Below, in pieces: positions 1-64,000 of a DNA stretch of 64,000 nt. The position numbers were made by a program, and so were the translations under genes. Numbering within the stretch: position 1 is the stretch's first letter; every line of letters begins with the position of its first letter. Under the pieces are notes generated by a model, which worked only from the letters and a program-made list of their open reading frames with translations, did no database searches and was not told where the DNA came from. Source of the stretch: Candidatus Calidihabitans tengchongensis (GTDB taxonomy: Bacteria; Sysuimicrobiota; Sysuimicrobiia; Sysuimicrobiales; Kaftiobacteriaceae); contig JAVKIE010000001.1 of assembly GCA_031459615.1 (NCBI GenBank), positions 66,300 through 130,299 on the forward strand. Direction: 5' to 3'.

Positions 1-11
1 AGGGACGCGGG

Positions 12-770
12 ATGACTGCGACGCAGATGCTGCCGTTTCTCTCGTCGGCCGTGATCGCCGTCTTCGCCCTGCTGGTGTTCCGCCGGTACCGGCAGCGGGG
101 CGGAACCCACCTGCTGCTGTGGGGGGTGGGCCTGGTCATGTTCGGCATCGCCAGCTTCGCCGAGGCGTACTCGGCCCTGGCCTGGCATCCCACGGTCTTC
201 CGCCTGTGGTACCTCAACGGCGCGATCCTCAACGCTGCCTGGCTGGGGCAGGGGACCGTGTTCCTGCTGGCCCGCCGGAAGTCGGTGGCCCGGGCGCTGC
301 TGGGTGTCCTGGCCGCGGGGAGCCTCGCGGCCGCCTCCATGGTCTTCACCACACCGCTGGACGCGTCACGCTTCACGCCCGCCGAGCCCCTCAGCGTGCA
401 GTATCGGGAGGCGACCACGCCCTCGGGGGAGGTCCGTCCCGGCATCCTGCCCCGGGGGGCGCCCGTGCGGCGGATCACGCCCCTGTTCAACATCTACGGC
501 ACCGTGACCCTGGTGGGCGGAGCGCTGTACTCGGCCTGGCTGCTGTACCGCAAGGAGATCGTCCCCCAGAAGGTGGTGGGCAATATCCTCATCGCGGCGG
601 GCGCGCTGTCCCTGGCCGCGGCCAGCACCCTGGTGCGGCTGGGGCTGGCCGACGTGCTGTACCTGGCCGAACTGGCCGCGGCGGTCCTGATGTTCGCGGG
701 GTTCGTGCTGGCCACGGTCCGCGTCCCCTCACCCGCCCCGGCGCCGGCGGCCGGGAGGGCGGCGTCATGA
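12..770 (+). CDS. hypothetical integral membrane protein (about 6 predicted TM helices)
   Basis: The 252-aa ORF is hydrophobic throughout. Its TGA stop overlaps the ATG of the next gene (ATGA), consistent with coupling. No recognisable family motif. Confidence 0.45.
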   Translation: MTATQMLPFLSSAVIAVFALLVFRRYRQRGGTHLLLWGVGLVMFGIASFAEAYSALAWHPTVFRLWYLNGAILNAAWLGQGTVFLLARRKSVARALLGVLAAGSLAAASMVFTTPLDASRFTPAEPLSVQYREATTPSGEVRPGILPRGAPVRRITPLFNIYGTVTLVGGALYSAWLLYRKEIVPQKVVGNILIAAGALSLAAASTLVRLGLADVLYLAELAAAVLMFAGFVLATVRVPSPAPAPAAGRAAS

Positions 771-1390
771 CCGCTGCGGCGGAAGCCGAAGCCGCCCGGT
801 GGCTGACGGTCGGCGAGGCGTGCCGGCTGCTGGGCGTGGATCCGTCCACGCTGCGGGCGTGGACCGACGCCGGCCAGCTGCCGTCCTTCCGCACCCCGGG
901 CGGACACCGGCGATACCGGCGCGAGGATCTGGAGGCATTCCTGGCCCGCCAGCGCCGGCGCCGGTCCCTGCGGGAGGTGGTGGGGACCCAGGCGGCGCGG
1001 CTGCTGCCCGGCTCCTCCCGCCGGCAGATCCGCCGCCAGATGTGGTACGCGCAGGTGGGACCCGAGGGCGCGGAGCGCCTGCGGCAGATCTGCCGCACCC
1101 TGATGGGGGCGCTGGCCGGTTACCTGGCTGGCGGCCGGCGCCAGGGCCGCGCGCTGCGGGAGGGCGAGGCCGCCGGCCGCGCCCTGGGTCTGGAGGTGGC
1201 GGCCCGCGGGCTGTCTCCCCTGGACGCGGCGCAGGCGTTTCTGTTCTTCAAGGAGGCCATCGTCGAGTCGGTGGCGACGCGGGTGCCCGCGGCGGCGGAG
1301 GAGAAGGTGGCGGCGTTGCGCCGCATCGACGCCTTCCTGGACCGGGTGCTGGTGGAGGTGATGGCCGCCTACGGCCGCGCCCCGGCCTGA
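767..1390 (+). CDS. MerR/excisionase-family helix-turn-helix DNA-binding protein
   Basis: The N-terminus WLTVGEACRLLGVDPSTLRAWTDAGQLPSFRTPGGHRRYRREDLEAFL matches the MerR-type/excisionase HTH_17 signature. It lies in-frame inside the larger ORF 119..1390. Start at ATG 767 is chosen because of the ATGA overlap with the upstream gene. Confidence 0.55.
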   Translation: MTAAAEAEAARWLTVGEACRLLGVDPSTLRAWTDAGQLPSFRTPGGHRRYRREDLEAFLARQRRRRSLREVVGTQAARLLPGSSRRQIRRQMWYAQVGPEGAERLRQICRTLMGALAGYLAGGRRQGRALREGEAAGRALGLEVAARGLSPLDAAQAFLFFKEAIVESVATRVPAAAEEKVAALRRIDAFLDRVLVEVMAAYGRAPA

Positions 1391-1437
1391 CGCCCGGCCG
1401 GTTGCGCGCCGCCGGAGGCGGTCCGTATACTGGGTGA

Positions 1438-2193
1438 GTGACTGTCGGGACCGGCCGGATTCGCCGCGCGCTCGTCATCATTCCTGTCTACAACGAAGAG
1501 GCCACCCTGGACCGCGTGCTGGCCGAGGTGCGCCGCCACGCGCCGGACTGCGACGTGGTGGTGGTGGACGACGGGTCCACCGACCGCTCCCCGGACATCC
1601 TGCGGCGCCATCCGGTTGAGGTGATCCGCCACGAGGTCAACCGCGGCTACGGAGCCTCGCTGATCTCGGGATTCCGCCGCGCCGTCGAGGGAGGCTACGA
1701 GGCCGCGGTGACCCTGGACTGCGACGAGCAGCACGAGCCCCGGCAGATCCCCGCATTCCTGGCGGCCCTCGAGCGCGCCGACATCGTCTCGGGCAGCCGG
1801 TACCTGGACCCGACCCTGCCGGGCGACCCTCCGCCCCCCGACCGCTACCGCATCAACCGGGAGTTCGTGGCGCTGCTGCGGGCGATCACCGGCTATCCGC
1901 TGACCGACGCCTGGTGCGGCTTCAAGGCGTACCGGGGGGAGGCCCTGCGGCTGCTGGAGCTGACCGAGCCCAGCTACGGGATGCCCCTGCAGGTGTGGGT
2001 GCAGGCCGCCGCCCGGGGCCTGCGGGTGGTGGAGCTGCCGGTGGCCCGCATCTACAAGAACCCCCGCCGGACGTTCTGGGGCGGGCTGGATGATCCCGAC
2101 ACCCGTCGCGCGTATTACCTGTCGGTGCTGGAGGCGGAGGTGGCCCGCTGGCTGCCCGACCGCCTCCCGCTGGTGCGGGAGAGGACGCCGTGA
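1438..2193 (+). CDS. family 2 glycosyltransferase, polyprenol-phosphate (DPM1-like) sugar transferase
   Basis: The motif LVIIPVYNEE...VVVVDDGSTD...LDCDEQHEP is the GT-A fold DxD signature of dolichol/polyprenol-phosphate mannosyl/glucosyltransferases. GTG start. Confidence 0.75.
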   Translation: MTVGTGRIRRALVIIPVYNEEATLDRVLAEVRRHAPDCDVVVVDDGSTDRSPDILRRHPVEVIRHEVNRGYGASLISGFRRAVEGGYEAAVTLDCDEQHEPRQIPAFLAALERADIVSGSRYLDPTLPGDPPPPDRYRINREFVALLRAITGYPLTDAWCGFKAYRGEALRLLELTEPSYGMPLQVWVQAAARGLRVVELPVARIYKNPRRTFWGGLDDPDTRRAYYLSVLEAEVARWLPDRLPLVRERTP

Positions 2194-2867
2194 GGATCCT
2201 GGCCATCGGGGCGCATCCCGACGACGTGGAGATCGGCATGGGCGGGGCCGTTCTGATCCTGCGGGCGCAGGGCCACGAGGTGACCGTGTGCGACCTCACC
2301 GACGGCGAGCCCACGCCCGTGGGCACCCGCGAACGGCGCCTGGCCGAAGCGGCCGCGGCGGCCGGACTGCTGGGAGTCTCCCGCATCACTCTCGACCTGC
2401 CCAACCGGGAGCTGGTGGACTCGATCCCCCACCGGCGCGCCGTCGCCGAGGTGATCCGCCGGGTGCGGCCCGACATCCTGTTCGTGCCCTACTGGGTCGA
2501 CGCCCACCCCGACCATGTGGCCGCCTGCGCGCTGGCCGAGGCCGCGCGGTTCTATGCCAAGCTCACCCACACCACCATTCCCGGCGACCCGGTCTACCCG
2601 CCGCGGGTCATCCACTTCGTGACCAGCCACTACCGGCTGGCGCTGCAGCCGACGTTCATCCTGGACATCTCCCCGGTCATCGACCGCAAGCTCGCCGCCG
2701 TGCGGGCCTACGCCTCCCAGTTCGGTCCCGAGCGGGGAGCGGAGGATTTTGTGGACCGCCTGCGGGACCTCAACCGTTATTATGGCCACCTGATCGGGTG
2801 CGCATACGGTGAGCCGTTCATCTGCCGGGAACCGCTGGGCCTGCGGGGCCTGGACCAGCTGGCCTGA
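2190..2867 (+). CDS. PIG-L/LmbE-family N-acetylglucosaminyl deacetylase
   Basis: MRILAIGAHPDDVEIGMGGAVL...HPDH is the zinc-binding signature of LmbE/PIG-L (MshB/BshB-type) deacetylases. GTGA overlap with the upstream glycosyltransferase. Confidence 0.8.
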   Translation: MRILAIGAHPDDVEIGMGGAVLILRAQGHEVTVCDLTDGEPTPVGTRERRLAEAAAAAGLLGVSRITLDLPNRELVDSIPHRRAVAEVIRRVRPDILFVPYWVDAHPDHVAACALAEAARFYAKLTHTTIPGDPVYPPRVIHFVTSHYRLALQPTFILDISPVIDRKLAAVRAYASQFGPERGAEDFVDRLRDLNRYYGHLIGCAYGEPFICREPLGLRGLDQLA

Positions 2868-2870
2868 GGG

Positions 2871-4451
2871 ATGGTCCGGGACGGCGCAGGGCCCCTTCCC
2901 GAGCACCCCGCGGAGGTGGACATCCCCCGCCGGTCCGGGGAGGCGGTGTGCGTTCCCCCGGCCGCGCGGCTGGTGGCCCTGGCGCGCGAGGTGGGCGCGG
3001 ATCTGGACCGCGCCGACGTGGTCCTGGGCGGGCTCCCCCTTCGGCGGCTGCGGGCGCAGGCGCGGGAGGAGATCCTGGCGGCGGCCGCCGCCTACACCCG
3101 CGGGCTGGGCCTGGACGCGGACATCCCGCCCGGCCGGGCGCCCCTGGTCGTCACCGGTCACCAGCCCTTCCTGTTCCACCCCGGCGTGTGGGTCAAATAC
3201 CTCCTGGCCGCCCGGCTGCAGGACCGCGGGGCCCTGGCGTTGGGCATCCCGGTGGACAGCGATGAAGCCGGCGAGGTCGGGGCCGACGCGCCGGCGTCCG
3301 GGCCGGCCGGCATGGTCCTGGCGCGGGAGGTGCTGGTGGCCGCGGAGCCGGAGGTGCCCTACGAGGCGCTGCCGGCCCCCTCGCCGGACCAGTGGGCGGC
3401 GTTCCTCGACCGCCTCCAGGCGCACCTGGAGGCGGTGCCCCTGGAGAGGGCGCAGGCCGCCTTGCGCCGATTCCGCGAGCTGACCGTGGATCTGCGCGCG
3501 GGCGACCTGGGCGCGTTCTTCACCGCGGCCCGCCACCGCTACGAAGGCCTGCGCTACCTGGAGGTCCCGGTCTCCATCCTCAGCCGCACCGACGCCTTCC
3601 GGCGGTACGCGCTTCACCTGCTGGGCGACGCGGACCGGTTTGCCGCGGTGTACAACCGCCTGCTGCAGGCCTACCGCGAGCGCCACGGCGTCCGCACGCG
3701 AGCCCAGCCGTTTCCGGACCTGGAGCGCGACGATCGGGGGGTGGAAGCGCCGTTCTGGCTGCTGCGCGCGGGCCGCCGCCTGCGGGTGTTCGTGCGGCGG
3801 CGGCGGGACCGCCTGGTCCTGGCGGCGGACGCGGACGTGGCCGAGCTGTCCCCCGGGGCGGGCCCGCAGGCCCTGGAGGGACTGGAGCTGCGTCCCCGGG
3901 CGCTGACCCTGACCCTGTTCACGCGGCTGGTGGTGGCCGATCTGTTCCTCCACGGGGTGGGCGGAGGGCGGTACGACCGGGTGACGGACGCCGTGATCGC
4001 CGACTACCTGGGCCTGGCACCTCCCGCCTACGCGGTGGCCACCGCCACCCTGCACCTGCCCCTGGCGGCCGACGACCTGCGCGCCCGGCGCCGGGAACTG
4101 CGCCAGCGCCTGATGCGCCTGCAGCACAACCCCGACCGGGTCCTGGACGATCCGACGCCCGAGCAGCGGGCGTTGATCGAGGAGAAGTGGTCGCTGGTGG
4201 CGTCGCTGTCCTCGGCGGCGCTCACCCGGCGTCAGCGACGCCAGATCACCCACCGGATCCGGGAGATCAATGCCGAGCTGTCCCGCGCTTTGGGCGAGCA
4301 GGTGGAGCGCCTGAGCCGCCAGCTGCGGGACCTGGACCGGCCCGCCACCGAGGCCGCGCTGGCGGCGGCGACCCACCGGGGCTATCCGTACTGCTACTTC
4401 CCGGTGGACGACGTCGCCGCCCTGGTGGACGGCCTGCTGTCCCGGCCGTAG
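2871..4451 (+). CDS. BshC-like (DUF2317) putative cysteine-adding ligase with C-terminal coiled coil
   Basis: 526 aa. The N-terminal region PLVVTGHQPFLFHPGVWVKYL resembles the conserved G-Q-Q/H-Q motif region of the BshC family as remembered. The C-terminal 120 aa (LRARRRELRQRLMRL...EQVERLSRQLRDL) is predicted coiled coil, like the BshC dimerisation domain. Assignment is from memory of the family, not a search. Confidence 0.35.
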   Translation: MVRDGAGPLPEHPAEVDIPRRSGEAVCVPPAARLVALAREVGADLDRADVVLGGLPLRRLRAQAREEILAAAAAYTRGLGLDADIPPGRAPLVVTGHQPFLFHPGVWVKYLLAARLQDRGALALGIPVDSDEAGEVGADAPASGPAGMVLAREVLVAAEPEVPYEALPAPSPDQWAAFLDRLQAHLEAVPLERAQAALRRFRELTVDLRAGDLGAFFTAARHRYEGLRYLEVPVSILSRTDAFRRYALHLLGDADRFAAVYNRLLQAYRERHGVRTRAQPFPDLERDDRGVEAPFWLLRAGRRLRVFVRRRRDRLVLAADADVAELSPGAGPQALEGLELRPRALTLTLFTRLVVADLFLHGVGGGRYDRVTDAVIADYLGLAPPAYAVATATLHLPLAADDLRARRRELRQRLMRLQHNPDRVLDDPTPEQRALIEEKWSLVASLSSAALTRRQRRQITHRIREINAELSRALGEQVERLSRQLRDLDRPATEAALAAATHRGYPYCYFPVDDVAALVDGLLSRP

Positions 4452-4518
4452 CGTGGGTCTCCCGGATGCCGCCGACCACGGAACCCACCCCCGATCCGCC
4501 AACAGTGGATCATCAACA

Positions 4519-4640
4519 GGGGTCTGCCCTCCGACAGTGACGGTCACCAGGACGGGAGCCTGACCCCGACAGTCTGACCCGAAAATTTTAGGGGTCTGAC
4601 CCCAAAATTTCGCAGTGTGGCGTCTGACCCCAGAATTGTG
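4519..4640. repeat. cluster of about 5 direct copies of (G)TCTGACCC(C), three followed by AAAATTT
   Basis: Copies: ggggtctgccct (4519), cctgacccc (4559), tctgacccgaaaatttt (4573), ggggtctgaccccaaaattt (4589), tctgaccccagaatt (4622). GGGGTCnGACCCC is itself palindromic. The AT-rich tails are atypical for this genome. Confidence 0.6.
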
Positions 4641-4656
4641 CGCGTGGGGCGACCGG

Positions 4657-5109
4657 TCAGCGTGTGGGCTCCTGCGCGTTCCCGGATCTGCGCCGCATCG
4701 ACCGGCGGACGTACGCCGCTGCCAGCGCCGTCCCCGCCAGCAGGGCCGCTGCAGGCGTCAGCCACACCACCCACAGGAGGCCCCGCCGCGGAGGCTCCAG
4801 CAGGATCCACGGGCCGTAGCGGTCCACGAAGTAGGCCACGATCTGCTCCTCACTCTCTCCCCGGGCCAGCCTGTCCCGGATCAGGGCCCGCATCTGGGCG
4901 GCCAGCTCGGACGGCGAGTCGGCCACGCTCTCGTTCTGGCACACCGGGCACCGCAGCCGCGCCGCGATCGCCTGCGCCCGCGCGTCCAGATCCTGGGCTC
5001 GCGCCATCCCGGAGACGACGCTGCCCAGGAGGGCGGCGATCGCGAGCGTCGTCTTCGCCCGAGCCGCCAGACCCCCGCTCCCGCGGCCTGCGATGGTCAT
5101 GCCTGACAC
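4657..5109 (-). CDS. ccmH: cytochrome c-type biogenesis protein CcmH
   Basis: Signal-peptide-like N-terminus followed by the LRCPVCQNESV (LRCxxC) CcmH motif. Last gene of the ccm cluster. Confidence 0.7.
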   Translation of the reverse strand: MSGMTIAGRGSGGLAARAKTTLAIAALLGSVVSGMARAQDLDARAQAIAARLRCPVCQNESVADSPSELAAQMRALIRDRLARGESEEQIVAYFVDRYGPWILLEPPRRGLLWVVWLTPAAALLAGTALAAAYVRRSMRRRSGNAQEPTR

Positions 5110-5137
5110 CTTCCTCCACCACCCCCCGCCCGCACCA

Positions 5138-5683
5138 TCACCGATCGCCGGGCCGGCCGGTGCCCGGGGGGCGGTGGTCGGAGGCGGGGATCAGCGGCTC
5201 GATGCGCGGGGCCAGCAGGTCCTCGGTCACCGCCCCCGCGTGCTTGAAGACGATCCGTCCCTGCCGGTCGATCACGTAGGTTTCGGGCACGCCGACCACG
5301 CCGAAGTCGATGGCGATGGCCCCCGAGCGGTCCATCCCCACGGGAAACGTCTGCCCGAAGCGGCGCAGGAAGGCCCGGGCTGCGGCCTCGGTGTCCTGGA
5401 TGTTGATGCCCACGACCACCACGCCCCGGTCCCGATAGCGCTCCCACACGCGCTGCAGGTGCGGGGCTTCGTCGTAGCAGGCGGGGTAGCACCAGGATGC
5501 CCAGAAGTTGACCACCACCACCCGCCCGCGCAGGTTCTGGGAGCGCAGCAGGCCTCCGTCGAACAGCGGCAGGGTGAATGCCGGGGCCGGACGCCCGACC
5601 AGGGGGGACGGCAGCCGCCGGGGATCGCGGCGCAGCCCCGCCCCCAGCACCGCCAGCAGGCCCACCACGACGGCCAGCGCCAC
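5138..5683 (-). CDS. ccmG: thiol:disulfide oxidoreductase CcmG/DsbE-like (thioredoxin fold), atypical CxxxC motif
   Basis: The C-terminal 181 aa of the long ORF 5138..7681 have a TM anchor then a thioredoxin fold (VVVVNFWASWCYPACYDEAPHL...GVPETYVIDRQGRI). Start at GTG 5681-5683 is a guess and could be further upstream. The redox motif reads C-Y-P-A-C (CxxxC), not the canonical CxxC. Confidence 0.65.
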   Translation of the reverse strand: MALAVVVGLLAVLGAGLRRDPRRLPSPLVGRPAPAFTLPLFDGGLLRSQNLRGRVVVVNFWASWCYPACYDEAPHLQRVWERYRDRGVVVVGINIQDTEAAARAFLRRFGQTFPVGMDRSGAIAIDFGVVGVPETYVIDRQGRIVFKHAGAVTEDLLAPRIEPLIPASDHRPPGTGRPGDR

Positions 5684-5748
5684 CCACGGCCACCGGATCC
5701 GCCGGGTCGGGGGCGACCCCGCCGGCCGGAGGTGTTCGTCGGGGCGCC

Positions 5749-7698
5749 CTACGGGCGGCGCGGCGGCCACAGGGCCAGTCCTCCCCCGACGATCATGATG
5801 GCCCCGCCGGCCCAGATCCACGACACCAGCGGGCTGATCACCACCCGCAGGACCACCGTCTGCGCGCCCGGGTCGAATCCCAGCAGTACCACGTACAGGT
5901 CCTCCCGCCAGGTGGACCGCACCCCGGGCGTCGGGACGGGGGTCCGGGCGTGGCGGTAGAAGTTCTGGGACGGCCGCAGGACCGCCGCCGGCGCCTGATC
6001 GCGGGAGGCGGCCAGGGCCGTGCCGCCGTCGGCCACCGACACCGGGGCCCACACCACCAGGCGGTCCGGATACGTTCCCGCCCGCAGCTCGTCCACCCGC
6101 AGGGCGTACGGCCCCACGCGGATCACCTCGCCCACCCGCAGCGCGCGGTGCACCTCCAGGCGAGCAGCCTGGGAGCCTACAATGCCCGCCACCACCACCG
6201 CCATCCCCAGATGGACCACGTATCCGGCGTAGCGGTGCCGGTGGCGGAGGACCAGCTCGGCCATCGCCGCCGGAACCGGCCGTCCGCCCCGGTGCAGGGC
6301 CCGCACGCCGCGGGCCAGCTCGTCCAGCTGGGCCAGGGCCACGAACGCCACCGCCCCCACCGCCACGACGGCGACGGGCGCCCGCAACCCGGCGGCCGCC
6401 GCGGCGGAAGCGGCGACGGCGGCGAGGCCGCCGGTTCGCGCCAGGCGGCGCAGGTCTGCGGGGGACGACCGTCCCCAGCGCAGGACGGTGCCGGCGCCCA
6501 TCAGGGCCAGCAGCACCAGCCCCAGGGGGGTGATCGCGCGATTGAAAAACGGCGGCCCCACGGTGACCTTCTGCCCGGTGGCCACGTCCACCGCCAGCGG
6601 GAACACCGTGCCCACAAACACCGTCGCGGCCATCGCCAGCAGGAGCGCGTTGTTGAAGACCATCAGGGCGTCGCGGGATGCCACCGACGCCACGCTCCCG
6701 GCGTCCCGCACGTCCGGCACCCGCCAGGCCAGCGCGGCGAGCGTCCCCACGGTGACGGCCGCCAGGCCGGCGAGCAGCGCGGGCCCGATCGCCGACTGGG
6801 TGAAGGCGTGCACCGAGGCCAGCACGCCGCTGCGGGTGACGAACGTGCCGAACAGCGTCAGCCAGAACGTCGCCGCAGCCAGGACCACCGTCCAGGCCCG
6901 CAGCACTCCCCGCCGGACCTGGGCCATCGCCGAGTGCACCAGCGCGGTGGCCGTGAGCCACGGCAGCAGGGCGGCGTTCTCCACCGGATCCCACGCCCAG
7001 TAGCCTCCCCATCCCAGGACGTCGTAGGACCACCGGGCCCCCAGGACCAGCCCGGCGGTCAGCGCCGTCCACGCGCCCAGCGTCCAGGGCCGGCTGACGA
7101 CCACCCAGTCTTCGGCATCCCGGCCCGCCAGCAGGGAGCCGAGGGCAAACGCATAGGGTACCGCCATCCCCACAAACCCCAGGTAGAGCAGGGGAGGGTG
7201 CAGGATCATCAGCGGGTGGTTCTGCAGCAGGGGGTTCAGTCCGGTGCCGTCGGCCGGTGGCGTCGGCACCCGCGCAAAGGGATCGGCCGGCCCCACCAGC
7301 AGGAGCAGGAAGAACGCGCACAGGCCCAGCAGCACGCCCACCGTCCCGCGCCACAGGCGGGGCGCTGGCGCGCGGGTGCGGACGGCCACTCCTGCGGTGA
7401 GGGCGGCCAGCAGCCAGGTCCACAGCAGCAGGGACCCTTCCAGCGCCCCCCACAGCGCCGCCACCCGGAACGCCAGCGGGGTGGTGCGGTTGGTGGTGGC
7501 GGCCACGTAGCGGATGCTGAAGTCCCCGCCGATCAGGGCCCACTCCAGGAGCGCCACCGCACCGGTGACCGCCACCGCCATGCCCGCCGCCAGCGGGACG
7601 ACCCGCCGCCCGCCCCGCGGCCGGGCGCACGCCGCCAGGCCGGCCACCGCACAGGCCGCCGCGGCCACCAGGCTGATCCATCCTCCCAGCGCGATCAC
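5749..7698 (-). CDS. ccmF: cytochrome c heme lyase subunit CcmF
   Basis: 649-aa polytopic membrane protein with the WGGYWAWDPVEN WWD-domain signature of CcmF/NrfE. Its ATG overlaps the ccmE stop (ATGA). Confidence 0.85.
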   Translation of the reverse strand: MIALGGWISLVAAAACAVAGLAACARPRGGRRVVPLAAGMAVAVTGAVALLEWALIGGDFSIRYVAATTNRTTPLAFRVAALWGALEGSLLLWTWLLAALTAGVAVRTRAPAPRLWRGTVGVLLGLCAFFLLLLVGPADPFARVPTPPADGTGLNPLLQNHPLMILHPPLLYLGFVGMAVPYAFALGSLLAGRDAEDWVVVSRPWTLGAWTALTAGLVLGARWSYDVLGWGGYWAWDPVENAALLPWLTATALVHSAMAQVRRGVLRAWTVVLAAATFWLTLFGTFVTRSGVLASVHAFTQSAIGPALLAGLAAVTVGTLAALAWRVPDVRDAGSVASVASRDALMVFNNALLLAMAATVFVGTVFPLAVDVATGQKVTVGPPFFNRAITPLGLVLLALMGAGTVLRWGRSSPADLRRLARTGGLAAVAASAAAAAGLRAPVAVVAVGAVAFVALAQLDELARGVRALHRGGRPVPAAMAELVLRHRHRYAGYVVHLGMAVVVAGIVGSQAARLEVHRALRVGEVIRVGPYALRVDELRAGTYPDRLVVWAPVSVADGGTALAASRDQAPAAVLRPSQNFYRHARTPVPTPGVRSTWREDLYVVLLGFDPGAQTVVLRVVISPLVSWIWAGGAIMIVGGGLALWPPRRP

Positions 7699-8084
7699 GG
7701 AGACGGGGGAGCGTACTGCTCCGAGTGCTTGACGATCACCGAGCGGGCCACGAAGACGCCGTCGGACCCGTAGATGCCCTCCACGACCGCCCCCTGGCCT
7801 TCGGTGAACAGGTCGGGGGGCACGCCCCGGTACAGGACCGGGACCGCGGCGCGGCCGTCGGTCAGCACGAAGCGCAGCTCCAGGGTTCGGGGATCAAACG
7901 ATCGCGACCCCGGCTGCACCTGGCCGCCCAGCCGCAGGGGCCGGCCCACCGCGTCCGGGCCCCGGTCCAGCAGCTCGCCGGGGGTGATGTAGTAGACCAC
8001 CGCCCCGCGGAGCCCTCCGATGACGAGGTAGACCAGGGCGCCGACCACCACCGCCGCCGCCAGCATCAGGCGCGCGCGCCTCAC
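7695..8084 (-). CDS. ccmE: heme chaperone CcmE
   Basis: TM anchor plus OB-fold region (VVYYITPGEL...RFVLTDG...VPVLYRGVPPDLF...GSDGVFVARSVIVKHSEQY). Chosen start is GTG 8082-8084 with GGAGGAG 5 nt upstream. The ORF track extends to an upstream ATG at 8192. Confidence 0.8.
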   Translation of the reverse strand: MRRARLMLAAAVVVGALVYLVIGGLRGAVVYYITPGELLDRGPDAVGRPLRLGGQVQPGSRSFDPRTLELRFVLTDGRAAVPVLYRGVPPDLFTEGQGAVVEGIYGSDGVFVARSVIVKHSEQYAPPSP

Positions 8085-8206
8085 CGCGTCTCCTCCCCCC
8101 TGCCGGGGCGGGTGCGGCGCAGCCGCCGGCGCAGGTGGACCACGTAGAGCACCACCGCCGCCGCCACCACGCCGTAGGCCAGGGCGATCCACACCGCCGG
8201 CGTCAT
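8081..8206 (-). CDS. ccmD: heme exporter protein CcmD (small membrane protein)
   Basis: 41 aa: MTPAVWIALAYGVVAAAVVLYVVHLRRRLRRTRPG, single TM plus a basic tail typical of CcmD. Its ATG overlaps the ccmC stop (ATGA) and its stop overlaps the ccmE GTG (GTGA). Confidence 0.5.
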   Translation of the reverse strand: MTPAVWIALAYGVVAAAVVLYVVHLRRRLRRTRPGRGEETR

Positions 8207-8856
8207 CCGGCCTCCTCGGACTCTTCCCGGCGCGCCACCCGCACGCGCAGGAGCAGCAGGTAGGCGAACAGGACGGTGAAGGCCAGCAGGCTCAGCAGCA
8301 GCGTCAGGAGCATCGGCGGCGCCAGGGCGACCTCTCCACGGGTGATGGACGGAGGCTGGTGCAGGGTCCGGAACCAGACCACCGAGTAGTGGATGAGGGG
8401 GACGTCTGCCGCCCCGAGGACGCCCACCACCGCGCCCAGCCGGGCTCCCCGCTGCGGATCGTCGGCCAGCGCCCGCACGAGCAGGGCGCTGCAGTAGATC
8501 AGGAACAGGACGGCCGTGGTGACCAGGCGCGCATCCCACGTCCACCACACCCCCCACACGGGGCGCCCCCAGATCGAGCCGGTGGCCAGCGTGAGGCCCG
8601 TGAACAGGACCGCCAGCTCGGTGGCGCTGCGGGTCAGGGCGTCATAGCGCGCCTCACGCCTCCACAGGTACAGGACCCCGCCGACCAGGGTGACGCCCAC
8701 CGCCAGGTACGCCACCCAGGCCGCGGGCACATGGACGTACATGATGCGGACGTAGTCGCCCTGAAAGGCGTCCGGCGGCGACGCCACCAGGCCCGCATAG
8801 GCCGCGGCGCCCAGCAGCAACACGGCCGCACCGCCCAGGACGGCAGACACCGTCAT
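8203..8856 (-). CDS. ccmC: heme exporter protein CcmC
   Basis: 217 aa with the WGRPVWGVWWTWDARL WWD motif and conserved His. ATGA overlap with the ccmB stop. Confidence 0.85.
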   Translation of the reverse strand: MTVSAVLGGAAVLLLGAAAYAGLVASPPDAFQGDYVRIMYVHVPAAWVAYLAVGVTLVGGVLYLWRREARYDALTRSATELAVLFTGLTLATGSIWGRPVWGVWWTWDARLVTTAVLFLIYCSALLVRALADDPQRGARLGAVVGVLGAADVPLIHYSVVWFRTLHQPPSITRGEVALAPPMLLTLLLSLLAFTVLFAYLLLLRVRVARREESEEAG

Positions 8857-9512
8857 ACCTCGTCCATCACCGCCTCAAACAGGATCGGACAGGCCAGCAC
8901 GAACACCGCGACGCTGCCGGCCAGCACCCCCGGCCACACGCCTGCCGGCGCGCCCGCCAGGACGGCCTCGGTGAGCCGGATGCAGGCCAGCACGGGCGGC
9001 AGGGCCAGGGGCAGCATCAGCAGGGGCGCCAGCAGCTCCCGCCCCCGCACGTGCAGCAGCAGTCCGGCCACCAGCGTTCCCAGGGCCGCCAGGGCGGCCA
9101 CGCCGGCCCCGCCCACCGCCGCCAGCTGCGGCAGGCGCGCGGCCACGGGGAGTCCGAACAGGAATGCAGCCAGGATCAGCAGGACGGCCACCACACCCCC
9201 CAGGAGGACCGCGAGCGCGGCGGCTTTGCCCCAGTACAGGTGCTCGCGCCGGCCCGGGTACAGCAGCAGCGCCTCCAGCGCCTGCTGGTCAGCCTCGGCC
9301 TGGGTGATCCGCGGGATGCCCACCGCCGCCGCGCACGCTGCCGACACCCACACCACGGCGGCGGCGCGGGCGGGTTCGGGCCCCAGCGCCACGCCCAGGA
9401 CCAGCACCAGCAGCAGGCCCGCCAGGAGCATGGTGAGGGCGACGGCTCGTCCTCGCCACTCCGCGCGCAGGTCCTTGCGGGCCACCGCCGCCGCCCGCGT
9501 CCACCCGCTCAC
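8853..9512 (-). CDS. ccmB: heme exporter ABC permease CcmB
   Basis: 219-aa six-TM protein (ARKDLRAEWR...). GTG start at 9510-9512 overlaps the ccmA stop (GTGA). The ORF track has a spurious 5' extension to 10004. Confidence 0.8.
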   Translation of the reverse strand: MSGWTRAAAVARKDLRAEWRGRAVALTMLLAGLLLVLVLGVALGPEPARAAAVVWVSAACAAAVGIPRITQAEADQQALEALLLYPGRREHLYWGKAAALAVLLGGVVAVLLILAAFLFGLPVAARLPQLAAVGGAGVAALAALGTLVAGLLLHVRGRELLAPLLMLPLALPPVLACIRLTEAVLAGAPAGVWPGVLAGSVAVFVLACPILFEAVMDEV

Positions 9513-10201
9513 GGGCGGCCTCCCTGCGCGGCGAACGCCGGCGCACCGGGGGCCAGGGATCGGAGCGCGGCGGGCTCCCCGGCCTGCAGCACCAGTTCCG
9601 CATCCGCCAGCGCCCGGGCGCGGTCGCGGTCGTGGGTGGCGATCACGGCACTGCCTCCCCGGGCGACGACCTCCGCCACCATGGCGGCGACCAGCGCGGC
9701 CCCCTCGGGATCCAGCCCGGCGTAGGGCTCGTCCAGCAGCAGCAGCCGCGGCTGGCCCAACCAGACCCGCGCCAGCGCCAGCCGGCGCTTCATGCCCTGG
9801 CTGAAGGTCCGGACGAGCCGGTCGGCGGCGGCACCCAGACCCACCCGGCGCAGCCAGGCGTCCACGTCCGTCTGCGGGCGCCCCCACAGGGCGGCTGCGA
9901 ACTCCAGATTCTCGCGGGCCGTGAGCAGCTCGTAACCGCCGAAGGCGGCGCCCACCAGCCCCACCATCGGGCGCACCCGGTCCGCCTGCCTGACCAGGTC
10001 GCATCCGAAGACGGTGCCCCCGCCCGCCGTGGGTCGCAGGGCGGTGGCCAGCAGGCGCAGCAGCGTCGTCTTGCCCGACCCGTTGGGACCGGAGACCAGC
10101 AGCACCCGGCCGGCAGGCACGGTCAGGGTGATGCGGCGCACGGCCCAGACCGGGCCGAACCGCCGTCCCAGGTTCACCGCGCGCACGGCCGGGACGTCCA
10201 C
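9509..10201 (-). CDS. ccmA: heme exporter ABC ATPase CcmA
   Basis: Walker A GPNGSGKTTLLR, signature FSQGMKRRLALA and Walker B LLLLDEP. Start is GTG 10199-10201. The ORF track extends spuriously to 11008 on the opposite strand of the cyt c gene. Confidence 0.8.
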   Translation of the reverse strand: MDVPAVRAVNLGRRFGPVWAVRRITLTVPAGRVLLVSGPNGSGKTTLLRLLATALRPTAGGGTVFGCDLVRQADRVRPMVGLVGAAFGGYELLTARENLEFAAALWGRPQTDVDAWLRRVGLGAAADRLVRTFSQGMKRRLALARVWLGQPRLLLLDEPYAGLDPEGAALVAAMVAEVVARGGSAVIATHDRDRARALADAELVLQAGEPAALRSLAPGAPAFAAQGGRP

Positions 10202-10366
10202 ACCCCTGCCCCCTCGTCCTCCTGTCTGTGTGCGGGAGGACACTCGCCGTGTCCAGTTCGCGCCCGGCGGCGCCGGCGCCTGCCGCTCCACCGCGCGACG
10301 GCGGAAGGCCACTTCGCCACGCCCCGGCAGGGACAGCGCGCGCGGTCGGAGAATTGTCCCGGGCGT

Positions 10367-11269
10367 ATGGGGGGTCGGATCGTCGCCGTCGCCATCGTCG
10401 TGGCCGGCGCTCTTTTTTTGGCCGGCTGCCAGCCCGCGGTGGACATCTCCCGGGCGGGCGTGGAGGCGGCGCGGGAGCTGCCCCCGGCGCCGCCGGATCG
10501 ACCCCTGCTGCCCGTGGACGCCCGGGGCCAGCCCATCCGTCCCTCGGCCGAGGTGGGCGCCCAGGTGTTCAGCCGGGCGCGGTGCGACGTCTGCCACGGC
10601 CCTCAGGGACGCGGCGACGGGCCCGCGGCGGCGGGTCTGCGGGCGGAGCAGAAGACGCTGCTGCACGACCTGGCCCGCCTGGTGGGGATCCGCCTGCAGC
10701 CCGAGCGGCTGCCCAGCCGCCCGGCCAACTTCCACAACGTGGTGGCGATGCGCCTGAACAGCCCGTTCAGCATGTACGAGACCGTCACCCGGGGGCGCCC
10801 GCACACGGCGATGCCGGCGTTCGGCCCGCGCCCGGCCTACGGCGCCACGTCCTTCGGCGTCCGGCTGACCGACGCGGAGCGCTGGCACGTGATCTTCTTC
10901 GAGTGGGCGTTCGCCACCACGCCCGAGGAGGTGGCGCGGGGACGCGAGCTGTACGAGACGCGGGCCATCGAGGTGGGCGGGCGCGCCCTGACCTGCGCGT
11001 CCTGCCACGGGGTGCGGGGGGACGGCCGGGGGCCGGAGGGCGTGCGGCTGAGCCAGCGGCTGTGGACGTGGGCCCGGGGACAGGGCCCGGGGATCTTCAC
11101 CGACTTCAACCTGATGGCCCAGCGCAAGCCCAGCGACCTGTTCCAGGCGGTCGTGGACGGACGGGGAGAGATGCCCGCCTACCGGGGGAAGCTCACCGAG
11201 GACGAGATCTGGGCCCTCGTGAACTACATCTATACGTTCGTCTACGACTATCCGGGGCTGCGCCGGTAG
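10367..11269 (+). CDS. diheme c-type cytochrome, lipoprotein
   Basis: Lipobox signal MGGRIVAVAIVVAGALFLAGC. Two CxxCH heme-binding sites (CDVCH, CASCH). ATG at 10367 sits in-frame inside the larger ORF 9632..11269. Confidence 0.75.
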   Translation: MGGRIVAVAIVVAGALFLAGCQPAVDISRAGVEAARELPPAPPDRPLLPVDARGQPIRPSAEVGAQVFSRARCDVCHGPQGRGDGPAAAGLRAEQKTLLHDLARLVGIRLQPERLPSRPANFHNVVAMRLNSPFSMYETVTRGRPHTAMPAFGPRPAYGATSFGVRLTDAERWHVIFFEWAFATTPEEVARGRELYETRAIEVGGRALTCASCHGVRGDGRGPEGVRLSQRLWTWARGQGPGIFTDFNLMAQRKPSDLFQAVVDGRGEMPAYRGKLTEDEIWALVNYIYTFVYDYPGLRR

Positions 11270-11368
11270 CGCGCCCTCCCGTCCGTCGGGCCACAGCGTA
11301 TGGTGCCCGGGCGGTGCGCGCGCGGGTGCGTGCTATAGTGATGGGGTCACAACGGGTGGGATGATCGT

Positions 11369-12061
11369 ATGGAGAACCCGCCGACGCGGATGATGGAGCG
11401 GCGCCGGTTCCTGCGCCTGGCGACCACCGTTCCGGCGCTGGCCGCCCTGGCCGGGCTGGTGTCGCCGCTGCTGCGGCTGCTCAAGCCCAACGTGGACAAG
11501 TTCCGCATCTACGCCCCCACGGCGCACGACACCCCCCAGGGCGAGGCCATCGTGGCGGCCACCCTGTCGGAGGTCGCCCGCCCCTGGGACTTCAAGTACT
11601 TCGTGTTCACCCAGAAGTATCCCCAGTACACGCCCCAGGGATTCAAAGCCGCCGTCGTGCCGGGGGTGGTGGTCCGCCTGCCGCGGAAGATCCGTCTGTA
11701 CGATCCGGCCACCGGCCGCGGCCCTCTGGCGTGGGCCCGGGACATCGGCAAGACCCCCCGGGTCACCGACAGCGACCTGGTGGTGTTTTCCCGGATCTGC
11801 CCGCACCTGGGCTGCATCTTCAACTACGTCCCCGACTACCGGGAGATCACCGCCGGCTACGGCGGCTACGTGCCGCCCCCCGAGCGCCGGCACGCCCTGA
11901 TGGGGTGTCCCTGCCACCTGAGCATCTACGACCCGGCCGACCCGCAGGTCCCGGGGAGGGTCCTCTCGGGTCCGGCGCCGCGCCCCCCGCGCACGTTTCT
12001 GTTTGAGGTGCGGGGCGGGGACATCGTCATCACCGACGTGGAGCCGGGGGGAATCGCCTGA
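11369..12061 (+). CDS. Rieske [2Fe-2S] iron-sulfur protein of a cytochrome bc-type complex (Tat signal)
   Basis: Twin-arginine motif ERRRFLRLA. Rieske boxes CPHLGC and CPCHLS, with disulfide cysteines. Confidence 0.85.
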   Translation: MENPPTRMMERRRFLRLATTVPALAALAGLVSPLLRLLKPNVDKFRIYAPTAHDTPQGEAIVAATLSEVARPWDFKYFVFTQKYPQYTPQGFKAAVVPGVVVRLPRKIRLYDPATGRGPLAWARDIGKTPRVTDSDLVVFSRICPHLGCIFNYVPDYREITAGYGGYVPPPERRHALMGCPCHLSIYDPADPQVPGRVLSGPAPRPPRTFLFEVRGGDIVITDVEPGGIA

Positions 12062-12070
12062 GGTCTGACC

Positions 12071-13231
12071 ATGTGGGAGACGGTGCGCGACTGGCTGCGA
12101 GAGCGCCGGGAGAAACTGGACCTGTTCGACGAGACCCTGGTGGCCCGGCAGGGCAATCCCTTCTACCTCCTGGGGCCCATGCTGTACTACTTCTGGCTCA
12201 TCACCGTCGTCACCGGGGTCGTCCTGATGCTGTGGTACGAGCCCACCACCACGGGCGCCTACAGCTCCATCGAGCGCATTCAGAACGAGATCGGCCGCAC
12301 CGGCCTGACCGTGTTCGGGCGCCCGGTGGTCCTGGGCGGGCTGATCCGCGGCCTGCACAAGTACGGCGCCGACGCCCTCATCACCGTCATCTTCCTGCGC
12401 CTGTACCGCATGTACTTCCTGGGAGAGTACAAGAAGCCGGGCGAGCTGTCGTGGATGCTGGCCTTTGCCGGATTGATCCTGGCCATGATCTCCGGGATCA
12501 CCGGCTACCTGCTCATCTGGAACCAGCGGGCCTTCTGGGCCGCCAAGGTAGTCCTGACGGTCCCGGTGTACTTCGACGAGATCCCGGTCCTGGGCCAGTT
12601 GAAGTTCGGCTCGATGATCGCCTACCTGTTCCTGGGCGGGCCGGCCATCGGCCAGGCCACCATCACCCGGTTTTACGCCATCCACTTCGGCATCTCCCTG
12701 GTCCTGCTGGTCCTGGTGGAGGTGCTGTTCTTCCGCACCCGCCGCAAGCGCATCAACATGTCGCTGACGCCCCTGGCGGTGTTCCTGGTCATGCTGGTGG
12801 TCATCTCCCTCCTCCTGCCAGCCGAAAGCGGCCGGCGGGCCGATCCCACGCGGACGCCCCTGCCCATCCTGTCGGACTGGTACTTCCTGGCCCTGTACCA
12901 GTACGTGAAGTATACGCCGCCGTTGTGGGCGGGGCTGGGCCCCGGGCTGCTCATCGGCTTCGGCATGCTGGTGCCCTTTCTGGACCGCAGCCGGGGCCGC
13001 CGGCCCCTGGAGCGGCCGTTCTTCTTCGTGGTGGGCGTGCTGGCGCTCACCTACTTCCTGGTGTTCACGGCGCTGATCCTGTTCAACATCGCGGTGATCG
13101 AGCGGGATCCGTTCATCATCATGCTGGTGACGCTGGCGGTTCTGAGCCTGGGCCTGGCGTGGGAGATCCGGTACCGCCGCCGCCGGGCGGCGGCCCCCGC
13201 TGCGCCAGCCCGGGCGCCCGCCCGCGGGTAG
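12071..13231 (+). CDS. cytochrome b-like membrane subunit (fused b6 + subunit IV length) retaining only the heme bL histidine pair
   Basis: N-terminus and Qo-region align with cytochrome b (GYLLIWNQRAFWAAKVV..., TRFYAIHFG, SDWY in place of PEWY). In the helix B motif LHKYGADALITVIFLR the second His is Arg. In the helix D motif IHFGISLVLLVLVEVL the second His is absent. Only 2 His occur in the first 300 aa. Confidence 0.8.
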   Translation: MWETVRDWLRERREKLDLFDETLVARQGNPFYLLGPMLYYFWLITVVTGVVLMLWYEPTTTGAYSSIERIQNEIGRTGLTVFGRPVVLGGLIRGLHKYGADALITVIFLRLYRMYFLGEYKKPGELSWMLAFAGLILAMISGITGYLLIWNQRAFWAAKVVLTVPVYFDEIPVLGQLKFGSMIAYLFLGGPAIGQATITRFYAIHFGISLVLLVLVEVLFFRTRRKRINMSLTPLAVFLVMLVVISLLLPAESGRRADPTRTPLPILSDWYFLALYQYVKYTPPLWAGLGPGLLIGFGMLVPFLDRSRGRRPLERPFFFVVGVLALTYFLVFTALILFNIAVIERDPFIIMLVTLAVLSLGLAWEIRYRRRRAAAPAAPARAPARG

Positions 13232-13235
13232 GCCG

Positions 13236-13481
13236 ATGCGGCTGCTGTCCATCGCGGTGGCGTTCGTGGCGGCCCTGGCGGCCCTGTCGGCGGGGTGGGC
13301 GGCGGTGCAGGCGGCGTGGGCCGCCCCCACCCCGGGCGCCCTGGCCCGGGTGGCGGGGTACGCGCTGGTCTTCGCGGCGGCGTTTCTGTACCTGGGGTTC
13401 TGGGTGTACGCGGCGGACCGCGCGGCGGGCAGGGTCCGCCGGCGCATCGGCCTGTATGAGCGCTTCCTGGCCGGCCGGTAG
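13236..13481 (+). CDS. small hydrophobic membrane protein (81 aa)
   Basis: ORF starts 5 nt after the cyt b-like stop. Two predicted TM helices. No recognisable motif. Confidence 0.35.
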   Translation: MRLLSIAVAFVAALAALSAGWAAVQAAWAAPTPGALARVAGYALVFAAAFLYLGFWVYAADRAAGRVRRRIGLYERFLAGR

Positions 13482-13540
13482 GACCCCGGTGGGAGCCCCT
13501 GGCGTCGGGGAGGGATGGGCGTGAATGCGGAGGGGACGGG

Positions 13541-13741
13541 ATGCGGAACGCGCATCTGACCGGCATCATCGCCCTCAGCGCCGTGGCCGTGGCGGCCGCG
13601 GCCGGCATCGTCTACGGGGAAGCCACCGACCGGTGGTACCTGGGCGGCGCCCTGGTGGGCGTGCTGCTGATCGCGTACGCGGGCATCGTGCTGCTGCTGC
13701 GTCGGATGGGCCTGATCGGGCCCCGGAGGGCTGAGCGGTGA
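13541..13741 (+). CDS. small membrane protein (66 aa)
   Basis: Two TM helices. Its stop overlaps the GTG of the downstream cyt b-ferredoxin gene (GTGA), suggesting co-translation within the same module. Confidence 0.35.
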   Translation: MRNAHLTGIIALSAVAVAAAAGIVYGEATDRWYLGGALVGVLLIAYAGIVLLLRRMGLIGPRRAER

Positions 13742-14931
13742 GCGTCGCGGACGTGCGGCCCAGCCGCTACGGGCGGGTGATGACCGCGCTGTTGCGGGCC
13801 ACCCTGCGGGTGGACACGTGGATCCACCGGATCGTGCCCACCGACTACAACCCGCTGTACTACACCGGCGGCCTGGCCAACCTCTTCCTGCTGGTCCTGG
13901 TCCTCTCGGGTATCTTCCTGTTCTTCTACTACGAGGCCAGCCTGGAGGGCGCGTTCGCCTCGGTGCGCTACCTGACCCAGGCGGTCCCCTACGGGGGGCT
14001 GCTGCGGGGGGTGCACCGCTACGCCGCCGACGCCTTCGTGGTGGCCATCCTGCTGCACCTGTTCCGCAACTGGTTCACCGACCGCTACCTGTTCTCCCGG
14101 GATAACCCGTGGATCTCGGGGATGATCCTGCTGCTGTTCGGGGGCTTCATCGGGGTCACCGGCTACCAGCTGGTGTGGGATGAGCGGGCCCAGGTCCTGA
14201 CCGCGCTGTTCGCGCGCCTGCTGCGCAGCATCCCCGGGGTGGGCGGCGCGCTGGCCGAGCTGTTCTTGGGGGGGCGCGGGGTCAGCGATGCCACCCTGGT
14301 GCGGATGCTGTTCCTGCACATCGGGCCCGCCTCGGCCCTGTACCTGCTGCTGTGGTGGCACTACCTGCGGCTGCGCCACCCCAAGATCTGGCCGCCGGCG
14401 ATGTGGGTGCTGTTCTGCGTGGGGCTGGTCTTCCTGCTGGCGGGCCTGATTCCCGTGGGCGCCGAGGCCATCCCGCCGGCGGCGCCGGCCGCGCGGCCCA
14501 CCCGGTTCGCCCTGGATGTCTTCTTCCTGTGGCCGTTCTGGCTGCTGAACTGGCTGCCGCCCCGCGGGGTCGTGGCCCTGGGGGTGGTCCTGTTCACCGC
14601 CGGCCTGGCCATCCCGTACCTCAGCCGGCGAGAGCACCCCGCGGCCATGGGGGTGCGCCACGCCGGCGTGGCCCAGGTGATCGACGGCAACTGCACCGGA
14701 TGCGAGCTGTGCTACTACGACTGTCCCTACAACGCCATCGTCATGGTGCCGTCTCCCGCCCCGGGGCTGACCAAGGCGGCGGCGAACCGCACCCTGCTGG
14801 CGGTGGTGGTGGAGTCCCGGTGCGTGGAATGCGGGATCTGCATCGGCGCGTGCCCCTTTGAGGCGCTGGAGCTGCCCCGGCTCCTGGAGCGGGACGTGCT
14901 GGCGCAGGTGGCGGAGGCGGTGTCGGCATGA
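13738..14931 (+). CDS. cytochrome b (both bis-His heme sites intact) fused to a C-terminal 2x[4Fe-4S] ferredoxin domain
   Basis: Helix B motif VHRYAADAFVVAILLH and helix D motif LHIGPASALYLLLWWH both keep the H-x13-H spacing. C-terminal CTGCELCYYDCP and CVECGICIGACP are two classic 4Fe-4S ferredoxin motifs. Confidence 0.75.
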   Translation: MSVADVRPSRYGRVMTALLRATLRVDTWIHRIVPTDYNPLYYTGGLANLFLLVLVLSGIFLFFYYEASLEGAFASVRYLTQAVPYGGLLRGVHRYAADAFVVAILLHLFRNWFTDRYLFSRDNPWISGMILLLFGGFIGVTGYQLVWDERAQVLTALFARLLRSIPGVGGALAELFLGGRGVSDATLVRMLFLHIGPASALYLLLWWHYLRLRHPKIWPPAMWVLFCVGLVFLLAGLIPVGAEAIPPAAPAARPTRFALDVFFLWPFWLLNWLPPRGVVALGVVLFTAGLAIPYLSRREHPAAMGVRHAGVAQVIDGNCTGCELCYYDCPYNAIVMVPSPAPGLTKAAANRTLLAVVVESRCVECGICIGACPFEALELPRLLERDVLAQVAEAVSA

Positions 14932-15377
14932 GCGAGCCCCGGATCGTGGGGTTTGTGTGCGACTGGAGCGTGGACCTCCGGCCCCTGGTGGACGGCGGCC
15001 GGCTGCGGGATCTGCCCGGGGTGCGGATCATCCGCGTCCCCTGCTCGGGTTTCGTGCGCCCCGCGTGGCTGGAGGAGGCCCTCGTCCGGGGCGCCGCCGG
15101 CGCCTTCGTCACCGGGTGTCCGTACGGGGACTGCCTGAACCGCGAGGGCAACTTCCTGATGCGGGATCGGATCGACCAGCTGCAGCGCCGGCTGCAGCGC
15201 CGCAAGATCGACCCCGCCCGGGTGGCCATGCTGGCCCACGGGCTGCACGACGGGCGGGCGTTCCTGGAGGCGGTGCGCGCCTTCGCGGACCGGGTGGCCG
15301 CGCTGCCGGCTCCGGCCCGGCCGGGCCGCCCGGCGGTGGCGCAACCGGCCGGCGCGCCGGAGGGGGAGGGGACGTGA
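14928..15377 (+). CDS. MvhD/FlpD-like protein (methyl-viologen-reducing hydrogenase delta subunit family, [2Fe-2S])
   Basis: IVGFVCDWSVD...RIIRVPCSGFV...GAFVTGCPYGDCLNREGN matches the FlpD/MvhD cysteine pattern (C-x-W-C/S...PCSG...GC..G.C). ATGA overlap with the upstream cyt b-Fd fusion. Confidence 0.6.
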   Translation: MSEPRIVGFVCDWSVDLRPLVDGGRLRDLPGVRIIRVPCSGFVRPAWLEEALVRGAAGAFVTGCPYGDCLNREGNFLMRDRIDQLQRRLQRRKIDPARVAMLAHGLHDGRAFLEAVRAFADRVAALPAPARPGRPAVAQPAGAPEGEGT

Positions 15378-15481
15378 GCCGGGCGCCGCTGCGGGTGCAC
15401 CTGCTGTACCTGTTGTTCTACCTGTTCTGGTTCCTGCTGCTGACGTTCATCGCGTCCTTCGGGCTGGTGGCCGAGGCGTAG
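15374..15481 (+). CDS. 35-aa single-TM peptide, translationally coupled to the MvhD-like gene
   Basis: GTG overlaps the MvhD-like TGA (GTGA). Sequence VSRAPLRVHLLYLLFYLFWFLLLTFIASFGLVAEA is reminiscent of the small PetG/L/N-type subunits of Rieske/cyt b complexes. Confidence 0.3.
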   Translation: MSRAPLRVHLLYLLFYLFWFLLLTFIASFGLVAEA

Positions 15482-15598
15482 GCCGCCCTCGGGTGGCCCG
15501 GGATTCCGGCGGCGCTGCTGGCGGTGGCGGAGTCCCTCTGCTATTCTGGTGACGGTTTTCCGCACGCCAGAGTCCGTGTCCAGACAAGGAGGGAGCGC

Positions 15599-15976
15599 AT
15601 GGGCAGGAGGATGGGGCGGTGGGCGGTGCTGGCCGGCGTGGCGGTGATCGTCGCGGGCTGCGGGGGCGGTGGTCCCCGGGGCGGGCAGCCGGCGGCGCCG
15701 GCGGAGGGAGCCATCACCGTCACCGAGACCGAGTGGGCCATCCGGTTTCCCGGCACCCCCCTCAAGGCCGGGAAGGCCACCCTGGTCATCAGGAACGAGG
15801 GCACCATCGAGCACAACTTCGTCATCCAGGGGCTGGGCGTGGAAGTGGACGCCATCCCCCCCGGCGGGTCCCGGCAGGTGACCGTGGACCTGCGGCCGGG
15901 GACGTATGAGGTGGTCTGCAACCTCCCCGGCCACCTGGAGGCCGGCATGAAGACGACCATCACCGTCGCTCCCTGA
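15599..15976 (+). CDS. type-1 copper (cupredoxin/plastocyanin-like) lipoprotein
   Basis: Lipobox VIVAGCGG. Copper ligand pattern H(NF)...C(NLPG)H...M. AAGGAGGG RBS 5 nt before ATG 15599. The ORF track starts at 15524. Confidence 0.75.
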   Translation: MGRRMGRWAVLAGVAVIVAGCGGGGPRGGQPAAPAEGAITVTETEWAIRFPGTPLKAGKATLVIRNEGTIEHNFVIQGLGVEVDAIPPGGSRQVTVDLRPGTYEVVCNLPGHLEAGMKTTITVAP

Positions 15977-16011
15977 CGAGCCCGTCGCCCCGCCGCGAGA
16001 GGGCGGGCGCC

Positions 16012-16980
16012 ATGGATCTGTCGGCCATCTACGCCCCGGTCCGGGACGACCTGGACAGCCTGCAGCGGTTGCTGGAACAGGAGCTGCAGGCCGACGATCC
16101 CTTCATCGGGGACCTGGTGCGCCACGTGCTGAGCACCCGGGGCAAGATGATCCGCCCCGCCCTGGTCTGTCTGTCCGCCCAGGCCAGCGGCGGAGCCGGA
16201 GAGGCGCGCCTGTGGCTGGCGGCGGCGGTGGAGCTCATCCACATCGCCTCGTTGATCCACGACGATGTCATCGACGACGCCGCCGTGCGCCGGGGGGTGG
16301 CGACCGTCAACGTGCAGTGGGGCAACCAGATCGCCGTGCTGCTGGGGGATTACCTGTTCAGCAAGGCCTTCCACCTGCTCAGCCGCATCCGCCATCCCGA
16401 CGTGGCCCCCACGCTGGCCGTGGCCACGGTGCGCATGAGCCAGGCGGAGATCCTGCAGGTCAAGTACGGCCACGAGCCCCACGACGACGAAGGCGTGTAC
16501 TTCCAGATCATCGCCGGCAAGACGGCACACCTGTTCGCGGCGGCCTGCCGGGCGGGAGGGTTGCTGGCCGGCAACCGTCCCGCCGCGGAGCGGCTGGGCA
16601 TGTTCGGCCTGCACTGGGGCATGGCCTTCCAGATTACCGACGACACCCTGGATCTCACCGGGCGGGAGGCGGCCCTGGGCAAACCGGTCTACAGCGACAT
16701 CCAGACCGGGAAGGTGACCCTCCCCCTCATCCGCACCCTCCGGCAGGCCACCCCCCAGGACCGGGATCACCTGCTGCGCCTGCTGCACGGTCCCCTGGGA
16801 GACGGGGCCCGGGAGGACGTCCGGCGGCTGTTGCAGCGCTACGGCGGCATCGAGTACGCCCTGGACGTGGCCGGCCGGTACTCCCGCCAGGCGGCTCAGG
16901 CCCTGGCCCCGCTGCCTCCCGGTCCGGCCAAAGAGAGCCTGCTGGCCCTCACCGAGTTCGTCGTGGTGAGGTCGCACTGA
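16012..16980 (+). CDS. all-trans polyprenyl diphosphate synthase (hepta/octaprenyl-type, quinone side chain)
   Basis: First and second aspartate-rich motifs LIHDDVIDD and ITDDTLD. Overall IspB/HepT-like. Confidence 0.85.
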   Translation: MDLSAIYAPVRDDLDSLQRLLEQELQADDPFIGDLVRHVLSTRGKMIRPALVCLSAQASGGAGEARLWLAAAVELIHIASLIHDDVIDDAAVRRGVATVNVQWGNQIAVLLGDYLFSKAFHLLSRIRHPDVAPTLAVATVRMSQAEILQVKYGHEPHDDEGVYFQIIAGKTAHLFAAACRAGGLLAGNRPAAERLGMFGLHWGMAFQITDDTLDLTGREAALGKPVYSDIQTGKVTLPLIRTLRQATPQDRDHLLRLLHGPLGDGAREDVRRLLQRYGGIEYALDVAGRYSRQAAQALAPLPPGPAKESLLALTEFVVVRSH

Positions 16981-16986
16981 CCCGCG

Positions 16987-18021
16987 ATGTCCGCTCAGCC
17001 CCACGCCGCGGGTCCGGTGGCGGTCACCGGCGCCACGGGATTCGTGGGCATGCACGTGGTCCGGGGCCTGCATGACGCGGGGGTACCGGTGCGGGCGGTG
17101 GTGCGGCCCGGCACCCGCCGGGTGGAGCGGGTGGCGACCCTGCGCCGGTGGGGATGCGAGGTGGCGGAGGCCGACGTGGGCGACCTGGCGGCGCTGGAGC
17201 GGGCCCTGGCCGGTTGCCGCGCCGTCGTGCACCTGGTGGCCATCATCCGGGAGCGGGTAGGCGCCACCTTCGACCTGATCAACCGGCGCGGCGTGCGGGA
17301 GGTGGCGGCGGCGGCGCGGGCGGGAGGCGTGGGGCGGGTGGTGCACCTGAGCGCGCTGGGCGCCGGCCCCCGGGCCCCGCGCTACCTGCAGTCCAAGTGG
17401 GCGGGGGAGGAGGAGCTGCGCCGCAGCGGCATCCCGTGGGTCATCTTCCGCCCGTCGTTCATCATCGGTCCCGGGGGAGGGGCTGCCCGCCAGTTCGCGG
17501 CGGTCGTCCGCCTGGGCGCCTGGTATCCTTTGTGGCTGCTGGGGGTGCCATTCCGGCCGCTGGCGGCGCTGGCATCGGTCACCCCGGCGGTGCCGGTCCT
17601 GGGATCGGGCCAGTACCGGTCGATGCCCGTGGACGTGCGGGATGTGGTGGACCTGGTGGGGCGGGCGCTGGACCACCCCGCGGCGGTCGGGCAGACCTTC
17701 GACGTGGTGGGGCCGGACACACTGACCTACGATGCGATCCTGGACGAGGTGATGAGCGCGCTGGGGGTGCGGCGGTGGAAGGTCCACATCCCCCTGCGGG
17801 CTGCCCGGGCCCTGGTGCGGGAGATGGCCCGCCTCCCCTCTCCGCCCATCACGCCGGACGAATTCGAGGCGCTGATCCTCGACAACGTCGGCGATCCGGG
17901 TCCGGTGCAGCGCGTGTTCGGCCTCACCCCGCGTCCGTTCCGCGAGGCCATCCAGTTCGCGCTTGCGGGCGATGCGGAACACCCGCCTGACGGCGGGACA
18001 GGAGGCTCCCGTGGACCGTGA
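16987..18021 (+). CDS. NAD(P)-binding SDR-family protein (NAD-dependent epimerase/dehydratase / NmrA-like)
   Basis: GATGFVGMHVV Rossmann motif and YxxxK-type region (YLQSKWAGE). Confidence 0.7.
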   Translation: MSAQPHAAGPVAVTGATGFVGMHVVRGLHDAGVPVRAVVRPGTRRVERVATLRRWGCEVAEADVGDLAALERALAGCRAVVHLVAIIRERVGATFDLINRRGVREVAAAARAGGVGRVVHLSALGAGPRAPRYLQSKWAGEEELRRSGIPWVIFRPSFIIGPGGGAARQFAAVVRLGAWYPLWLLGVPFRPLAALASVTPAVPVLGSGQYRSMPVDVRDVVDLVGRALDHPAAVGQTFDVVGPDTLTYDAILDEVMSALGVRRWKVHIPLRAARALVREMARLPSPPITPDEFEALILDNVGDPGPVQRVFGLTPRPFREAIQFALAGDAEHPPDGGTGGSRGP

Positions 18022-18406
18022 GCCGGAGCGGCCGGAGCCGCTCAGTACCCTGCTGGTCCGCCTGCTGCAGCAGGCCGGAGCCCTGCTGGACGCCCGGCTG
18101 CGGCTGACCCGGGCCGAGGCCCGGGCGTGGCTGCGGGATCTCGCCGCCGCGGCGGTCTTGCTGGCCATCGCCCTGGCCCTGCTGCTGCTGATGGTGCCGG
18201 TGGCCGTCGCCGTCCTCATCCTGGTGCTGGCTGAGGTCCTTCCCCCGTGGCTGGCCACCGCCGTCGTCCTGGCGGCGATGGCGGTGGTGACCGTCGTCCT
18301 GACGGCGGTGGCCCGGGGGCGCCTGCGACGGCGGCGGCCGACGCTGCTGCAGGACCTGCGCGAAGACTGGCGGGCGATCCGTCGGACGCTGGAGCGCCGC
18401 CCATGA
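18011..18406 (+). CDS. putative holin-X-like small membrane protein
   Basis: Charged N-terminus followed by two long TM helices. It overlaps the upstream gene by 11 nt if the GTG at 18011 is used. Start is uncertain. Confidence 0.4.
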   Translation: MDREPERPEPLSTLLVRLLQQAGALLDARLRLTRAEARAWLRDLAAAAVLLAIALALLLLMVPVAVAVLILVLAEVLPPWLATAVVLAAMAVVTVVLTAVARGRLRRRRPTLLQDLREDWRAIRRTLERRP

Positions 18407-18597
18407 CCCGCGCCGGGGAGGAGGCCCGCGTCGCCCGCGCCCGGGAACAGATCGCCGCCGATCTGGCCGCCATCCGGCGCCGGTGGGCGGCGGGGCGCTG
18501 GCTGCCGGTGGGCGCGGCCATCCTGGCCGGCCTGCTGGCCGGGGCGTGGGCGGGGTGGCGGGAGCGATCCGGCCGCGCGCGCACGCGGGGTGTATAA
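18403..18597 (+). CDS. small membrane-anchored protein (64 aa)
   Basis: ATGA overlap with the upstream gene. Amphipathic N-terminus plus one TM. Confidence 0.35.
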   Translation: MTRAGEEARVARAREQIAADLAAIRRRWAAGRWLPVGAAILAGLLAGAWAGWRERSGRARTRGV

Positions 18598-18615
18598 TCG
18601 GGGCGGAGGTGGCCC

Positions 18616-18801
18616 ATGCCCAACATCGGGTGGACGGAGCTGATCGTCATCCTGGTGATCGCGCTGCTCGTGTTCGGTCCCTCCCGGCTGGCCGGCATCG
18701 GCGGCGCGCTGGGGAAGGCGATCCGCGAGTTCCGCAGCGCGGTCCGGGACGCCGAGAACGAGATCGACCGGGCGACGGCATCCGACAAGAAGAACACCTG
18801 A
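18616..18801 (+). CDS. tatA: twin-arginine translocase subunit TatA/E
   Basis: MPNIGWTELIVILVIALLVFGPSRL has the conserved FGP hinge. [11 protein letters not shown]. Confidence 0.85.
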   Translation: MPNIGWTELIVILVIALLVFGPSRLAGIGGALGKAIREFRSAVRDAENEIDRATASDKKNT

Positions 18802-18820
18802 GCGGCGGTGAGGAGTCGGC

Positions 18821-19552
18821 GTGGAAGACCGCCCGATGACCATCGTCGAGCACCTGGAGGAGCTGCGCCTGCGGCTCCTCATTTCCCTGGCCGCGTTTGC
18901 CGCCGCCACGGGACTCAGCCTGTTGTTTGTCGAGCGCATCCTGGCCATTCTGATCCGGCCCGTCGGGCGCGTGGTGTTCCTGGCTCCCACCGAGGCGTTC
19001 TTCGTCCGCCTGAAAGTGGCCGCGCTGTCGGGGGCCTTCCTCAGCCTGCCGGTGGTGCTGTACCAGCTGTGGCGGTTTGTCTCGGTGGGGCTGACGCCCA
19101 CCGAGCGGCGGTACGCCCTGGGGCTGCTGCCGCCGGCCCTGGGACTGTTTGTCGCCGGGGCGGCGTTCGCGTTCTGGGTGATCCTGCCGGTGGGCGTGCG
19201 GTTTCTGCTCAGCTACCAGACCGAGTCCCTGGTGCCGATGATCTCGGTGGGCGCCTACACCTCCTTTGCCACCGCCTTCGTCCTGGCGTTCGGCGTCCTG
19301 TTCGAGCTGCCGGTCGTCATCCTGTTCCTGGCCCGCCTGGGCGTGGTGACCCCCGCGGCGCTGGCGGCCGGCCGCCGCTACGCCCTGCTGGCCATCGTCG
19401 TGGCCTCGGCGGCGCTGACCCCCGGGGGGGATGTGGCCTCCCAGCTGCTGATGGCCCTGCCCACGTACCTGCTCTACGAGGTCAGCATATGGGTGGCCCG
19501 GGTGTTCGCCCCCCGCCCGGCGCCCCGGGAGTCGTTGAGTCCCGGGCGATAG
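18821..19552 (+). CDS. tatC: twin-arginine translocase subunit TatC
   Basis: HLEELRLRL... six-TM TatC signature. Confidence 0.85.
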   Translation: MEDRPMTIVEHLEELRLRLLISLAAFAAATGLSLLFVERILAILIRPVGRVVFLAPTEAFFVRLKVAALSGAFLSLPVVLYQLWRFVSVGLTPTERRYALGLLPPALGLFVAGAAFAFWVILPVGVRFLLSYQTESLVPMISVGAYTSFATAFVLAFGVLFELPVVILFLARLGVVTPAALAAGRRYALLAIVVASAALTPGGDVASQLLMALPTYLLYEVSIWVARVFAPRPAPRESLSPGR

Positions 19553-19573
19553 GCTCCCCCACGGGTATCCGGA

Positions 19574-19837
19574 GTGGCCCGCCGCGCGCGCACCCCCTGG
19601 TGGATGCTGGTGGTTGTGGTGGTGGCCGGCGCGCTGCTGGGCAGCGTCATCGCCGAGGCCACCTCCGCCTATCCCGTCCTGGACCTGCTCAGCCGCGACA
19701 TCCGGGCTGGCCTGGACCCTCCCCTCACCCTGGACCTGCGCATCCTGACCCTCACCGGGGGGTTCACCGTCCGGCTCAATCTGGCCACGGTGGTGGGCAT
19801 CCTGCTGGCCATCTGGATCTTCCGCCTGCTCCAGTAG
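19574..19837 (+). CDS. DUF4321-like small membrane protein
   Basis: 87 aa with two TM segments. This family commonly lies upstream of mreB/radC loci in Firmicutes. Confidence 0.4.
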   Translation: MARRARTPWWMLVVVVVAGALLGSVIAEATSAYPVLDLLSRDIRAGLDPPLTLDLRILTLTGGFTVRLNLATVVGILLAIWIFRLLQ

Positions 19838-19884
19838 CCCGTCCGGTCGGGGGCCGCTGGCCGGACCGGGTCACCCGGCGCGCG

Positions 19885-19913
19885 TTGAATCCCCGCAGGT
19901 CGGTTGCTATACT
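19885..19913 (+). promoter_or_regulatory. sigma-A-type promoter TTGAAT-17-TATACT upstream of radC-mreBCD
   Basis: TTGAAT (19885-19890), a 17-nt spacer, then TATACT (19908-19913). About 150 nt upstream of radC. Confidence 0.5.
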
Positions 19914-20061
19914 TGGGGCGCTGCGCGGGGAGCGCGGACTCAGAACCGGTCCGGCCGCGGGCGGTGCAGCGGGTTCCTCCTCCCCCGCCGCCTTCCCCCG
20001 GCGGCGTGACCGCCCGGCGGCCTGACCCCGGCCGCCCCGCGGGGGCGGCGCGGAGCAGGGG

Positions 20062-20754
20062 ATGCCAGAGGCGGGCCGCCTGACGATCAAAGACCTCCCG
20101 GCAGAACTCAGGCCTCGCGAGCGGCTGCGCGCCAGCGGTGCCGCCGCCCTGTCGACCGCCGAACTGCTGGCCGTGGTGATCGGCACCGGGGTGCGGGGAC
20201 ATACGGCCCTGGATGTGGGCACGGCCCTGCTGCGCCGGTTCGGGTCGGCTGCGGCTCTGGGGAGGGCGTCGGCCGCCGAGCTGGCGCGGGTGCCGGGCGT
20301 GGGCGAACACCAGGCGGCGCGGGTCCTGGCGGCCCTGGAGCTGGGCAGGCGCCTGGTCGAGCCCCCGCCGCTGCGCCGGGCGATCCGGTGCGCGGCCGAC
20401 GCGGCGGCGCTGTGCGCGTCCATGCGCTTACTGGACCGGGAGCACTTCCGGGCCATCCTCCTCAACACGCGCCACGAGGTGCTGGACGTGGTGGATGTCT
20501 CGGTGGGCGGGTTGCAGTCGGCGCCCGTCCACCCGCGGGAGGTATTCAAGGAAGCCATCCGGCGGTCGGCCGCCGCCGTGATCGTCGTGCACAACCATCC
20601 CTCCGGCCACCCGGAGCCCAGTCGGGACGATGTCCTGATCACCGAGCAGCTGCGGGCGGCGGGGCGCCTGGTGGGAATCGAGGTGCTGGACCACATCATC
20701 GTCGGCGAGCGGGACTACTGCAGCCTGCGGGAGCGGCAGCTGGGATTCCCCTAG
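20062..20754 (+). CDS. radC: RadC-family JAB-domain protein
   Basis: N-terminal HhH region and the JAMM motif HNHPSGHPEPSRDD. Confidence 0.85.
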   Translation: MPEAGRLTIKDLPAELRPRERLRASGAAALSTAELLAVVIGTGVRGHTALDVGTALLRRFGSAAALGRASAAELARVPGVGEHQAARVLAALELGRRLVEPPPLRRAIRCAADAAALCASMRLLDREHFRAILLNTRHEVLDVVDVSVGGLQSAPVHPREVFKEAIRRSAAAVIVVHNHPSGHPEPSRDDVLITEQLRAAGRLVGIEVLDHIIVGERDYCSLRERQLGFP

Positions 20755-20832
20755 CATCCCCGCGCGCCGGGGGGACGGGGGTCCGGGGCGCGGCAGGGTT
20801 CCGGACGGGGACGACCACCCGGGAGGGCCTAG

Positions 20833-21918
<1,086 letters not shown>

Positions 21919-21924
21919 GACGCG

Positions 21925-22746
21925 ATGACCGAGCTGATTGCGGCCCGTCGGCGCGTGGCGGTGTTCGTGGTCCTCTTTGTGGGGGTGGTGACGCTGCTGA
22001 CCACCCAGGTGCGGGCGCCCGACCGCCGCCAGGTCGGCGCGCTGGGGGAGCTGGTCCTGCGCGGGCTGCAGCCGGTGCAGGTGGGTCTGGCCCGGGTGGC
22101 CGATGGGGGGGCGCGGCTGTGGGCCCTGTACACGGGAATCGGCCGGGTGCGGGCGGAGAACGCCCGCCTGCGCGAGGAGCTGGACCGGATCACCCGGGAG
22201 GCGGCGGCCCTTCGGGAGCAGGCGGCGGCGGCCCGCCGGCTGGAAGATCTGCTGGGGTTCCGGAACCAGATGGCCCACCGGGCCGTGGCGGCCCGGGTGG
22301 TGGCCCGGGACCCGCTGCGGTGGTACGGGACGGTGGTGGTGGACCGGGGCAGCCGCGACGGCGTGCGCCGCAACGCGCCGGTGGTGACCGCCCGGGGAGT
22401 GGTGGGCCGGGTGATGGAAGTCACCCCGACCGCAGCCCGGGTGCTGCTGGTGGCGGACTCCCGCAGCGCCGTGGGGGCGCTGGTCCAGCGGACCCGCGAC
22501 CTCGGCGTGGTGGAGGGGCGAGGGGAGTGGGTCCTGCACCTGCGCTACCTCTCCCGGGCGTCCCAGGTGCTCCCGGGCGATCTGGTGGTCACCTCCGGGC
22601 TGGGCGGGGTCTTTCCCCGGGGCCTGGTGATCGGCCAGATCCGCCGGGTGGTGCGGCAGGAGGGCGAGCTGCTGCTGGAGGCGGAGGTGGAACCGGCAGC
22701 GGCTTTGGATCGGGTGGAAGAGGTGTTGATTCTGGTGCCGCCCTGA
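21925..22746 (+). CDS. mreC: rod shape-determining protein MreC
   Basis: N-terminal TM, a coiled-coil segment, then a beta-rich domain (VVTSGLGGVFPRGLVIGQI). Confidence 0.85.
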   Translation: MTELIAARRRVAVFVVLFVGVVTLLTTQVRAPDRRQVGALGELVLRGLQPVQVGLARVADGGARLWALYTGIGRVRAENARLREELDRITREAAALREQAAAARRLEDLLGFRNQMAHRAVAARVVARDPLRWYGTVVVDRGSRDGVRRNAPVVTARGVVGRVMEVTPTAARVLLVADSRSAVGALVQRTRDLGVVEGRGEWVLHLRYLSRASQVLPGDLVVTSGLGGVFPRGLVIGQIRRVVRQEGELLLEAEVEPAAALDRVEEVLILVPP

Positions 22747-22811
22747 GACCCGAGGCGGCGCGGAGGGGGAGGAGTGTACGGACGGTTCCGCAGAGGGCGT
22801 GAGCGGCCGCG

Positions 22812-23309
22812 GTGAGGCGGGTCCTGGCCTACGCCGGCGCGCTGGCGCTGGTGGGGGTGGTCCAGGCGGCCTGGCTGGCGCGGGTGCGGGTGGCCGGGGC
22901 GGCCCCGGACCCTCTGCTGGCGCTGGCCGTGGGGGTCGGCGTCCTGCAGGGAGCGGAACGGGGAGCCGTGGTGGGCACGGCGGCCGGCCTGCTCCAGGAC
23001 CTGCTGTCGGGAGGAGGGCCCCTGGGGGTGTACGGGCTCTCCAAGCTGGTGGTGGGGTTCGGGTCGGGGCTGTTTGAACGCAGCATCTACGTGGACAATC
23101 CCCTGCTGCCGGCCGTGGCCACCGCTGCGGGAACCGTCGTCTCCGAGGTGATCCTGCTGGCCGTGGCCGGGGTCGTCGGGTTGGCCCTGGGGCCCTGGCC
23201 GGTCGAGCTGGCCCGCATTGCGGCCCAGGTGATCCTCAACTCCGCGCTGGCCCCGGCGGTCTTCCGCGGCATCCGGGCGCTGGAGGCGTGGGTGGTCCGG
23301 GCCGGCTGA
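22812..23309 (+). CDS. mreD: rod shape-determining protein MreD
   Basis: 165-aa polytopic membrane protein immediately after mreC. Confidence 0.7.
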   Translation: MRRVLAYAGALALVGVVQAAWLARVRVAGAAPDPLLALAVGVGVLQGAERGAVVGTAAGLLQDLLSGGGPLGVYGLSKLVVGFGSGLFERSIYVDNPLLPAVATAAGTVVSEVILLAVAGVVGLALGPWPVELARIAAQVILNSALAPAVFRGIRALEAWVVRAG

Positions 23310-25102
23310 CCCTGCCTTCCCCGTCCGAGATCCGGGGGACAGACGTGGTCGACACTCCGCCGCCGACCCGGCGGCTGCAGGCCTTCTCGGCGGTGGTGGC
23401 CGTTCTGCTGGGCATCCTGCTGGTGCGCCTGTGGCAGGTCCAGGTCCTCCAGGGCGCGGCCTATTTCCGCCAGTCCGAGGACAACCGCATCCGGGAGTAC
23501 ACGCTGGCCGCCCCCCGGGGGATCATCTACGACCGCCGGGGGCGGCCGCTGGTGGCCAACCGGCCGGCGTTCACGGTGGCGGTGCTGCCCCTGGAGCTGC
23601 GGGATCCTCCGACGGTGGTGAGCCGCCTGGCGGCCCTGCTGGGCATGCCCGCCGCGCAGATCGAGGCCCGGTTGCGGGCCGCCCGCGCGCGGCCCTTTGA
23701 GCCGGTGCGGATCGCCCGGGACGTGGATCCCACCGTGGTGGCGCGCATTGAGGAGAACCGCCTGGATCTGCCCGGGGTGATCATCCTCGCCGACCCGGTG
23801 CGCCACTACCTGCACGGGACGCGGGCCGCCCACCTCCTGGGGTACGTGGGAGAGATCGACAGCGACGAGCTGGCTGCGCGCCGCGCCGAGGGCTACCGCC
23901 CCGGAGACCTGATCGGCAAGGCGGGCGTGGAGAAGGCGTACGAGTCGCTGCTGCGGGGGGTGGATGGGCGGCTGCGGATGGAGGTGGACGCCCTGGGCCG
24001 GCCGTTGCGGGTCCTCTCGCGGCAGCCGCCCTCCCCGGGCCGCGCCGTCGTCCTGACCGTCGACCTGGACATCCAGGCCGCCGCCGAGGAGGCCCTGCGG
24101 GCCACCGGGCTGGAGGCGGGAGCGGTGGTGGTCTTAGACCCGGATACGGGCGAGGTCCTGGCGCTGGCCAGCATGCCGACGTTCGATCCCAACCTGTTCG
24201 CCCGGGGGATCAGCCCCGAGCGCTGGCTGGCACTGACGTCCGACAGGCGGCGTCCGCTGCTGAACCGGGCCATCAGCGCCACCTACGAACCGGGATCGGT
24301 CTTCAAGCTGGTGACGGCCACCGCGGCCCTGGAGCGGGGAATCGTCAGCCGCCGCACCGTCTTCGACGCCCCCGGATACTTCCGCCTGGGCCAGTGGACA
24401 TTCGGAGACCTCCGGGCCTGGGGGCGCATCGACTTCATCACCGGGATCGCCCACTCGGTCAACGTGGTCTTCTACACCCTGGGGTATCGCCTGGGCGGCG
24501 AGACGCTGGCCGAGTACGCATTCCGCCTGGGCCTGGGCGAGCCTACCGGCATCGACCTGCCCGGAGAGGTGGCGGGGACCATCCCCAGCCCCGCCACCAA
24601 GCAGGCCCTGGTGGGAGAGCCCTGGTACCCCGGCGACGCCGTCAACATGTCCATCGGCCAGGGCGCGGTGACAGTCACCCCCGTGCAGGTGGCCCGGATG
24701 GTGGCGGGGCTGGCCACCGGAGGGCGCGTGATGCAGCCTCACGTGCTGCTGGCCGTCCACCACGACCGCGGCCTCGAGCGGGTGGCCCCCGTGCTGCAGC
24801 GCCAGGTCTCCCTGCGGCCGGCCACGCTGGCCGTGCTGCGGGAAGGGATGCGCGCGGTGGTGGAGCGGGGCAGCGGGGTGGCCGCCCGCCTGAACCGGGT
24901 GGCGGTGGCCGGCAAGACCGGCAGCGCCGAAAACCCGCGGGGCCGGCCCCACGCCTGGTTCGCCGGCTACGCGCCCGCCGAGGCTCCGCAGGTCGTGGTG
25001 GTGGCCTTTGTGGAGCACGGCTTCCGGGGCGGCATCGCAGCGGCTCCGGTCGCCCGCGCCGTGCTGGAGGCGGCCCTGGCCCGGCCGGAGGCTTCGCCGT
25101 GA
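23288..25102 (+). CDS. mrdA: penicillin-binding protein 2 (elongasome transpeptidase)
   Basis: TM anchor, dimerisation domain, and transpeptidase motifs SVFK, SVN and KTG (AGKTGSAE). The start overlaps mreD by 22 nt and may be further downstream. Confidence 0.85.
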   Translation: MGGPGRLTLPSPSEIRGTDVVDTPPPTRRLQAFSAVVAVLLGILLVRLWQVQVLQGAAYFRQSEDNRIREYTLAAPRGIIYDRRGRPLVANRPAFTVAVLPLELRDPPTVVSRLAALLGMPAAQIEARLRAARARPFEPVRIARDVDPTVVARIEENRLDLPGVIILADPVRHYLHGTRAAHLLGYVGEIDSDELAARRAEGYRPGDLIGKAGVEKAYESLLRGVDGRLRMEVDALGRPLRVLSRQPPSPGRAVVLTVDLDIQAAAEEALRATGLEAGAVVVLDPDTGEVLALASMPTFDPNLFARGISPERWLALTSDRRRPLLNRAISATYEPGSVFKLVTATAALERGIVSRRTVFDAPGYFRLGQWTFGDLRAWGRIDFITGIAHSVNVVFYTLGYRLGGETLAEYAFRLGLGEPTGIDLPGEVAGTIPSPATKQALVGEPWYPGDAVNMSIGQGAVTVTPVQVARMVAGLATGGRVMQPHVLLAVHHDRGLERVAPVLQRQVSLRPATLAVLREGMRAVVERGSGVAARLNRVAVAGKTGSAENPRGRPHAWFAGYAPAEAPQVVVVAFVEHGFRGGIAAAPVARAVLEAALARPEASP

Positions 25103-26193
25103 GCCGGCGGCTGCTGCGCTACGTGGACTGGCCGCTGCTGGCCGTCACGCTGGCCCTGATGGCCGCCGGCACGGTCATCCTGTACAGCGCCGTGCAGAAC
25201 TCCGCCGATCCCGGGTCCGTGGTCCGGATGCGCCTGGCGCACATCGCCGTCAGCCTCGTGGTCCTGGCGGCGGTCCTGGCGGTGGACTACCGCACCCTGG
25301 CGCGCCTGTGGCGCCCCCTGTGGGCGGGCGCGGTCCTGCTGCTGGTCCTGGTCCTGGTGGCCGGCCGCTCCAGCGGCGGCGCCCAGCGCTGGCTGGCGGT
25401 GGGGTCGTGGACGGGATTCCAACCCTCGGAACTGGCCAAGGTGACGCTGGTCATCACCCTTGCCCGCCACATCGACAGCCACCGGGACGTGGGGTCCTGG
25501 CGGGCCGTGGTCTCTGTCCTGCTGCACGCCGCCGTGCCCATGGCCCTCATCGCCCGCCAGCCCGACCTGGGGACCGCCCTCGCCCTCGGCGCCGTCCTGG
25601 CAGCCCTGCTGTTCGTCGCCGGGGCGCCCCTGCGGGTGCTGGTGGGGCTGGGGGCGGGGGCGGCGGCGCTGGCGCCGGTGGCGTGGGGAATGCTGCACGA
25701 CTACCAGCGTCAGCGGCTGCTGGCGTTCCTGGATCCCGCCGCCGATCCGCTGGGCGCCGGCTATGCCCTCATCCAGTCCCGGATCGCCGTGGGATCCGGC
25801 CAGATCTGGGGCAAAGGGTTGCTGCGGGGGACCCAGAACCTCCTGCACTTCATCCCCGAGCAGCACACCGACTTCATCTTCACCGTGGTGGGCGAGGAGC
25901 TGGGCTTTGTGGGCGCGGTGGCCCTGGTGGGGTTGTTCGCCCTCTGGCTGTGGCGCGGGGCGGCCATCGCCGCTGCCGCCAAAGACCGGACCGGGATGCT
26001 GATGGCCGTGGGCGCGGTGGCCCTGACGGCGTTTCACGTGTTCGTCAATGTGGGCATGACGGTGGGCCTGATGCCCATCACCGGGATCCCGCTACCGTTC
26101 ATCAGCCACGGCGGCAGCGCCCTGGTGGCGTTCGGGGCCCTCACGGGGCTGGTCCTGAACGTCGGCATGCGTCGCAAGAAAATCCTCTTCTAG
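25099..26193 (+). CDS. rodA: SEDS-family peptidoglycan polymerase RodA
   Basis: FtsW/RodA/SpoVE signature (PSELAKV..., GSGQIWGKGL...). GTG overlaps the PBP2 stop (GTGA). Confidence 0.85.
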   Translation: MSRRLLRYVDWPLLAVTLALMAAGTVILYSAVQNSADPGSVVRMRLAHIAVSLVVLAAVLAVDYRTLARLWRPLWAGAVLLLVLVLVAGRSSGGAQRWLAVGSWTGFQPSELAKVTLVITLARHIDSHRDVGSWRAVVSVLLHAAVPMALIARQPDLGTALALGAVLAALLFVAGAPLRVLVGLGAGAAALAPVAWGMLHDYQRQRLLAFLDPAADPLGAGYALIQSRIAVGSGQIWGKGLLRGTQNLLHFIPEQHTDFIFTVVGEELGFVGAVALVGLFALWLWRGAAIAAAAKDRTGMLMAVGAVALTAFHVFVNVGMTVGLMPITGIPLPFISHGGSALVAFGALTGLVLNVGMRRKKILF

Positions 26194-26197
26194 TGGG

Positions 26198-27850
26198 ATG
26201 GGAACAGACATGGCCAAGGAGATCATCGCCACCGTCGAACCGCAGGAAACCCGGGTGGCCGTGCTGGACGGCGGGCGGCTGGTGAACCTGTACATCGAGC
26301 GGGGGGAACCTCTGGCCGGCAACATCTACAAGGGCCGGGTCGCCGCCGTCCTGCCGGGCATGGAGGCGGCGTTCGTGGATATCGGGCTGGAGCGCAACGC
26401 CTTCCTGCACGTGGGCGACATCCGGTCCCAGCGCCTGGCGGGGGAGGAGGTCGAGGAGTCCTTCGGGCGGGGAGCCATCGCCGAGCGGCTGCGGGTGGGT
26501 CAGGAGATCCTGGTGCAGGTGACCAAGGAGCCCATGGGGACCAAGGGCGCCCGGGTGACCACCTACCTGGCCCTGCCGGCCTATTACCTGGTCCTGATGC
26601 CGACCGTCAACTACGTGGGGGTGAGCCGGCGCATCGAGAACGAGCAGGAGCGCCGCCGACTGCGCCAGCTGGCGGACCGGCTGCGGCCGCCGGGGATGGG
26701 GGTGATCGTCCGCACGGCCGCCGAGGGCGCCACGGAGAAGGAGCTGGCCGATGACATCCGGTTCCTGCTGCAGCTATGGTCCACGGTGGAGGAGCGCTCC
26801 CGCAGCAGCCGGGCGCCGGCGCTGGTCTATCAGGACCTGCGCCTGATCCGGCGGGTCGTGCGGGACCTGTTCACCGAGGAGGTGAGCCGCTTCCTCATCG
26901 ACTCCCCCGAGGAGTACCAGCGGATTGCCGATCTGGTGCGGTCGTTCGCCCCCAAGCTGGTCTCCCGCCTGCAGCTGTACCAGGGGGAGGAGCCCGTCTT
27001 CGAGGCCCTGGGCGTGGAGCGGGAGGTGGACAAGGCCCTGCGCCGCAAGGTGTGGCTGCGGTCGGGCGGCTACATCGTGGTGGACCGCACCGAGGCCCTC
27101 ACCGTCATCGACGTCAACTCGGGCAAGTACGTGGGCAAGACCGACCTGGCCAGCACCATCTTCCGCACCAACATGGAGGCGGTGGACGAGGTGGTGCGCC
27201 AGATCACCCTCCGGGATATCGGCGGCATCATCCTGGTGGACTTCATCGACATGGAGAACGAGCACCACCGCCGCCAGGTGATGCAGGCGCTGCAGGAGGC
27301 GGTCCGGCGGGACCGCTCCAAGATGCACATCATCGACCTGACGGCCCTGGGGCTGGTGGAGATCACCCGCAAGCGGGTCTACCAGGACCTGGAGGAGGTG
27401 ATGCGGATGCCGTGCCCCTACTGCGAGGGGCGCGGCCGCGTCCTGTCGGTGGAGACCATGGCGCTGAAGGTGCGGCGCGAGGCGCGCCGGGTGCTGGCGG
27501 CCGGGCGGGCGCCGGCGGTGCTGATGGAAGTGCATCCGGACGTGGAAGCGCTGCTGTTCCGGGACGGCGACGCCTGGCTGCGGGCGCTGGAGCAGCGGTT
27601 CGGCCGGACGCTGCGGGTGCGGGGTCGCCCGGGGATGCACGTGGAGCGGGTCCGGGTTCTGGAGGGAGCGTCGGTGGACGAGCTGGAGCTCCGGGCCCGG
27701 GAGGACCGCCGCGAGGCCGTGTGGCTGGACTTCGGCCCGGCGGAGGTGGTCGCCGTCGGCGAGGCTGACGACGAGCAGGATCTGGCGACCGCCGCCGCCT
27801 CGACGCGGGAGGGGTGGCTGGGACGCCTGCGCCGGATGCTGGCGCGCTGA
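26198..27850 (+). CDS. rng: ribonuclease G/E family endoribonuclease
   Basis: N-terminal S1 domain, then DNase-I-like catalytic region (VVDRTEALTVIDVNSG) and a Zn-link CPxCxGxG. An alternative start lies at ATG 26210. Confidence 0.85.
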   Translation: MGTDMAKEIIATVEPQETRVAVLDGGRLVNLYIERGEPLAGNIYKGRVAAVLPGMEAAFVDIGLERNAFLHVGDIRSQRLAGEEVEESFGRGAIAERLRVGQEILVQVTKEPMGTKGARVTTYLALPAYYLVLMPTVNYVGVSRRIENEQERRRLRQLADRLRPPGMGVIVRTAAEGATEKELADDIRFLLQLWSTVEERSRSSRAPALVYQDLRLIRRVVRDLFTEEVSRFLIDSPEEYQRIADLVRSFAPKLVSRLQLYQGEEPVFEALGVEREVDKALRRKVWLRSGGYIVVDRTEALTVIDVNSGKYVGKTDLASTIFRTNMEAVDEVVRQITLRDIGGIILVDFIDMENEHHRRQVMQALQEAVRRDRSKMHIIDLTALGLVEITRKRVYQDLEEVMRMPCPYCEGRGRVLSVETMALKVRREARRVLAAGRAPAVLMEVHPDVEALLFRDGDAWLRALEQRFGRTLRVRGRPGMHVERVRVLEGASVDELELRAREDRREAVWLDFGPAEVVAVGEADDEQDLATAAASTREGWLGRLRRMLAR

Positions 27851-27994
27851 AAGAGGGAAAAGGGAAGAGGGAAGAAGGAAGAGGGAAAGGATTGGATCGG
27901 CAGAGTCCGTAGACCGCGCAGGTCGCGGGGATTGCGCAGATGGCGCAGATCGCGCCGATCGGGGAGATCGAGTAGAGCGGGCAGATCGAGTAGA

Positions 27995-28020
27995 TTGACC
28001 TCAGGACGCTGTGGTACAAT
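27995..28020 (+). promoter_or_regulatory. extended -10 promoter (TGgTACAAT) for rplU-rpmA-obg
   Basis: TTGACC, a 14-nt spacer, then TGGTACAAT ending 25 nt before the rplU start. The short spacer means the TG-extended -10 probably dominates. Confidence 0.5.
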
Positions 28021-28045
28021 ACGCCGGGTTCGGAGGAGGATGCCG

Positions 28046-28375
28046 GTGGCCGGCGTGTACGCCATCATCGAAACGGGAGGCAAGCAGTATCGGGTCGCCG
28101 AGGGGGCCATGGTCCAGGTCGAGCGCCTCGACCTCACCCCGGGCGCCACGGTGACCTTTGACCGGGTCCTGCTGGTCGGCGGTGAGGGTGGCACGCGGGT
28201 GGGCACTCCGGTGGTCCCCGGCGCCACCGTCACCGCCACGGTGATGGCGCACGGCCGGAGCCGGAAGATCCTGGTCCTCAAGTACAAACCCAAGTCCCAC
28301 TACCGGCGACGGCTGGGGCACCGGCAGGCCTACACGCTGCTGCGCATCGATCGGATCGAGGCGGGCGGCCGGTAG
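28046..28375 (+). CDS. rplU: 50S ribosomal protein L21
   Basis: VYAIIETGGKQYRV...KYKPKSHYRRRLGHRQ. GTG start 6 nt after GGAGGAGG. Confidence 0.85.
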   Translation: MAGVYAIIETGGKQYRVAEGAMVQVERLDLTPGATVTFDRVLLVGGEGGTRVGTPVVPGATVTATVMAHGRSRKILVLKYKPKSHYRRRLGHRQAYTLLRIDRIEAGGR

Positions 28376-28390
28376 GGGGGAGGTGTTCCG

Positions 28391-29747
<1,357 letters not shown>

Positions 29748-29762
29748 CGGCGGAGGACACCG

Positions 29763-30389
29763 GTGGCGGCCGTCGGCGTGATGGGGGGGACGTTCGACCC
29801 GATTCACTACGGACACCTGGTGACCGCAGAGGAGGCCCGGGTCCAGTTTCGCCTGGACCGGGTCCTGTTCGTGCCCAACCGCTATCCGCCCCACAAACGC
29901 CTGGATGGCGTGAGCGACCCGGAGCACCGCTATCGGATGACCCTGCTGGCCACGGCCACGAACCCGCACTTTGCCGTCTCCCGCATCGAGATCGACCGCC
30001 CGGGGCCGTCGTACACCATCGACACCATCCGGCAGTTGCGCGAGACCTACGCGGCCGCCGACCTGTTCTACATCACCGGGGCCGACGCCATCCTGCAGAT
30101 CGTGCGCGGCGCCTGGGAGAGGGCCGCCGAACTGCTGACCCTGTGCCAGTTCATCGCCGCCAGCCGTCCCGGCTTTCCCATCGACGCCCATGACCTCCGC
30201 CGGTTCAACGTCACCGGCACCCAGCTGGCCAACATCCACGTCATGGAGATTCCCGCCCTGGCCATCTCCAGCACCGACATCCGCCAGCGGGTGGCCCGGG
30301 GGCGCCCCATCCGCTACCTGGTCCCGGAGCCGGTGGAGGTGTACATCCACAAGCACGGGCTGTACCGCCGGGGGGGCGCATCCCCGTGA
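29763..30389 (+). CDS. nadD: nicotinate-nucleotide adenylyltransferase
   Basis: GGTFDPIHYGH (HxGH) and ISSTDIR motifs. Confidence 0.85.
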   Translation: MAAVGVMGGTFDPIHYGHLVTAEEARVQFRLDRVLFVPNRYPPHKRLDGVSDPEHRYRMTLLATATNPHFAVSRIEIDRPGPSYTIDTIRQLRETYAAADLFYITGADAILQIVRGAWERAAELLTLCQFIAASRPGFPIDAHDLRRFNVTGTQLANIHVMEIPALAISSTDIRQRVARGRPIRYLVPEPVEVYIHKHGLYRRGGASP

Positions 30390-30730
30390 CCGCGCCGCGG
30401 GCGCTGGCGGTGCGCGCCGCCAGCGCCATGGAGGCCAAGAAGGCCGCGGACGTGGTCATCCTGGAGATCGGCGCCTTCACCCCGGTGGCCGATTACTTCG
30501 TGATCGGATCTGCCGACACGGCGGTGCAGATCCGGGCCATCACGGAAGCCGTGGAGGAGGCCATGGCCGAGGCCGGCGTCCCCCTCCTCGGACGCGAGGG
30601 GCATGCCCGGGCCCGGTGGATCCTGCTCGACTTCGGAGCGGTGGTGGTGCACGTCTTCGGGCCGGAGGCACGGGCGCTGTACGACCTGGAACGGCTGTGG
30701 GCCGATGCGCCCATCGTGGTGGAGCGGTAG
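30386..30730 (+). CDS. rsfS: ribosomal silencing factor RsfS (Iojap)
   Basis: DYFVIGSADTAVQIRAI...WILLDFGAVVVHVF. GTGA overlap with nadD. No yqeK lies between them. Confidence 0.85.
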   Translation: MTAPRALAVRAASAMEAKKAADVVILEIGAFTPVADYFVIGSADTAVQIRAITEAVEEAMAEAGVPLLGREGHARARWILLDFGAVVVHVFGPEARALYDLERLWADAPIVVER

Positions 30731-30742
30731 GGGAGGCGCGCC

Positions 30743-31597
30743 GTGCGCGTGGCGATCCGTCCGGCTGCCCCCGACGACGTCCCGGTCCTGGTGGAGCTGT
30801 ATGACCACGCCTACCGCGGCGGGTACTCGGCCTGCCTGGACCGCTACGGCCCCGCGCGCCCGCAGGACTTCTGGTGGCTGCAGGCCGAAAAGTCGGTGCA
30901 CCTGATCGACATCGACCGCCGGCCCGCCGGCGTGATCGTCGTCGGGCAGGTCGCCCGCCAGGCGCTGGCCGAGGAGGTGCTGGTCCGTCCCCCCCACGAC
31001 CTGGGCGGCGGCGAGGCCCGGACGCTGCTGCAGTCCATCTTCGACTTCCTGGTGGAGATGTTCCAGCGGGCGCGCCAGGACCGGCTGACGGTGCGGTGCG
31101 CGGAGGCCAACGCGTGGGCTCTGGCGCTGGTTCACCGGTTCGGGTTCACCCTGAGCAGCGCGCTGGTGGTGGCCCGCGGGATGGATCGGGGGCCGGCGGA
31201 TCCCCCTCCCGGGTACACCGTGCGCCGGGCGGCGGCCGACGATGCCCGCGCCATCGCGCGGCTGCGCGACGACGTCTTTCCGGCGCTGACGCTGCCCGCA
31301 GATCCGGGGCGCGGCGAGGTGTGGGCGGTGCTGGCGGAACGGCAGTCGGTGCCGGTGGGGATGGGTCTGCTGCGCGCCGACGGCCCGGTGGGTCGCTGGA
31401 CGGTGGGCGTGCGCGAGGCCCACCGGCGGCGGGGGGTGGGCACCGCGCTGGCCCGCGAGGTGGCCGTCGTGGCCAGGGACCGCCGGCTGGTTCCCCTGAC
31501 CACCTACTGGGCGCTGGACGCGGCCGCCTCCGGTTTCGTCCGCCATCTGGGAGCCTGCACCGAGCGCGTCTACCTGTACTTCGAGAGGCCCCTCTGA
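30743..31597 (+). CDS. tandem-GNAT N-acetyltransferase (MshD-like architecture)
   Basis: Two consecutive GNAT acetyl-CoA sites, one about residues 60-140 and one about 150-280 (RRRGVGTAL). 284 aa. Confidence 0.65.
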   Translation: MRVAIRPAAPDDVPVLVELYDHAYRGGYSACLDRYGPARPQDFWWLQAEKSVHLIDIDRRPAGVIVVGQVARQALAEEVLVRPPHDLGGGEARTLLQSIFDFLVEMFQRARQDRLTVRCAEANAWALALVHRFGFTLSSALVVARGMDRGPADPPPGYTVRRAAADDARAIARLRDDVFPALTLPADPGRGEVWAVLAERQSVPVGMGLLRADGPVGRWTVGVREAHRRRGVGTALAREVAVVARDRRLVPLTTYWALDAAASGFVRHLGACTERVYLYFERPL

Positions 31598-31710
31598 GTC
31601 CGTGGCATCGCGCCCCTCCGGCGGCCGGCCGTCCTCGTCCGGCGGCGTGGGCGGCGTATCGTCAGGTCCTGTCCATCCGCACCTATCCCGTCCTGGTCGT
31701 CGGGAGACTG

Positions 31711-32889
31711 GTGGACTGGCTGAGCGTGGAGGTCACCGCCCTGGCCGGGGTGTGGCTGGTCCTCCAGAGGGGTCGCTCGGCCGAAGCCGTGGGCGTCCTG
31801 CTTCTCGTCCGCGGCCTCGTGCGGGCGGCCGGGGCCCTGGTCGCCGGCCCCATCCTCGACCGGGTGGACCGCCGGACGGTCCTGGTGGGCACCTGCGCCC
31901 TGCGGGCCGGGATCCTGGCGCTGCTCGGCACCCTGGCCTCCGGCGATGCCGTGAGCCTGCCGGGCATCTATGCCCTGCTGGGCGCCGACGCCCTGCTGGC
32001 GGCGTTCACCCTTCTCGGCCCGGAGATGCTGGCCGCGGCCTATGTGGGGCCCGAGCGCCTGACCACCGCCAACGCGCTGCTGGACCTGGCCAGCCAGATG
32101 GCCACGCTGACCGGGCCGGCCGCGGGAGGGCTGCTGGCGTCGGGGCTGGGAGCTCCCCGGACCCTGGAGGTGGCGGGGGCCCTGCTGATGGCCGGCGCGA
32201 TCATCTTCCTCCGGCTGCCTCCCTCGCCAGCCCATGCCCGGGCAGCCGACTCCGGCGGCGGGCGCCACCTGATCGCCGGCATCGCCTACCTGGCCGGGCA
32301 CCGGGGCCTGCGGTCGCTGACGGCGCTCACGTTTGCGTACAATTTTGCCTACGGGCCTCTGGAGGTCGCCCTGCCCGTGCTGGTCCGGGACGTGCTGGGC
32401 TCCGGACCGCGGGCGCTGGGCGCCCTGTGGTCGGCGTTCGCGGCGGGCTGGATGGCCGGCGGCCTGCTGTGCGGTGCCATCCGCTGGGAGGGACGATCGT
32501 GGGCCGGGCTGGCCGCCAGCCCGCTCCTGTGGGGCATCCTGACCGTGGCCCTCCCGTGGGCCGGGGGCATATCCCCGGCGGCAGCGATGATGGCCTCTGG
32601 CGGCGTGGTCTTTGCTCCCTATCCCATCCTGGCGCTGACCGCCCGCCAGAGGGCGACACCCGACCACCTGCGCGGTCGGGTGTTCTCCGCGTACGCCGCG
32701 GTGGTGGCTCTGGGCGTTCCCCTGGGCGCCGCGCTGGGCGGGTGGATGGTGTCGCGGGCCGGCGTGGCCGGCGGGGTGGTGGGGGCTAGCGCCCTCTCCG
32801 TCCTGCTGGGGGTGGCCGCCTGGAGGTGGCCGGCTCTGCGGGACCTGGACGCCGCCGACGGGAAGTCTAAACCTCCGCCCGGCGGGTAA
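31711..32889 (+). CDS. MFS transporter (N-terminus unresolved)
   Basis: 12-TM MFS with conserved GPILDRVDRR loop 2-3. The family normally begins about 25 aa upstream (AWAAYRQVLSIRTYPVLVVGRL is in frame and clearly part of the protein). The only in-frame ATG/GTG/TTG after the upstream stop is GTG 31711. Confidence 0.65.
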   Translation: MDWLSVEVTALAGVWLVLQRGRSAEAVGVLLLVRGLVRAAGALVAGPILDRVDRRTVLVGTCALRAGILALLGTLASGDAVSLPGIYALLGADALLAAFTLLGPEMLAAAYVGPERLTTANALLDLASQMATLTGPAAGGLLASGLGAPRTLEVAGALLMAGAIIFLRLPPSPAHARAADSGGGRHLIAGIAYLAGHRGLRSLTALTFAYNFAYGPLEVALPVLVRDVLGSGPRALGALWSAFAAGWMAGGLLCGAIRWEGRSWAGLAASPLLWGILTVALPWAGGISPAAAMMASGGVVFAPYPILALTARQRATPDHLRGRVFSAYAAVVALGVPLGAALGGWMVSRAGVAGGVVGASALSVLLGVAAWRWPALRDLDAADGKSKPPPGG

Positions 32890-32942
32890 GACCGTCGTGC
32901 GGGAGGTTTGATGGCAGTTTCAGCGAATTCCGGGAGGGCACC

Positions 32943-33605
32943 GTGGCCGAGCGCGGGAAGGCGGGATCGGGGCGCAAGTTCAGCATCACCATCCAGGTGC
33001 CCGAGGAAGTGGGCGCCGGCTGGCCGGACCGCGCCACCGCCGAGCGCCTGATCCACGAGGTCTACCAGGCCATGGGCGGTCAGGTCCCCGCCGCCCGGCC
33101 CGGACCCCGGTCGCGCGCGGCGGCGCTCCTCCTGGCGTTCGCCCTGGGCGCAGCCAGTGGCTACCTGGGCGCGGCAGGCCTTCCGCTTCTGCGGCCCCGC
33201 AGCGCGGGCCCACCCGCCGTCCAGCCGGCTCCGGCGCCTGCCGCCTCCGCACCGGAATCTCCCGCCCCCGCGGAGGCGTCGCCTCCCGCTGCGTCGGCGG
33301 AGGCGGAACCGACGACCCCGCAGCCGTCCCCGCAGGCGCCGCCGGCGGAGCCGTCCGCCGCATCTCCGGCACCCGTCGCGCCCGCCGCCGAGTACCGGGT
33401 GCAGGCGGGGGCGTTCCGCCAGCGCGCGAACGCCGTGGCCCAGGTGGGACGCCTGGCGCGGGACGGTTTCCAGGCGGAGATCCGCCGCTCGGGGATCCTG
33501 TACGTGGTGGTGGTCGGGCCGCCGCACTCCCGCGAGGACGCCGACCTGCTGGCGGCGCGGCTGCGGGAGCGCGGCTACGACGCCCTGGTCGTCCGCGCGC
33601 CTTAG
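32943..33605 (+). CDS. SPOR-domain protein with Pro/Ala-rich linker
   Basis: C-terminal YRVQAGAFRQRANAVAQV...ILYVVVVGPPHSREDADLLAARL matches the SPOR (sporulation-related repeat) domain. GTG start with GGGAGGG RBS. Confidence 0.7.
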   Translation: MAERGKAGSGRKFSITIQVPEEVGAGWPDRATAERLIHEVYQAMGGQVPAARPGPRSRAAALLLAFALGAASGYLGAAGLPLLRPRSAGPPAVQPAPAPAASAPESPAPAEASPPAASAEAEPTTPQPSPQAPPAEPSAASPAPVAPAAEYRVQAGAFRQRANAVAQVGRLARDGFQAEIRRSGILYVVVVGPPHSREDADLLAARLRERGYDALVVRAP

Positions 33606-33951
33606 GACAGCAGGCCGGCGCGCGCCCCACGGCCGCCTCGACCCCGGCCGATGGATCTCCCCACGGATCACCGCGCTCCCGTGGCGTCGTTGACGGTGCG
33701 CGCCGGCTGCGGCTATAATGGCGCTTAGCCTGCCGCCCCGCTGTGCGGGGCGGCCGCATAGACAGGCGACGACCGGAAGTAGTAGGCCGGCCTGCGGCCC
33801 AGCGAGCCGGCAGCCGATGAGACGCCGGCGCCGGACAGCCGGCCGAACTCGTCCGGGAGCCGCCCGCCGAACCCGAGACCGGCGTGTGTCGGTTGTCGGC
33901 GTAGGTCGGGCCGGGAGGCCGCACGAGACGCGGCAGGGAGAGGACAGCCGG

Positions 33952-34026
33952 GGGCCTGTAGCTCAGCGGGAGAGCGCCCGCTTGGCGTGCGGGAGGTCGC
34001 GGGTTCAATTCCCGCCAGGTCCACCA
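33952..34026 (+). tRNA. tRNA-Ala (anticodon GGC), CCA-encoded
   Basis: Hand-folded cloverleaf. Acceptor stem GGGCCTG/CAGGTCC with the G3:U70 alanine identity pair. Anticodon loop TTGGCGT. T-loop GGGTTCAATTCCC. 3' ACCA. Confidence 0.85.
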
Positions 34027-34054
34027 TCGGGGCTGTCAACCGGGGTGGTACCAC

Positions 34055-34095
34055 GGAGGCCGCCTTCGTCCCCGAGACGGAGGCGGGTTTTTTGT
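34055..34095 (+). terminator. rho-independent terminator after tRNA-Ala
   Basis: GC-rich hairpin (ggaggccgcc...ggaggcgg) followed by GGGTTTTTTGTT. Confidence 0.6.
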
Positions 34096-34138
34096 TGCGG
34101 CCGCCGGAGGCGAGCCGGCGGGCCGGGGGAGGCGGGAA

Positions 34139-35080
34139 ATGACGCCCGGCAGGATGGTGTGGTGTGACGGACGCCTGGTGCCCACCGAGCAGGCGACGGT
34201 GTCGGTCCTGGCCCACGCGCTGCACTACGGCAGCAGCGTCTTTGAGGGCATCCGGGCCTACCGCACCCCGCGGGGTCCGGCGGTCTTCTGCCTGGGGCCG
34301 CACCTGGCGCGGCTGCGGGACAGCTGCCGCATCTTCCGCATGGAGCTGCCGTACACCGCCGAGCAGCTGGAGGACGCCGTGGTCCAGACGGTGCGGGCCA
34401 GCGGGTTCGACTCCTGTTACATCCGGCCCATCGTCTTCCGGGGGGCGGGCTCGTTCAGCCTGGACCCGCGCCGGTCGCCCCTGCACGTGGCCGTCATCGT
34501 GGTGGAGTGGGGCCGGTACCTGGGCGCCGACGCCATCGAGCAGGGCGTGGACGTGATGGTCAGCTCCTGGAGGCGCCTCGCGCCCGGCACGGGGACGCCC
34601 ATGGGGAAGATCGGCGGCCAGTACGTCACCTCCCAGTTCATCACCATGGAGGCGGCCGACCTGGGGTATGCCGAGGGGATCGCCCTGGACAGCGCCGGAT
34701 TCGTCAGCGAGGGCAGCGGGGAGAACATCTTCGTGGTGAAGGACGGGGTGGTGTACACGCCGCCGCTGACCAGCGCGATCCTGCCCGGGGTCACCCGGGG
34801 AGTGGTGATGACCTTGTGCGCCGACCTGGGCATTCCGGTGCGGGAGGCGCCCCTGCTGCGGGACTTCCTGTACGTGGCCGATGAGATCTTCTTCACCGGC
34901 ACCGCGGCGGAAATCACCCCCGTCCGCTCGGTGGACCGCATTCCCGTCGGCGCCGGGCGCGGGCCCGTGACCCGGCGGTTGCAGGAGGAGTTTTTCGGCA
35001 TCACCGACGGCCGCGTGCCCGACCGGCACGGCTGGCTGACATACGTCCAGGCCGCCCGCCCGGCGGCGGAGGCGCGGTGA
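34139..35080 (+). CDS. ilvE: branched-chain amino acid aminotransferase (class IV)
   Basis: Fold-type IV PLP enzyme with characteristic EGIRAY...GT(A/G)AE motifs. Confidence 0.85.
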   Translation: MTPGRMVWCDGRLVPTEQATVSVLAHALHYGSSVFEGIRAYRTPRGPAVFCLGPHLARLRDSCRIFRMELPYTAEQLEDAVVQTVRASGFDSCYIRPIVFRGAGSFSLDPRRSPLHVAVIVVEWGRYLGADAIEQGVDVMVSSWRRLAPGTGTPMGKIGGQYVTSQFITMEAADLGYAEGIALDSAGFVSEGSGENIFVVKDGVVYTPPLTSAILPGVTRGVVMTLCADLGIPVREAPLLRDFLYVADEIFFTGTAAEITPVRSVDRIPVGAGRGPVTRRLQEEFFGITDGRVPDRHGWLTYVQAARPAAEAR

Positions 35081-35084
35081 TCCC

Positions 35085-37565
35085 ATGGACCGCTACGACC
35101 CGACCCGCATTGAAGCCAAGTGGCAGGCCCGCTGGGAGGCCGATCGCCTGTACGAGGCGAAGGACTTCGACCCCCGCCCCAAGTTCTACTTCCTGACCAT
35201 GTTCCCGTACCCGTCGGGGGACCTGCACATCGGACACTGGTACGCCATGGCGCCCAGCGACGCGGGAGCGCGCTTCCGGCGCATGCAGGGGTACAATGTG
35301 ATGTTCCCCATCGGCTTCGACGCCTTCGGCCTGCCCGCCGAGAACGCCGCCATCCAGCACGGGATCCACCCCTACCGCTGGACGATGGACAACATCGCCC
35401 GCATGCGCGTCCAGCTGCGATCCATGGGCGCCATGTGGGACTGGTCCCGGGAGATCATCACCTGCGATCCGGAGTACTACCGGTGGAACCAGTGGTTCTT
35501 CCTGAAGATGTACGAGCGCGGGCTGGCCTACCGGGCCCTGGCGCCGGTGGACTGGTGTCCCCAGGACAACACCACCCTGGCCCGGGAGCAGGTGGTGGGC
35601 GAGGAGCGCGTGTGCGAGCGGTGCGGGACGCCGGTGGTCAAGAAGACCCTGGAGCAGTGGTTCCTGCGGATCACCGCCTACGCCGAAGAGCTGCTGGACT
35701 TTTCGGAGATCGACTGGCCCGAGCGGGTGCGGGTCCTGCAGGAGAACTGGATCGGCCGCAGCCGGGGCGTGGAGTTCGACCTGCCGGTACAGGGACACCC
35801 GGGAGTGTCGTTCCGGGTGTTCACCACGCGGCCCGACACGGTGTACGGCATGACCTTCGCGGTCCTGGCGCCCGAACACCCGCTGGTGGACGTGCTGACG
35901 ACCCCCGATCGCCGGGCGGAGGTGGAGGCGTACAAGTACAAGGCGGCCCGGGAGTCGGACATCGAGCGGCTGTCCACCGAGCGGGAGAGGGACGGCGTCT
36001 TCATCGGGGCGTACGCCATCAACCCGATGAACGGGGAGCCGGTCCCCATCTTCATCGCCGACTACGTGCTGCTGACCTACGGCACCGGCGCCATCCAGGG
36101 GGTGCCCGCCCACGACCAGCGGGACTTCGAATTCGCCCGGCGCTACGGTCTGCCCATCCGGGTCGTGGTGGCTCCTCCCGGGTGGACCGGCGCGCCCCTG
36201 CCGGAGGCCTACCTGGACGAGGGGACGATGGTGAACTCGGGGCCGTTTGACGGCCTGCCCTCCCGGGAGGGGTGGGAGCGGATCGCCGAGTACATGGAGC
36301 AGCGGGGCATCGGCCGCCGGGCCGTGCACTACCGCCTGCACGACTGGCTGATCAGCCGGCAGCGGTACTGGGGCACGCCCATTCCCATCATCTACTGCGG
36401 TCACTGCGGGACCGTGCCGGTCCCCGAACGCGACCTGCCGGTGCTGCTGCCCATGGATGCCCAGTTCCTGCCCACGGGCGAGTCCCCCCTGAAGTACCAT
36501 GAGGGGTTCCGGCGGACCCGCTGCCCCCGGTGCGGGCGGGAGGCCGAGCGGGAGACGGACACCATGGACACCTTCGTGGACTCCTCGTGGTACCAGTACC
36601 GCTACGTGAGCCCCCACTACCGGGAGGGCCCGTTCGACCCGCGGGCGGGGGCCTACTGGCTGCCCGTGGACCAGTACACCGGCGGCGTGGAGCACGCCGT
36701 CATGCACCTGCTGTACACGCGCTTTTGGACCAAGGTCATGCGTGACCTGGGGCTGGTCGCCTTCGGCGAGCCGATGCTGCGCCTGTTCAACCAGGGCGTG
36801 ATCCTGGGCGAAGACGGGGAGAAGATGAGCAAGTCCCGGGGCAACGTGGTGAACCCCGACGACTTCGTGCGCGCCGTGGGCGCCGACACGGTGCGGGCGT
36901 ACCTGATGTTCATCGGTCCCTGGGAGGGCGGCGGTCCCTGGAACAGCCGCGGCATCGACGGCGTGCACCGGTTCCTGCACCGGGTGTGGAACCTGGTGGT
37001 CGGCACCGAGGGGAACGCGGGGACGCGCGAACCGGGGAAGGGGGACGCGGAGCCCGGATCCCGGACTGCGGACTCGGACCTGGCGCAGCTGCGCCACTGG
37101 ACCCACCGGACCATCAAGAAGGTGACCGAGGACCTGGAGGGCTTCCACTTCAACACGGCCCTGGCCGCCCTCATGGAGTTTACCAACTACCTGTACCGGG
37201 TCCGGTCCCGCCACGCGGGAACGCCCGCCTGGCGGGAGGCGATCCGCGCCCTGGTCCTGATGCTGGCCCCCATGACGCCCCACATCGCCGAAGAACTGTG
37301 GGAGCGGTTGGGCGAGCCCTACAGCGTCCACACCCAGTCCTGGCCGGCCTACGATCCCGAGCTGGCGCGGGCCGCAACCATCACCCTGGTCCTGCAGGTG
37401 GACGGGAAGGTCCGGGACCGGGTGGAGGTGCCCGCCGACCTCACCGAGGCCCAGGCCCGGGAGCTGGCCCTGAGCAACGAGAAGGTCCGCCGCTTCCTGG
37501 ACGGGCGGGAAGTGGCCGACGTCATCGTCGTTCCCGGCCGGCTGGTGAACGTCGTGACCCGCTGA
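35085..37565 (+). CDS. leuS: leucyl-tRNA synthetase
   Basis: HIGH (HIGHWY), editing CP1 domain, KMSKS (KMSKSRGN) and zinc-knuckle cysteines. Confidence 0.95.
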   Translation: MDRYDPTRIEAKWQARWEADRLYEAKDFDPRPKFYFLTMFPYPSGDLHIGHWYAMAPSDAGARFRRMQGYNVMFPIGFDAFGLPAENAAIQHGIHPYRWTMDNIARMRVQLRSMGAMWDWSREIITCDPEYYRWNQWFFLKMYERGLAYRALAPVDWCPQDNTTLAREQVVGEERVCERCGTPVVKKTLEQWFLRITAYAEELLDFSEIDWPERVRVLQENWIGRSRGVEFDLPVQGHPGVSFRVFTTRPDTVYGMTFAVLAPEHPLVDVLTTPDRRAEVEAYKYKAARESDIERLSTERERDGVFIGAYAINPMNGEPVPIFIADYVLLTYGTGAIQGVPAHDQRDFEFARRYGLPIRVVVAPPGWTGAPLPEAYLDEGTMVNSGPFDGLPSREGWERIAEYMEQRGIGRRAVHYRLHDWLISRQRYWGTPIPIIYCGHCGTVPVPERDLPVLLPMDAQFLPTGESPLKYHEGFRRTRCPRCGREAERETDTMDTFVDSSWYQYRYVSPHYREGPFDPRAGAYWLPVDQYTGGVEHAVMHLLYTRFWTKVMRDLGLVAFGEPMLRLFNQGVILGEDGEKMSKSRGNVVNPDDFVRAVGADTVRAYLMFIGPWEGGGPWNSRGIDGVHRFLHRVWNLVVGTEGNAGTREPGKGDAEPGSRTADSDLAQLRHWTHRTIKKVTEDLEGFHFNTALAALMEFTNYLYRVRSRHAGTPAWREAIRALVLMLAPMTPHIAEELWERLGEPYSVHTQSWPAYDPELARAATITLVLQVDGKVRDRVEVPADLTEAQARELALSNEKVRRFLDGREVADVIVVPGRLVNVVTR

Positions 37566-37570
37566 GGACC

Positions 37571-38584
37571 TCAGGGCGCCAGCGCTTCCGCCACCACCGC
37601 GAGGGCGTCTGCGGGCAGGCTGCCTGCCACGGCCGCGGTGGTGGCGCCGGCCTGCCACAGGAGGACCCGGAAGTACCCCACGTCCACGATCCGCCCCATC
37701 CGGCCGGCGACCGGGTGTGGGGCGCCCACCTGCGGCACCGGCCACCGCGCCGCGGGCGCCAGGAACACGGTCAGCGCCCGCGCGCCGTCCGAATAGACGG
37801 CGGAGGCGAGGGTCAGAGCCCCCCGCCGCGCCACCGACCCGGCCCGGAACCGGTAGCCCCACGGCAACGCGGCCGGGACGGCGCGGGAGAGTCCCGCCTG
37901 GCGCGCCAGGGCGTCCGGACTGGCGACCGGGTCCCCGGACACGTACAGGGGGAGGATCCGCGCTCCGGCCGGCGGCGTGAACCGGAACAGCGCCGTGGGG
38001 ACGTTCAGGCCGAAGCCGATGCGGGTGAAGAAGCTGGTGAAGACCACCTGGCCGGCAACATCGCGCTCCTCGGTGCGCAGGACGACCCCGGTGGCCTCGT
38101 CCACCCAGTACCGTCGGCTGGCTCCCCCCTCCCGGGGCTCCAGGGCCACCACGATCGCGGGCCGGCCGATGACCTCCTCCCGACCCAAGACCGCCACCAG
38201 GGACGCCCGCCGGATGTCCGCCACGGACGGCGAGAAGGCCGGGCGCGCGAAGGACGGGTTCTGGATGACCAGGTGGTGGGCGGGTTCATACTGCCAGGCC
38301 ACGGCGCCGTCGTCGACCACCAGGCGTCCCGCCAGCCCGTCGGGGGAAAGGAACTCCAGCCGCAGCCGGCCCAGCCGCTTGTACGCCTCCAGCACGGTCA
38401 CCGTCTCGGCCCGCGGCCCGCGCACGGCGGTCATCACCTTGGTGCCCTCGTAGTCGATCACGCCGGGGGCGGCCAGCATGGCCTCCAGTACCCGGTCCGC
38501 CGACGGGAGCGGGGAGGCCGCGGATGCGGCAGCGAGGACCGCCCCCGCCAGCGTCGCAGCCATTGCCCCGGCGATCTTCCTCAT
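37571..38584 (-). CDS. secreted MucB/RseB-like (LolA-fold) protein, third gene of an ECF sigma operon
   Basis: Signal peptide MRKIAGAMAATLAGAVLAAASA. About 337 aa. Position after the sigma/anti-sigma pair with an ATGA overlap. The family call rests on context and size only. Confidence 0.45.
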   Translation of the reverse strand: MRKIAGAMAATLAGAVLAAASAASPLPSADRVLEAMLAAPGVIDYEGTKVMTAVRGPRAETVTVLEAYKRLGRLRLEFLSPDGLAGRLVVDDGAVAWQYEPAHHLVIQNPSFARPAFSPSVADIRRASLVAVLGREEVIGRPAIVVALEPREGGASRRYWVDEATGVVLRTEERDVAGQVVFTSFFTRIGFGLNVPTALFRFTPPAGARILPLYVSGDPVASPDALARQAGLSRAVPAALPWGYRFRAGSVARRGALTLASAVYSDGARALTVFLAPAARWPVPQVGAPHPVAGRMGRIVDVGYFRVLLWQAGATTAAVAGSLPADALAVVAEALAP

Positions 38585-39057
38585 CGGCGCTCGTCCTCCC
38601 CGCGCCCCGCGCCCGCCAGAGCCGCGCTCGCATCGCTGATCAGCAGCCCCAGGTACGCCCGGTCGGCAAACGGGTCGGAGGCCGCCGCCAGCGCGTGCTC
38701 CCGCACCACCACGTCCACGCCGGCCCCGGCGGCGCGCAGGCGGTCGAGCCGACCGCGCACCGCGGGCAGGGCCAGCAGCACGATCACCGCCGCCGCGACC
38801 GCCGCCAGCGCGATGCGCGCCGTGGCGGGCCACCGGCGTCCGGCGCGGCCGCGCCGGCCCCACACCGCCGCCAGGTCCGCGGGTGCCCGGGGTTCGGGCA
38901 ACCGGCGGAGGATCGCCCGCACGGCCTGCAGGCGTCGGAGCTCCTCCTGGCAGGCATCGCACCCGGCGAGGTGCTCCCGGACCTCCTGCTCGTCGTCCGG
39001 AGGAAGCTCGCGGTCCAGGTAGGCCGACAGCTGGCGGACCAGCCGGGAGTGGGTCAC
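38581..39057 (-). CDS. zinc-finger anti-sigma factor (ZAS/RsrA-ChrR-like), membrane anchored
   Basis: HLAGCDACQEE (HxxxCxxC) zinc motif followed by a TM helix. ATGA overlaps on both sides. Confidence 0.7.
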   Translation of the reverse strand: MTHSRLVRQLSAYLDRELPPDDEQEVREHLAGCDACQEELRRLQAVRAILRRLPEPRAPADLAAVWGRRGRAGRRWPATARIALAAVAAAVIVLLALPAVRGRLDRLRAAGAGVDVVVREHALAAASDPFADRAYLGLLISDASAALAGAGRGEDERR

Positions 39058-39641
39058 GGCGACGCCTCCAGGCGGTGGCGCAGGCGGTCGGCCAGGGTCC
39101 GGCGGGCGCGGTGCAGCCTGGACTTCACCGTCCCCACGGGAACCTGCAGCATTCCCGCAATCTCCTCGTACGAGTACCCTTCCACATCACAGAGCACCAC
39201 CACCGCCCGCAGCTCCGGGGACAGGGCCATCAGGGCCGCCTGCACGTCGGCGTCCAGCCCGCGGTCCAGCACGGCGGCCTCCGGATTGGCCCGCGGATCG
39301 GCCACCTCCCGCACCACATCCCCTCCCCCGCGGGTGGTCACGGGCGCGTCCAGGGAGTCCATCCGCACCGGCGGGCGTCGCCGCAGCATGTCGATGAAGA
39401 GGTTGGCGACGATCCGGTACAGCCACCCCTCCAGGGCGGCGGCGGGATCCACCGACCCCAGGTGCCGCCACACCCGGATCAGCGCCTCCTGGGCGAGGTC
39501 GCGGGCGTCCGCCTCGTTGCCCGCCATGCGGTAGGCCAGCGCGTAGATCTTCTGGCCGTAGCGGGCCACCAGGGCCTCGAAGGCAGCGACGTCGTCCGGG
39601 GTGGTGCCGGGCGCAGGCGGCGTCGGTCGGCGCACCCTCAC
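39054..39641 (-). CDS. ECF (group 4) RNA polymerase sigma factor
   Basis: Region 2 (LAQEALIRVWRHL...) and region 4 (YEEIAGMLQVPVGTVKSRLHRAR). Confidence 0.85.
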   Translation of the reverse strand: MRVRRPTPPAPGTTPDDVAAFEALVARYGQKIYALAYRMAGNEADARDLAQEALIRVWRHLGSVDPAAALEGWLYRIVANLFIDMLRRRPPVRMDSLDAPVTTRGGGDVVREVADPRANPEAAVLDRGLDADVQAALMALSPELRAVVVLCDVEGYSYEEIAGMLQVPVGTVKSRLHRARRTLADRLRHRLEASP

Positions 39642-39694
39642 CTCTCCCTGCCCGCCTCTCTGTGCTTACGGGGCCGGCCGGCCCTGGGGTTCCC

Positions 39695-40228
39695 TCACGG
39701 GACGGTCACCAGCGGCCGCAGGCGCTCCAGCAGCCGGGGGCCGATGCCCTGTACCTGGAGCAGGTCCTCCAGGCGCTGGAACGGTCCGTGGCGGTTGCGG
39801 TACTCCACGATCCGGCGGGCCAGGATCGGGCCGATGCCCGGGAGGGTCTCCAGGCGGGCGGCGTCGGCGGTGTTGATGTTGACCGGGGCCCCCGGGCCGG
39901 TCGGGTCCAGCGACGCGCGGGGGGGAACCGTCACGCGGTCGCCGTCCCGCAGCAGCCGCGCCAGGTTGAGAGCCTGGGTGTCGGCGCCCGGCAGCATTCC
40001 CCCGGCGGCCTGGACGGCATCCGCCACCCGCGAGCCCGCGGCCAGGCGGTACAGGCCCGGCCGGACGACCTCCCCGTCCACCTGCACAACCACCGCGTCC
40101 GCCGGCGCCGGCTCGATCAGGCGGACGGGCGGGGCCGGGCGGCGCACCGCCGCCAGCGCCCCGGCGGCCACCAGGGCGGCCGCCAGCGCCCCCAGCGTCA
40201 CCAGCTGTTCCGGGCGGCTCCACCTCAC
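39695..40228 (-). CDS. comEA: competence protein ComEA (SLBB + helix-hairpin-helix DNA-binding)
   Basis: TM anchor, an SLBB-like region, and the C-terminal INTADAARLETLPGIGPILARRIVEYR HhH motif. Confidence 0.8.
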   Translation of the reverse strand: MRWSRPEQLVTLGALAAALVAAGALAAVRRPAPPVRLIEPAPADAVVVQVDGEVVRPGLYRLAAGSRVADAVQAAGGMLPGADTQALNLARLLRDGDRVTVPPRASLDPTGPGAPVNINTADAARLETLPGIGPILARRIVEYRNRHGPFQRLEDLLQVQGIGPRLLERLRPLVTVP

Positions 40229-40371
40229 CCGCGCGCCCCGCCCTCGCGACCGCAGCCACTATAGCACGAATCCCCGGCAGGCGGCACGCACGTCCGGGCA
40301 CCGCGCGCACAGGGCCGGGGTCGCGCCGCCGCGAAATTCTGGACCGCACCCGGCAGGACGGGAGGTGAGGC

Positions 40372-40668
40372 GTGCAGCTGCGGGAGTTTCAACGGCGGAT
40401 TGCCCTCATCTACGGCGAGCGGGACCGCCGCCGCGGTGCGGACGGGACCTTCCGCTGGCTGGTGGAGGAGGTGGGCGAACTGGCCCGCGCCCTGCGCGAC
40501 GGCTCCCCCGCCTCGCTGCGGGAGGAGATCGCCGACGTGCTGGCCTGGACCACCAGCCTGGCGACGCTGTGCGGGGTGGACATCGAGCAGGCTGCCTCGC
40601 GGTACGCGGACGCCTGCCCGAAGTGCGGCCAGACGCCGTGCGCGTGCCCCGCCGAGGCGTCCCCGTAG
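40372..40668 (+). CDS. MazG-family nucleotide pyrophosphohydrolase domain protein with C-terminal Cys4 ribbon
   Basis: EEVGELARAL...EEIADVLAW is the MazG EExxE/D motif. C-terminal CPKCGQTPCAC. Confidence 0.7.
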   Translation: MQLREFQRRIALIYGERDRRRGADGTFRWLVEEVGELARALRDGSPASLREEIADVLAWTTSLATLCGVDIEQAASRYADACPKCGQTPCACPAEASP

Positions 40669-40685
40669 GGGCCGCGCGGCCCGCC

Positions 40686-41663
40686 ATGGGCGTCCGGCCT
40701 GCGCCTGATCCCCGGGTCCTCCACCGCGAGGCCGTCGTGGTGGACCTGCACAACGACTTCCTGCTGGATGCCCACAGCGGTCGGCGGGACGTCACCCGCA
40801 GGACGACGGCCGGCCATTCGGACTTTCCGCGGCTGCGGGAGGGAGGCGTGGACGTGCAGGTCTGCGCCCTGTTCGTGCATCCCCGCGACGCCGACCGCGG
40901 CTACCAGATCGTCACGGCGCTTCTGGACACCGCCCGGAGGCTGGTGGCCGCCCGGCCGGACCTGGTCGGCGTGGCCACCTCGGTCGAGCAGATCGAAGCG
41001 CTGGTCGCCGCCGGTCGGCTGGCGCTGGTCCTGGCGGTGGAGAACGCCTCCGCGCTGGGGGGAGACCCCGACCGGGTGGACGCCCTCTTCAGCCGGGGGG
41101 TGCGGATGATGAGCCTGACCTGGAACGCCAGCAACGGGCTGGCCGACGGCGCTCTGGAGTCGCGGCACGGCGGCCTGACGCCCCTGGGCCGCCGGGTCCT
41201 GGAGCGCATGCAGGCGGTGGGGATGGTGGTGGACGTCTCCCACCTCTCCGAGCGCAGCTTCTGGGACGTCCTGGAGGCGACCCGGGGGCCGGTGGTGGCG
41301 ACCCACTCCAACGCCGCGGGGCTGGTTCCCCACCCGCGCAACCTCACCGACGCGCAGCTGCGGGCCATCGCGGGGCGCGGAGGCGTGATCGGCGTGAACT
41401 TCTACCCGGCCTTCACCGGCGGGGCGTCCATGGACCGCGTGCTCGACCATCTGGAGTACCTGATCCACGTGGCGGGCCCTGACCACGTGGCCCTGGGGTC
41501 GGATTTCGACGGCTTCAGCGACGCCGTGGCCGGTCTGGAGGACGTCACCTGCCTGCCCCGGCTGACCGCCGCCCTGCTCGAGCGCGGCCACGCTCCGGAG
41601 GTGGTCCGCAACGTCCTCGGCCAGAACGCCCTGCGGGTGTTCCGCCAGGTGTGGGGACGGTAG
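40686..41663 (+). CDS. membrane dipeptidase (peptidase family M19)
   Basis: VVDLHND...HSNA...GSDFDG matches the renal-dipeptidase metal-binding motifs. ATG sits in-frame within the long ORF 38883..41663. Confidence 0.8.
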   Translation: MGVRPAPDPRVLHREAVVVDLHNDFLLDAHSGRRDVTRRTTAGHSDFPRLREGGVDVQVCALFVHPRDADRGYQIVTALLDTARRLVAARPDLVGVATSVEQIEALVAAGRLALVLAVENASALGGDPDRVDALFSRGVRMMSLTWNASNGLADGALESRHGGLTPLGRRVLERMQAVGMVVDVSHLSERSFWDVLEATRGPVVATHSNAAGLVPHPRNLTDAQLRAIAGRGGVIGVNFYPAFTGGASMDRVLDHLEYLIHVAGPDHVALGSDFDGFSDAVAGLEDVTCLPRLTAALLERGHAPEVVRNVLGQNALRVFRQVWGR

Positions 41664-41766
41664 GGAAATGGTCGAACACACCGGCTCGCCTCTCCCTGCG
41701 GGAGAGGGCTGGGGCGAGGGGGGCCTGCCAGATCTGATCCCGGATCCCCGATCCCGGATCCCGCAG

Positions 41767-42678
41767 TCATCGGACCTGCAACCCTGCAGGACCCCGCAGG
41801 GCCAGGATCGCCTCCCGGAGGACGGTCGCGGCCAGGACCGCCGTGCGGCCGGACGGGTCGTAGGCCGGCGAGACCTCCACCAGGTCCAGCCCCACCACCG
41901 CCAGCCCGCCCAGCCGGCGGACAAAGCGCAGCAGGTCCCGGGCCGGAATCCCCTCGGGCTCCGGATTGCCCGTGCCGGGAGCGTCGGCGGGATCGACGGC
42001 GTCGATGTCCACCGAGACATACACGGGGCGGCGAGAGAGGTCTGCCCACACCCGCGGGGGCACGTCCAGCGTCGGCCCGCTGTGGGCCAGCGCGCGCGCC
42101 AGCTCCCACTCGTCCCGCGTCCCCGCCCGCACCCCCAGCTGGACCACCGAGCCGGCGCCGACGATCTCCACGACCCGGCGCATCACCGTGGCGTGGCCCA
42201 CCCGCTGTCCCTCGTAGGTGTCCCGCAGGTCGGTGTGGGCGTCCACCTGCACCACCGCCAGGTCCGGGTGGCGGCGGACCAGGGCCGAGACCACCCCCAG
42301 GGTGATCGTGTGCTCCCCTCCCAGGATGACCGGGAGGACGGCGGGGTCCAGCGATCTGATGTGCCCGGCCACCACCTCCACCATCCGCGGCGGCTCCAGC
42401 CCGTCCACCTCCACGTCTCCCGCGTCGGCGACGGCCACCTGCTCCAGGTCGGCATCCAGGATGGGGCTGTACGTCTCGATGCTCTGGGATGCCCATCGGA
42501 TGGCCGCCGGGCCGGCCCGGGCGCCGGCGCGGAATGAGGCGGTGGCGTCGTAGGGCACGCCCACGATGACGGCGGCGGGCGCGGGGTGGGGGCGGGAGGC
42601 CAGGAAGGTCACGGCCCGGACGCCTTGACCCGGCGGAGATCGCGCCGCGCGCACATCCCGGCGGCGGGGCGCAGGCAC
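41767..42678 (-). CDS. speB: agmatinase (ureohydrolase/arginase family)
   Basis: GGEHTIT, DAHTD and SVDIDAVDP are the Mn-binding motifs. The start may be an internal GTG about 20 codons in. Confidence 0.8.
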   Translation of the reverse strand: MPAPRRRDVRAARSPPGQGVRAVTFLASRPHPAPAAVIVGVPYDATASFRAGARAGPAAIRWASQSIETYSPILDADLEQVAVADAGDVEVDGLEPPRMVEVVAGHIRSLDPAVLPVILGGEHTITLGVVSALVRRHPDLAVVQVDAHTDLRDTYEGQRVGHATVMRRVVEIVGAGSVVQLGVRAGTRDEWELARALAHSGPTLDVPPRVWADLSRRPVYVSVDIDAVDPADAPGTGNPEPEGIPARDLLRFVRRLGGLAVVGLDLVEVSPAYDPSGRTAVLAATVLREAILALRGPAGLQVR

Positions 42679-42688
42679 TCGGCGACCA

Positions 42689-43513
42689 TCAGTCGGTCAG
42701 GGCCGGCAGGGACAGCGCGGCGGCGTGGACGGCGGGAGAGTACAGGCGCGTGGACACCCCTGCCAGACGGCCGGCGATCACATCGGGCGGGACGGCGCGG
42801 GGGTCGGGCCGCCGGCTGCCATAGGTGAACGTCCACAGCACCCCGGGATAGGACGGGACCGGGACCCAGTAGGTGCCCACCACCGGGAACACCTCCCGCA
42901 GGTGCCGGCGGACCATGTCGGTGACAGGCCGCTGGTACAGCAGCGACCCGCTCTGGGCCACCAGGATTCCCTGGGGGGTCAGCAGGCGGGCGCAGCCGGC
43001 GTAGAACTGGGGGGAAAACAGGGCCAGCCCAGGCCCCTTGGGGTCGGGAGCGTCCACCAGAATGACGTCAAACGACCCGCCGGCCCGGGCGACGTAGTTC
43101 ACCCCGTCGTCGATGACCACCTCCGCCCGCGGATCGCTGAACGCCTCCCCGCCGATGGACGGCAGGTGGCGCCGGCACATCTCGACCACCACGGCGTCGA
43201 TCTCCACCAGGGTGACGTGCTCCACCGGGTGCTTGAGGACCTCTTTTAGGGTGCCCCCGTCGCCGCCCCCGATGATGAGGACCCGGCGGGGAGACGGGTG
43301 GGTGACCAGCGGGAGGTGGGCCAGCATCTCGTGGTAGGTGTGCTCGTCCCGCTCGGTGGTCTGCACGGCGTCATCCAGGATCAGCATGCGGCCGAACAGA
43401 GGGCTGGACGCGATCAGGATCCTCTGGTAGGGGGAACGCACCGCGCACAGGACGTCGGTGATCTGTACGGCTTGAGCCACGCCGGGCCCGACCAGGTCCA
43501 CCAGCCACTCCAT
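42689..43513 (-). CDS. speE: spermidine synthase
   Basis: VLIIGGGDGGTLKEV and VDAPDP motifs. Chosen start is MEWLVD, and the ORF track extends 23 codons upstream. Confidence 0.85.
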   Translation of the reverse strand: MEWLVDLVGPGVAQAVQITDVLCAVRSPYQRILIASSPLFGRMLILDDAVQTTERDEHTYHEMLAHLPLVTHPSPRRVLIIGGGDGGTLKEVLKHPVEHVTLVEIDAVVVEMCRRHLPSIGGEAFSDPRAEVVIDDGVNYVARAGGSFDVILVDAPDPKGPGLALFSPQFYAGCARLLTPQGILVAQSGSLLYQRPVTDMVRRHLREVFPVVGTYWVPVPSYPGVLWTFTYGSRRPDPRAVPPDVIAGRLAGVSTRLYSPAVHAAALSLPALTD

Positions 43514-43529
43514 GGCGACGATCTCCGGA

Positions 43530-44009
43530 TCACGGGGTGAGGCCGTTCGCCGACGGCCAGAACACCACCGCGGCCACGACACACCCGATGCGCTGCACCA
43601 CGTGCTCGGCGGAGGCCACCCGGATGTCGTCCACCGGCAGGTCCCGGACGGCCATGGCTTCTTCCACCATGCGCCGCACCACGGCCTCGGCGTTTTCGGC
43701 GGTCCCGCTGTGCTGGAACTCCATGATGACCCCGTAGCTGTCCCGGGAAAACCCCAGTCCGACGGCGGCGGCGATGCGCTCCCCGGGCGTGTGGCTGGTG
43801 CGCCGGGCGTACACCGCCGGGGCGAGGATGCCCGGAGGAAACCGGGGGACCGGGATCACCGTCACCCCCGCCGGCAGGATGCTGGAGACCCGCAGGAAGT
43901 TCATGTTGGCGATGCCGGCGTCCATCAGCGCCCGGTCAAACGCGGTCAGCTCCGTCAGCCCTTCGCCCCGTCCGGCGACGACCGAGACGGCCTGGGGCCG
44001 GACCCACAT
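43530..44009 (-). CDS. pdaD: pyruvoyl-dependent arginine decarboxylase (PdaD family)
   Basis: 159 aa. NFLRVSSILP contains the Ser that self-cleaves to form pyruvoyl in PdaD. GAGGAGG RBS. It is the C-terminal part of the long ORF 43530..45314. Confidence 0.65.
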   Translation of the reverse strand: MWVRPQAVSVVAGRGEGLTELTAFDRALMDAGIANMNFLRVSSILPAGVTVIPVPRFPPGILAPAVYARRTSHTPGERIAAAVGLGFSRDSYGVIMEFQHSGTAENAEAVVRRMVEEAMAVRDLPVDDIRVASAEHVVQRIGCVVAAVVFWPSANGLTP

Positions 44010-44140
44010 GCAGGAGTCACCTCCTCTCGCGGCCAAGTGGGGCACAACGTTGCGGAGTATTCCATCTGCGGGCGGGCGGTCCTCCCGCGCCGGCGGGGCG
44101 CGTGCGGTGGGGCGCCGACCCGGCGTGAACGGAGCGGACG

Positions 44141-45821
44141 CGTGATCACCCTGCCGGTGACCCCCCGGATGCTGGTGCGCGCGTGGGCCGCCATGGCGGC
44201 GGTGGTGGTGGGTGCCGCCGCCGGGCCCGCCCGGCCCGCCGTGCCGCCGGTGCTGCCGGTCCGGATCGGCTTTGTGGCGGCCGAGGGAGCGGACTTCGCC
44301 GCCCTGCGCCGCGCCGGGGCCGGATCGGTCAAGCTGCTGGCCGACTGGTCGCAGATCGAGCCGCTGCCCGGGGCGGCCCTGTGGGACCTGCTGGACCGCG
44401 CGGTCGGCGCGGCCCGCGCCGCCGGGCTGCGGGTGGTCCTGGTCCTGACCTACACCCCGGGATGGGCGGCGCCGGCCGGCGAGCGGGCGGATCCGGCCGT
44501 CAGCAGCCGCCAGCCCCCCGGGCGGCTGGATGCGTGGGAGCGGTTCGTGACCACCGCCGCCGCCCGCTACCGCGGCCGGGTGCGCGACTGGCAGATCTGG
44601 ACCGCCCGGAGCCTGCCGGTGTTCCGGGGCACGACGCGCGAGTATTTGCAGGTGCTCCGGACGGCCCGGATCGCGCTCCGGGCCGCCGACCCCTCCAACC
44701 GCGTCGTCCTGGCCACGCCCTACGGCCTGGACCTGCCGGATCTGCGGGGAATGATGCGGGAGGCCGCCGGTGAGTTCGACGTCGTCTCCCTCCAGCCGCG
44801 CGGTATTCCCCCGGACGGCCTGCTGCGCCCTCTGGCGACGATCCGGGAGAGGATCGCGCCGGCCGGCCGCCCGTCCCTGTGGCTGGAGTGGGATCCCCTG
44901 ACCGCGGGCCCGCGGTCGTCCTGGCCCGGCCAGCTGGTGATGGCGACGGCGGTGGCCGCCGCCGCGGGGGTGGACGAGGTGTTCTGGGCGGCGGAGCCGA
45001 CGGCGGTGACCGGGCTCGTCCTGCAGACCCTCGCCCGCCATCTGGGAGGGCGTCCCTATGAAGGGTTCCTGGTCCGCGGTCCGGCGCTGCTGATGGTGTT
45101 CGGCGGAGACCCCCCGGTGGCGGTGGCCTGGAGCAGGGTGCCGGCGGCGGTGGCGGTCCGGGGCACATCGGTGCGGGCGCTGGGACCGACCGGCGACGAA
45201 CGCCCGGCGCGACCCGCCGACGGAGGCGTGGAGGCGGACGTGGGCCCTGATCCGGTCCTGCTGGTGGGGCTGGATCCGGACGAGGTGGCCGCCGCCCGGC
45301 GCATGCGGGCTCACGGCCTGCCCCTGCCGCCGGGAGGCGAGGACTTCGGCAGCGCATCGGAGGTCAGCGCCCTGCTGGGTCGGACCAACCGGGAGCGGGG
45401 CCTGTACAACATGCCCTACCGGGGCTGGCGGGGCGAGGCCCAGCGGGTCGTCACCGTCGACGGCGTGGAGGCCCTGGCCACCGAGGCGGCGGCGGACAGG
45501 GTGTACGTGCGCTTCGACGTGGACGACTCGTTCCTGTACTTCGTGGACGGCCGCGCGGCGGTCGACATCGCGGTGGAGGTGCGCGGCGCGTCGGCCGCCC
45601 GGGCCGTGGGGTTCAACGTCTGGTACGATTCCATGAGCGGCTACCGGTTCACCCCCTGGCAGTGGGTGGACGCCTCACCCGGATGGGTGACCCACACGGT
45701 CCGCCTGCTGGACGCCGCGTTCGCCAACACCTGGGGGTTTGACTTCGCCCTCAACGCCGCCGGCAACCGCCGCGAGGACCTGGTGGTGCGGTCGGTGACG
45801 GTCCGCGCGGTGGTCCGCTAG
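44141..45821 (+). CDS. secreted hypothetical protein, possible TIM-barrel glycoside hydrolase-like
   Basis: Signal peptide MLVRAWAAMAAVVVGAAAG. The following 250 aa have alternating beta/alpha character. No catalytic motif was identified. Confidence 0.35.
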
Positions 45822-45987
45822 GCCGCGCCGCATCCGCGCCCCGCGAGTCCCTCACGTATCCGCGGGCCGGTCCTCGCGCACGATGCGGGCCCCCGTGAGG
45901 GTCAGACCCCTGTCGTCGGCGGGAGGAGGGATCACCCCGCCGCCCCGAACTCCCCCATGACGTCGACGGCGCAGGCCGAGGGAGGGG

Positions 45988-47268
45988 ATGCGCATGCAGG
46001 CGCCCGTTCGGGCGGTCGTCAGGCTGGTGGGAGCCGGGCTGACGGTGCTGGTGGTCGGAGCGTGGGCGGCCGTCGCCCAGCCCGCCGTGCCGGGCTCCAT
46101 CAAGGTCGGCGCGCTTTTTGACACCACCGGACCCACCTCCGACGTGGGCGTGGACTACTCCAGGGGCGCGCTGGACCACGTCCGATACATCAACGAAGTC
46201 GAGGGCGGGATCCGGGGGAAGGTGAAGATCGACCTGGTGTGGTCGGACTACGGGTACCGCATCCCGGACGCCCTGGCCCTGTACCGGAAATACCGGGATG
46301 TGGACCGGGTCAACGCCATCGTGGGGTGGGGGACGGGCGACACCGAGGCCCTGAAGGACCAGGTGGCCGCCGATCAGATCCCGTTCATCTCCGCCAGCTA
46401 CTCCTCGCACCTCAACGACCCGTCCAAGACGCCCTACAACTTCTACCCGGTGAGCAGCTACTCGGACCAGCTGCGGGCGGTCCTCAAATACGCCCGGGGG
46501 GTGGCCGACCAGGAACGCATCGCGCGGCCGCGCATCGTCTTCCTGTATCCGGACCACCCGTACGGCCGGGCGCCCATTCCCGCGGGCAAGGCCTACGCCC
46601 AGGAACTGGGGTTTGAGGTCGGCCCGGACCAGATCGTGGCCCTCACGGCCCTGGAGGCCCGCTCCCAGGTGGCGGCGGTGAAGGCGTTCGGGGCGCACTT
46701 CGCCTGGATCGGGGGGACCACCAACTCGGCCTCGGTGATCGTGCGGGACGCCCGGGCGGCCGGCCTGACCACGCGCTTTTTCGTCAACGTGTGGGGCTTT
46801 GACGAGAACATGATCAAGCTCATCGGCCGGGACGCCGAGGGGGTCCTGGCCAGCACGCCCCACGTGTACTACGGCGAACCCGCGCCGGGGATGGCCAGGA
46901 TGTTCGACGTCCTGCGGAGGTTCCACAACCGCCAGCCGACCTTCACCTGGGGGACGACGCAGACGCCGTTCATCGCCTCCTACGTCCGCGGGTGGCTCAA
47001 CGTCTTTCTGCTGAAGAAGGGGCTGGAGATCATCGTGGACAACTGGAACACCTACTCGCGCCTGGGCGGGTTCAGCGGGCCCTCGGTGCGGTCGGCGCTG
47101 GAAACCCTGAAGAACTGGGATCCCGAGGGTCTGGCTCCGCCCATCACCCTGGCGCGGGACGACCACCGCCCGTCCACCACCACCCGCATCGTCACCGTCC
47201 GCAACGGACGGATCACCGTGGTGCAGTCGGTGACGGTGGACCGGCGCAAGGACTGGCTGGGATTCTAG
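45988..47268 (+). CDS. ABC transporter substrate-binding protein (Leu/Ile/Val-binding LivJ/K family, type I PBP)
   Basis: Signal peptide, then a periplasmic binding protein type I fold (IKVGALFDTTGP...). Confidence 0.8.
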   Translation: MRMQAPVRAVVRLVGAGLTVLVVGAWAAVAQPAVPGSIKVGALFDTTGPTSDVGVDYSRGALDHVRYINEVEGGIRGKVKIDLVWSDYGYRIPDALALYRKYRDVDRVNAIVGWGTGDTEALKDQVAADQIPFISASYSSHLNDPSKTPYNFYPVSSYSDQLRAVLKYARGVADQERIARPRIVFLYPDHPYGRAPIPAGKAYAQELGFEVGPDQIVALTALEARSQVAAVKAFGAHFAWIGGTTNSASVIVRDARAAGLTTRFFVNVWGFDENMIKLIGRDAEGVLASTPHVYYGEPAPGMARMFDVLRRFHNRQPTFTWGTTQTPFIASYVRGWLNVFLLKKGLEIIVDNWNTYSRLGGFSGPSVRSALETLKNWDPEGLAPPITLARDDHRPSTTTRIVTVRNGRITVVQSVTVDRRKDWLGF

Positions 47269-47304
47269 AGGATCCGGAAGCGCGGGAACGCGGGAGGCGG
47301 GTGG

Positions 47305-48126
47305 ATGCCCTCCCGCGTTCCCGCCACCTGTATGCTCACCCTGACCAACGTCGAGGTGGTCTACTGGGGCACCATCCTGGTGCTCAAGGGGGTGTCGTTG
47401 ACCGTCCCCGCCGGCCAGATCACGGCGCTGATCGGCGCCAACGGAGCCGGCAAGACCACCACCTTGAAGGCCGTCACCGGGCTCATCCGGCTGGAGCGCG
47501 GGGAGGTGACCCGGGGCAGCATCGAGTTTCTGGGCCGGCGCATCGACAACTGGCTGCCCGAGGACACGGCCCGCGAGGGGATCGTGATGGTGCGCGAGGG
47601 GCGGCGGCTGTTCGAGGAGCTGACGGCGGAGGAGAACCTGCTGGTGGGCGCCGCCCTGCGCGGGGGCGGCCTCCGCGCCGCCCGGGACCGGCTGGACCTG
47701 GTGTACGCCTACTTTCCGCGCCTGGCGGAGCGGCGCCGCGCGCGGGCCGGCTACCTGTCGGGTGGGGAGCAGCAGATGCTGGCCATCGGCTGCGCCCTGA
47801 TGTCCCGTCCCCGGCTCCTGCTGCTGGACGAGCCCAGCCTGGGGCTGGCCCCGCGCGTGGCCCGGGAGATCTTCGACCTCATCCGCCGGCTCAACGCCGA
47901 CGAGGGCGTGACCATCTTCCTGGTGGAGCAGAACGCCCGGATGGCCCTGGAGCTGGCGTCCTATGGCTACGTGATGGAGAACGGCCGGATCGTCCTGGAC
48001 GGCCCCACGCACAAACTGCGGGAGGACGCCGACGTCGAGGAGTTCTACCTGGGCGTCCGGGGCGACCAGCGGCGGCTGTTCAGCGAGGTCAAGAGCTACA
48101 AGCGCGCCCGCCGCTGGCTGGCCTGA
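47305..48126 (+). CDS. livF: branched-chain amino acid ABC transporter ATPase LivF-type
   Basis: GANGAGKTT, LSGGEQQMLAIG and LLLLDEPSLGL motifs. Confidence 0.85.
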   Translation: MPSRVPATCMLTLTNVEVVYWGTILVLKGVSLTVPAGQITALIGANGAGKTTTLKAVTGLIRLERGEVTRGSIEFLGRRIDNWLPEDTAREGIVMVREGRRLFEELTAEENLLVGAALRGGGLRAARDRLDLVYAYFPRLAERRRARAGYLSGGEQQMLAIGCALMSRPRLLLLDEPSLGLAPRVAREIFDLIRRLNADEGVTIFLVEQNARMALELASYGYVMENGRIVLDGPTHKLREDADVEEFYLGVRGDQRRLFSEVKSYKRARRWLA

Positions 48127-48180
48127 TGCGGGATCCGGGATCCGAGATCGGTTCCTGATCCCGGATCTCAGATCACGCCC

Positions 48181-49221
48181 CTAGTAGGCGAAGGGCCACA
48201 GGTCCACCTTGCGCTTGAGCTTGCGCAGCAGCATCGCCAGGCCTCCGGGCTCCCAGATCAGCAGGGCGATCAGGACCGTCCCGAACAGCACCTCCCGCAG
48301 CGGGATGACCACCTTCGCAAACGCGGGCACCACCGCCGTCAGGGCGGGGGTGGCGATCTTCAGCCCCTGGGACAGGGCCACCACGAACGCGGCCCCCAGG
48401 TGGGCGCCCCAGATGCTGGTCAGGCCTCCGATGACCACCATGGCCACGTAGTCGATGGACGCGCCGACGGTGAACTGCTCGGTGGTGATCAGCCGCTGGT
48501 AGTGGGCCCACAGGCTGCCGGCCAGCCCGGCGTAGGCGGCGGCCAGACCGAAGGCCAGGGCCTTGTAATGCAGCAGGGGGATCCCCAGGACCTGGGCCGC
48601 GTAGTCCCGGTCCCGGATCGCCATCCACACCAGCCCGACGCGGCTGCGGGCCAGGTTGGCCAGCGCCGCCCCGGCCAGCAGCCACACGCAAAGCAGCAGG
48701 TAGTAGAACTGGACCTCGGTGCGCACCACCCACCGCCCCACGCCCAGGGGCGGGACCGACAGCGCGCCCACCCCTCCGGTGGCGTGGATGAGGGCGTACT
48801 CGGTCAGGAACTGGAACGCCAGGGTGGCAATGGCCAGGTACAGGCCCTTGATGCGCAGCGACGGCAGGCCGACCACCATGCCGCCGGCGCAGGTCAGGGC
48901 CGTCGCCCCCACCATCGCCAGGGGCACGGGCAGTCCGGCGCGGGCCAGCGCCGCGGACCCGTAGGCGCCCAGCGCCATGAACGCCGCGTGGCCCAGGGAA
49001 ATCTGGCCGGTGAGTCCGGTCAGCAGCGTGAGCCCGCAGGCCCCGATGGCGAAGATGCCGATGGTGTTCAGCAGGAAGATGAACCGCCCCAGCCACACGG
49101 GCGCCAGGACCAGGGCGGCCACCAGCAGGACCATGCCCGCCCGGTAGCCAGGGCGATCCAGGATCGCCATGTCCTGGGCGTAGGTGGTGACAAAGGTGCC
49201 CGAGGGCCGGATGCTCATCAC
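48181..49221 (-). CDS. livM: branched-chain amino acid ABC permease LivM-type
   Basis: Polytopic permease, LivM family. Confidence 0.85.
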   Translation of the reverse strand: MMSIRPSGTFVTTYAQDMAILDRPGYRAGMVLLVAALVLAPVWLGRFIFLLNTIGIFAIGACGLTLLTGLTGQISLGHAAFMALGAYGSAALARAGLPVPLAMVGATALTCAGGMVVGLPSLRIKGLYLAIATLAFQFLTEYALIHATGGVGALSVPPLGVGRWVVRTEVQFYYLLLCVWLLAGAALANLARSRVGLVWMAIRDRDYAAQVLGIPLLHYKALAFGLAAAYAGLAGSLWAHYQRLITTEQFTVGASIDYVAMVVIGGLTSIWGAHLGAAFVVALSQGLKIATPALTAVVPAFAKVVIPLREVLFGTVLIALLIWEPGGLAMLLRKLKRKVDLWPFAY

Positions 49222-49257
49222 CCCCTCGTCGGGATGGTCCGGCCCCGCGGATCCACC

Positions 49258-50139
49258 CTACAGGCGCTCGATGTGCTCCGTTCCGAACAACCCGTAGGGC
49301 CGGACCAGCAGGACCAGCAGGATGACCACAAAGGGCGTGATGTCCTTGAACCCGTAGATCACGTGGGCGTCGATGTAGCCGCCCACCACCGTTTCCACCA
49401 CCCCGATGGCCAGCCCCCCCACGATCGCCCCGGGAATGCTGTCCAGCCCGCCCAGGATGACCGCGGCCAGGGCCTTGAGCCCCACGTGGGCCAGGGCGAA
49501 GTTCACCCCCAGCCACAGGCCCAGCAGGATCCCGCCCACCGCCCCGGCGGTGGCCGCAAACGCCCAGGCGTAGGCAAAGACCCGCCGCAGGCTCACCCCC
49601 AGGGTGCTGGCGGTCAGCTGCTCGTTGGCGGCGGCGCGCATGGAGATCCCCACCAGGGTGTACCGGAAGAACAGCCAGAACGCTCCCAGCAGGACGGCGG
49701 CCGTGGCGGCGCTGTAGACCCCCACGGCCTGCAGGGGGATCCCCGCCACCCGCACCACCCCCGCCGGCAGGACCGGGGGAAAGTTGCGCGTGCTGCCGCC
49801 CCAGATCCCCACCATCGCTCCCCGCACGATGTAGCCCAGGGCCAGGGTCACGATCACCACCGACAGCAGCGGCTGGCCGAACAGCGGCCGCATGATGGCC
49901 CGCTCCACGGCGAACCCCAGCGCCGCCGCGGCCAGCAGCGTGACCGTCACGGCCAGGGGGAAGGGGAGGACCTGGGCCAGGGCGATGGCCAGATAGCCCC
50001 CGAACAGGACCAGCTCCCCGTGGGCCAGGTTGAGGATCCTGGTGGATTTGTACAGGAGCGCGAAGCCCAGGGCGATCAGCGCGTAGATGCTGCCCACCGC
50101 CACCCCGTTGAGCAGGCCGCTCGCCGCAAACTCGATCAC
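49258..50139 (-). CDS. livH: branched-chain amino acid ABC permease LivH-type
   Basis: LNGVAVGSIYALIALGFALLY LivH signature. GTG start overlaps the upstream acyl-CoA ligase stop (GTGA). Confidence 0.85.
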   Translation of the reverse strand: MIEFAASGLLNGVAVGSIYALIALGFALLYKSTRILNLAHGELVLFGGYLAIALAQVLPFPLAVTVTLLAAAALGFAVERAIMRPLFGQPLLSVVIVTLALGYIVRGAMVGIWGGSTRNFPPVLPAGVVRVAGIPLQAVGVYSAATAAVLLGAFWLFFRYTLVGISMRAAANEQLTASTLGVSLRRVFAYAWAFAATAGAVGGILLGLWLGVNFALAHVGLKALAAVILGGLDSIPGAIVGGLAIGVVETVVGGYIDAHVIYGFKDITPFVVILLVLLVRPYGLFGTEHIERL

Positions 50140-52100
50140 GGCGCGTCCGGGACCTCCCGGATCTGGAGGGTGGTCGATACCTGGCGGGTGGTGCCGTCCT
50201 CGTAGCGCACCAGGAAGGTGGCGTCGAAAGCGGGCCGGCCCTCGCCCAGGGCGGCGATCAGGTCGCGGTAGCGCTCGGCGATGAACCGGCGTCGCAGCTT
50301 GCGGGTGCGGGTCAGCTCGTCGTCGTCGGGGTGGAACTCCTTGTACAGCGAGACGAACCGCCGCACCCGCCAGGCGGGCTGCAGGCGGCTGTTGACGTCC
50401 CGCACGATGCCCTCCAGCAGGTCCAGGACCTGGGGCTTCTGGGAGAGGTCCGCGTAGGACGTGTAGGCGATCCCCCGGTCCTCGGCCCACTTGCCCACGC
50501 TGCGCATCTCGATGGTCACGATGGCCGACAGGGTGGACCCGTCGGGGCCGCAGACCACCATCGCCTCCTGGATGTAGGGCGTGAACTTCAGCATGGCCTC
50601 GATGACCCACGGGCTCACCCGGGAGCCGTCGGCCAGCGTGATCACGTCCGACATCCGGTCGAACATGATCACGTCCCCGCTGGGGTCCAGGGTGCCGTAG
50701 TCGCCCGAATGCAGCCACCCGTCCCGCAGGGCCCGGGCGGTGGCCTCGGGGTTCTTGTAGTATCCCGCGAAGACGCTGGGGCTGCGGCTGATGATCTCCC
50801 CCTCCGGCGTCAGCCGCACCTCGGTGTGGGCGATGGGATAGCCCATGGTCCAGAAGCGCACCTGCCCGTCCCGGTGGACGCAGGAGATGCCGGCGATCTC
50901 GGTCTGCCCGTAGATCTGCTTGAGGTTGACCCCCAGGGCGTGGAAGAAGGCGAAGTAGTCCGGCCCCAGGGGCGACCCGCCGTTCCACGCCACCCGGATC
51001 CGGGCAAACCCGATCTTGTCGAGCAGGGGGCGGTACACCAGCCAGCGGGCCGGGACCCGCAGCGTCCGTACCCACCAGGGGACCGGCTGTCCCCGGGACC
51101 GCAGGTGCACCACCCGCAGGCCGAGGTCCAGGGCCCAGTCGTAGACCCGCCGCCGCAGCCAGCCGGCGTCCAGGATCCGCACCGTCACGGCGGTGTGGAG
51201 GCCCTCGTAGATCCGCGCCGGGGCGAAGGTGAAATGCGGCGCGATCTCCCGGAAGTCCCGCTGGGCGGTGTCGGGCTCTTCGGGGAAGTTGACGGTGAAC
51301 CCCACCAGCAGGTGCAGGGTGGTGGACAGCATCTGCTCCCCGATCCAGGCGAAGGGCAGGTAGGAGACGAACTCGTCCCCCGCGCCGATGTGGGGCTCCA
51401 CCGCGTGGAAGTTCATCCCCTGGGCGATGAGGTTGCGGTAGGTGAGCATGGCCAGCTTGGGCAGGGCAGTGGTCCCCGACGTCTGGCAGAAGATGGCCAC
51501 GTCGTCGGCCCGCCCCGCGTCCACCAGCCGGTCGAACAGCTCCGGCTCGCGGGCGTCCAGCTCCCGGCCCAGGCGCTCCACGTCGGCGACGCCGATCAAC
51601 CGGGGGTGGCGGTAGCGCCACATCCCCCGCCAGTCCTCCACGATGATCCGCTCGATCCCGGGCAGCTGGGCCTCCGCGGCCAGGATCTTGTCCACCTGCT
51701 CCTGGTCTTCGCAGAAGACGAATCGGGCGTCGGCGAACGCCAGCAGCTGGGCCAGCTGGTCCGCCAGGCTGTCCTGGTACATGCCGTAGGTGATAGCCCC
51801 CGCGCTCTGGGCGCCCAGGGCGGCGAAGAACAGCTCCGGCCGGTTGTCCCCGATCAGCGCGAGGACCTCGCCCCGCCGGAGCCCGAGCGCCACCAGCCCC
51901 AGGCCGACGGCCCGGGCGCGGTCGTAGTACTCCCGCCAGGAGATGGGCCGCCAGATACCCCGGTCCTTCTCCCGGAAGGCCGCCCGGTCGCCGAACCGGC
52001 GGGCGTTGCGGCGCAGCAATTTGGGGAAGGTGTCGGCGGCGGGGTCCAGGGGGAACTCCACCGCCGGCTGCGGGCGCTCGGCCACCCGGGCCGCGCTCAC
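50136..52100 (-). CDS. long-chain acyl-CoA synthetase (AMP-forming) embedded in the Liv-type ABC operon
   Basis: AMP-binding motif I TSGTTALPKLAM, motif II YGQTE, and a C-terminal domain. GTG start overlaps the livG stop (GTGA). Confidence 0.8.
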   Translation of the reverse strand: MSAARVAERPQPAVEFPLDPAADTFPKLLRRNARRFGDRAAFREKDRGIWRPISWREYYDRARAVGLGLVALGLRRGEVLALIGDNRPELFFAALGAQSAGAITYGMYQDSLADQLAQLLAFADARFVFCEDQEQVDKILAAEAQLPGIERIIVEDWRGMWRYRHPRLIGVADVERLGRELDAREPELFDRLVDAGRADDVAIFCQTSGTTALPKLAMLTYRNLIAQGMNFHAVEPHIGAGDEFVSYLPFAWIGEQMLSTTLHLLVGFTVNFPEEPDTAQRDFREIAPHFTFAPARIYEGLHTAVTVRILDAGWLRRRVYDWALDLGLRVVHLRSRGQPVPWWVRTLRVPARWLVYRPLLDKIGFARIRVAWNGGSPLGPDYFAFFHALGVNLKQIYGQTEIAGISCVHRDGQVRFWTMGYPIAHTEVRLTPEGEIISRSPSVFAGYYKNPEATARALRDGWLHSGDYGTLDPSGDVIMFDRMSDVITLADGSRVSPWVIEAMLKFTPYIQEAMVVCGPDGSTLSAIVTIEMRSVGKWAEDRGIAYTSYADLSQKPQVLDLLEGIVRDVNSRLQPAWRVRRFVSLYKEFHPDDDELTRTRKLRRRFIAERYRDLIAALGEGRPAFDATFLVRYEDGTTRQVSTTLQIREVPDAP

Positions 52101-52876
52101 GACGCCCCCTCCCCCAGGTACGCGCGGATCACGTCCGGGTGCCGCTGCACGTCGGCGGGCCGGCCCGAGGCGATGACCCGCCCGTAATCCATCGCCACGA
52201 CCCGGTCGCACAGGTCCATCACCACGCCCATGTCGTGCTCGATGAGGACGATGGGCAGTCCCCGGACCTCCTTCAGCTCCAGCAGGTAGCGGGCCATGTC
52301 CACCTTCTCGTCCAGGCTCATCCCCGCCATGGGTTCGTCCAGGACCAGGACCTGCGGGTCCAGGGCCAGGGCCCGCCCCAGTTCCACCTTCTTCTGGATT
52401 CCGTAGGGGAGGTCGGCCACCGGATGGTGGCGCACCGCCTCGATCTCCAGGAAGTCGATGATCTCCTCCACCACCGCCCGGTGGGCCACGTGCTCCCGCC
52501 GCGCGGGCCCCACGTACACCGCGCAGGCCAGGACGCCGGCGGTCATGCGGATGGCCCGCCCGGTCATGATGTTGTCCAGGACCGTCATCCCCGGATACAG
52601 GGCGATGTTCTGAAACGTCCGCCCGATGCCCAGCGCGGCCCGGGCGTGCGGGGGCAGGTCGGTGATGTCGCGGCCGCAGAAGGTGATCCGTCCGCGCTGG
52701 GGGCGATAGAAGCCGTTGATGCAGTTGAGAACGCTGGTCTTGCCGGCGCCGTTGGGACCGATGATACCCAGGATCTCCCCCGGGCCCAGGCCGAACGTCA
52801 CCCCGTCCACCGCCTGGACCCCCCGGAAGCTCAGGTGCAGGTCTGTGACCTGGAGGATGGGCTCCCCGCCGCCCAT
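52097..52876 (-). CDS. livG: branched-chain amino acid ABC transporter ATPase LivG-type
   Basis: GPNGAGKTS, Q-loop and LVLDEPMAGM motifs. Confidence 0.85.
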   Translation of the reverse strand: MGGGEPILQVTDLHLSFRGVQAVDGVTFGLGPGEILGIIGPNGAGKTSVLNCINGFYRPQRGRITFCGRDITDLPPHARAALGIGRTFQNIALYPGMTVLDNIMTGRAIRMTAGVLACAVYVGPARREHVAHRAVVEEIIDFLEIEAVRHHPVADLPYGIQKKVELGRALALDPQVLVLDEPMAGMSLDEKVDMARYLLELKEVRGLPIVLIEHDMGVVMDLCDRVVAMDYGRVIASGRPADVQRHPDVIRAYLGEGAS

Positions 52877-52955
52877 TGCCGTCTATTTACGGGCTTCCGG
52901 GACGGCCCTCCTCCACCAGGAAGCCGCCGGGCGGAGAGAAAAGAGGAACGTCCAG

Positions 52956-54206
52956 ATGAGACCGATCCAGCCCGACGTCTACGACCCCGCCGAGACCCAG
53001 CCGCCCGAGCAGCGCCGGGCGGCCCAGGAACAGGCCCTGCGCCGGATCCTCCGGCAGGCCGCCGCCCACGCCCCGGCGGTGCGCGCGGCGCTGCAGGCGG
53101 CCGGGTGCGACCCCGACACCATCACCCTCGAGGACCTGGGCCGGCTGCCGGTCCTGCCCAAGGAGGGTCTGCCCGCCCGGCAGGCAACCAGCCCGCCGTT
53201 CGGCGGATGGCTGGGGGCGCCTCCCGAGCAGGTCCGCCGGATCTTCGCCTCCCCGGGGCCCATCTACGAGCCCGAAGGACACCGCCCCGACTACTGGGGG
53301 TTCGCGCCGGCGCTGTACGCCGCGGGGTTCCGCCGCGGGGACGTGGTGGTGAACACCTTCTCGTATCACCTCACGCCGGCGGGGGCGATGTTCGACGGGG
53401 CGCTCCTGAGCCTGGGCTGCATCGTCGTTCCCACCGGCGTCGGACACCTGGACATCCAGGTCCGCACCCTCCAGGACCTGCGGGCGGCGGGATTCATCGG
53501 CACCCCCAGCTTCCTGGCGGCCGTCCTGGAGCACCTGGAGCAGTCCGGAGGACGGTCGCCGCTGCGGCGGGCATTTGTCTCCGGCGAGCCGCTGCCCGAG
53601 TCGCTGCGCGCCACCCTCGAGTCCCGCCACGGCCTGCGGATCAGCCAGGGCTATGCCATCGCCGACCTGGGGCTGGTGGCCTACGAATGCGACCGGCGCG
53701 CCGGGCTGCACCTGGCGGACCGGGTGGTGGTGGAACTCGTCGACCCGTCCACCGGCACCGCCGTGGCGGACGGGGAGGCGGGGGAGGTGGTGGTGACCTT
53801 TCTGGAGCCCCTGTACCCGCTGCTGCGGCTGGGCACGGGAGACCTGGCGCGCCTGGCGCCGGGGGGCTGTCCCTGCGGGCGCACCGCCGCGCGGCTGGAG
53901 CGCATCCTGGGCCGGGTGGGCGAGGCGGTGAAGGTGCGCGGGATCTTCCTGCACCCCCGCGAGCTGGAGGCGGCGGTGCGCCGCCATCCCCAGATCGGCC
54001 GCTACCAGGCGGTGGTCTCCCGCCGCGACCACCAGGATGAGCTGACGGTGCGGGTGGAGGCCGAAGGCGCGGCGGCCGATCTGGCCGCGGCCGTGGCCCG
54101 CAGCATCTACGAGGTCACGCGGCTGCGGGCGGCGGTGGAGGTGGTCTCCCCGGGCACCCTGGGACCGGACGACGCGCGGATCCTGGACCGTCGCCGGTGG
54201 GACTGA
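52956..54206 (+). CDS. phenylacetate-CoA ligase-like (PaaK / coenzyme F390 synthetase family) adenylating enzyme
   Basis: PaaK-family architecture. It lacks the long insert of the acyl-CoA ligase family (VVNTFSYHLTPAGAMF ... GYAIADLGLVAYEC). Confidence 0.75.
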   Translation: MRPIQPDVYDPAETQPPEQRRAAQEQALRRILRQAAAHAPAVRAALQAAGCDPDTITLEDLGRLPVLPKEGLPARQATSPPFGGWLGAPPEQVRRIFASPGPIYEPEGHRPDYWGFAPALYAAGFRRGDVVVNTFSYHLTPAGAMFDGALLSLGCIVVPTGVGHLDIQVRTLQDLRAAGFIGTPSFLAAVLEHLEQSGGRSPLRRAFVSGEPLPESLRATLESRHGLRISQGYAIADLGLVAYECDRRAGLHLADRVVVELVDPSTGTAVADGEAGEVVVTFLEPLYPLLRLGTGDLARLAPGGCPCGRTAARLERILGRVGEAVKVRGIFLHPRELEAAVRRHPQIGRYQAVVSRRDHQDELTVRVEAEGAAADLAAAVARSIYEVTRLRAAVEVVSPGTLGPDDARILDRRRWD

Positions 54207-54237
54207 GAGGGCGGCCTTTGAAGCCGCGCGTGCGTCC

Positions 54238-54249
54238 GTAGTATAATGG
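54238..54249 (+). promoter_or_regulatory. -10 element TAGTATAATGG upstream of rpsU
   Basis: TATAAT at 54244-54249. It resembles the TATAATGG box upstream of tRNA-Ala (33713). Confidence 0.4.
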
Positions 54250-54355
54250 CCCAGTGTCTAGCATCGTGCCGTACGGCCGGCGGTGGGCCGGGGCGCCGCC
54301 AGGCCGACGCCACCCGGGAGGAACCGCGGCGGGCGGCGCGGAGGAGGTGGGGGAG

Positions 54356-54526
54356 ATGACCGAGGTTCGCGTCGGCAAGGACGAGACTCTGGACAGCGCC
54401 CTGCGCAGGTTCAAGCGGCAGGTGAAGCGCTCGGGCATCCTCACCGACGCCCGCCGGCACGAGCACTACGAGTCGCCCAGCGCCAAGCGGCGGCGCAAGA
54501 TGGCACGCCGGCGCCGGAGGGGGTAG
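54356..54526 (+). CDS. rpsU: 30S ribosomal protein S21
   Basis: [29 protein letters not shown]...[32 protein letters not shown]. The ORF track starts upstream at 54254. Confidence 0.85.
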
Positions 54527-54645
54527 GCCGTCCCGGCGGCCGGGCAGGGGAGGAAGATCTCTCGGCCGGTGTCGGGCCCGGGGCGGGATGAGGGTGCGGA
54601 GGGGGACGCGGTCCCCCTCCGCGCGTACGCGCGGGCAGAATCGCG

Positions 54646-55098
54646 ATGAGCCTCGCCGAGCGGCTGACGGCCGACCTCCATCAGGCCATGCGGGCCGGAG
54701 ACACCCTGCGGGTGTCCACCATCCGGCTGGCCCGGGCGGCGGTCCGCAACGCGGAGATCGAACGGGGTCACACCCTGTCCGACGACGAGGTGATCGAGGT
54801 CCTGACCCGGGAGATGAAGCGGCGGCGGGAGGCCATCGAGGCCTACACCCGCGCCGGCCGGGATGACCTCGCCCGCAAGGAGTCTCTGGAGCTGGCCATC
54901 CTGGCCGAGTACGTGCCCCCGCCTCTGTCTGCGGAGGAGTTGCAGCGCATCGTGGCCGAGGCCATCGAGCGCGTCGGCGCCCGCGACGCGCGGGACGTGG
55001 GCCGCGTGATGGCCGCGGTGATGCCCCAGGTGCGGGGGCGCGCCGACGGCGCCGCCGTGGCCGAGCTGGTGCGCCAGGCCCTCGGCCAGCCGCGGTGA
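54646..55098 (+). CDS. GatB/YqeY domain protein
   Basis: Classic partner gene downstream of rpsU. YqeY-like helical domain. Confidence 0.8.
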   Translation: MSLAERLTADLHQAMRAGDTLRVSTIRLARAAVRNAEIERGHTLSDDEVIEVLTREMKRRREAIEAYTRAGRDDLARKESLELAILAEYVPPPLSAEELQRIVAEAIERVGARDARDVGRVMAAVMPQVRGRADGAAVAELVRQALGQPR

Positions 55099-55122
55099 CT
55101 GCCGCCGCCGATCCGGACGCCG

Positions 55123-55599
55123 ATGCCGCCATCGCGGGGTCGCGTGCGTAAGCCCGTCCGACAGGCCCGCAGCGCCGGCGGGGTGGTTTTCCGCCGGCGG
55201 GACGGCCGGCACGAGATCCTCCTGCTGCGCCACACCAGCGGCCGGTGGATGCTGCCCAAAGGAACCATCGAAGAGGGGGAAACGCCCGAAGAGGTGGCCC
55301 TGCGGGAGGTGCGGGAGGAGGCCGGCCTGTCGCGGCTGCGGGTGGTGGCGGACCTGGGCGAGGAGCGCTACTCGTTCTACTGGCGGGCGGACCGCACGTA
55401 CTACGACAAGACCGTCCGGTACTTCCTGCTGGAGTTTCTGGGGGGCGAGGAGCCCCGCCCGCAGGCCGAGGAAGGGTTCGTGGCCTGCGAGTGGGTCTCC
55501 CCCGACGAGGCCCTGACCCGCATCGCGTACAAGGAGACCCGGGAGGTGGTGCGCCGCGCGCGGGACTACCTGGAGGGAGGATCCGATGCGCCCCGATGA
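55123..55599 (+). CDS. NUDIX hydrolase
   Basis: Nudix box GTIEEGETPEEVALREVREEAGL. Confidence 0.75.
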   Translation: MPPSRGRVRKPVRQARSAGGVVFRRRDGRHEILLLRHTSGRWMLPKGTIEEGETPEEVALREVREEAGLSRLRVVADLGEERYSFYWRADRTYYDKTVRYFLLEFLGGEEPRPQAEEGFVACEWVSPDEALTRIAYKETREVVRRARDYLEGGSDAPR

Positions 55600-56896
55600 G
55601 GCCGACCGCCTGGTCCAGCAGACTCTGGACAAGTACGCCCGCTACGTGAATCCCGGCCTGGCCCGCCTGTACCGGTTTGCCAACGTCCTGACCCTGGAGT
55701 GGGAGGCCAGCGGCGCCGTGATCCGGGACGTCTACGGGCGGGAGTACATCGACTGCTCGGGCGGCCCGGCGGTGTTCGCCGTGGGCCATCGGCATCCGGC
55801 GGTGGTGGCGGCCGTGCGGGAGCAGCTGGACCGGATGCCCATGTCCGTGCGGGCCATGCCCCGCCGGCTGGAGGCCGACCTGGCCGAGGCACTGGCCGAG
55901 ATCACCCCCGGCGACCTGCAGTACACCTTCTTCGTGAACAGCGGGGCCGAAGCGGTGGAGGGTGCCCTGAAGCTGGCGCGGCTGGCCACCGGGCGGACGG
56001 AGTTCGTCGCCGCCGAGGGGGCCTTCCACGGCAAGACCCTGGGCGCGCTGTCGGTGTCCGGGCGGGACGTCTACCGGGCGCCGTTCCAGCCGCTGCTGCC
56101 CGGGGTCACCCACGTGCCCTTCGGCGACCTGGACGCCCTGGCCCGCGCGGTGACCGAGCGGACCGCTGCCGTCATCCTCGAACCCATCCAGGGCGAGAAC
56201 GGGGTGATCGTCCCTCCCGACGACTACCTGCGGGGGGCCCGGCAGATCTGCGACCGCGCCGGGGCGCTGCTGATCCTCGACGAGGTCCAGACCGGCCTGG
56301 GGCGCACGGGGGCGATGTTCGCCTGCCAGCACTGGGGTGTGGTCCCCGACATTCTCACCCTGGCCAAAGCCCTGGGCGGCGGCGTGATGCCCATCGGCGC
56401 GTTCACCGCCCGCCCCCACCTGTGGGCCGCCCTGGAACGCAACCCCTACCTGCACTCCTCGACCTTCGGGGGCAACCCCCTGGCGTGCGCCGCGGCCCTG
56501 GCCACGCTGCGCGTCCTGCGGGAGGAGAACCTGCCCGCGCGCGCGGCCGCCCTGGGGGAGCACCTGATGGCGCGTCTGCGGGACCTGGCCGCCCGCCACC
56601 CGGGCATGGTCCGCCAGGTCCGCGGCAAGGGGCTGCTGGTGGGGGTGGAGTTCACCGATCCCGACCTGGTCCTGCTGGTGACCGCCGAGGCGCTGCAGCG
56701 CGGGGTGATCGTGTTCTACAGCCTCAACAACCCTTCCACCTTCCGCATCGCTCCGCCGCTGGTGATCGCGCCCGAGCAGCTGGACCGCGCGGTGGGGGCG
56801 CTGGAGGACGCCGTGGCGGCGGTGGAAGCCCTGCTGGCCGACGCGGTCGGGGAGCTGCGGGAACGCGGAAGCGCCGGGGCGCACACAGGCGGCTGA
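55586..56896 (+). CDS. class III (omega) aminotransferase, acetylornithine/putrescine aminotransferase-like
   Basis: PLP-fold I enzyme with the conserved lysine region ([11 protein letters not shown]). Confidence 0.85.
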
Positions 56897-56952
56897 ACCG
56901 CAGGCGCGGCCGGCCGCGGGCCCGGGAGCGGCCCCGGCGTCCGGCGTGGACC

Positions 56953-56983
56953 TGGACAGGAGCGCCCCGCGTCCTGGTACACT
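56953..56983 (+). promoter_or_regulatory. candidate promoter for the alaS T-box leader (TGGACA ... TGgTACACT)
   Basis: -35-like TGGACA and extended -10 TGGTACACT. Confidence 0.35.
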
Positions 56984-56989
56984 AGGTGT

Positions 56990-57141
56990 GCAGACATCTG
57001 CACCCGCGAGGACGGGACTCGCCACCCCTGAGCGGGACGGCGCCGCCGTTACCGGCATCCGAGCGCCCCGGCCCCCGGGCCGGGGAAGAAGGGTGGTACC
57101 GCGGGAGCGCGCCTCCCGTCCCTTGCGGACGGGAGGCGTTG
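56990..57141 (+). promoter_or_regulatory. T-box riboswitch leader (Ala-specific expected) with terminator
   Basis: Canonical T-box sequence AAGGGTGGTACCGCGGGA at 57087-57104. A 12-bp terminator hairpin CGCCTCCCGTCC-cttgc-GGACGGGAGGCG follows, then TTGTGATT. A candidate GCC specifier lies in CTCGCCACC. It sits directly upstream of alaS. Confidence 0.75.
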
Positions 57142-57162
57142 TGATTGGGGGAGGGCCTGGGC

Positions 57163-59856
57163 ATGGCGCGGGAAGAACGGTGGCCGTGGCAGGTTGTCGC
57201 CGACACGTTCCTGGAGTACTTCCGGGAGCGGGGGCACACCATTGTGCCCAGTTCCTCGCTGGTGCCTGCCGGCGATCCCACGCTGCTGTTCACCAACGCC
57301 GGCATGGTGCAGTTCAAGGATGTCTTTTTGGGGCGGGAGCAGCGCTCCTACCGCCGCGCGGCATCCCTGCAGAAATGCATGCGGGTGCAGGGCAAGCACA
57401 ACGACCTGGACAACGTGGGCCCCAGCCCCCGCCATCACACGTTCTTCTTCATGCTGGGCAACTTCAGCTTCGGGGACTACTTCAAGCGCGAGGCGGTGGC
57501 CTACGCCTGGGACCTGCTGACCGGGCGCTACGGCCTGGACCCCGACCGCCTGGTGGTCACCGTCCACCACGCCGATCGGGAGGCCGCCGAGGCCTGGCGG
57601 GAGGTGGGCGTGCCGTCGGAGCGGGTGGTGGCCATGGGCGACGCCACCAACTTCTGGATGATGGCCGAGACCGGCCCCTGCGGGCCCACCTCGGAACTGC
57701 ATTACGACTGGGGGCCGGAGCACTGCACCTGCGGCCGCGCCGACTGCAGCGTGGCGCTGGACAACGGGTGCCTGCGGTGGCTGGAGGTGTGGAACCTGGT
57801 GTTCATGCAGTACGAGCAGCGGCCTGACGGGACCCGCGTTCCCCTGCCGCGCCCCGGGGTGGACACCGGGATGGGGCTGGAGCGGATCACGTCGGTCCTG
57901 CAGGGGGTGAACGACGATTACGCCACCGACCTGTTCACCCCTCTCCTGGACCGCCTGCAGGTTCTGCTGGGGCACGATGCCGCCGGCCGCCACGCCCATC
58001 GGGTGGCGTACCGGGTGCTGGCAGACCACGGGCGGGCCATGGCGTTCCTGATGGCCGACGGGGTTGTGCCGGGCAACGAGGGGCGCGGCTATGTGCTGCG
58101 GATGATCATGCGGCGGGCGATGCGCTTTGCCCGCGCCGCGGGCGTCAGCCACCCCCTGCTGGCGGACCTGGCCGATGCGGTGGTGGACCTGATGGGAGAG
58201 CGCTATCCGGAACTGGCCTCCCAGCGGGAGTTCATCCGGACCGTCGCCCGCCAGGAGGAGGAACGCTTCGCCCAGACCCTGGCGGCGGGCCTGCAGAAGC
58301 TGGACGAGCTGGTGGCGGCCACCCTGGCCCGGGGGCATCGGGTCCTGGCCGGCGAGGACGTCTTCCGGCTGTACGACACCTACGGCTTCCCCCTGGAGAT
58401 GACCCGGGACGTGGCCCGCGAGCGCGGGCTGACCGTGGACGAGTCCGGATTCGCCCGGGCCCTGGAGGCCCAGCGGGAGCGCGCCCGGGCCGCCCAGGCG
58501 TTCGGGCTGCGGCCCGACGAGCGCCGGTACGCGGCCCTGGCGGAGGCGGGAGTGACCAGCGAGTTCATCGGCTACCGGCGCCTGCGGGCGCGCGCCCGGG
58601 TCCTGGCCGTGCTGGTGCCGGACGGGCAGGTGCAGGAGGCGCGCGAAGGCGCCGAGGTGGAGGTGGTGCTGGACCGCACGCCGTTCTATCCCGAAGGCGG
58701 CGGTCAGGTGGGCGATACGGGCGTCCTGGCGGGCCGCGACGGCGAGGTGGAGGTGACGGACACCCAGCGGCCGCTGCCCGGGCTGATCGTCCACCGCGGC
58801 CGCGTGGTGCGCGGGCGGATCCGGGCCGGGCAGAGCGTGCGGGCGGCCGTGGACCAGGCACGGCGATGGGACATCATGCGCAACCACACGGCGACCCACC
58901 TGCTCCACCGGGCCCTGCGGGAGGTCCTGGGCGAGCACGCCCGCCAGGCCGGGTCCCTGGTGGCCCCCGACCGGCTGCGGTTCGACTTCGTGCACACCGC
59001 CCCGCTGACCGCGGCCCAGCGGGCGGCGGTCGAAGAGCGGGTCAACGAGCAGATCCTGGCCGACCTGCCGGTGCGCGCCCGCTGGATGTCTCTGGAGGAC
59101 GCCCTGCGCCTGGGCGCCGTGGCCCTGTTCGGCGAGAAGTACGGCGACCGGGTGCGGGTGGTCAGCATCGCCGACTACAGCCGCGAACTGTGCGGCGGCA
59201 CCCACCTGTCGCGCACCTCCCAGGCGGGGCTGTTCAAGGTCACGGCCGAGAGCGGGGTCGCCGCCGGCATCCGGCGGGTGGAGGCCGTGACCGGGCGCGG
59301 AGTGCTGGCGCTCCTGCGCCAGCAGGAGGCCACCCTGCGGGCGCTGTCCGAACGCCTGCGGGCGGGCCCCGAGGAGCTGGTGGAGCGGGTCGCACGGCTG
59401 CTGGAGAGGGAGCGGGATCTGGAGCGGGAGCTGCGCACGGCCCGCGCCCGCGCCTCTGCCGTGGAGGCCGTGCCGGCGGTGGTCCTGGACGGCACCACCG
59501 TCGTCGTGGCCGACACCGATCTGGAGGAGCCGGCGGACCTGCGCGCGGAAGCCGACCGGTTGCGGGCGCGGCTGGACCAGCAGCGCGTGGCGGGCGTCGT
59601 GGTGGTCGCCTCCTCCCGCAGCGGGGCCGTGGTGGCGACCCGCACCACCGCGGTGACGCCGCCCGTGGACGCCGGCCGTCTGGTCCGGCTGCTGGTGGAG
59701 CGGTTCGGCGGGCGCGGGGGCGGCCGACCGACCCTGGGCCAGGGGGGCCTGCGGGACCGGGCCCTGGTCGGCGAGATGGTCCGGGCCAGCCGCGATCCCG
59801 CGTTTCTGCGGACTCTGCTGGAGCAGGCGCGGGAGGAGGCGGCGGGGTCGGGATGA
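57163..59856 (+). CDS. alaS: alanyl-tRNA synthetase
   Basis: Class II motifs, editing domain HxxxH/CxxxH (HTATHLLH) and a C-terminal DHHA1 domain. GGGGGAGGG RBS. Confidence 0.95.
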   Translation: MAREERWPWQVVADTFLEYFRERGHTIVPSSSLVPAGDPTLLFTNAGMVQFKDVFLGREQRSYRRAASLQKCMRVQGKHNDLDNVGPSPRHHTFFFMLGNFSFGDYFKREAVAYAWDLLTGRYGLDPDRLVVTVHHADREAAEAWREVGVPSERVVAMGDATNFWMMAETGPCGPTSELHYDWGPEHCTCGRADCSVALDNGCLRWLEVWNLVFMQYEQRPDGTRVPLPRPGVDTGMGLERITSVLQGVNDDYATDLFTPLLDRLQVLLGHDAAGRHAHRVAYRVLADHGRAMAFLMADGVVPGNEGRGYVLRMIMRRAMRFARAAGVSHPLLADLADAVVDLMGERYPELASQREFIRTVARQEEERFAQTLAAGLQKLDELVAATLARGHRVLAGEDVFRLYDTYGFPLEMTRDVARERGLTVDESGFARALEAQRERARAAQAFGLRPDERRYAALAEAGVTSEFIGYRRLRARARVLAVLVPDGQVQEAREGAEVEVVLDRTPFYPEGGGQVGDTGVLAGRDGEVEVTDTQRPLPGLIVHRGRVVRGRIRAGQSVRAAVDQARRWDIMRNHTATHLLHRALREVLGEHARQAGSLVAPDRLRFDFVHTAPLTAAQRAAVEERVNEQILADLPVRARWMSLEDALRLGAVALFGEKYGDRVRVVSIADYSRELCGGTHLSRTSQAGLFKVTAESGVAAGIRRVEAVTGRGVLALLRQQEATLRALSERLRAGPEELVERVARLLERERDLERELRTARARASAVEAVPAVVLDGTTVVVADTDLEEPADLRAEADRLRARLDQQRVAGVVVVASSRSGAVVATRTTAVTPPVDAGRLVRLLVERFGGRGGGRPTLGQGGLRDRALVGEMVRASRDPAFLRTLLEQAREEAAGSG

Positions 59857-60263
59857 GGGTTCTGGCGCTGGATGTGGGCGCGCGGCGCATCGGGCTGGCG
59901 ATCTCGTCGCCCGACGGGACCCTGGCCCAGCCCGCAGGCGTGGTCGAGCGCCGCTCCTGGCCCCAGGTGGTGGAGGCGCTGCGCGAGCGGATCCGACGCT
60001 ACGGGGTGGAGCGGGTGGTGGTGGGCCTGCCTCGCCGCCTGGACGGGACCGAGGCCACCGCGGCGGAGGTGGCCCGGCGGTTTGCCCGCCGGCTGCAGGA
60101 GGCCCTGGGGGTGCCGGTGGACCTGGCCGACGAGTGGCTGACGACGGTGGAGGCCGAGCGACTGCTGGTGGCCGCCGACCTCAGCCGCCGCCGGCGGCGC
60201 CAGACGCGCGATGCGGTGGCGGCGGCGCTGATCCTGCAGACCTACCTCGACCGGCGGCGTTGA
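59853..60263 (+). CDS. ruvX: Holliday junction resolvase-like YqgF/RuvX
   Basis: MRVLALDVGARRIGLAIS... RNase H-like fold. ATGA overlap with alaS. Confidence 0.85.
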   Translation: MRVLALDVGARRIGLAISSPDGTLAQPAGVVERRSWPQVVEALRERIRRYGVERVVVGLPRRLDGTEATAAEVARRFARRLQEALGVPVDLADEWLTTVEAERLLVAADLSRRRRRQTRDAVAAALILQTYLDRRR

Positions 60264-60358
60264 CACCCCCCCGGCGCGGTGTTACGCTCTCACCGTCGTG
60301 GCGGGAATTCTCCGGATGGGCCGGCCGGCGGGCCGGCCCTCCGGCGCGAGGTGCGGTC

Positions 60359-60661
60359 GTGGCCGACCGGGGAGAAGTCATCACGTTGCTGGACGAGCAG
60401 GGCCAGGCTCACGACTTCAGCCTGGTGGACGTGATCGAGGTGGACCGGCACCGCTACGCCATCCTCCAGCCGCTGTCGGGCGAAGGCGTCTCCGAGGACG
60501 ACCCTGCGGTGGTGTTCCGGGTGGAGGGGGAGACGCTGGTGGCGGTGGAGGACGAGGAAGAGTTCCGCAAGGTCGCCGACGCCATCGAGGCCGAGGCGGG
60601 CTACGACGATGTGGAGGTCGTGGGCGAGGACTCCTCCTCCGACGACGACGCCGTCAACTGA
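60359..60661 (+). CDS. DUF1292 (YrzB-like) acidic small protein
   Basis: ITLLDEQGQAHDFSLVDVIEVDRHRYAILQP followed by an acidic tail. Conserved position between ruvX and mltG. Confidence 0.55.
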   Translation: MADRGEVITLLDEQGQAHDFSLVDVIEVDRHRYAILQPLSGEGVSEDDPAVVFRVEGETLVAVEDEEEFRKVADAIEAEAGYDDVEVVGEDSSSDDDAVN

Positions 60662-60685
60662 CCTCCGCGCGGTGCCGGCTGGCCG

Positions 60686-61690
60686 ATGACGTCAGCGCGG
60701 CGCACTGCGGTGCTGGCAGGAGCCGTTCTCGCGGCGGGAGCGGCGGCGGTGGCATCCGCCGCCACCGCGGTGCGTCCCGCCAACCCCTCCGGATCCCCCC
60801 AGGTGGTGCTGGTGCCCCCGGGCGCGCCGGCCGCGGAGATCGGAAGGCGGCTGGAATCCGAGGGCATCATCCGCCGCGCGTCCGACTTCGTGTGGGTGGT
60901 GCGCCTGCGCCGGCTGGAGGGGCGGCTGCAGGGCGGGGAGTACCGGCTGTCTCCGGCCATGGGTCTGCTGGAGGTGGTGGATGTCCTGGCCCGGGGCCAG
61001 GTCCTCCTCCACGAGGTCACGGTGCCCGAGGGCTACACGGCACTGGATGTCGCCCGGCTCCTGGCCGACGCCGGCCTGGGCGACCGCCGGCGGCTGGAGG
61101 CGCTGGTCCGGGGTGGCGCGGCGCGCCTGCCCCACGCCTTTCTCCGCGGCGTGCCCACCGGCTCTCTGGAAGGGTACCTGTTTCCCGACACCTACCGCCT
61201 GCCCCGGGGCTGGCCCGAGGAGCGGGTGGTGGGCGTCCTGCTGGACCGGTTTGCCGACGTGGTCCTTCCCCTGTGGCGGCAGGAGGGAGGAGGCCGGTCC
61301 CTGCATGAGATCGTCACGATGGCGTCCCTGGTGGAACGGGAGGCCCGGCGGGACGACGAGCGGGCGCTGATCGCGGGCGTCCTGTACAACCGCCTGCGCC
61401 GCGGCATGCGCCTGGAGGTGGACGCGACGGTCCTGTATGCGTTGGGCCGGCACAAGGCGGTGGTGACCTACCGCGACCTGGACGTGGACTCCCCGTACAA
61501 CACCTACCGCCGGGCGGGCCTGCCTCCCGGCCCCATCGCCAACCCGGGTCTGGCGTCCATCCGGGCGGCCCTGCGGCCGGCGGCCACCGACTACCTGTAC
61601 TACGTGGCCCGGCCCGACGGCTCCCACGTCTTCAGCCGCACCTACCGCGAGCACCTGGCCGCCATCCGGAGGCACCGGTCGGGCCAGTGA
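60686..61690 (+). CDS. mltG: endolytic murein transglycosylase MltG (YceG-like)
   Basis: N-terminal TM, then the YceG domain with conserved EGYLFPDTY and catalytic Glu. Confidence 0.85.
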   Translation: MTSARRTAVLAGAVLAAGAAAVASAATAVRPANPSGSPQVVLVPPGAPAAEIGRRLESEGIIRRASDFVWVVRLRRLEGRLQGGEYRLSPAMGLLEVVDVLARGQVLLHEVTVPEGYTALDVARLLADAGLGDRRRLEALVRGGAARLPHAFLRGVPTGSLEGYLFPDTYRLPRGWPEERVVGVLLDRFADVVLPLWRQEGGGRSLHEIVTMASLVEREARRDDERALIAGVLYNRLRRGMRLEVDATVLYALGRHKAVVTYRDLDVDSPYNTYRRAGLPPGPIANPGLASIRAALRPAATDYLYYVARPDGSHVFSRTYREHLAAIRRHRSGQ

Positions 61691-62274
61691 TCACGGCGTG
61701 GTTGCGGGCGGCGCGCGGCCGCATGTTGCCCCTGACCCGGTGGGTCACCCCGAGCCGGACCGCGGCGTCGGTCCTCGACCTGTCCCCCCAGGACCTGCGC
61801 GCGGGCGGGGTGCGGGGGCTGATCCTGGACCTGGACAACACCGTGGTGCCCTGGGGGTCGGCCGCTCCCTCTGCCGACGTGGTGCGGTGGGTGTCGGCGG
61901 TGCGGGCGGCGGGCCTGGCGGTGTGCATCGTCTCCAACAGCTTCACCTCCCGCGCCCGGCGGGTGGGGGAGATCCTGGGCGTTCCGGTGGTGTCCTGGGC
62001 CGCCAAACCGGCGCCGTGGGCCTTCCGGCGCGCCCTGCGGGTCCTGGGGACCGCCCCCGCCCAGACGGCGCTGGTGGGCGATCAGCTGTTCACCGACATC
62101 CTGGGCGGCAACCTGCTGGGCCTGCGCACGATCCTGGTGGAGCCGCTGTCGCCCCGGGAGTTTGTCACCACCCGGTGGGTCCGCCGCCTGGAGGCCGCGG
62201 TGCGCCGGATGGTGGGCGGCGGGCCGGGCGGTGGCACGGCAGGGGACTCTCACCAGCAGCCCGGGGATGACTAA
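61687..62274 (+). CDS. HAD-superfamily subfamily IIIA phosphatase (YqeG-like)
   Basis: LILDLDNTVV (DxDxT) and a GDQLFTDILGG second motif. GTGA overlap with mltG. Confidence 0.7.
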   Translation: MITAWLRAARGRMLPLTRWVTPSRTAASVLDLSPQDLRAGGVRGLILDLDNTVVPWGSAAPSADVVRWVSAVRAAGLAVCIVSNSFTSRARRVGEILGVPVVSWAAKPAPWAFRRALRVLGTAPAQTALVGDQLFTDILGGNLLGLRTILVEPLSPREFVTTRWVRRLEAAVRRMVGGGPGGGTAGDSHQQPGDD

Positions 62275-62304
62275 CGCCGAGCAGCCCACGGGCATAGCGA
62301 ACGT

Positions 62305-63228
62305 GTGAGCGCCCAACAGAAGCGGTATGCGGCGGTCATCGTGGCCACCGTGGGGGTGCTGGTGGCGGCGGCCGCCGCCGCGGTGGCAGGCGACGCGCTG
62401 ACAGCTGCCAGACAGGCGCACCTGGCCGGCCGCCACGCCCAGGCGGTGGCCCTTCTGCGGGCGTATCTGCAGGCCCACCCCGCCGACGCGTCCGCCTGGG
62501 TGTGGCTGGGCGCGTCCTACTACCAGCTGGGGGCCGCCCCCCAGGCCGTGGCATCCTTCCGGCAGGCCCTGGCCCTGCGTCCCTCCCCCGAGGTCGCCCT
62601 GTGGCTGGGAGCCGCCTTGGTGAAGGCGGGCCGGGATGACGAGGCGCGCGCCGCCTTCCGGAGGGCCGCCCGCAGCCCCCACCCGCAGACCTCCACCCTG
62701 GCCTGGCAGTGGCTGCGGGCCCAGGAGGCCGACCACATGGCCGTGCTGGCCCACCCGCCGTCTGTGGACGCCTACGCCCGCGTGGTGCGCTGGTACAACC
62801 CCGTCCTGTCCGCATCCCAGGTGGATGCCATCGTCCGCAGCGTCCTGTACTACAGTGACCGCTATGCCGTCGACCCCCGCCTGGTGGTGGCCCTGATCGC
62901 CGTGGAGTCCGGGTTCCACATCGGCGCCCGCTCGCCGGCCGGAGCGGTCGGTCTGGGACAGCTGATGCCCCAGACCTGGCAGAGCCTGGGGGTGAACCCC
63001 CTGGACCCGGTGGGCAACATCTACGGGACGGTGCGGTGGCTGCGGGCCCAGCTGGACCGCTTCGGGGGCAACGTCTCCCTGGCCCTGGCGGCCTACAACG
63101 CCGGCCACGGCGCCGTGACCCGGTACAACGGGATCCCGCCCTACCGGGAAACCCAGTGGTACGTGCTCAACGTCCTGCGCCTGTACACCCACCTGGCCGG
63201 AGGCGTCCGGCAGGCCTCCTCCCGCTGA
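62305..63228 (+). CDS. lytic transglycosylase (SLT domain) with N-terminal TPR-like repeats and signal anchor
   Basis: The SLT catalytic motif has three parts: AVESGF (the E-S motif), GLGQLMP and AYNAG. Confidence 0.8.
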   Translation: MSAQQKRYAAVIVATVGVLVAAAAAAVAGDALTAARQAHLAGRHAQAVALLRAYLQAHPADASAWVWLGASYYQLGAAPQAVASFRQALALRPSPEVALWLGAALVKAGRDDEARAAFRRAARSPHPQTSTLAWQWLRAQEADHMAVLAHPPSVDAYARVVRWYNPVLSASQVDAIVRSVLYYSDRYAVDPRLVVALIAVESGFHIGARSPAGAVGLGQLMPQTWQSLGVNPLDPVGNIYGTVRWLRAQLDRFGGNVSLALAAYNAGHGAVTRYNGIPPYRETQWYVLNVLRLYTHLAGGVRQASSR

Positions 63229-63364
63229 GCGGCTTCCGGACGGCGTGCGCGGCCCGGCCGCGCTTCTCTGGGACTGGCACCAAACTTGCTCACATCTTCT
63301 CCGGAGGCATCCGGCGCCTGCCCTGCGCGGCGGCGACGGCGGGACCGGCGGGACGGTAGCCCCT

Positions 63365-63392
63365 TGCAATTTGGGGGTGAGTTTGTTAGAAT
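63365..63392 (+). promoter_or_regulatory. sigma-A-type promoter TTGCAA-16-TAGAAT (TG-extended)
   Basis: TTGCAA at 63365-63370 and TGTTAGAAT at 63384-63392. It drives a leader of about 210 nt before the sigma factor gene. Confidence 0.55.
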
Positions 63393-63401
63393 CCGGCCAG
63401 T

Positions 63402-63500
63402 CCTCGCGATAAAGGCAAACCCAGGGTGACCTGGGGGCGCAAAGCTACGGGACCTGCCGGTGGCGATGGCCGGAAGGTCAGCCGGGCTGCCGAACGAGGC
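63402..63500 (+). promoter_or_regulatory. candidate c-di-GMP-I (GEMM) riboswitch aptamer
   Basis: AAAGGCAAACC, then the CCCAGG-GTGA-CCTGGG hairpin (GNRA tetraloop), then GGCGCAAAGCTACGGG. These reproduce the two hallmark GEMM blocks (GGCAAACC ... GACGCAAAGCYACGGG) with a P2 GNRA hairpin between them. A P1-like pairing CCTCG/CGAGG closes the element. Downstream CCCTCCT could sequester the GGAGGAGG RBS. Confidence 0.5.
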
Positions 63501-63602
63501 GATTGTTTTTCCCTCCTGCGGCAGTCCTCCGGTCCCGTCTCAGCGCTGCGCCTCCGATTCCGCGGGCATCGGCGATGTCCGGCGGGTGACAGGAGGAGGC
63601 TG

Positions 63603-64000
63603 CTATGGGACGCAGGGGCACGCTGCATGCGGCGCGGGAGACCCCGCCCGACGACTTCCTGGCCTGGTTCCGCGCGTATCGTTCGTCACGATCCCCCGAC
63701 CTGCACGAGAAACTGACCACCCACTTCATGCCGCTGGTCCACCAGGTGGCCCGCCGGTACGCCCGCTCGGGCATCCCCCTGGACGACCTGCATCAGATCG
63801 GGTACATCGGCCTGATGAACGCGGTCACCAACTTCGACCCCGACCGGCGGGTCAAGTTCGAGACCTACGCCCGCCACCTGATCGCCGGCGAGATCCGCCA
63901 CTACCTGCGCGACCAGGGGACGACGGTCCGCCGGCCGCGCTGGCTGTACGAGATGGACCACCGGGTCAACCGGGCGGTGACCAGCCTCACCCAGCGCATC
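63603..64000 (+). CDS. group-3 sigma-70 family sigma factor (SigB/F/G/FliA-like), 5' partial in window
   Basis: Region 2.1-2.4: DDLHQIGYIGLMNAVTNFDPDRRVKFETYARHLIAGEIRHYLRD. ATG 63603 after GGAGGAGG. The gene continues past the window end. Confidence 0.8.

Follow-up and report, generated by a model that had tools for sequence, protein, structure and literature searches.

A Rieske/cytochrome b operon of Candidatus Sysuimicrobiota pairs a bL-only cytochrome b with a cytochrome b-ferredoxin fusion: a possible heterodimeric complex III with an iron-sulfur electron exit

What becomes of the second electron of a quinol when the cytochrome b that would oxidize it keeps the ligands of only one heme? 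Canonical menaquinol:cytochrome c reductases are homodimers with a single cytochrome b, four invariant histidines, and a Qi site. The operon studied here lies in a 64-kb stretch of DNA (the window) from a metagenome-assembled genome (MAG) of the uncultured phylum Candidatus Sysuimicrobiota (CSP1-3). Like bc1, b6f, Bacillus b6c, and actinobacterial bcc complexes, it combines a Rieske protein, a bc-type fold, a (P/S)DWY motif, a c-type cytochrome, and a position in an aerobic chain. Unlike them, it divides the canonical features between two cytochrome b paralogues, the first of which does not have the four histidines, and adds iron-sulfur (FeS) proteins. We give a probability of roughly 45% to the proposal as a whole: a complex III with a cyt b1:cyt b2 core, from which the low-potential electron leaves via FeS clusters.

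Gene content of the operon

The nine genes all lie on the plus strand at positions 10367-15976, and HMM profile searches support each gene. An earlier note, made from the sequence, had described them as co-directional and mostly coupled, and the layout is indeed compact, with a 4-base overlap at three junctions and gaps of 4 and 9 bases at two others. The ccm operon that the note placed nearby is found upstream and divergent from these genes (ccmA-B-C-D-E-F, a thioredoxin-like gene, and ccmH; 4657-10201, minus strand). Directly 3' of the operon is a plus-strand gene for a polyprenyl diphosphate synthase, for the quinone side chain (16012-16980; PF00348). The Pfam annotation of both flanks was taken from an identical contig (L001). 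Related loci L093 and L094 repeat both the flanking ccm genes and the polyprenyl diphosphate synthase directly downstream.

The first two products are the diheme cytochrome c lipoprotein and the Tat-dependent Rieske protein that the sequence had suggested. The cytochrome c (10367-11269) has two CxxCH motifs, an LAGC lipobox, and two stretches each matching Cytochrome_CBB3 (PF13442) and Cytochrom_C (PF00034), and it is the putative high-potential acceptor of the Rieske protein. The latter (11369-12061) carries a twin-arginine signal/anchor (RRRF) and matches TIGR01416 (E = 4.8e-11), with a Pfam Rieske score of 17.6 bits, under the cut-off of 20.3. Its [2Fe-2S] boxes, CPHLGC and CPCHLSIY, are invariant in 53 orthologues, as is a serine after box II, which has the form CPCHxSxY. 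The Ser/Tyr pair in box II is a mark of high-potential Rieske proteins. With a high-potential Rieske protein, the potential on the bL side would be driven down, an argument already made for anammox bacteria (PMC12954380).

Two cytochromes b with complementary features

To compare cyt b1 (12071-13231; Cytochrome_B, E = 3.4e-27; Cytochrom_B_C, E = 1.5e-6) with a solved cytochrome b6, we aligned it residue by residue with 1VF5_A. Its H96 and H205 align with His86 and His187, the ligands of heme bp, while R110 and F220 occupy the positions of His100 and His202, the ligands of heme bn. On this alignment, cyt b1 lacks both heme bH ligands and keeps both bL ligands, as the earlier note had claimed. 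The pattern holds in all 58 cyt b1 orthologues: H96, R110, and H205 never vary, and F, Y, or V occupies position 220. The Qo motif LSDWYFL and the cd1 motif WNQRAFWAAK are likewise invariant (58/58), and in this operon these hallmarks of the bc1/b6f superfamily occur in cyt b1 only. Around 25 clusters at 50% identity in a library of 1.8 billion proteins combine the H..R / H pattern with an (S/P)DWYF motif. The AF2 model (pLDDT 94.5) has eight transmembrane helices and resembles bc1 cytochrome b (Foldseek TM about 0.7). We propose that the vacated bH pocket is occupied by the invariant Arg of helix B and a conserved Glu of helix D, with R110-E217 as the candidate pair. In a cytochrome b with heme bL only, an electron would have no exit unless the protein is paired with a second cytochrome b, a consequence that the earlier note did not draw.

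The second paralogue, cyt b2 (13738-14931; Cytochrome_B, E = 1e-29), is fused to a 2x[4Fe-4S] ferredoxin (Fd) domain, as predicted; matches to Fer4 and dicluster families are above Pfam thresholds. All four histidines (H93, H107, H194, and H208) and eight cysteines are invariant, and the Qo site is degenerate (cd1 motif WDERAQVL, ef motif LDVFF). Judged by their motifs, the two paralogues are complementary, one having Qo motifs without bH and the other four histidines with a degenerate Qo site. The AF2 model of cyt b2 (pLDDT 82.7) shows helices A-F and then the Fd domain. Since an even number of predicted transmembrane helices, six, precedes it, the Fd domain should share a side with the N-terminus and heme bH, that is, the cytoplasmic side. 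No heme cn cysteine was found in cyt b2 by sequence alignment; the position of heme cN Cys35 is Tyr there and Leu in cyt b1. The next gene (14928-15377) encodes the MvhD/FlpD-type [2Fe-2S] protein (FlpD) expected from the sequence (PF02662, E = 3.9e-26; 91.9 bits against a cut-off of 22.3), with C11, C39, C64, and C69 conserved. In MAGs of Deltaproteobacteria, Nitrospinae, and Nitrospirota, cytochrome b, ferredoxin, and FlpD form one polypeptide, and these fusions in other phyla suggest that the Fd domain and FlpD are in contact here.

Could this nevertheless be an ordinary qcrABC/bc complex, with its odd features arising from alignment or annotation artifacts? Both cytochromes b belong to PF00033, score best against the cytochrome b6 and cyt b families, although below curated cut-offs, and have AF2 models that match complex III cytochrome b (Foldseek TM 0.55-0.72). 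Set against this are the histidine substitutions in the alignment to a solved b6, invariant in 58 orthologues, and the Fer4 and FlpD matches that pass Pfam thresholds; in addition, the operon proteins attained no equivalog cut-off in an NCBIfam search. The earlier note had named a standard qcrABC with misannotated neighbors as an outcome that would overturn it, and both Pfam and the histidine alignment contradict that reading, which we consider hardly credible. The ExtP/ExtQ cytochrome b of Geobacter-type selenite/tellurite operons was also rejected as an identity: NF040969/NF040970 gave 121.6 and 129.5 bits (cut-off 290), and ExtQ gave 18.9 bits (cut-off 150).

Pairing of the cytochromes b across lineages

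If cyt b1 depends on a partner, the two cytochromes b should travel together. A survey of relatives, which the earlier note had suggested, recovered the complete colinear gene set in 42 of the 43 related Sysuimicrobiota loci with enough flank, and FlpD is present in 55/55 loci with downstream flank. Each bL-only cytochrome b locus with enough context also has the cyt b-Fd fusion and FlpD; besides the Sysuimicrobiota loci, these are L068, L090/L091, L092, and L095. Loci L088/L089 and L096 stop short of the expected cyt b-Fd position and lie outside this count. The pairing persists across differing gene orders and partners. It is also asymmetric: in the six lineages sampled, the bL-only cytochrome b never occurs without an adjacent cyt b-Fd gene, whereas cyt b-Fd-FlpD is also found without a bL-only partner. 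We think it probable that cyt b1 and cyt b2 form a heterodimer.

Alternatively, the operon could encode two separate enzymes, namely, a quinol oxidizer of Rieske protein, cyt b1, and cytochrome c that runs no Q cycle, with the heme bL of cyt b1 structural or a dead end, and an independent cyt b2-Fd/FlpD oxidoreductase. Many Deltaproteobacteria, Nitrospinae, and Nitrospirota do have cyt b-Fd-FlpD alone with no Rieske protein nearby (PMC4122944), and a bH ligand is likewise missing, with no partner described, from the cytochrome b of Pyrobaculum and from cyanobacterial subfamily K. However, the bL-only cytochrome b adjoins cyt b-Fd in every lineage sampled, and the genes are translationally coupled. 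Furthermore, invariant bL ligands and a whole Qo motif are unexpected at a site that does not bifurcate and whose second electron would have no exit. This alternative therefore seems improbable.

The place of the complex in the cell bears on the remaining readings. Cytochrome b (K00412) is represented by two genes in 44/45 MAGs of the phylum, with no other cyt b orthologue (PMC11604079 supplement), and exactly two cyt b genes per MAG make the operon the phylum's only complex III. The complex is the sole path from quinol to the cytochrome c oxidases. The operon is also transcribed, with values comparable to those of coxA (PMC11604079 supplement).

A possible route for the second electron

In the heterodimer that we favor, cyt b1 would provide the single working Qo site and only heme bL, while cyt b2 would provide both hemes and, at the cytoplasmic face by heme bH, the 2x[4Fe-4S] domain at which FlpD would dock. 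A quinol, putatively menaquinol, would be oxidized at Qo, its first electron passing to the Rieske protein and the diheme cytochrome c, then to the blue-copper protein (where present) and the terminal oxidases. The second electron would move from the bL of cyt b1 across the dimer interface to the bL and then the bH of cyt b2, and from there the two [4Fe-4S] clusters, followed by the cluster of FlpD, would hand it to an acceptor in the cytoplasm, most likely a putative NAD(P)+-reducing flavoprotein or ferredoxin-level carrier. The Q cycle may be bypassed in this way, the second quinol electron probably crossing the cytochrome b subunits and leaving by the FeS wire.

The earlier note had placed an FeS wire on the low-potential side, and this fits the cytoplasmic topology of the Fd domain, the fusions, and the Caldisericia flavoprotein described below; that the wire is used outward, as an electron exit, falls a little short of an even chance in our estimation. 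The note's likeness to Hdr/Mvh systems extends to the FlpD fold only: no hdr or mvh genes were found within the 64-kb window, and across the phylum just a few MAGs have mvhA (PMC11604079 supplement). The link to NAD(P) is drawn from two relatives. The Caldisericia gene set contains a PyrK-like [2Fe-2S] flavoprotein that binds FAD and NAD(P), together with two other FeS proteins, and in L087 a NuoF-like protein lies between two fusions; no NAD(P) oxidoreductase subunit was found in the window or in the Sysuimicrobiota loci. Several considerations weigh against an exit. In this phylum, neither a flavoprotein nor any other acceptor is encoded by the operon. Sending half of the quinol electrons to the cytoplasm in aerobes needs a high-capacity recycling route, and, without a high Rieske potential and favorably poised pools, the energetics of NAD(P)+ reduction against the membrane potential are only marginal. 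Moreover, in heme-copper-oxidase contexts, cyt b-Fd-FlpD more plausibly carries electrons outwards.

That last point leads to the possibility that the whole complex works backward as a confurcating quinone reductase, in which menaquinone at Qo would receive both a low-potential electron arriving from the cytoplasm via FlpD, the FeS clusters, and the b hemes and a high-potential electron delivered by cytochrome c via the Rieske protein. Outward transfer through the module is possible in oxidase-linked relatives, and the Caldisericia cluster, which has the NAD(P)-binding flavoprotein, contains no gene for cytochrome c. However, the set adjoins cytochrome c, cupredoxin, or cbb3-type oxidase genes in Sysuimicrobiota, L068, L095, and L096, and aerobic respiration requires the forward direction, given that the complex is the only quinol-to-oxidase route. 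We regard a confurcating reductase as very improbable.

A different possibility keeps the heterodimer and retains a Q cycle across it, from the Qo site of cyt b1 to a Qi site of cyt b2, with the Fd domain and FlpD feeding electrons from ferredoxin, NAD(P)H, or hydrogenase into bH/Qi. An FeS input of this kind would resemble the entry of electrons from ferredoxin into cytochrome b6f that has long been proposed for cyclic electron flow. A self-contained Q cycle is favored by the absence of any other complex III from this aerobic phylum, the n-side residues D26, R211, R213, H214, and K216 of cyt b2 are invariant within the phylum, and in Rieske-less heme-copper-oxidase contexts the module with its NuoF-like partner is simplest as an inward-to-outward conduit. 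On the other hand, only R211 and P220 remain invariant among the candidate Qi residues in the wider cyt b-Fd family, and there is no heme cn cysteine. A cross-dimer Q cycle also leaves the loss of bH and Qi from cyt b1 unexplained, and the presence of FlpD in every locus with downstream flank argues for a core rather than an auxiliary role. We consider this reading unlikely, though deserving of serious weight.

Relation to known systems

The earlier note recognized no described complex in this subunit combination, yet parts of the idea have precedents: the concept was proposed for anammox bacteria (PMC12954380), and a 2014 study had noted cytochrome b fused to 4Fe-4S and MvhD domains (PMC4122944). 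In the Rieske/cytochrome b complexes of Kuenenia stuttgartiensis (Kuste4569-4574 and Kustd1480-1485), an n-side FeS chain is proposed to pass the low-potential electron to NAD(P)+, and this organism, which uses menaquinone, has a Rieske protein of the high-potential type (PMC12954380). Our operon shares with these NAD(P)-linked complexes a Rieske/cyt b unit with a cytoplasmic FeS chain on the n-side, and its Caldisericia relative shares the FAD/NAD(P) flavoprotein. The anammox complexes have been modeled as homodimers built from canonical b6 and subunit IV, in which hemes bP, bN, and cN are joined by an additional, proposed heme b; their cytochromes c are hexa- or octaheme proteins, and a single large FAD subunit contains multiple clusters (PMC12954380). 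Here, in contrast, there are two different cytochromes b (one bL-only), no heme cN cysteine, a ferredoxin fused to cytochrome b, a separate MvhD/FlpD protein, a diheme cytochrome c with two CxxCH motifs, and no flavoprotein in the operon.

Transfer between the bL hemes of a dimer has a precedent in engineered bc1. When one monomer is deprived of heme bH and the other of its Qo site, growth is still supported via the bL-bL bridge (PMC4152375), and in such cross-inactivated enzymes of the Osyczka and Daldal laboratories turnover depends on bL-to-bL transfer (PMC4152375; PMC4330944). The arrangement is like ours, one unit having Qo without bH and the other an inactive Qo with an intact upper branch, and we infer that the heterodimer is a natural copy of it. 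Those enzymes are laboratory mutants of a homodimer and end at a normal Qi site, whereas here the asymmetry is natural, is borne by two genes conserved across phyla, and has an upper branch that runs into FeS clusters.

Also among the closest known systems is the "PDWF-FeS" clade of Kao and Hunte (2014), in which cytochrome b is fused to 4Fe-4S and MvhD domains (PMC4122944); the "subfamily H" that Dibrova et al. (2017) defined probably belongs here as well. These fusions have no Rieske protein nearby (PMC4122944) and often adjoin heme-copper oxidase genes, whereas our operon has a Rieske gene and encodes FlpD separately. Their descriptions include no bL-only partner; the cytochrome b survey in this literature left out every cytochrome b missing any of the four histidines. 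Over their full length, cyt b2-Fd and the PDWF-FeS fusions are 33-37% identical and have the four histidines and eight cysteines in common.

QmoABC, HdrDE, and DsrMK-type modules connect the quinone pool with redox chemistry in the cytoplasm through a membrane-bound diheme cytochrome b and [4Fe-4S] clusters on its cytoplasmic side. The operon resembles them in its diheme cytochrome b with cytoplasmic FeS clusters and in its MvhD-type domain, which in Qmo is part of QmoB (PMC3333476). Their cytochrome b, however, is of the NarI/HdrE type rather than the bc type (PF00033), and they have no Rieske protein and no proposed Qo-type bifurcation.

The heterodimer with an FeS exit could be taken one step further, although we find this step doubtful: a natural, obligately heterodimeric complex III acting as an "open" quinone-based electron bifurcase, in which the second electron never returns to Qi. 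It would instead be lifted via bL-bL-bH and on through three FeS clusters, ending on carriers at the level of ferredoxin or NAD(P)H in the cytoplasm of an aerobe. If this were true, the quinol pool would directly supply aerobic and microaerobic chemolithoautotrophs with low-potential reductant, and complex I would not have to run in reverse. The gene tables of the phylum also list a second complex I without NuoEFG (PMC11604079 supplement), which such a bifurcase might feed, the two jointly forming a longer proton-pumping loop than the Q cycle.

Small subunits and cupredoxin

Between the cytochrome b genes lie two small transmembrane proteins of 81 aa (13236-13481) and 66 aa (13541-13741), neither with a family match in Pfam or NCBIfam profile searches. 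By tblastn, the first keeps its position in 68 loci and the second in 66, and the stop of the second overlaps the cyt b2 start by 4 bases. In L090 and L095, too, the cyt b1-like gene is followed by two small ORFs. Both proteins of the operon are probably accessory subunits. A 35-aa single-helix peptide (15374-15481), a probable small subunit, begins with a GTG that overlaps the FlpD stop; it is present in 49/55 loci, with invariant residues, and an independent annotation (L093) includes it as a gene. The last product is a type-1 copper cupredoxin lipoprotein (PF13473 and PF00127; Cupredoxin_1, E = 2.5e-8) with invariant His, Cys, His, and Met ligands. Its identity agrees with the earlier note, but its start is more likely ATG 15599 or 15611, just before the lipobox, than GTG 15524, so that the gene spans about 15599-15976. 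The cupredoxin, a putative optional carrier towards the terminal oxidase, occurs in only 23/55 related loci.

Operon content and genomic setting

Our gene calls and HMM searches agree with the earlier note's description of a nine-gene operon, tightly packed on the plus strand at window positions 10367-15976, with the start of the last gene as the sole adjustment. In order, the genes encode a diheme c-type cytochrome with a lipobox (HMM); a Rieske protein with a Tat signal and both cluster boxes (TIGR01416, E = 4.8e-11; the Pfam Rieske match lies just under the cut-off); a 386-residue cytochrome b with N- and C-terminal cytochrome b domains (cyt b1); two small hydrophobic proteins (tm1 and tm2); a 397-residue protein in which a cytochrome b is followed by two CxxCxxCxxxCP motifs (cyt b2, or cyt b2-Fd with its ferredoxin domain); an MvhD/FlpD-type protein (FlpD; PF02662, E = 3.9e-26); a 35-residue hydrophobic peptide; and a type-1 copper cupredoxin lipoprotein, whose start is more likely 15599 or 15611 than 15524. 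Four-base overlaps occur at three junctions (tm2/cyt b2, cyt b2/FlpD and FlpD/35-residue peptide), and two further junctions have gaps of 9 and 4 bases. A scan of 9400-16400 returned no promoter-like sites and terminator-like matches at chance level, and such scans say little at the G+C content of this window (~73%).

Genes for cytochrome c maturation (ccm) lie upstream of the operon in divergent orientation, and a polyprenyl synthase gene, tatA and tatC lie downstream, so that the genes for c-heme attachment, the quinone side chain and Tat export cluster with a complex that needs them. An NmrA/epimerase-like NAD(P)-binding protein is encoded after the polyprenyl synthase, with tatA/tatC just downstream (window 16987-18021 and 18616-19552). 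Adjoining the ccm genes is a 526-residue ORF (window 2871-4451) with no Pfam match; because proteins of similar length hold the equivalent position in two related loci (527 residues in L094 and 534 in L093), it may be a conserved protein of unknown function with a link to cytochrome c maturation. The remaining genes of the window are housekeeping genes (mreBCD, PBP2, rodA, RNase G, L21/L27, LeuRS and an ECF sigma factor).

The earlier note had compared the FeS carriers of the operon with those of Hdr/Mvh systems. HdrA, mvh, nuo and quinone-ring biosynthesis genes were looked for throughout the 64-kb window and none was found, and mvhA is rare in the phylum. We thus ruled out FlpD as a marker of an Mvh/Hdr system.

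Two complementary cytochromes b

We aligned cyt b1 using HMMER with cytochrome b6 of Mastigocladus laminosus (1VF5_A), in which His86 and His187 are the ligands of heme bp (= bL), His100 and His202 those of heme bn (= bH), and Cys35 the residue that attaches heme cn. H96 and H205 of cyt b1 align with His86 and His187, while R110 and F220 stand in place of the bH ligands His100 and His202, and a leucine occupies the position of Cys35. The cyt b1 orthologues of 58 related loci all have H96, R110 and H205 as well as the motif L-S-D-W-Y-F-L of the quinol-oxidation (Qo) site, and position 220 is F, Y or V. The residue alignment and the orthologues bear out the loss of the heme bH ligands from cyt b1 that had been proposed from the sequence. 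Shifted bH histidines were ruled out, since no His lies up to 3 positions to either side in the window protein, and heme cn was ruled out as well, since no member has a Cys at the Cys35 position.

Cyt b2 carries H93, H107, H194 and H208 (H-x13-H twice) together with eight cysteines, all of them invariant and kept even in relatives at only ~35% identity. The signatures of a working Qo site are kept in cyt b1 (WNQRAFWAAK in the cd1 helix, SDWYF in the ef loop), whereas the cyt b2 counterparts read WDERAQVL and LDVFF. Judged from these signatures, the two cytochromes b are complementary in their Qo and heme features.

The AF2 model of cyt b1 (pLDDT 94.5) has eight transmembrane helices, and that of cyt b2-Fd (pLDDT 82.7) has six, then a flexible linker and a ferredoxin fold. 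Both models have PDB matches among the cytochromes b of complex III, and no solved chain among the matches covers the ferredoxin extension. It is scarcely credible that the locus is an ordinary qcr operon that has been mis-read. Since six transmembrane helices precede the FeS domain, that domain should lie on the side of the N terminus, in other words on the cytoplasmic (n) face of the membrane, together with heme bH. The cyt b1 model also contains a beta-hairpin inserted into the p-side loop that joins helices A and B (residues 76-87, window 12296-12331: GRTGLTVFGRPVVLG), which is clade-specific, as several orthologues do not have the insertion.

Conservation across Sysuimicrobiota

The identical locus is present in MAGs labelled 'Armatimonadota bacterium', and a scan of one genome per species placed its relatives in Candidatus Sysuimicrobiota (CSP1-3), including Ca. 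Fervidifonticultor, Sysuimicrobium, Tepidifontimicrobium, Thermofontivivens and 'ANGP1'; the hosts are all uncultured. We counted conservation over 67 related loci, using as denominators those with enough flank. This survey of co-occurrence in related genomes, which the earlier note had suggested, found the complete colinear set (cyt c-Rieske-cyt b1-tm1-tm2-cyt b2-Fd-FlpD) in 42 of the 43 loci with enough upstream flank, and the remaining locus differs only in having no detectable tm2. FlpD is present in all 55 loci with downstream flank, the 35-residue peptide in 49 of these and the cupredoxin in 23, and even the tiny operon proteins have invariant residues.

In the supplementary gene table published when the phylum was named, K00412 (cytochrome b) is the sole complex III orthologue and has two copies in 44 of 45 MAGs; the table contains no further cytochrome b or Rieske orthologue and lists one to three cox sets plus ccoN (PMC11604079). 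Given the two K00412 copies and no other complex III orthologue in the table, the operon is the phylum's only complex III. Values for K00412 in the metatranscriptome table reach ~936, similar to coxA (PMC11604079), and complex III is absent from the main text of both papers on the phylum. Most Sysuimicrobiota MAGs also have single nuoE, nuoF and nuoG genes but doubled nuoB, H, I, K, L and M, along with ndh-annotated genes (PMC11604079, supplementary table). The doubled membrane and connecting subunits indicate a second complex I without an NADH module, which is a possible sink for ferredoxin-level electrons.

Relatives beyond the phylum

When 1.8 billion cluster representatives were searched in full by HMMER with cyt b1 as the query, ~25 clusters proved to share its pattern, with Arg (Lys once) at the helix-B bH position, (S/P)DWYF, and a conserved Glu that precedes the helix-D bH position by two or three residues; the canonical four His are present in 111 of the best 150 matches. 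Some distant relatives keep the helix-D His (seven of the ~25 clusters), although helix B has Arg or Lys in all. The recurrence across these distant clusters of the invariant R110 (window 12398-12400) and the helix-D Glu, E217 in cyt b1 (12719-12721), suggests a buried salt bridge that would fill the lost heme bH pocket.

We inspected the genomic context of six lineages whose cytochrome b has ligands for heme bL only. Locus L068 has a cbb3-type oxidase, Rieske, cyt b1-like, cyt b-Fd, FlpD and cyt c genes, and L095 has a cbb3-type oxidase, diheme c, Rieske-like, cyt b1-like, two small ORFs, cyt b-Fd and FlpD. L096 begins as L095 does and then reaches the contig end, and in L092 the cyt b1-like gene is followed directly by cyt b-Fd. 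The Caldisericia loci L090/L091 run from Rieske, cyt b-Fd and FlpD through two FeS proteins and a PyrK/HydG-type FAD/NAD(P)-binding [2Fe-2S] flavoprotein to cyt b1-like and two small ORFs; the contigs of L088/L089 begin partway through this flavoprotein gene and continue with cyt b1-like and two small ORFs. Across the Sysuimicrobiota loci and these six lineages, in every case where the contig extended far enough, the bL-only cytochrome b was accompanied by cyt b-Fd. This dependence is one-way, as cyt b-Fd does occur without a bL-only cytochrome b. Caldisericia are normally regarded as anaerobes; their two-cytochrome-b Rieske set (L090 946-8471, also L091, L088 and L089) has no cytochrome c gene in the cluster, and their cyt b1-like protein bears an N-terminal extension of ~300 residues.

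Cytochrome b, ferredoxin and FlpD on one polypeptide make up a large family (2486 matches; NCBI name 'hydrogenase iron-sulfur subunit'). These fusions occur in Deltaproteobacteria/Thermodesulfobacteriota, Nitrospinae and Nitrospirota MAGs, beside heme-copper oxidase genes and with no Rieske protein nearby. The fusion genes at L070 7953-9488, L085 9001-10599, and L087 5556-7673 and 9001-11112 always have heme-copper oxidase neighbours (COX2-like, COX1, SCO1); the two paralogous fusions of L087 stand either side of a NuoF-like NADH-binding subunit, and nearby lie a cytochrome d1 gene, a second COX1 and a CbbQ/NorQ gene. This setting suggests that the fusions are a transmembrane electron module, so far uncharacterised, that is linked to an oxidase (or to a NO reductase).

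Proposed electron path

With a working Qo site and heme bL alone in cyt b1, the second quinol electron would have no destination within its own subunit. The two bL hemes lie within electron-transfer distance of each other in every solved bc1 or b6f dimer. An engineered bc1, in which heme bH was destroyed in one monomer and Qo in the other, allowed photoheterotrophic growth via the bL-bL bridge (PMC4152375; PMC4330944). The cyt b1/cyt b2 pair has exactly that cross-inactivated layout, and from this layout, the translational coupling and the one-way dependence, we infer that the two proteins probably form a heterodimer. That they instead serve two separate enzymes we consider unlikely.

Beyond bH of cyt b2, the chain would run on through the fused 2x[4Fe-4S] domain and FlpD into the cytoplasm. 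The natural triple fusions, the Caldisericia flavoprotein and the NuoF-like neighbour argue that this FeS chain is real and that a pyridine-nucleotide-linked flavoprotein forms its end in some lineages at least. In addition, box II of the Rieske protein is CPCHxSxY with an invariant Ser, a type associated with high-potential Rieske proteins, and a high-potential Rieske paired with a low-potential quinone would pull the bL branch to very negative potentials. For anammox Rieske proteins, the same has been argued from measured potentials above +300 mV (PMC12954380).

We regard forward bifurcation, with the FeS chain as the exit, as the best single reading, at a probability of roughly 45%. Its main rival keeps the heterodimer, places a quinone-reduction (Qi) site at cyt b2 and makes the FeS chain an input. 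Two points speak for this rival, which we find rather doubtful: a self-contained Q cycle would be simpler, because the operon is the only complex III of aerobes, and the cyt b-Fd-FlpD module of the oxidase-linked relatives probably works outwards. That the complex runs in reverse seems quite improbable, and it is, like the two-enzyme and mis-read-qcr readings, less likely than either forward bifurcation or the main rival.

Comparison with known systems

Parts of this complex have been glimpsed before in known systems. The nearest described are the anammox R/b complexes, in which an n-side NAD(P) oxidoreductase subunit is the proposed taker of the bifurcated electron (PMC12954380). Those complexes are modelled as homodimers with a canonical three-heme b6, a multiheme c and one large FAD/FeS subunit, features that the present complex does not share. 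A Pyrobaculum cytochrome b is missing one bH ligand. Within the open-access literature, we found no Rieske complex that combines a bL-only cytochrome b, a cyt b-ferredoxin and FlpD, nor any description of the heterodimer logic, and the literature on Rieske/cytochrome b with MvhD/FlpD/ferredoxin yielded only unrelated methanogen and ANME papers.

Electron crossing between bL hemes in complex III has been debated for decades, and to our knowledge engineered asymmetric mutants have so far provided the only tests of it. If the heterodimer is real, a natural enzyme apparently dependent on bL-bL crossing, conserved across whole phyla and the sole complex III of its hosts, would count as direct evidence for a 'bus bar' that can be used under physiological conditions. 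If forward bifurcation is correct, the complex would provide a second case, simpler in structure, of the anammox idea, with Qo bifurcation tapped for low-potential cytoplasmic reductant rather than for a Q cycle, and would bear on the NAD(P)H and reduced ferredoxin supply of aerobic lithoautotrophs.

The bL-only family has been filtered out of cytochrome b surveys in which sequences without any one of the four His were discarded (PMC4122944); to this blind spot is added the 'hydrogenase iron-sulfur subunit' label that annotation pipelines give to related fusions. Related triple fusions are also present in the cultured, genetically tractable Magnetospirillum magneticum AMB-1, which offers a route to experiments.

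Follow-up and report, generated by a model that had tools for sequence, protein, structure and literature searches.

The window analysed here, a stretch of 64,000 nucleotides, carries on its forward strand a group of genes with the make-up of a Rieske/cytochrome b complex, with a Rieske gene adjacent to a cytochrome b gene and high-potential acceptors encoded alongside. The group starts with a diheme c-type cytochrome (10367-11269; PF13442/PF00034) that shows two CxxCH motifs and an LAGC lipobox and is likely to accept the electrons of the high-potential branch, which runs through the Rieske protein. It is followed by a Rieske [2Fe-2S] protein (11369-12061) with the Tat signal RRRFLRL and by a full-length cytochrome b (12071-13231; 386 aa, eight predicted helices), here denoted cyt b1. 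About 500 bp downstream of cyt b1 starts a second cytochrome b gene (13738-14931), whose product is a cytochrome b-ferredoxin fusion denoted cyt b2. Between the two cytochrome b genes lies an 81-aa membrane protein (13236-13481) with two predicted transmembrane (TM) helices, assigned to a cluster (c5) that has members in 10 loci from several phyla. A 66-aa protein (13541-13741), also with two predicted TM helices, precedes cyt b2; other lineages harbor ORFs of approximately 110 aa in its place. Downstream of cyt b2, an MvhD/FlpD-like iron-sulfur protein (14928-15377), a 35-aa single-TM peptide ending in LLLTFIASFGLVAEA (15374-15481, as called in locus L003) and a type-1 copper cupredoxin (15611-15976; longest ORF from 15524) are encoded. 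The cupredoxin, with a VAGC lipobox and a C-x4-H-x4-M motif, probably takes electrons from the high-potential branch. Overlaps of 4 nt connect the stop of the 66-aa gene to the start of cyt b2, cyt b2 to the FlpD gene, and the latter to the 35-aa peptide gene, which points to a single operon. The 35-aa peptide is kept after FlpD in several phyla (L004, L018, L023, L025, L027, and L046) and appears as a C-terminal extension of cyt b1 itself in P0124, P0125, and P0131, a Rosetta-stone link that supports a joint complex.

Cyt b1 matches the Pfam families Cytochrome_B (PF00033; 95.9 bits, cutoff 27.2) and Cytochrom_B_C (PF00032; 28.8 bits, cutoff 20.7), and thus possesses the C-terminal, subunit IV-like domain. 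Of the solved structures, cytochrome b6 (E 9e-32) matches best, together with subunit IV, which covers residues 239-333. Assignment to the ExtP, SoxC or QcrB families was rejected, as the NCBIfam scores all lie far under the cutoffs. The features specific to cytochrome b6f are absent, since cyt b1 is a single polypeptide and not split into b6 and subunit IV; moreover, Leu33 takes the place of b6 Cys35 (FYLLGP vs. FYCLGG), leaving the protein without the Cys for heme cn. An AF2 model based on a 30-sequence alignment (≥78% identity) reached a pLDDT of 47.8 and a pTM of 0.42 and was used for helix boundaries only.

H96 and H205 are the sole histidines of the entire protein. When aligned to b6 (1vf5_A) by HMMER, both correspond to the bp (bL) ligands, in agreement with the earlier note, which had described a cytochrome b homolog retaining the bL pair only and had counted two His within the first 300 residues; the motifs it quoted were all found as well. 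The helix-B ligand of heme bH (bn), b6 His100, is replaced by Arg110 (codon CGC, 12398-12400), confirming the proposed Arg 14 residues behind the first His. In helix D, the region of the second bH ligand reads E217-V218-L219-F220 (12719-12730): HMMER aligns b6 His202 with Phe220, and the bc1-type spacing of 14 gives Leu219 instead. Both are non-His residues (CTG/TTC, 12725-12730), as had been noticed for this helix, and no other His that could serve as a bH ligand exists anywhere in the protein. Canonical diheme cytochromes b carry four invariant His, one pair each in helices B and D with a spacing of 13-14 residues, and cyt b1 accordingly does not belong to them. The heme-packing glycines G35, G49, and G145 are present, and the N-side glycine of helix C is Ala131. 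Since only the bL His pair is kept, the data support that cyt b1 alone cannot run the conventional Qo-bL-bH-Qi path.

The Qo motif of cyt b1 is SDWY (residues 268-271; 12872-12883, codons read directly). It had been suggested that the change from PEWY alters the proton-exit motif of the Qo site. Within the motif, the first position (Pro to Ser) alone is a clade signature; the proton-exit carboxylate is not lost, as the Asp is invariant. PDWY is the predominant Qo motif in menaquinol-using Gram-positive bacteria (Kao & Hunte 2014, PMC4122944). The Rieske partner shows intact motifs (box I, CPHLGC, and box II, CPCHLSIY) whose first residues lie 36 residues apart, with a Pfam Rieske score (17.6) under the cutoff of 20.3. 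The combination of CPCH[LF]S[IV]Y and a long spacer (31-39 residues) recurs in nearly all bH-less loci with a Rieske match, the exception being a Caldisericia locus (L049; CNCHNGAF, spacer 21), whereas the Rieske proteins of neighbouring canonical complexes show CPCHxG with a spacer of 18 residues. Ser and Tyr following CPCH are a high-potential Rieske signature known from mutagenesis. Judged by these residues, a high-potential-type Rieske protein would push bL to a very low potential; from CPCHLSIY, a Rieske midpoint potential above +250 mV is predicted.

The earlier note had proposed examining whether relatives share the substitutions and had named a sequencing or assembly error as the refuting alternative. 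The relatives do share them, and the error is ruled out by the identical protein on 14 contigs from several assemblies. Every homolog of ≥78% identity matched by the helix-B pattern carries the Arg (about 114 of 120, the pattern being unmatched in six), and the regex search of the same 120 sequences, which stem from many independent assemblies, found no bH His in helix D. Among approximately 25 cluster representatives of the clade (50% identity), the helix-B position is Arg in 24 and Lys in one; it is His in 112 of 112 canonical representatives. The bH-less pattern was likewise seen in all 52 genome loci (L004-L055) and in more than 150 independent sequences overall; the loci span at least seven phyla, including Sysuimicrobiota, Melainabacteria, Deinococcales, Holophagaceae, and Caldisericia. 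On the grounds of these comparisons, the ligand loss is real and ancient. The cyt b1 gene is under purifying selection (dN/dS 0.12-0.18 vs. close orthologs), and all of 17 diverse clade members keep H96, H205, D269, W270, and Y271, so that both the Qo site and heme bL of cyt b1 are predicted to be functional. An origin as an artefact or a decaying pseudogene, or by chance, is rejected as having practically no probability in view of the 14 contigs, the more than 150 independent sequences sharing the pattern, the intact ORF, and the dN/dS values.

The surroundings of the expected heme bH differ as well. The helix-C glycine, present in 111 of 112 canonical sequences, is replaced by Ala, Ser or Thr in most of the clade. 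Position 219 varies (L/F/Y/H/R) and is therefore free of ligand constraint, while Glu217 is clade-specific and nearly invariant. MAFFT places Glu217 opposite the canonical bH His; an ungapped alignment, together with clade members that have a His at H205+14, assigns the ligand to 219, which is two positions further along and faces another side of the helix. A buried Arg110-Glu217 salt bridge in place of His-Fe-His is a speculative idea. Since some clade members show a His at H205+14 (P0122, P0124-P0126, P0131, and L017), a Tyr there, or the helix-B Lys, the loss of heme bH may not be universal in the clade.

The same members are one reason for considering that cyt b1 might bind a second heme at the bH position by unconventional ligation (five-coordinate or via Lys, Tyr, Met or Glu), with an ordinary Q cycle persisting. 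Bacterial bc1 mutants in a single bH ligand reportedly can retain the heme (PMC4807273). In cyt b1, however, both Arg110 and Leu219/Phe220 are non-ligands, Arg does not serve as a heme ligand, and no spare His exists. The hypervariable position 219, the replaced heme-packing glycine of helix C, and the invariant Arg and nearly invariant Glu at the expected heme site also speak against a heme there, making this explanation highly improbable.

Cyt b2 displays a different architecture. Its helices A-F retain the complete set of heme ligands (H93, H107, H194, and H208), whereas the Qo motif is degenerate (LDVF) and the C-terminal cytochrome b domain truncated; a 2x[4Fe-4S] domain (Cys 319/322/325/329 and 362/365/368/372) forms the C-terminus. 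The protein matches PF00033 and Fer4 families. With six helices, the Fer4 domain is predicted to face the cytoplasm (N-side), where the FlpD protein, devoid of a signal sequence, is also expected. All cyt b2 orthologs keep the four His and the eight Fe-S Cys, read x-D-[WVIA]-[FY] at the Qo position, and end after helix F. A profile search built from diverse cyt b2 sequences returned almost only Sysuimicrobiota-type relatives. FlpD, encoded directly after cyt b2 in nearly all loci, comprises 149 aa with four Cys and matches PF02662 (91.9 bits) as well as the NCBIfam models for the HdrA2 C-terminal region and VhuD.

The order Rieske, cyt b1, small membrane proteins, cyt b2-Fer4, and FlpD is found in 38 of the 39 bH-less loci with sufficient flanking sequence, and pairing of this type occurs in none of 18 canonical loci. 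Paired loci stem from Sysuimicrobiota, Melainabacteria, Deinococcales, Holophagaceae, Anaerolineae, a gammaproteobacterial MAG, Caldisericia, and Planctomycetota. The distance matrices of cyt b1 and cyt b2 correlate with r = 0.91 (13 loci). Single exceptions are a locus with cyt b1 and no cyt b2 found within 8 kb (L021), and one with both cytochromes b in which a Rieske gene was not detected (L055). A conserved gene for a cytoplasmic acceptor following FlpD was found in no lineage other than Caldisericia (L049 and L052), where the module encloses two Fe-S proteins and a FAD/NAD-binding protein. The high-potential side shows a further variation, as the operon is joined to a cbb3 oxidase in most lineages, with CcoN and FixO encoded in the operon as high-potential acceptors in other phyla. 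In neighbor-joining trees the cyt b1 clade was recovered in 46 and the cyt b2 clade in 28 of 60 bootstraps, rough support values derived from a crude distance; by the same measure, both formed sister clades in only 7 of 60. A simple in-operon duplication as the origin of the pair was therefore rejected. The earlier note had reasoned that a cytochrome b without heme bH would break the return path of the Q cycle. This applies to the subunit by itself; with partners encoded in 38 of the 39 informative loci, the low-potential path is probably rerouted via the partner in the same operon and not simply broken.

Taken together, the predicted defects of the two proteins are complementary: cyt b1 lacks the bH ligands, and in cyt b2 the Qo motif has degenerated and the C-terminal domain is cut short. 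The Qo module of cyt b1, as read from its Rieske partner, bL ligands, acidic Qo motif, and full C-terminal domain, is intact. On balance, cyt b1 is somewhat more likely than not to be that half of an asymmetric Rieske/cytochrome b complex which holds heme bL only. Judged from genomics, cyt b1 and cyt b2 would each supply one half of the cytochrome b dimer usual in such complexes. Quinol would be oxidised at a single Qo site, located on cyt b1. The high-potential electron would pass from the Rieske protein via the diheme cytochrome c to the cupredoxin or, in other phyla, to the cbb3 oxidase from the same operon. The low-potential electron would move from bL of cyt b1 across the dimer interface to bL and then bH of cyt b2, and leave via the [4Fe-4S] clusters, from where the [2Fe-2S] centre of MvhD would pass it to an acceptor in the cytoplasm. 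Inter-monomer transfer between bL hemes can sustain catalysis in engineered bc1 (Czapla et al. 2013, PMC4330944). In a more speculative extension, quinol-based bifurcation would yield a low-potential reductant or NAD(P)H without Qi recycling of the electron. The electron may, once it has crossed the membrane potential, be too weakly reducing for ferredoxin, and cyt b2 might possess a Qi site, such that a one-sided Q cycle persists. The full proposal, an obligate natural heterodimeric complex III composed of cyt b1 (Qo and bL) and cyt b2 (bL and bH wired to cytoplasmic Fe-S centres) that lacks a Qi site and bifurcates between an oxidase or cupredoxin and a ferredoxin-like or NAD(P)+ acceptor, is put forward tentatively, as a possibility with the greater weight of doubt against it.

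Two separate enzymes might also share one operon. Here, a cyt b1 homodimer with the Rieske protein would act as a quinol:cytochrome c/cupredoxin oxidoreductase without a Q cycle, in which both electrons eventually exit via the Rieske protein and bL serves as a transient sink; cyt b2-Fer4-FlpD would be an independent membrane oxidoreductase working between a cytoplasmic redox partner and the quinone pool, a role that its relatives may play in settings devoid of a Rieske protein. Bypass-type oxidation at the Qo site is normally suppressed and generates reactive oxygen species, and the invariant bL ligands would be purposeless if bL were a dead end. The separation is favoured by the non-sister relationship of cyt b1 and cyt b2 and by the locus with cyt b1 and no cyt b2 nearby. 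In addition, cytochrome b-4Fe4S-MvhD fusions occur in Rieske-less clusters of Magnetospirillum and Turneriella (Kao & Hunte 2014, PMC4122944), and a cyt b2-type module can therefore exist alone. The near-obligate synteny in 38 of 39 loci and at least seven phyla, the complementary losses (bH in cyt b1, the Qo motif and C-terminal helices in cyt b2), and the peptide encoded after FlpD that is joined to cyt b1 in some lineages argue against independence, and we consider two separate enzymes rather unlikely.

The same heterodimer could alternatively operate with a reversed low-potential branch, from a donor via FlpD and the 4Fe-4S clusters to bH and bL of cyt b2, bL of cyt b1, and the Qo site. 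It would then function as a cytoplasmic-donor:cytochrome c/cupredoxin oxidoreductase, or perform confurcating quinone reduction at Qo with the high-potential chain for reverse electron flow. MvhD usually relays electrons between hydrogenase and HdrA and can operate in both directions, the FAD/NAD-binding protein of Caldisericia could oxidise NAD(P)H, and the membrane potential favours electron movement from the N-side to the P-side. That direction would, however, dissipate the membrane potential, and the cbb3 oxidase joined to the operon in most lineages fits forward quinol oxidation, just as a high-potential-type Rieske protein is better suited to bifurcation. No sequence feature separates the two directions; overall, reversal is judged distinctly unlikely, and the asymmetric complex with forward quinol oxidation remains the preferred reading.

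A description of the bH-less clade or of the cyt b1/cyt b2 pairing was not found in the open-access literature. The conserved ligand loss and the pairing with an Fe-S-tailed cytochrome b that keeps both hemes suggest an asymmetric complex III of a so far undescribed type. The four heme-ligand His of cytochrome b have been treated as invariable and sequences without them filtered out (Kao & Hunte 2014, PMC4122944); the clade was overlooked because at least this one large survey dropped sequences that do not show all four. It is nevertheless widespread, and in Melainabacteria it is annotated as an ordinary b6f-like complex III joined to a cbb3 oxidase. If an obligate heterodimer exists, it would be the main or only complex III of Melainabacteria, non-photosynthetic relatives of Cyanobacteria, and of Sysuimicrobiota. 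Should electrons leave through the Fe-S/MvhD tail, it would provide a second, independent case of quinol-based bifurcation to a cytoplasmic reductant, beside the still unproven anammox proposal. Reconstructions of respiration, reverse electron flow, and autotrophy in both groups would then change, and the finding would bear on how b6f evolved around the cyanobacterial root. The clean sequence signature makes these ideas easy to test.

Among known systems, cytochrome b6f and the Firmicutes-type menaquinol:cytochrome c reductase are the best sequence match to cyt b1 and share with it the adjacent Rieske gene, the acidic Qo motif, and the helix order. Cyt b1 differs in the fusion of b6 with subunit IV, an eighth helix, the missing heme cn Cys, the loss of both bn/bH ligands, and the SDWY motif, and its operon encodes a second, different cytochrome b. 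For Melainabacteria, published annotation assigns the orthologs to PetB/PetC within an operon that fuses complexes III and IV (PMC6349859). The "PDWF-FeS" clade (Magnetospirillum magneticum and Turneriella parva; Kao & Hunte 2014) has its domain set, i.e. cytochrome b, 2x[4Fe-4S], and MvhD, in common with cyt b2 plus FlpD. It was reported in 2014 to have no Rieske gene in the cluster and an intact PDWF (PMC4122944), whereas the loci described here nearly all encode a Rieske protein, pair the Fe-S-tailed protein with a bH-less cytochrome b, show a degenerate Qo motif (LDVF), and encode MvhD as a separate gene.

For the anammox Rieske/cytochrome b complexes (Kuenenia kuste4569-74 and kustd1480-85), the low-potential electron is likewise proposed to exit via cytoplasmic Fe-S centres and not via Qi; the proposal includes a high-potential Rieske protein and the formation of NAD(P)H by bifurcation from quinol (PMC12954380). 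The Caldisericia module, with its Fe-S proteins and FAD/NAD-binding protein, resembles them. Models of the anammox complexes show a cytochrome b homodimer that binds both b hemes and heme cN, plus an additional heme proposed at the interface; multiheme c subunits and one docked NAD(P) reductase also belong to these complexes. In the present system, by contrast, bH is lost in one cytochrome b and the Fe-S domain sits on a second, non-identical one; neither an NAD(P) oxidoreductase subunit nor multiheme cytochromes c were found in the window.

A natural cytochrome b with a systematically missing bH His ligand has been reported from Pyrobaculum (Kao & Hunte 2014, PMC4122944). There, only the second bH ligand is missing, the protein belongs to an unrelated archaeal branch (Thermoprotei), and a paired Fe-S cytochrome b was not reported. 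The closest parallel to the proposed electron path is offered by the engineered asymmetric bc1 complexes of Rhodobacter (fused B-B and two-tag heterodimers), in which the Qo electron crosses between the bL hemes to bH/Qi of the other monomer (PMC4330944), the same bL-bL path as suggested for cyt b1 and cyt b2. Those complexes are laboratory site knockouts of a symmetric homodimer, whereas the asymmetry described here would be natural, ancient, and obligatory; if the heterodimer is true, evolution would have arrived at the same cross-wired enzyme that was constructed in Rhodobacter as proof of electron transfer between the bL hemes of two monomers.

The open reading frame at 12071-13231 (+) encodes a 386-aa protein, cyt b1, which by its sequence is a cytochrome b superfamily member within a Rieske/cytochrome b gene cluster. 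It scores above the curated Pfam thresholds for both cytochrome b halves (PF00033, 95.9 bits; PF00032, 28.8 bits), and among solved structures it matches cytochrome b6 best (E 9e-32), with residues 239-333 matching b6f subunit IV. All motifs quoted in an earlier note, which had described a cytochrome b with only the histidine pair of heme bL and with SDWY in place of PEWY, are found in the protein. The entire sequence contains two histidines, H96 and H205, which a HMMER alignment to b6 places at the ligand positions of bL (bp in b6). In this alignment, Arg110 lies opposite b6 His100 and Phe220 opposite b6 His202; bc1-type spacing would give Leu219 at the latter, helix-D site. Both axial ligands of heme bH (bn) are therefore gone, which bears out the missing site, and cyt b1 very probably lacks this heme. 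The heme-cn cysteine of b6 is replaced by Leu33.

Orthologs in relatives share these substitutions. Among 120 homologs of at least 78% identity, Arg occupies H+14 in every helix-B motif matched by regular expression (about 114 homologs), no matched helix-D motif holds a bH histidine, and SDWY is kept in nearly all scored sequences. The relatives that bear names, Candidatus Sysuimicrobium and Fervidifonticultor, place the window in the phylum Sysuimicrobiota (CSP1-3). An exhaustive search over 1.8 billion cluster representatives yielded a sharply set-off clade of about 25 representatives (32-57% identity), all with Arg at the helix-B bH position except one with Lys, whereas His is found in 112/112 canonical cytochromes b of this set. 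The N-side glycine of helix C, present in 111/112 canonical sequences, is mostly Ala, Ser, or Thr in the clade. When one genome per species was scanned, 28 canonical loci and 52 loci of the bH-less clade were recovered, the latter with the same substitutions and hosted by Sysuimicrobiota, Melainabacteria (Vampirovibrionales, Obscuribacterales), Deinococcales, Holophagaceae, Solibacteraceae, Anaerolineae, a Gammaproteobacteria MAG, Caldisericia, and Planctomycetota. H96, R110, H205, D269, W270, and Y271 are invariant in 17 diverse members, and E217 is nearly so. Residue 219 varies by lineage (Sysuimicrobiota have L or F, Melainabacteria and Deinococcales Y, Holophagaceae R, and a few others H), as would be expected once the constraint on this ancestral ligand site was released. 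An artefact is ruled out, since the identical protein occurs on 14 contigs, including NCBI MAGs GCA_031458495.1 and GCA_031081675.1 (labelled Armatimonadota), the pattern is clade-wide, and dN/dS against close orthologs is 0.12-0.18. Some bH-less cyt b1 homologs with PDWY (clade representatives P0140 and P0143, and 5027-6505 of the Caldisericia locus L052) carry very large, Lys- and Glu-rich insertions of up to ~250 residues in the helix A-B loop, on the outer membrane side.

The operon around cyt b1 is compact, with 4-nt overlaps between several genes, all on the + strand. It comprises a diheme cytochrome c lipoprotein (10367-11269), a Rieske protein (11369-12061), cyt b1, two small membrane proteins of two helices each (13236-13481 and 13541-13741), a second cytochrome b, cyt b2 (13738-14931), an MvhD/FlpD-like protein (14928-15377), a single-helix peptide of 35 aa (15374-15481), and a type-1 copper cupredoxin lipoprotein (15611-15976). 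The lipobox signals of both electron carriers (LAGC in the diheme cytochrome c, VAGC in the cupredoxin) suggest that they are membrane-tethered. Upstream and divergent lies a full gene set for System I cytochrome c maturation (4657-10201, -; coordinates transferred from the gene calls of genome locus L001) with CcmA, B, C, a 41-aa CcmD-like ORF, E, F, a thioredoxin-like CcmG, and H. Rfam searches further detected one tRNA (33952-34023, +) and, near the window end, a c-di-GMP-I-GGC riboswitch aptamer (63405-63495, +; 64 bits, gathering score 59).

Cyt b2 consists of helices A-F only, keeps all four heme histidines (H93, H107, H194, H208), reads LDVF where the Qo motif would stand, and ends in a 2x[4Fe-4S] ferredoxin (Fer4) domain, which the six helices would place on the cytoplasmic side, alongside the signal-less FlpD. 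Its orthologs keep the four His and eight Cys, and the Qo position is merely x-D-[WVIA]-[FY]. The b2-Fer4 gene occurs in 38 of the 39 bH-less loci with enough flank, nearly always followed by FlpD, and in none of 18 canonical loci. The earlier note was right about the missing heme site, and the broken Q-cycle return path that it drew from it is an incomplete account. The sole exception, a Vampirovibrionales MAG (L021, 7878-17077), has the Rieske gene, the bH-less cyt b1, and a homolog of the 81-aa membrane protein (13236-13481); cyt b2, Fer4, and FlpD are all missing within 8 kb downstream. No Rieske gene is detectable in a Planctomycetota MAG (L055, 705-7739), which does have cbb3 genes, a cyt b1 with ADWY, a cyt b2, and a long, 272-aa FlpD. 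In a Chloroflexi MAG (L058), Fer4 and FlpD-like segments (3534-4236) ~4 kb upstream of a canonical four-His cytochrome b (8001-9005) may belong to an unrelated Hdr/Mvh-type cluster. Rough neighbor-joining bootstraps gave 46/60 for the b1 clade, 28/60 for the b2 clade, and just 7/60 for both as sisters. For b1 and b2 proteins taken from the same loci, the two sets of pairwise distances are correlated (r = 0.91), and the two are co-inherited. Two independent enzymes that share one operon are unlikely, and b1 probably acts within one complex with b2-FeS-FlpD.

The usual order, Rieske, b1, small membrane proteins, b2, FlpD, holds in most lineages and is permuted in Caldisericia MAGs (L049, 3105-9131; L052, 121-6508): Rieske, cyt b2-Fer4, FlpD, two ~350-aa Fe-S proteins, an FAD/NAD-binding protein with a DHODB-type Fe-S domain, and bH-less cyt b1 (PDWY). 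The clade Rieske proteins form a distinct type, in which CPCH[LF]S[IV]Y is fixed and the starts of CxHxGC and CxCH lie 31-39 residues apart, as opposed to CPCHxG and 18 residues in canonical neighboring ones, and score below the Pfam Rieske threshold (17.6 vs 20.3). Mutagenesis of the bc1 Rieske protein established that Ser and Tyr following CPCH raise the cluster potential, so that a raised potential can be inferred here. The Rieske protein of the anaerobic Caldisericia differs in type (CNCHNGAF, spacer 21). Outside Sysuimicrobiota, cbb3-type oxidase genes (CcoN, a FixO-cytochrome c fusion, a FixS-like peptide) precede the module; this is the fused complex III/IV operon known from Melainabacteria, with subunits annotated PetB/PetC (PMC6349859).

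The ORF of the 35-aa peptide (ending in SFGLVAEA) overlaps the FlpD stop codon with its start and is missing from two of three gene-call sets examined. Its terminal motif, [AG][SCW]FG[LI][IVF][AS]E[AFV], is conserved across phyla; Melainabacteria, Deinococcales, and a Gammaproteobacteria MAG likewise have the peptide 3' of FlpD. Homologs lie at ~7250-7355 in L004, ~11720-11835 in L018, ~12240-12365 in L023, 5436-5594 in L025, and 11589-11783 in L027. In the cyt b1 homologs P0124, P0125, and P0131, from other lineages, it is joined to the C-terminus, a Rosetta-stone fusion that ties the operon end physically to b1.

Cyt b1 keeps a selected Qo/bL module and has lost the bH ligands; cyt b2 keeps the bL/bH pair with a cytoplasmic Fe-S chain, and its Qo motif is degenerate. 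Wiring of a diheme cytochrome b to cytoplasmic Fe-S centers is common among other respiratory enzymes. The two proteins could form the halves of the conserved cytochrome b dimer, in which the second quinol electron would cross from b1 to b2 between their bL hemes, move on to bH of b2, and pass via the [4Fe-4S] clusters to the [2Fe-2S] center of MvhD. Such a heterodimer with cross-dimer electron transfer is slightly favored; in engineered Rhodobacter enzymes, inter-monomer bL-bL transfer is catalytically competent (PMC4330944). Reverse flow through the same b1/b2 architecture is rather improbable, and an unconventional heme ligation in cyt b1, with its two histidines at the bL positions, is very improbable. 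More speculatively, exit of the heterodimer's electrons to a cytoplasmic acceptor would turn it into a bifurcating enzyme based on quinol; an analogous role has been suggested, though not proven, for the anammox Rieske/cyt b complexes that include NAD(P) reductase subunits (PMC12954380). Sysuimicrobiota are reported to be facultative chemoautotrophs with widespread sulfide:quinone oxidoreductase (PMC11604079), for which quinol electrons would have to be raised to the NAD(P)H or ferredoxin level; a low-potential cytoplasmic reductant as output is a tentative proposal.

Compared with known systems, cyt b1 lacks two of the four histidines that define canonical diheme cytochrome b and, unlike b6f, is unsplit and without the heme-cn cysteine. 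The uncharacterised PDWF-FeS clade (Kao and Hunte, 2014; PMC4122944) has the same domain set as cyt b2 plus FlpD, but differs in motif, and cyt b2 always comes with a Rieske partner. The sole natural precedent found for bH-ligand loss, Pyrobaculum cytochrome b (PMC4122944), has lost one ligand, as opposed to both in cyt b1. The 2014 dataset dropped sequences missing any of the four His (PMC4122944), which may be why the clade was overlooked; full-text searches of open-access papers yielded no description of it or of its b1/b2 pairing. The feature is an apparently undescribed, conserved multi-phylum variant of complex III with a specific, testable architecture.

Follow-up and report, generated by a model that had tools for sequence, protein, structure and literature searches.

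What role could an FlpD/MvhD-type [2Fe-2S] protein have within a respiratory operon, where its gene is coupled on one side to that of a cytochrome b-ferredoxin fusion and on the other side to a 35-codon ORF for a hydrophobic peptide? We examined this for the feature at 14928-15481 of a 64-kb stretch of DNA (the window; all coordinates given here are positions within it), to which attention had been drawn by a first-pass annotation of the letters and their reading frames. The operon genes are all on the + strand, in the following order.

10367-11269, + strand: 300-aa dihaem cytochrome c lipoprotein, from the gene that opens the operon; lipobox LFLAGC; two CxxCH motifs (CDVCH, CASCH); PF13442, PF00034
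11369-12061, + strand: divergent Rieske [2Fe-2S] protein, 230 aa; Tat-type RRRFLR N-terminus; CPHLGC at 144, CPCH at 180
12071-13231, + strand: cytochrome b1, of fused b6 plus subunit-IV type; PF00033, PF00032
13236-13481, + strand: 81-aa two-helix membrane subunit (TM81); conserved C-terminal YAAxRAAGRVRRRIGLYE motif; position kept in all loci
13541-13741, + strand: 66-aa two-helix membrane subunit (TM66); stop overlaps the cytochrome b2 start; position conserved
13738-14931, + strand: cytochrome b2-ferredoxin fusion, 397 aa; PF00033 and Fer4 families
14928-15377, + strand: FlpD/MvhD-like [2Fe-2S] subunit (FlpD), 149 aa; PF02662
15374-15481, + strand: single-helix membrane peptide, 35 codons; TAG stop at 15479-15481; product MSRAPLRVHLLYLLFYLFWFLLLTFIASFGLVAEA
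15599-15976, + strand: cupredoxin lipoprotein, 125 aa; PF13473, PF00127; lipobox; type-1 copper ligand pattern H72...C107-x4-H112-x4-M

The assignment of the 14928-15377 product to the FlpD/MvhD family of [2Fe-2S]-type proteins, made at first pass by eye, was borne out by a profile search: PF02662 matched with an E-value of 3.9e-26 (91.9 bits vs. a gathering threshold of 22.3), and the match spanned profile positions 1-122 of 123. The FlpD family profile also matched six solved MvhD-type chains (E 3e-23 to 4e-14; 5ODC_D, E 3.1e-23). The only Cys residues of FlpD (Cys11, 39, 64 and 69) were invariant across 18 diverse members and aligned with Cys of 5ODC_D (xCxW, CSG, GCxxGDC), making four Cys available as putative ligands for one [2Fe-2S] cluster; MvhD of the solved complexes has six Cys, of which the present protein keeps four (CCNWC changed to VCDWS). 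FlpD has neither a signal peptide nor a TM helix. It also matched HdrA2 (NF040770) positions 647-771, and the ferredoxin domain of b2 matched positions 571-641; a full-length match to HdrA2 including its flavoprotein part was not obtained, the matches covering only the C-terminal ~200 positions (34-76 bits vs. 1100). Both translational couplings described at first pass were found in the letters: the FlpD ATG overlaps the TGA of the cytochrome b-ferredoxin ORF at 13738-14931 (ATGA), and the GTG at 15374, which opens the 35-codon ORF, overlaps the FlpD TGA (GTGA). GC3 was 0.95 in the ORF frame of the 14928-15481 feature, within a window of 73% GC. We share the opinion that an FlpD/MvhD protein is unexpected in a Rieske/cytochrome b operon; the placement is unusual, and no description of it, or of the operon, was found in the literature searched, including published work on the phylum.

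The 35-codon ORF is a real gene. It followed FlpD in ~40 of ~48 species-level loci, which answers the question of its conservation in related genomes; its start overlapped the FlpD stop as GTGA in 22 loci, as ATGA in 19 and as TTGA in 1, and an SD-like motif was present 5' of the ORF in 37/42. The pN/pS of the peptide was 0.34, with codon variation concentrated at position 3 (0.355 vs. 0.197 at position 1 and 0.084 at position 2). The product has a basic N-terminus, predicted to be cytoplasmic, an acidic C-terminus and a conserved ...ASFGL[IV]AE[AT] end. The likeness to PetG/L/N subunits noted in the first-pass annotation held for the one hydrophobic helix and failed for family membership, as the peptide matched no Pfam or NCBIfam family at E <= 0.01; homology to PetG, PetL, PetM or PetN was dropped for want of a family match, the resemblance being that of a single hydrophobic helix only. 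Homologous ORFs were found after FlpD in loci L064, L065 and L067, and the peptide motif was found joined to the cytochrome b1 C-terminus in locus L056 and likewise in 11 long b1 proteins. Judged by these matches, the true relatives of the peptide are the ORFs that follow FlpD in other lineages, together with the helix at the C-terminus of long cytochrome b1 proteins.

The operon is a phylum-wide, transcribed core feature and is not peculiar to one genome. The order Rieske, b1, two small TM genes, b2-ferredoxin, FlpD was identical in all ~48 species-level loci; the Rieske gene was 5' of cytochrome b1 in every related locus reaching that far, the cupredoxin gene was 3' of the peptide ORF in most of those reaching that far (this place being blank in several), and b1 was accompanied by b2 in every locus examined. 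The operon was conserved across the phylum CSP1-3/Sysuimicrobiota and was also found outside of it, often directly behind cbb3 oxidase genes, with the same gene order in these divergent lineages. In the published gene table of the phylum, K00412 (cytochrome b) is present in 2 copies in 44/45 MAGs, none of the other listed complex-III KOs (Rieske, cytochrome c1, other cytochrome b) is recorded for the 45 MAGs, and aa3 and cbb3 oxidases are present; by this table, these bacteria appear to have no bc-type complex other than the one encoded by this operon. Transcripts are recorded in 10/12 metatranscriptome columns of the published phylum data. Current metabolic reconstructions list only the two cytochrome b genes and no Rieske gene, and the nature of the enzyme has therefore been missed. 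The translated Rieske protein of the window contains both cluster-binding boxes and the export signal (RRRFLR); its HMM matches were weak and under the curated cut-offs (PF00355, 17.6 bits; TIGR01416, 43 bits).

The two cytochromes b of the operon differ at the haem sites. Cytochrome b1 has a Qo-type SDWY motif, and the only His residues in the whole protein are the two haem-bL ligands, H96 and H205; in an alignment to b6 of 1VF5 the haem-bH ligand positions are occupied by Arg110 and a hydrophobic residue. Across b1 orthologues (b6 numbering) H86 and H187 were kept in 42/42, H100 was Arg in 42/42, and H202 was non-His in 41/42. Widening the comparison to the best 120 b1 homologues gave Arg in 117 and Lys in 2 at the H100 position (R/K in 119/120), and SDWY in 120/120 with a nearly invariant surrounding loop; His at the second bH-ligand position was seen in 14 of these 120, all outgroup b1, and those lineages may have an unusual haem at that site. 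Direct alignment of b1 with b2 at the bH sites showed R vs. H and L/F vs. H. Extra haem ligands that could compensate b1 were sought in TM81 and TM66, and conserved His was absent from both. Because both haem-bH ligands are gone, b1 is predicted to bind the outer haem bL only.

The loss of the haem-bH ligands from b1 is the most striking part of the operon, and was absent from the first-pass annotation. ExtP (NF040969, a selenite/tellurite-operon cytochrome b) matched b1 with 121.6 bits and b2 with 129.5 bits, its cut-off of 290 not being reached.

In cytochrome b2 the dihaem core resembles b6, with four helices and with four His that are all retained in 52/52 b2 orthologues. Two helices without a conserved Qo motif follow, and the stretch of b2 that corresponds to the b1 Qo loop is not conserved. 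Its C-terminal 2x[4Fe-4S] domain contains the Cys motifs CTGCELCYYDCP and CVECGICIGACP. A search of b2 for bc1 Qi residues gave none that were recognisable, and the haem-cn Cys (b6 Cys35) is absent from b1 and b2; the conserved N-side stretch of b2 is WWHYLRLRHPKIWPP. MvhD domains were counted in 150 representatives of the b2 homologues with an HMM built from an alignment: cytochrome b, ferredoxin and MvhD were a single polypeptide in 115/150, and a hydrophobic helix followed MvhD in 79 of these 115; this single-polypeptide form occurs in other phyla. TM81 and TM66 were one fused ORF in locus L048. The gene fusions (cytochrome b-ferredoxin-MvhD, peptide-b1, and TM81-TM66) suggest that the parts are physically associated.

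The reading that we prefer, and to which we assign an even chance on the basis of these sequence comparisons, is that the MvhD-like protein and the peptide are subunits of an undescribed asymmetric Rieske/cytochrome b complex III, composed of a b1/b2 heterodimer with an FeS arm and operating a Q cycle. Quinol would be oxidised by b1 at its Qo site (the invariant SDWY loop, next to Rieske). The heterodimer of b1 and b2 would be obligate because b1 alone would be without a sink for the bL electron, and the low-potential electron from Qo would pass from bL of b1 to bL of b2 across the dimer interface and then to bH of b2, on the cytoplasmic side. At this bH the 2x[4Fe-4S] of b2 and the [2Fe-2S] of MvhD would form a three-cluster arm, with MvhD at the distal end, offering a surface where a redox partner from the cytoplasm could dock; the peptide would be a membrane helix, N-terminus in and C-terminus out, packed against b1 and b2. 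Cytochrome b2 would still reduce quinone at an N-side site, giving a Q cycle through the heterodimer, and the FeS arm would mainly bring electrons of a cytoplasmic donor into bH of b2 and the N-side quinone site, much as ferredoxin drives cyclic flow into b6f. Least certain of these steps is the direction in which electrons would move through the arm. Several observations weigh against the reading: b2 has neither the haem-cn Cys nor recognisable bc1 Qi residues, fused b2 modules also stand alone without Rieske or b1, some outgroup b1 proteins have His at the second bH-ligand position, and no gene for a candidate redox partner in the cytoplasm was found near any locus. The dihaem cytochrome c probably accepts electrons from the Rieske protein, and the cupredoxin probably carries electrons in the periplasm towards the oxidases.

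Separate steps of this scheme have precedents. In engineered cross-inactivated bc1, catalytic electron flow passes over the bL-bL bridge (PMC4152375, PMC4330944, PMC7908018), MvhD is an established inter-module electron connector, moving one electron at a time between modules of Hdr complexes (PMC12350162), and a proposal has been made for electron entry from ferredoxin on the b6f N side (PMC5600118). The operon shares with the bc-type complexes b6f and menaquinol:cytochrome c reductase a Tat-signal Rieske protein (CxHxGC, CxCH), a subunit-IV-like domain with an xDWY Qo loop and a b6-like four-helix cytochrome b, for which b6 chains were the best PDB matches (E 1e-31 to 1e-32); a cytochrome of c type and small subunits with a single helix are further common features. 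Unlike these complexes, it has two non-identical cytochromes b in one operon, the Qo-bearing b1 being without haem-bH ligands; the haem-cn Cys is absent, and b2 has a 2x[4Fe-4S] domain and an MvhD partner. Known bc-type complexes are homodimers with their own Qo and Qi site in each monomer (PMC7908018). In the Rhodobacter B-B fusion and cross-inactivated bc1, with Qo on one cytochrome b and the N side on the other, electrons crossed bL-bL and growth was supported (PMC4152375, PMC4330944); these are laboratory constructs with four haems, whereas the present asymmetry is natural and phylum-wide, with a haem lost and an FeS arm gained.

The PF02662 fold, and the order ferredoxin then MvhD (HdrA2 ~570-771), are features in common with MvhD of the Mvh-Hdr, Fdh-Hdr and Elp-Hdr complexes and with the HdrA2 tail. 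Unlike the MvhD of Hdr complexes, the partner here is a membrane cytochrome b instead of a flavoprotein or hydrogenase, and the HdrA part is absent (76 bits vs. 1100). QmoABC of sulfate reducers also links the quinone pool and the cytoplasm, by means of QmoC, a dihaem cytochrome b-FeS fusion, and QmoB, with its MvhD-like domain; the QmoC cytochrome b is of NarI/HdrE type, not b6 type, and Qmo contains HdrA-like flavoproteins and is not known to have a Rieske protein or a Qo site. The anammox R/b complexes are set apart by description: multihaem cytochromes and a protein that binds FAD/NAD(P) are their extra subunits, and MvhD is not known among these; we know of no report of a monohaem cytochrome b or a second cytochrome b in them. 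For R/b-2 and R/b-3, in which Rieske/cytochrome b is combined with extra redox subunits, passage of the low-potential electron to a cytoplasmic acceptor (NAD(P)H) has been proposed (PMC12954380, PMC9325076). Cytochrome b subfamily K of cyanobacteria has the helix-2 haem His replaced by Glu or Gln in short, stand-alone proteins of unsettled haem number, and clade G' in subfamily G has long cytochrome b genes in large operons of undefined function; an association with FeS or MvhD is not mentioned in the text of Dibrova et al. 2017 for subfamilies K and H or clade G' (PMC5600118).

We considered other ways in which the same genes could be used. The one that survives best, which we still think unlikely, is a quinol-based bifurcation: b2 would be without a quinone-reducing site, there would be no Q cycle, and every second Qo electron would leave by way of bL, bL', bH', 2x[4Fe-4S] and MvhD, ending on an acceptor in the cytoplasm. 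The loss of bH from b1 would force low-potential electrons to the cytochrome b that bears the FeS arm, in keeping with this idea, as is b2 having neither recognisable Qi residues nor the haem-cn Cys; there is a precedent hypothesis for the anammox R/b complexes (PMC12954380). The ferredoxin plus MvhD tandem equals the C-terminal electron module of HdrA2. However, in bacteria where this is the sole bc-type complex beside aa3 and cbb3, this route would send half of the respiratory electrons back to the cytoplasm, at the cost of the Q-cycle gain. Moving electrons from bH onto clusters of ferredoxin type would also run against the membrane potential, and would be uphill from a menaquinol-level donor unless the cluster potentials were unusually high. 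Within the 7-8 kb covered on either side of each locus, no gene for an acceptor enzyme was present.

We regard it as improbable that b2-ferredoxin, MvhD and peptide form a separate (homodimeric) wire leading outward from the cytoplasm to periplasmic cytochrome c, cupredoxin or oxidase-assembly factors, and are merely co-transcribed with Rieske and b1. Fused cytochrome b-ferredoxin-MvhD-TM proteins do stand alone, without Rieske or b1, adjoining COX1, SCO1/SenC, PCuAC and haem O synthase, so a b2 module is able to function in the absence of b1; these stand-alone homologues probably act as such outward conduits. A C-terminal periplasmic CxxCH domain was seen in 13/150 b2-homologue representatives and an SCO1 fusion in one, and in the window the next gene after the peptide ORF is that of the cupredoxin, with Ccm genes upstream of the operon, all of which would suit an outward wire. 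Against its extension to the present operon, b1 without bH could not discharge bL alone and was always with b2 in the loci examined; the peptide motif is joined to b1, and not to b2 or MvhD, across a whole clade; and the window peptide has no periplasmic domain.

Hardly credible is the classical role, in which MvhD would serve a group 3c hydrogenase of Mvh type as its delta subunit, or be the partner of an HdrA encoded elsewhere, and would be in the operon by chance or co-regulation. The PF02662 match and the likeness to MvhD chains of solved structure would agree with it, and mvhA is both encoded and transcribed in some families of the phylum, but in the published gene table mvhA is in ~6/45 MAGs vs. 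both cytochrome b genes in 44/45, the operon being in essentially all, the 4-nt overlaps with both flanking genes are conserved, the MvhD domain is covalently joined to cytochrome b-ferredoxin in most homologues, two of six canonical MvhD Cys are missing, and the Mvh/HdrA bifurcation link implied at first pass found no local support, with no hdrA or mvhAG among the window ORFs scanned with Pfam or among the called genes of those related loci whose tables were examined.

To return to the asymmetric b1/b2 complex with its FeS arm, a more far-reaching form of this reading, which we advance tentatively as possible, is that of a natural, obligately heterodimeric complex III in which all low-potential electrons of a single Qo site are forced over the bL-bL bridge to b2, and three FeS clusters connect the inner haem of b2 with the cytoplasm. 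This would be either a quinone-pool-independent proton-motive loop from a cytoplasmic donor to cytochrome c, a hard-wired version of ferredoxin-driven cyclic b6f flow, or it would be quinol-based electron bifurcation to a cytoplasmic acceptor. Electron exchange between the halves of the bc1/b6f dimer in vivo, and the reason for the dimer, are long-standing questions which have so far been addressed mainly with engineered asymmetric enzymes. If the reading is true, electron transfer between the monomers would be unavoidable in an enzyme whose Qo-bearing cytochrome b is without an inner haem, which would offer a clean natural system for the study of such transfer; and the FeS arm, attached covalently to a b6-type cytochrome at its N side, would be a ready-made model for the entry of ferredoxin electrons into b6f, which is debated. 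The enzyme appears to be the sole complex III of a phylum widespread in soil, subsurface and hot springs, and is transcribed in situ. MvhD, familiar as a connector in bifurcating complexes of the anaerobe cytoplasm, would gain a place in aerobic respiration at the membrane. The fused cytochrome b-ferredoxin-MvhD proteins beside oxidase genes define a large uncharacterised family, and this fused module may serve haem-copper oxidases in several other phyla.

Elsewhere in the window, Pfam scans of ~30 further ORFs returned only genes of Ccm system I, the cell envelope, translation and amino-acid transport; those of the Ccm system lie upstream of the operon.

The Rieske/cytochrome b locus lies in a closely packed + strand operon of nine genes, running from a cytochrome c to a cupredoxin, within a window of 73% G+C in which genuine genes are recognisable by a GC3 of ~0.9-0.98.

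Genes of the Rieske/cytochrome b operon (positions within the window)
10367-11269, + strand, dihaem cytochrome c lipoprotein, 300 aa
11369-12061, + strand, Rieske protein, 230 aa
12071-13231, + strand, cytochrome b1, 386 aa
13236-13481, + strand, small membrane ORF TM81, 81 aa
13541-13741, + strand, small membrane ORF TM66, 66 aa
13738-14931, + strand, cytochrome b2-ferredoxin fusion (b2-Fd), 397 aa
14928-15377, + strand, FlpD/MvhD protein, 149 aa
15374-15481, + strand, peptide ORF, 35 codons
15599-15976, + strand, cupredoxin lipoprotein, 125 aa

Both overlaps that the first-pass annotation had claimed on either side of FlpD, ATGA and GTGA, are present in the window. A complete, divergently transcribed system I cytochrome c maturation set (CcmA, CcmB, CcmC-like, CcmE, CcmF, CcmH; 4657-10201, - strand) is located upstream of the operon, and downstream are genes for polyprenyl synthase, TatA/TatC, RadC, MreBCD, PBP2, RNase G, Obg and further housekeeping functions. 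In two related loci (L009 and L010) the gene directly upstream of the operon, on the same strand, is a cytochrome c maturation gene of the CcmF family. Two window ORFs with good GC3 had no Pfam match (2871-4451, +, 526 aa; 43512-45821, +, 769 aa); the former follows a PIG-L gene, as does a 514-aa ORF without Pfam match in locus L007, a likeness of size and position.

Cytochromes b1 and b2 are both b6-like (top PDB matches are b6 chains, E ~1e-31) and are 28% identical to each other. The C-terminal domain of b1 is subunit-IV-like with an invariant ...PLPILSDWYFLALYQ loop, SDWY being found in 120/120 b1 homologues. Within its 386 residues b1 has two histidines only, H96 and H205, which occupy the aligned positions of the b6 outer-haem (bp/bL) ligands His86 and His187. 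The inner haem (bn/bH) ligands are substituted: the b6 His100 position is Arg in 42/42 orthologues (R in 117 and K in 2 of the best 120 homologues), and the b6 His202 position is F, L, Y or M in 41/42 orthologues, with His retained there only by a minority of outgroup b1 sequences. The haem-cn cysteine was absent from b1 and b2, and replacement haem ligands were sought in TM81 and TM66, where no conserved His was found. These two small proteins are joined in one ORF in L048 (~6340-6780; Candidatus Sysuimicrobium calidum), which supports both as subunits of one complex. In b2 all four histidines are present in 52/52 orthologues and the stretch WWHYLRLRHPKIWPP on the N (cytoplasmic) side is strongly conserved; b2 also carries two additional helices and a variable Qo-equivalent loop, followed by two canonical CxxCxxCxxxCP motifs.

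The identification of the 149-aa protein as FlpD/MvhD-like held when searched with PF02662 (E 3.9e-26, entire domain covered), and a profile built from 18 family members matched the MvhD chains of solved Mvh-Hdr and Fdh-Hdr complexes (top 5ODC_D, E 3.1e-23). It has four Cys in total (11, 39, 64, 69), invariant in the family and aligned with Cys of solved MvhD; the canonical MvhD motifs CCNWC...MCSG...GCHLGDC read VCDWS...PCSG...GCPYGDC in the window's family. On the HdrA2 model the 2x[4Fe-4S] domain of b2 matches positions 571-641 and FlpD matches 647-771, so that the pair corresponds to the C-terminal electron-input tail of HdrA2 minus the flavoprotein.

An exhaustive HMMER search with b2-Fd gave 243 cluster representatives at E < 1e-30. 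Among the best 150 of these, 115 also include an MvhD domain within the one chain (followed by a hydrophobic helix in 79/115) and 13 have a C-terminal periplasmic CxxCH domain; the fused cyt b-Fd-MvhD proteins give a corresponding HdrA2-model match. Such fusions are strong evidence that b2-Fd and MvhD are physically joined in the window's complex. The fused proteins belong to other phyla (MAGs labelled Thermodesulfobacteriota and Acidimicrobiia), are named just "hydrogenase iron-sulfur subunit" or "4Fe-4S binding protein", and reached no NCBIfam family at its cut-off. In the four loci examined COX1 always adjoins the fused gene and SCO1/SenC does so in three; genes for PCuAC, a small cytochrome c and a UbiA-family protein (probable haem O synthase) each occur in some fused-protein loci. 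These fused proteins, which make up a large uncharacterised family, may conduct electrons from cytoplasm to periplasm for oxidases or copper handling. As seen in L060-L063 (P0132, P0139, P0144/P0282) and also in P0156, the single polypeptide runs in the order cyt b, 2x[4Fe-4S], MvhD, TM helix, then a beta-rich periplasmic domain of ~150 aa, and some members also have a cytochrome c domain; one representative of the cyt b-Fd-MvhD family has SCO1 fused at its N-terminus.

The gene order Rieske, b1, two small TM genes, b2-Fd, FlpD was identical in every locus recovered. The records carrying the operon are MAGs labelled Armatimonadota, "Bacillati bacterium ANGP1", Candidatus Fervidifonticultor, Sysuimicrobium and Thermofontivivens, labels that belong to phylum CSP1-3/Sysuimicrobiota (PMC11604079). 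In the published CSP1-3 gene table K00412 (cyt b) occurs as two copies in 44/45 MAGs, none of the other complex-III KOs in that table (Rieske, cyt c1, other cyt b) was found, aa3-type and cbb3-type oxidases are present, and K00412 transcripts appear in 10/12 metatranscriptome columns (PMC11604079). Judged by this KO table, the operon therefore appears to encode the only bc-type complex of these organisms, and to be expressed. The Rieske protein (11369-12061) is highly divergent, with Pfam and NCBIfam scores under cut-offs and ~30 residues separating its two cluster boxes; since Rieske and cyt c1 KOs are also missing from the published tables, automated reconstructions show an incomplete complex III. 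Divergent versions of the operon (39-50% identity) lie directly downstream of the cbb3 genes CcoN, CcoO and FixS in five loci (L056, L064, L065, L066, L067). Behind FlpD in L066 (11101-14264) come genes for a copper P-type ATPase and a DsbD_2/CcdA-like protein, and in L064 (15953-17275) a gene for cytochrome bd subunit I, with a cytochrome c-like domain, is close by.

What is shown comprises conserved cofactor-binding motifs, co-inherited genes and gene fusions; from these we infer how the complex might work. With haem bL alone in b1, an electron from its quinol-oxidising (Qo) site would be stuck unless a second cofactor were within reach. In bc1/b6f close contact between subunits is made only by the two bL haems, across the dimer interface, and the bL-bL bridge supports turnover and growth when the enzyme has been cross-inactivated by engineering (PMC7908018, PMC4152375, PMC4330944). 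The simplest reading is thus that b1 and b2 would form an obligate heterodimer, with electrons passing from Qo(b1) to bL(b1), bL(b2) and bH(b2). By homology with b6 and subunit IV, the C-terminus of the sixth b2 helix would lie on the N side; FlpD has neither signal peptide nor TM helix, which would place the three FeS clusters in the cytoplasm beside bH(b2), with MvhD as the distal end of the arm and docking point for a partner. In the reading preferred here, b2 would still reduce quinone, completing a Q cycle through the heterodimer, and the FeS arm would serve mainly as an entry for cytoplasmic electrons, much as has been proposed for ferredoxin entry into b6f (PMC5600118). The chief competing reading has low-potential electrons obligatorily leaving bH(b2) for a cytoplasmic acceptor, in parallel to the proposal that anammox R/b complexes form NAD(P)H (PMC12954380). 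Quinone reduction by b2 is favoured over this because the sole bc-type enzyme would supply several cytochrome c oxidases; stand-alone fusions with a periplasmic cytochrome c domain could thermodynamically run only from the cytoplasm outward, which fits entry. A third reading takes the b2 module as an outward conduit in its own right that is merely co-transcribed with Rieske/b1; neither Rieske nor b1 was found near the fused genes in the four loci, so the b2-Fd-MvhD module can function without b1. A classical Mvh/Hdr role for the MvhD-like protein is unlikely, as no hdrA or mvhAG homologues were found among the scanned window ORFs and mvhA is in only ~6/45 CSP1-3 MAGs (PMC11604079).

The complex would function like a Rieske/cyt b complex and has members of the cyt b, Rieske, ferredoxin and FlpD families. 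It differs from bc1/b6f in that the Qo-bearing cytochrome b of the latter has four haem ligands, a defining feature that b1 lacks, and in having additional subunits without earlier report for such complexes. In the literature searched we found no description of a Rieske/b1/b2-Fd/MvhD operon or of a monohaem Qo-bearing cytochrome b, and both phylum papers on CSP1-3 pass over the operon without comment. The closest published observations, in the cyt b survey of Dibrova et al. 2017, concern three groups: the cyanobacterial subfamily K, in which Glu or Gln takes the place of the helix-2 histidine and haem number is called obscure; "subfamily H", a set of large proteins containing cyt b domains; and clade G' of subfamily G, with long cyt b genes in large operons. 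The last two have no assigned function in that survey, and either may include b1 and b2. Such a complex is of high interest to bioenergetics.

The 35-aa peptide ORF is a genuine gene. An identical FlpD protein was found in two NCBI MAGs and several sequencing runs, where most gene callers called the ORF, and its conservation was borne out by a homologous ORF after FlpD in ~40/48 species-level genome loci. Its start overlaps the FlpD stop (GTGA 22, ATGA 19, TTGA 1), and an SD-like purine run precedes it in 37/42 loci. The variable C-terminal tail of FlpD retains an "EGE"/"GG"-rich ending (window 15350-15373, likewise in related loci), the purine-rich codons of which, GGAGGGGGAGGGG, also act as the Shine-Dalgarno sequence of the peptide ORF in those 37/42 loci; this odd retention of "EGE"-like codons is probably because the purine run serves the peptide. 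For the final 28 codons, compared across 34 loci, pN/pS was 0.34, and variation by codon position was 0.355 (third), 0.197 (first) and 0.084 (second). The consensus has a basic N-terminus, then YLLFYLxWFLLLTFIASFGL[IV]AE[AT]. The suggested resemblance to PetG/L/N did not extend to homology, the peptide matching no Pfam or NCBIfam family, PetG/L/N included. In more distant lineages (L064, L065) longer post-FlpD ORFs share the end ...VAMFGLIAE(F), and L067 has a small 45-aa ORF after FlpD, matched by position. The peptide motif forms the C-terminus of b1 in L056 and in 11/15 long (>=460 aa) b1 homologues, and loci with the motif on b1 have no separate post-FlpD ORF. The predicted topology, basic end in and acidic end out, agrees across all three arrangements. 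The fused helix with its FGLIAE-type motif marks a clade of long (~490-585 aa) b1 proteins (the L056 gene, 4571-6064; P0292, P0294, P0295, P0300, P0304, P0306-P0308, P0310, P0312, P0350), from MAGs labelled Armatimonadetes, Chloroflexi or unclassified.
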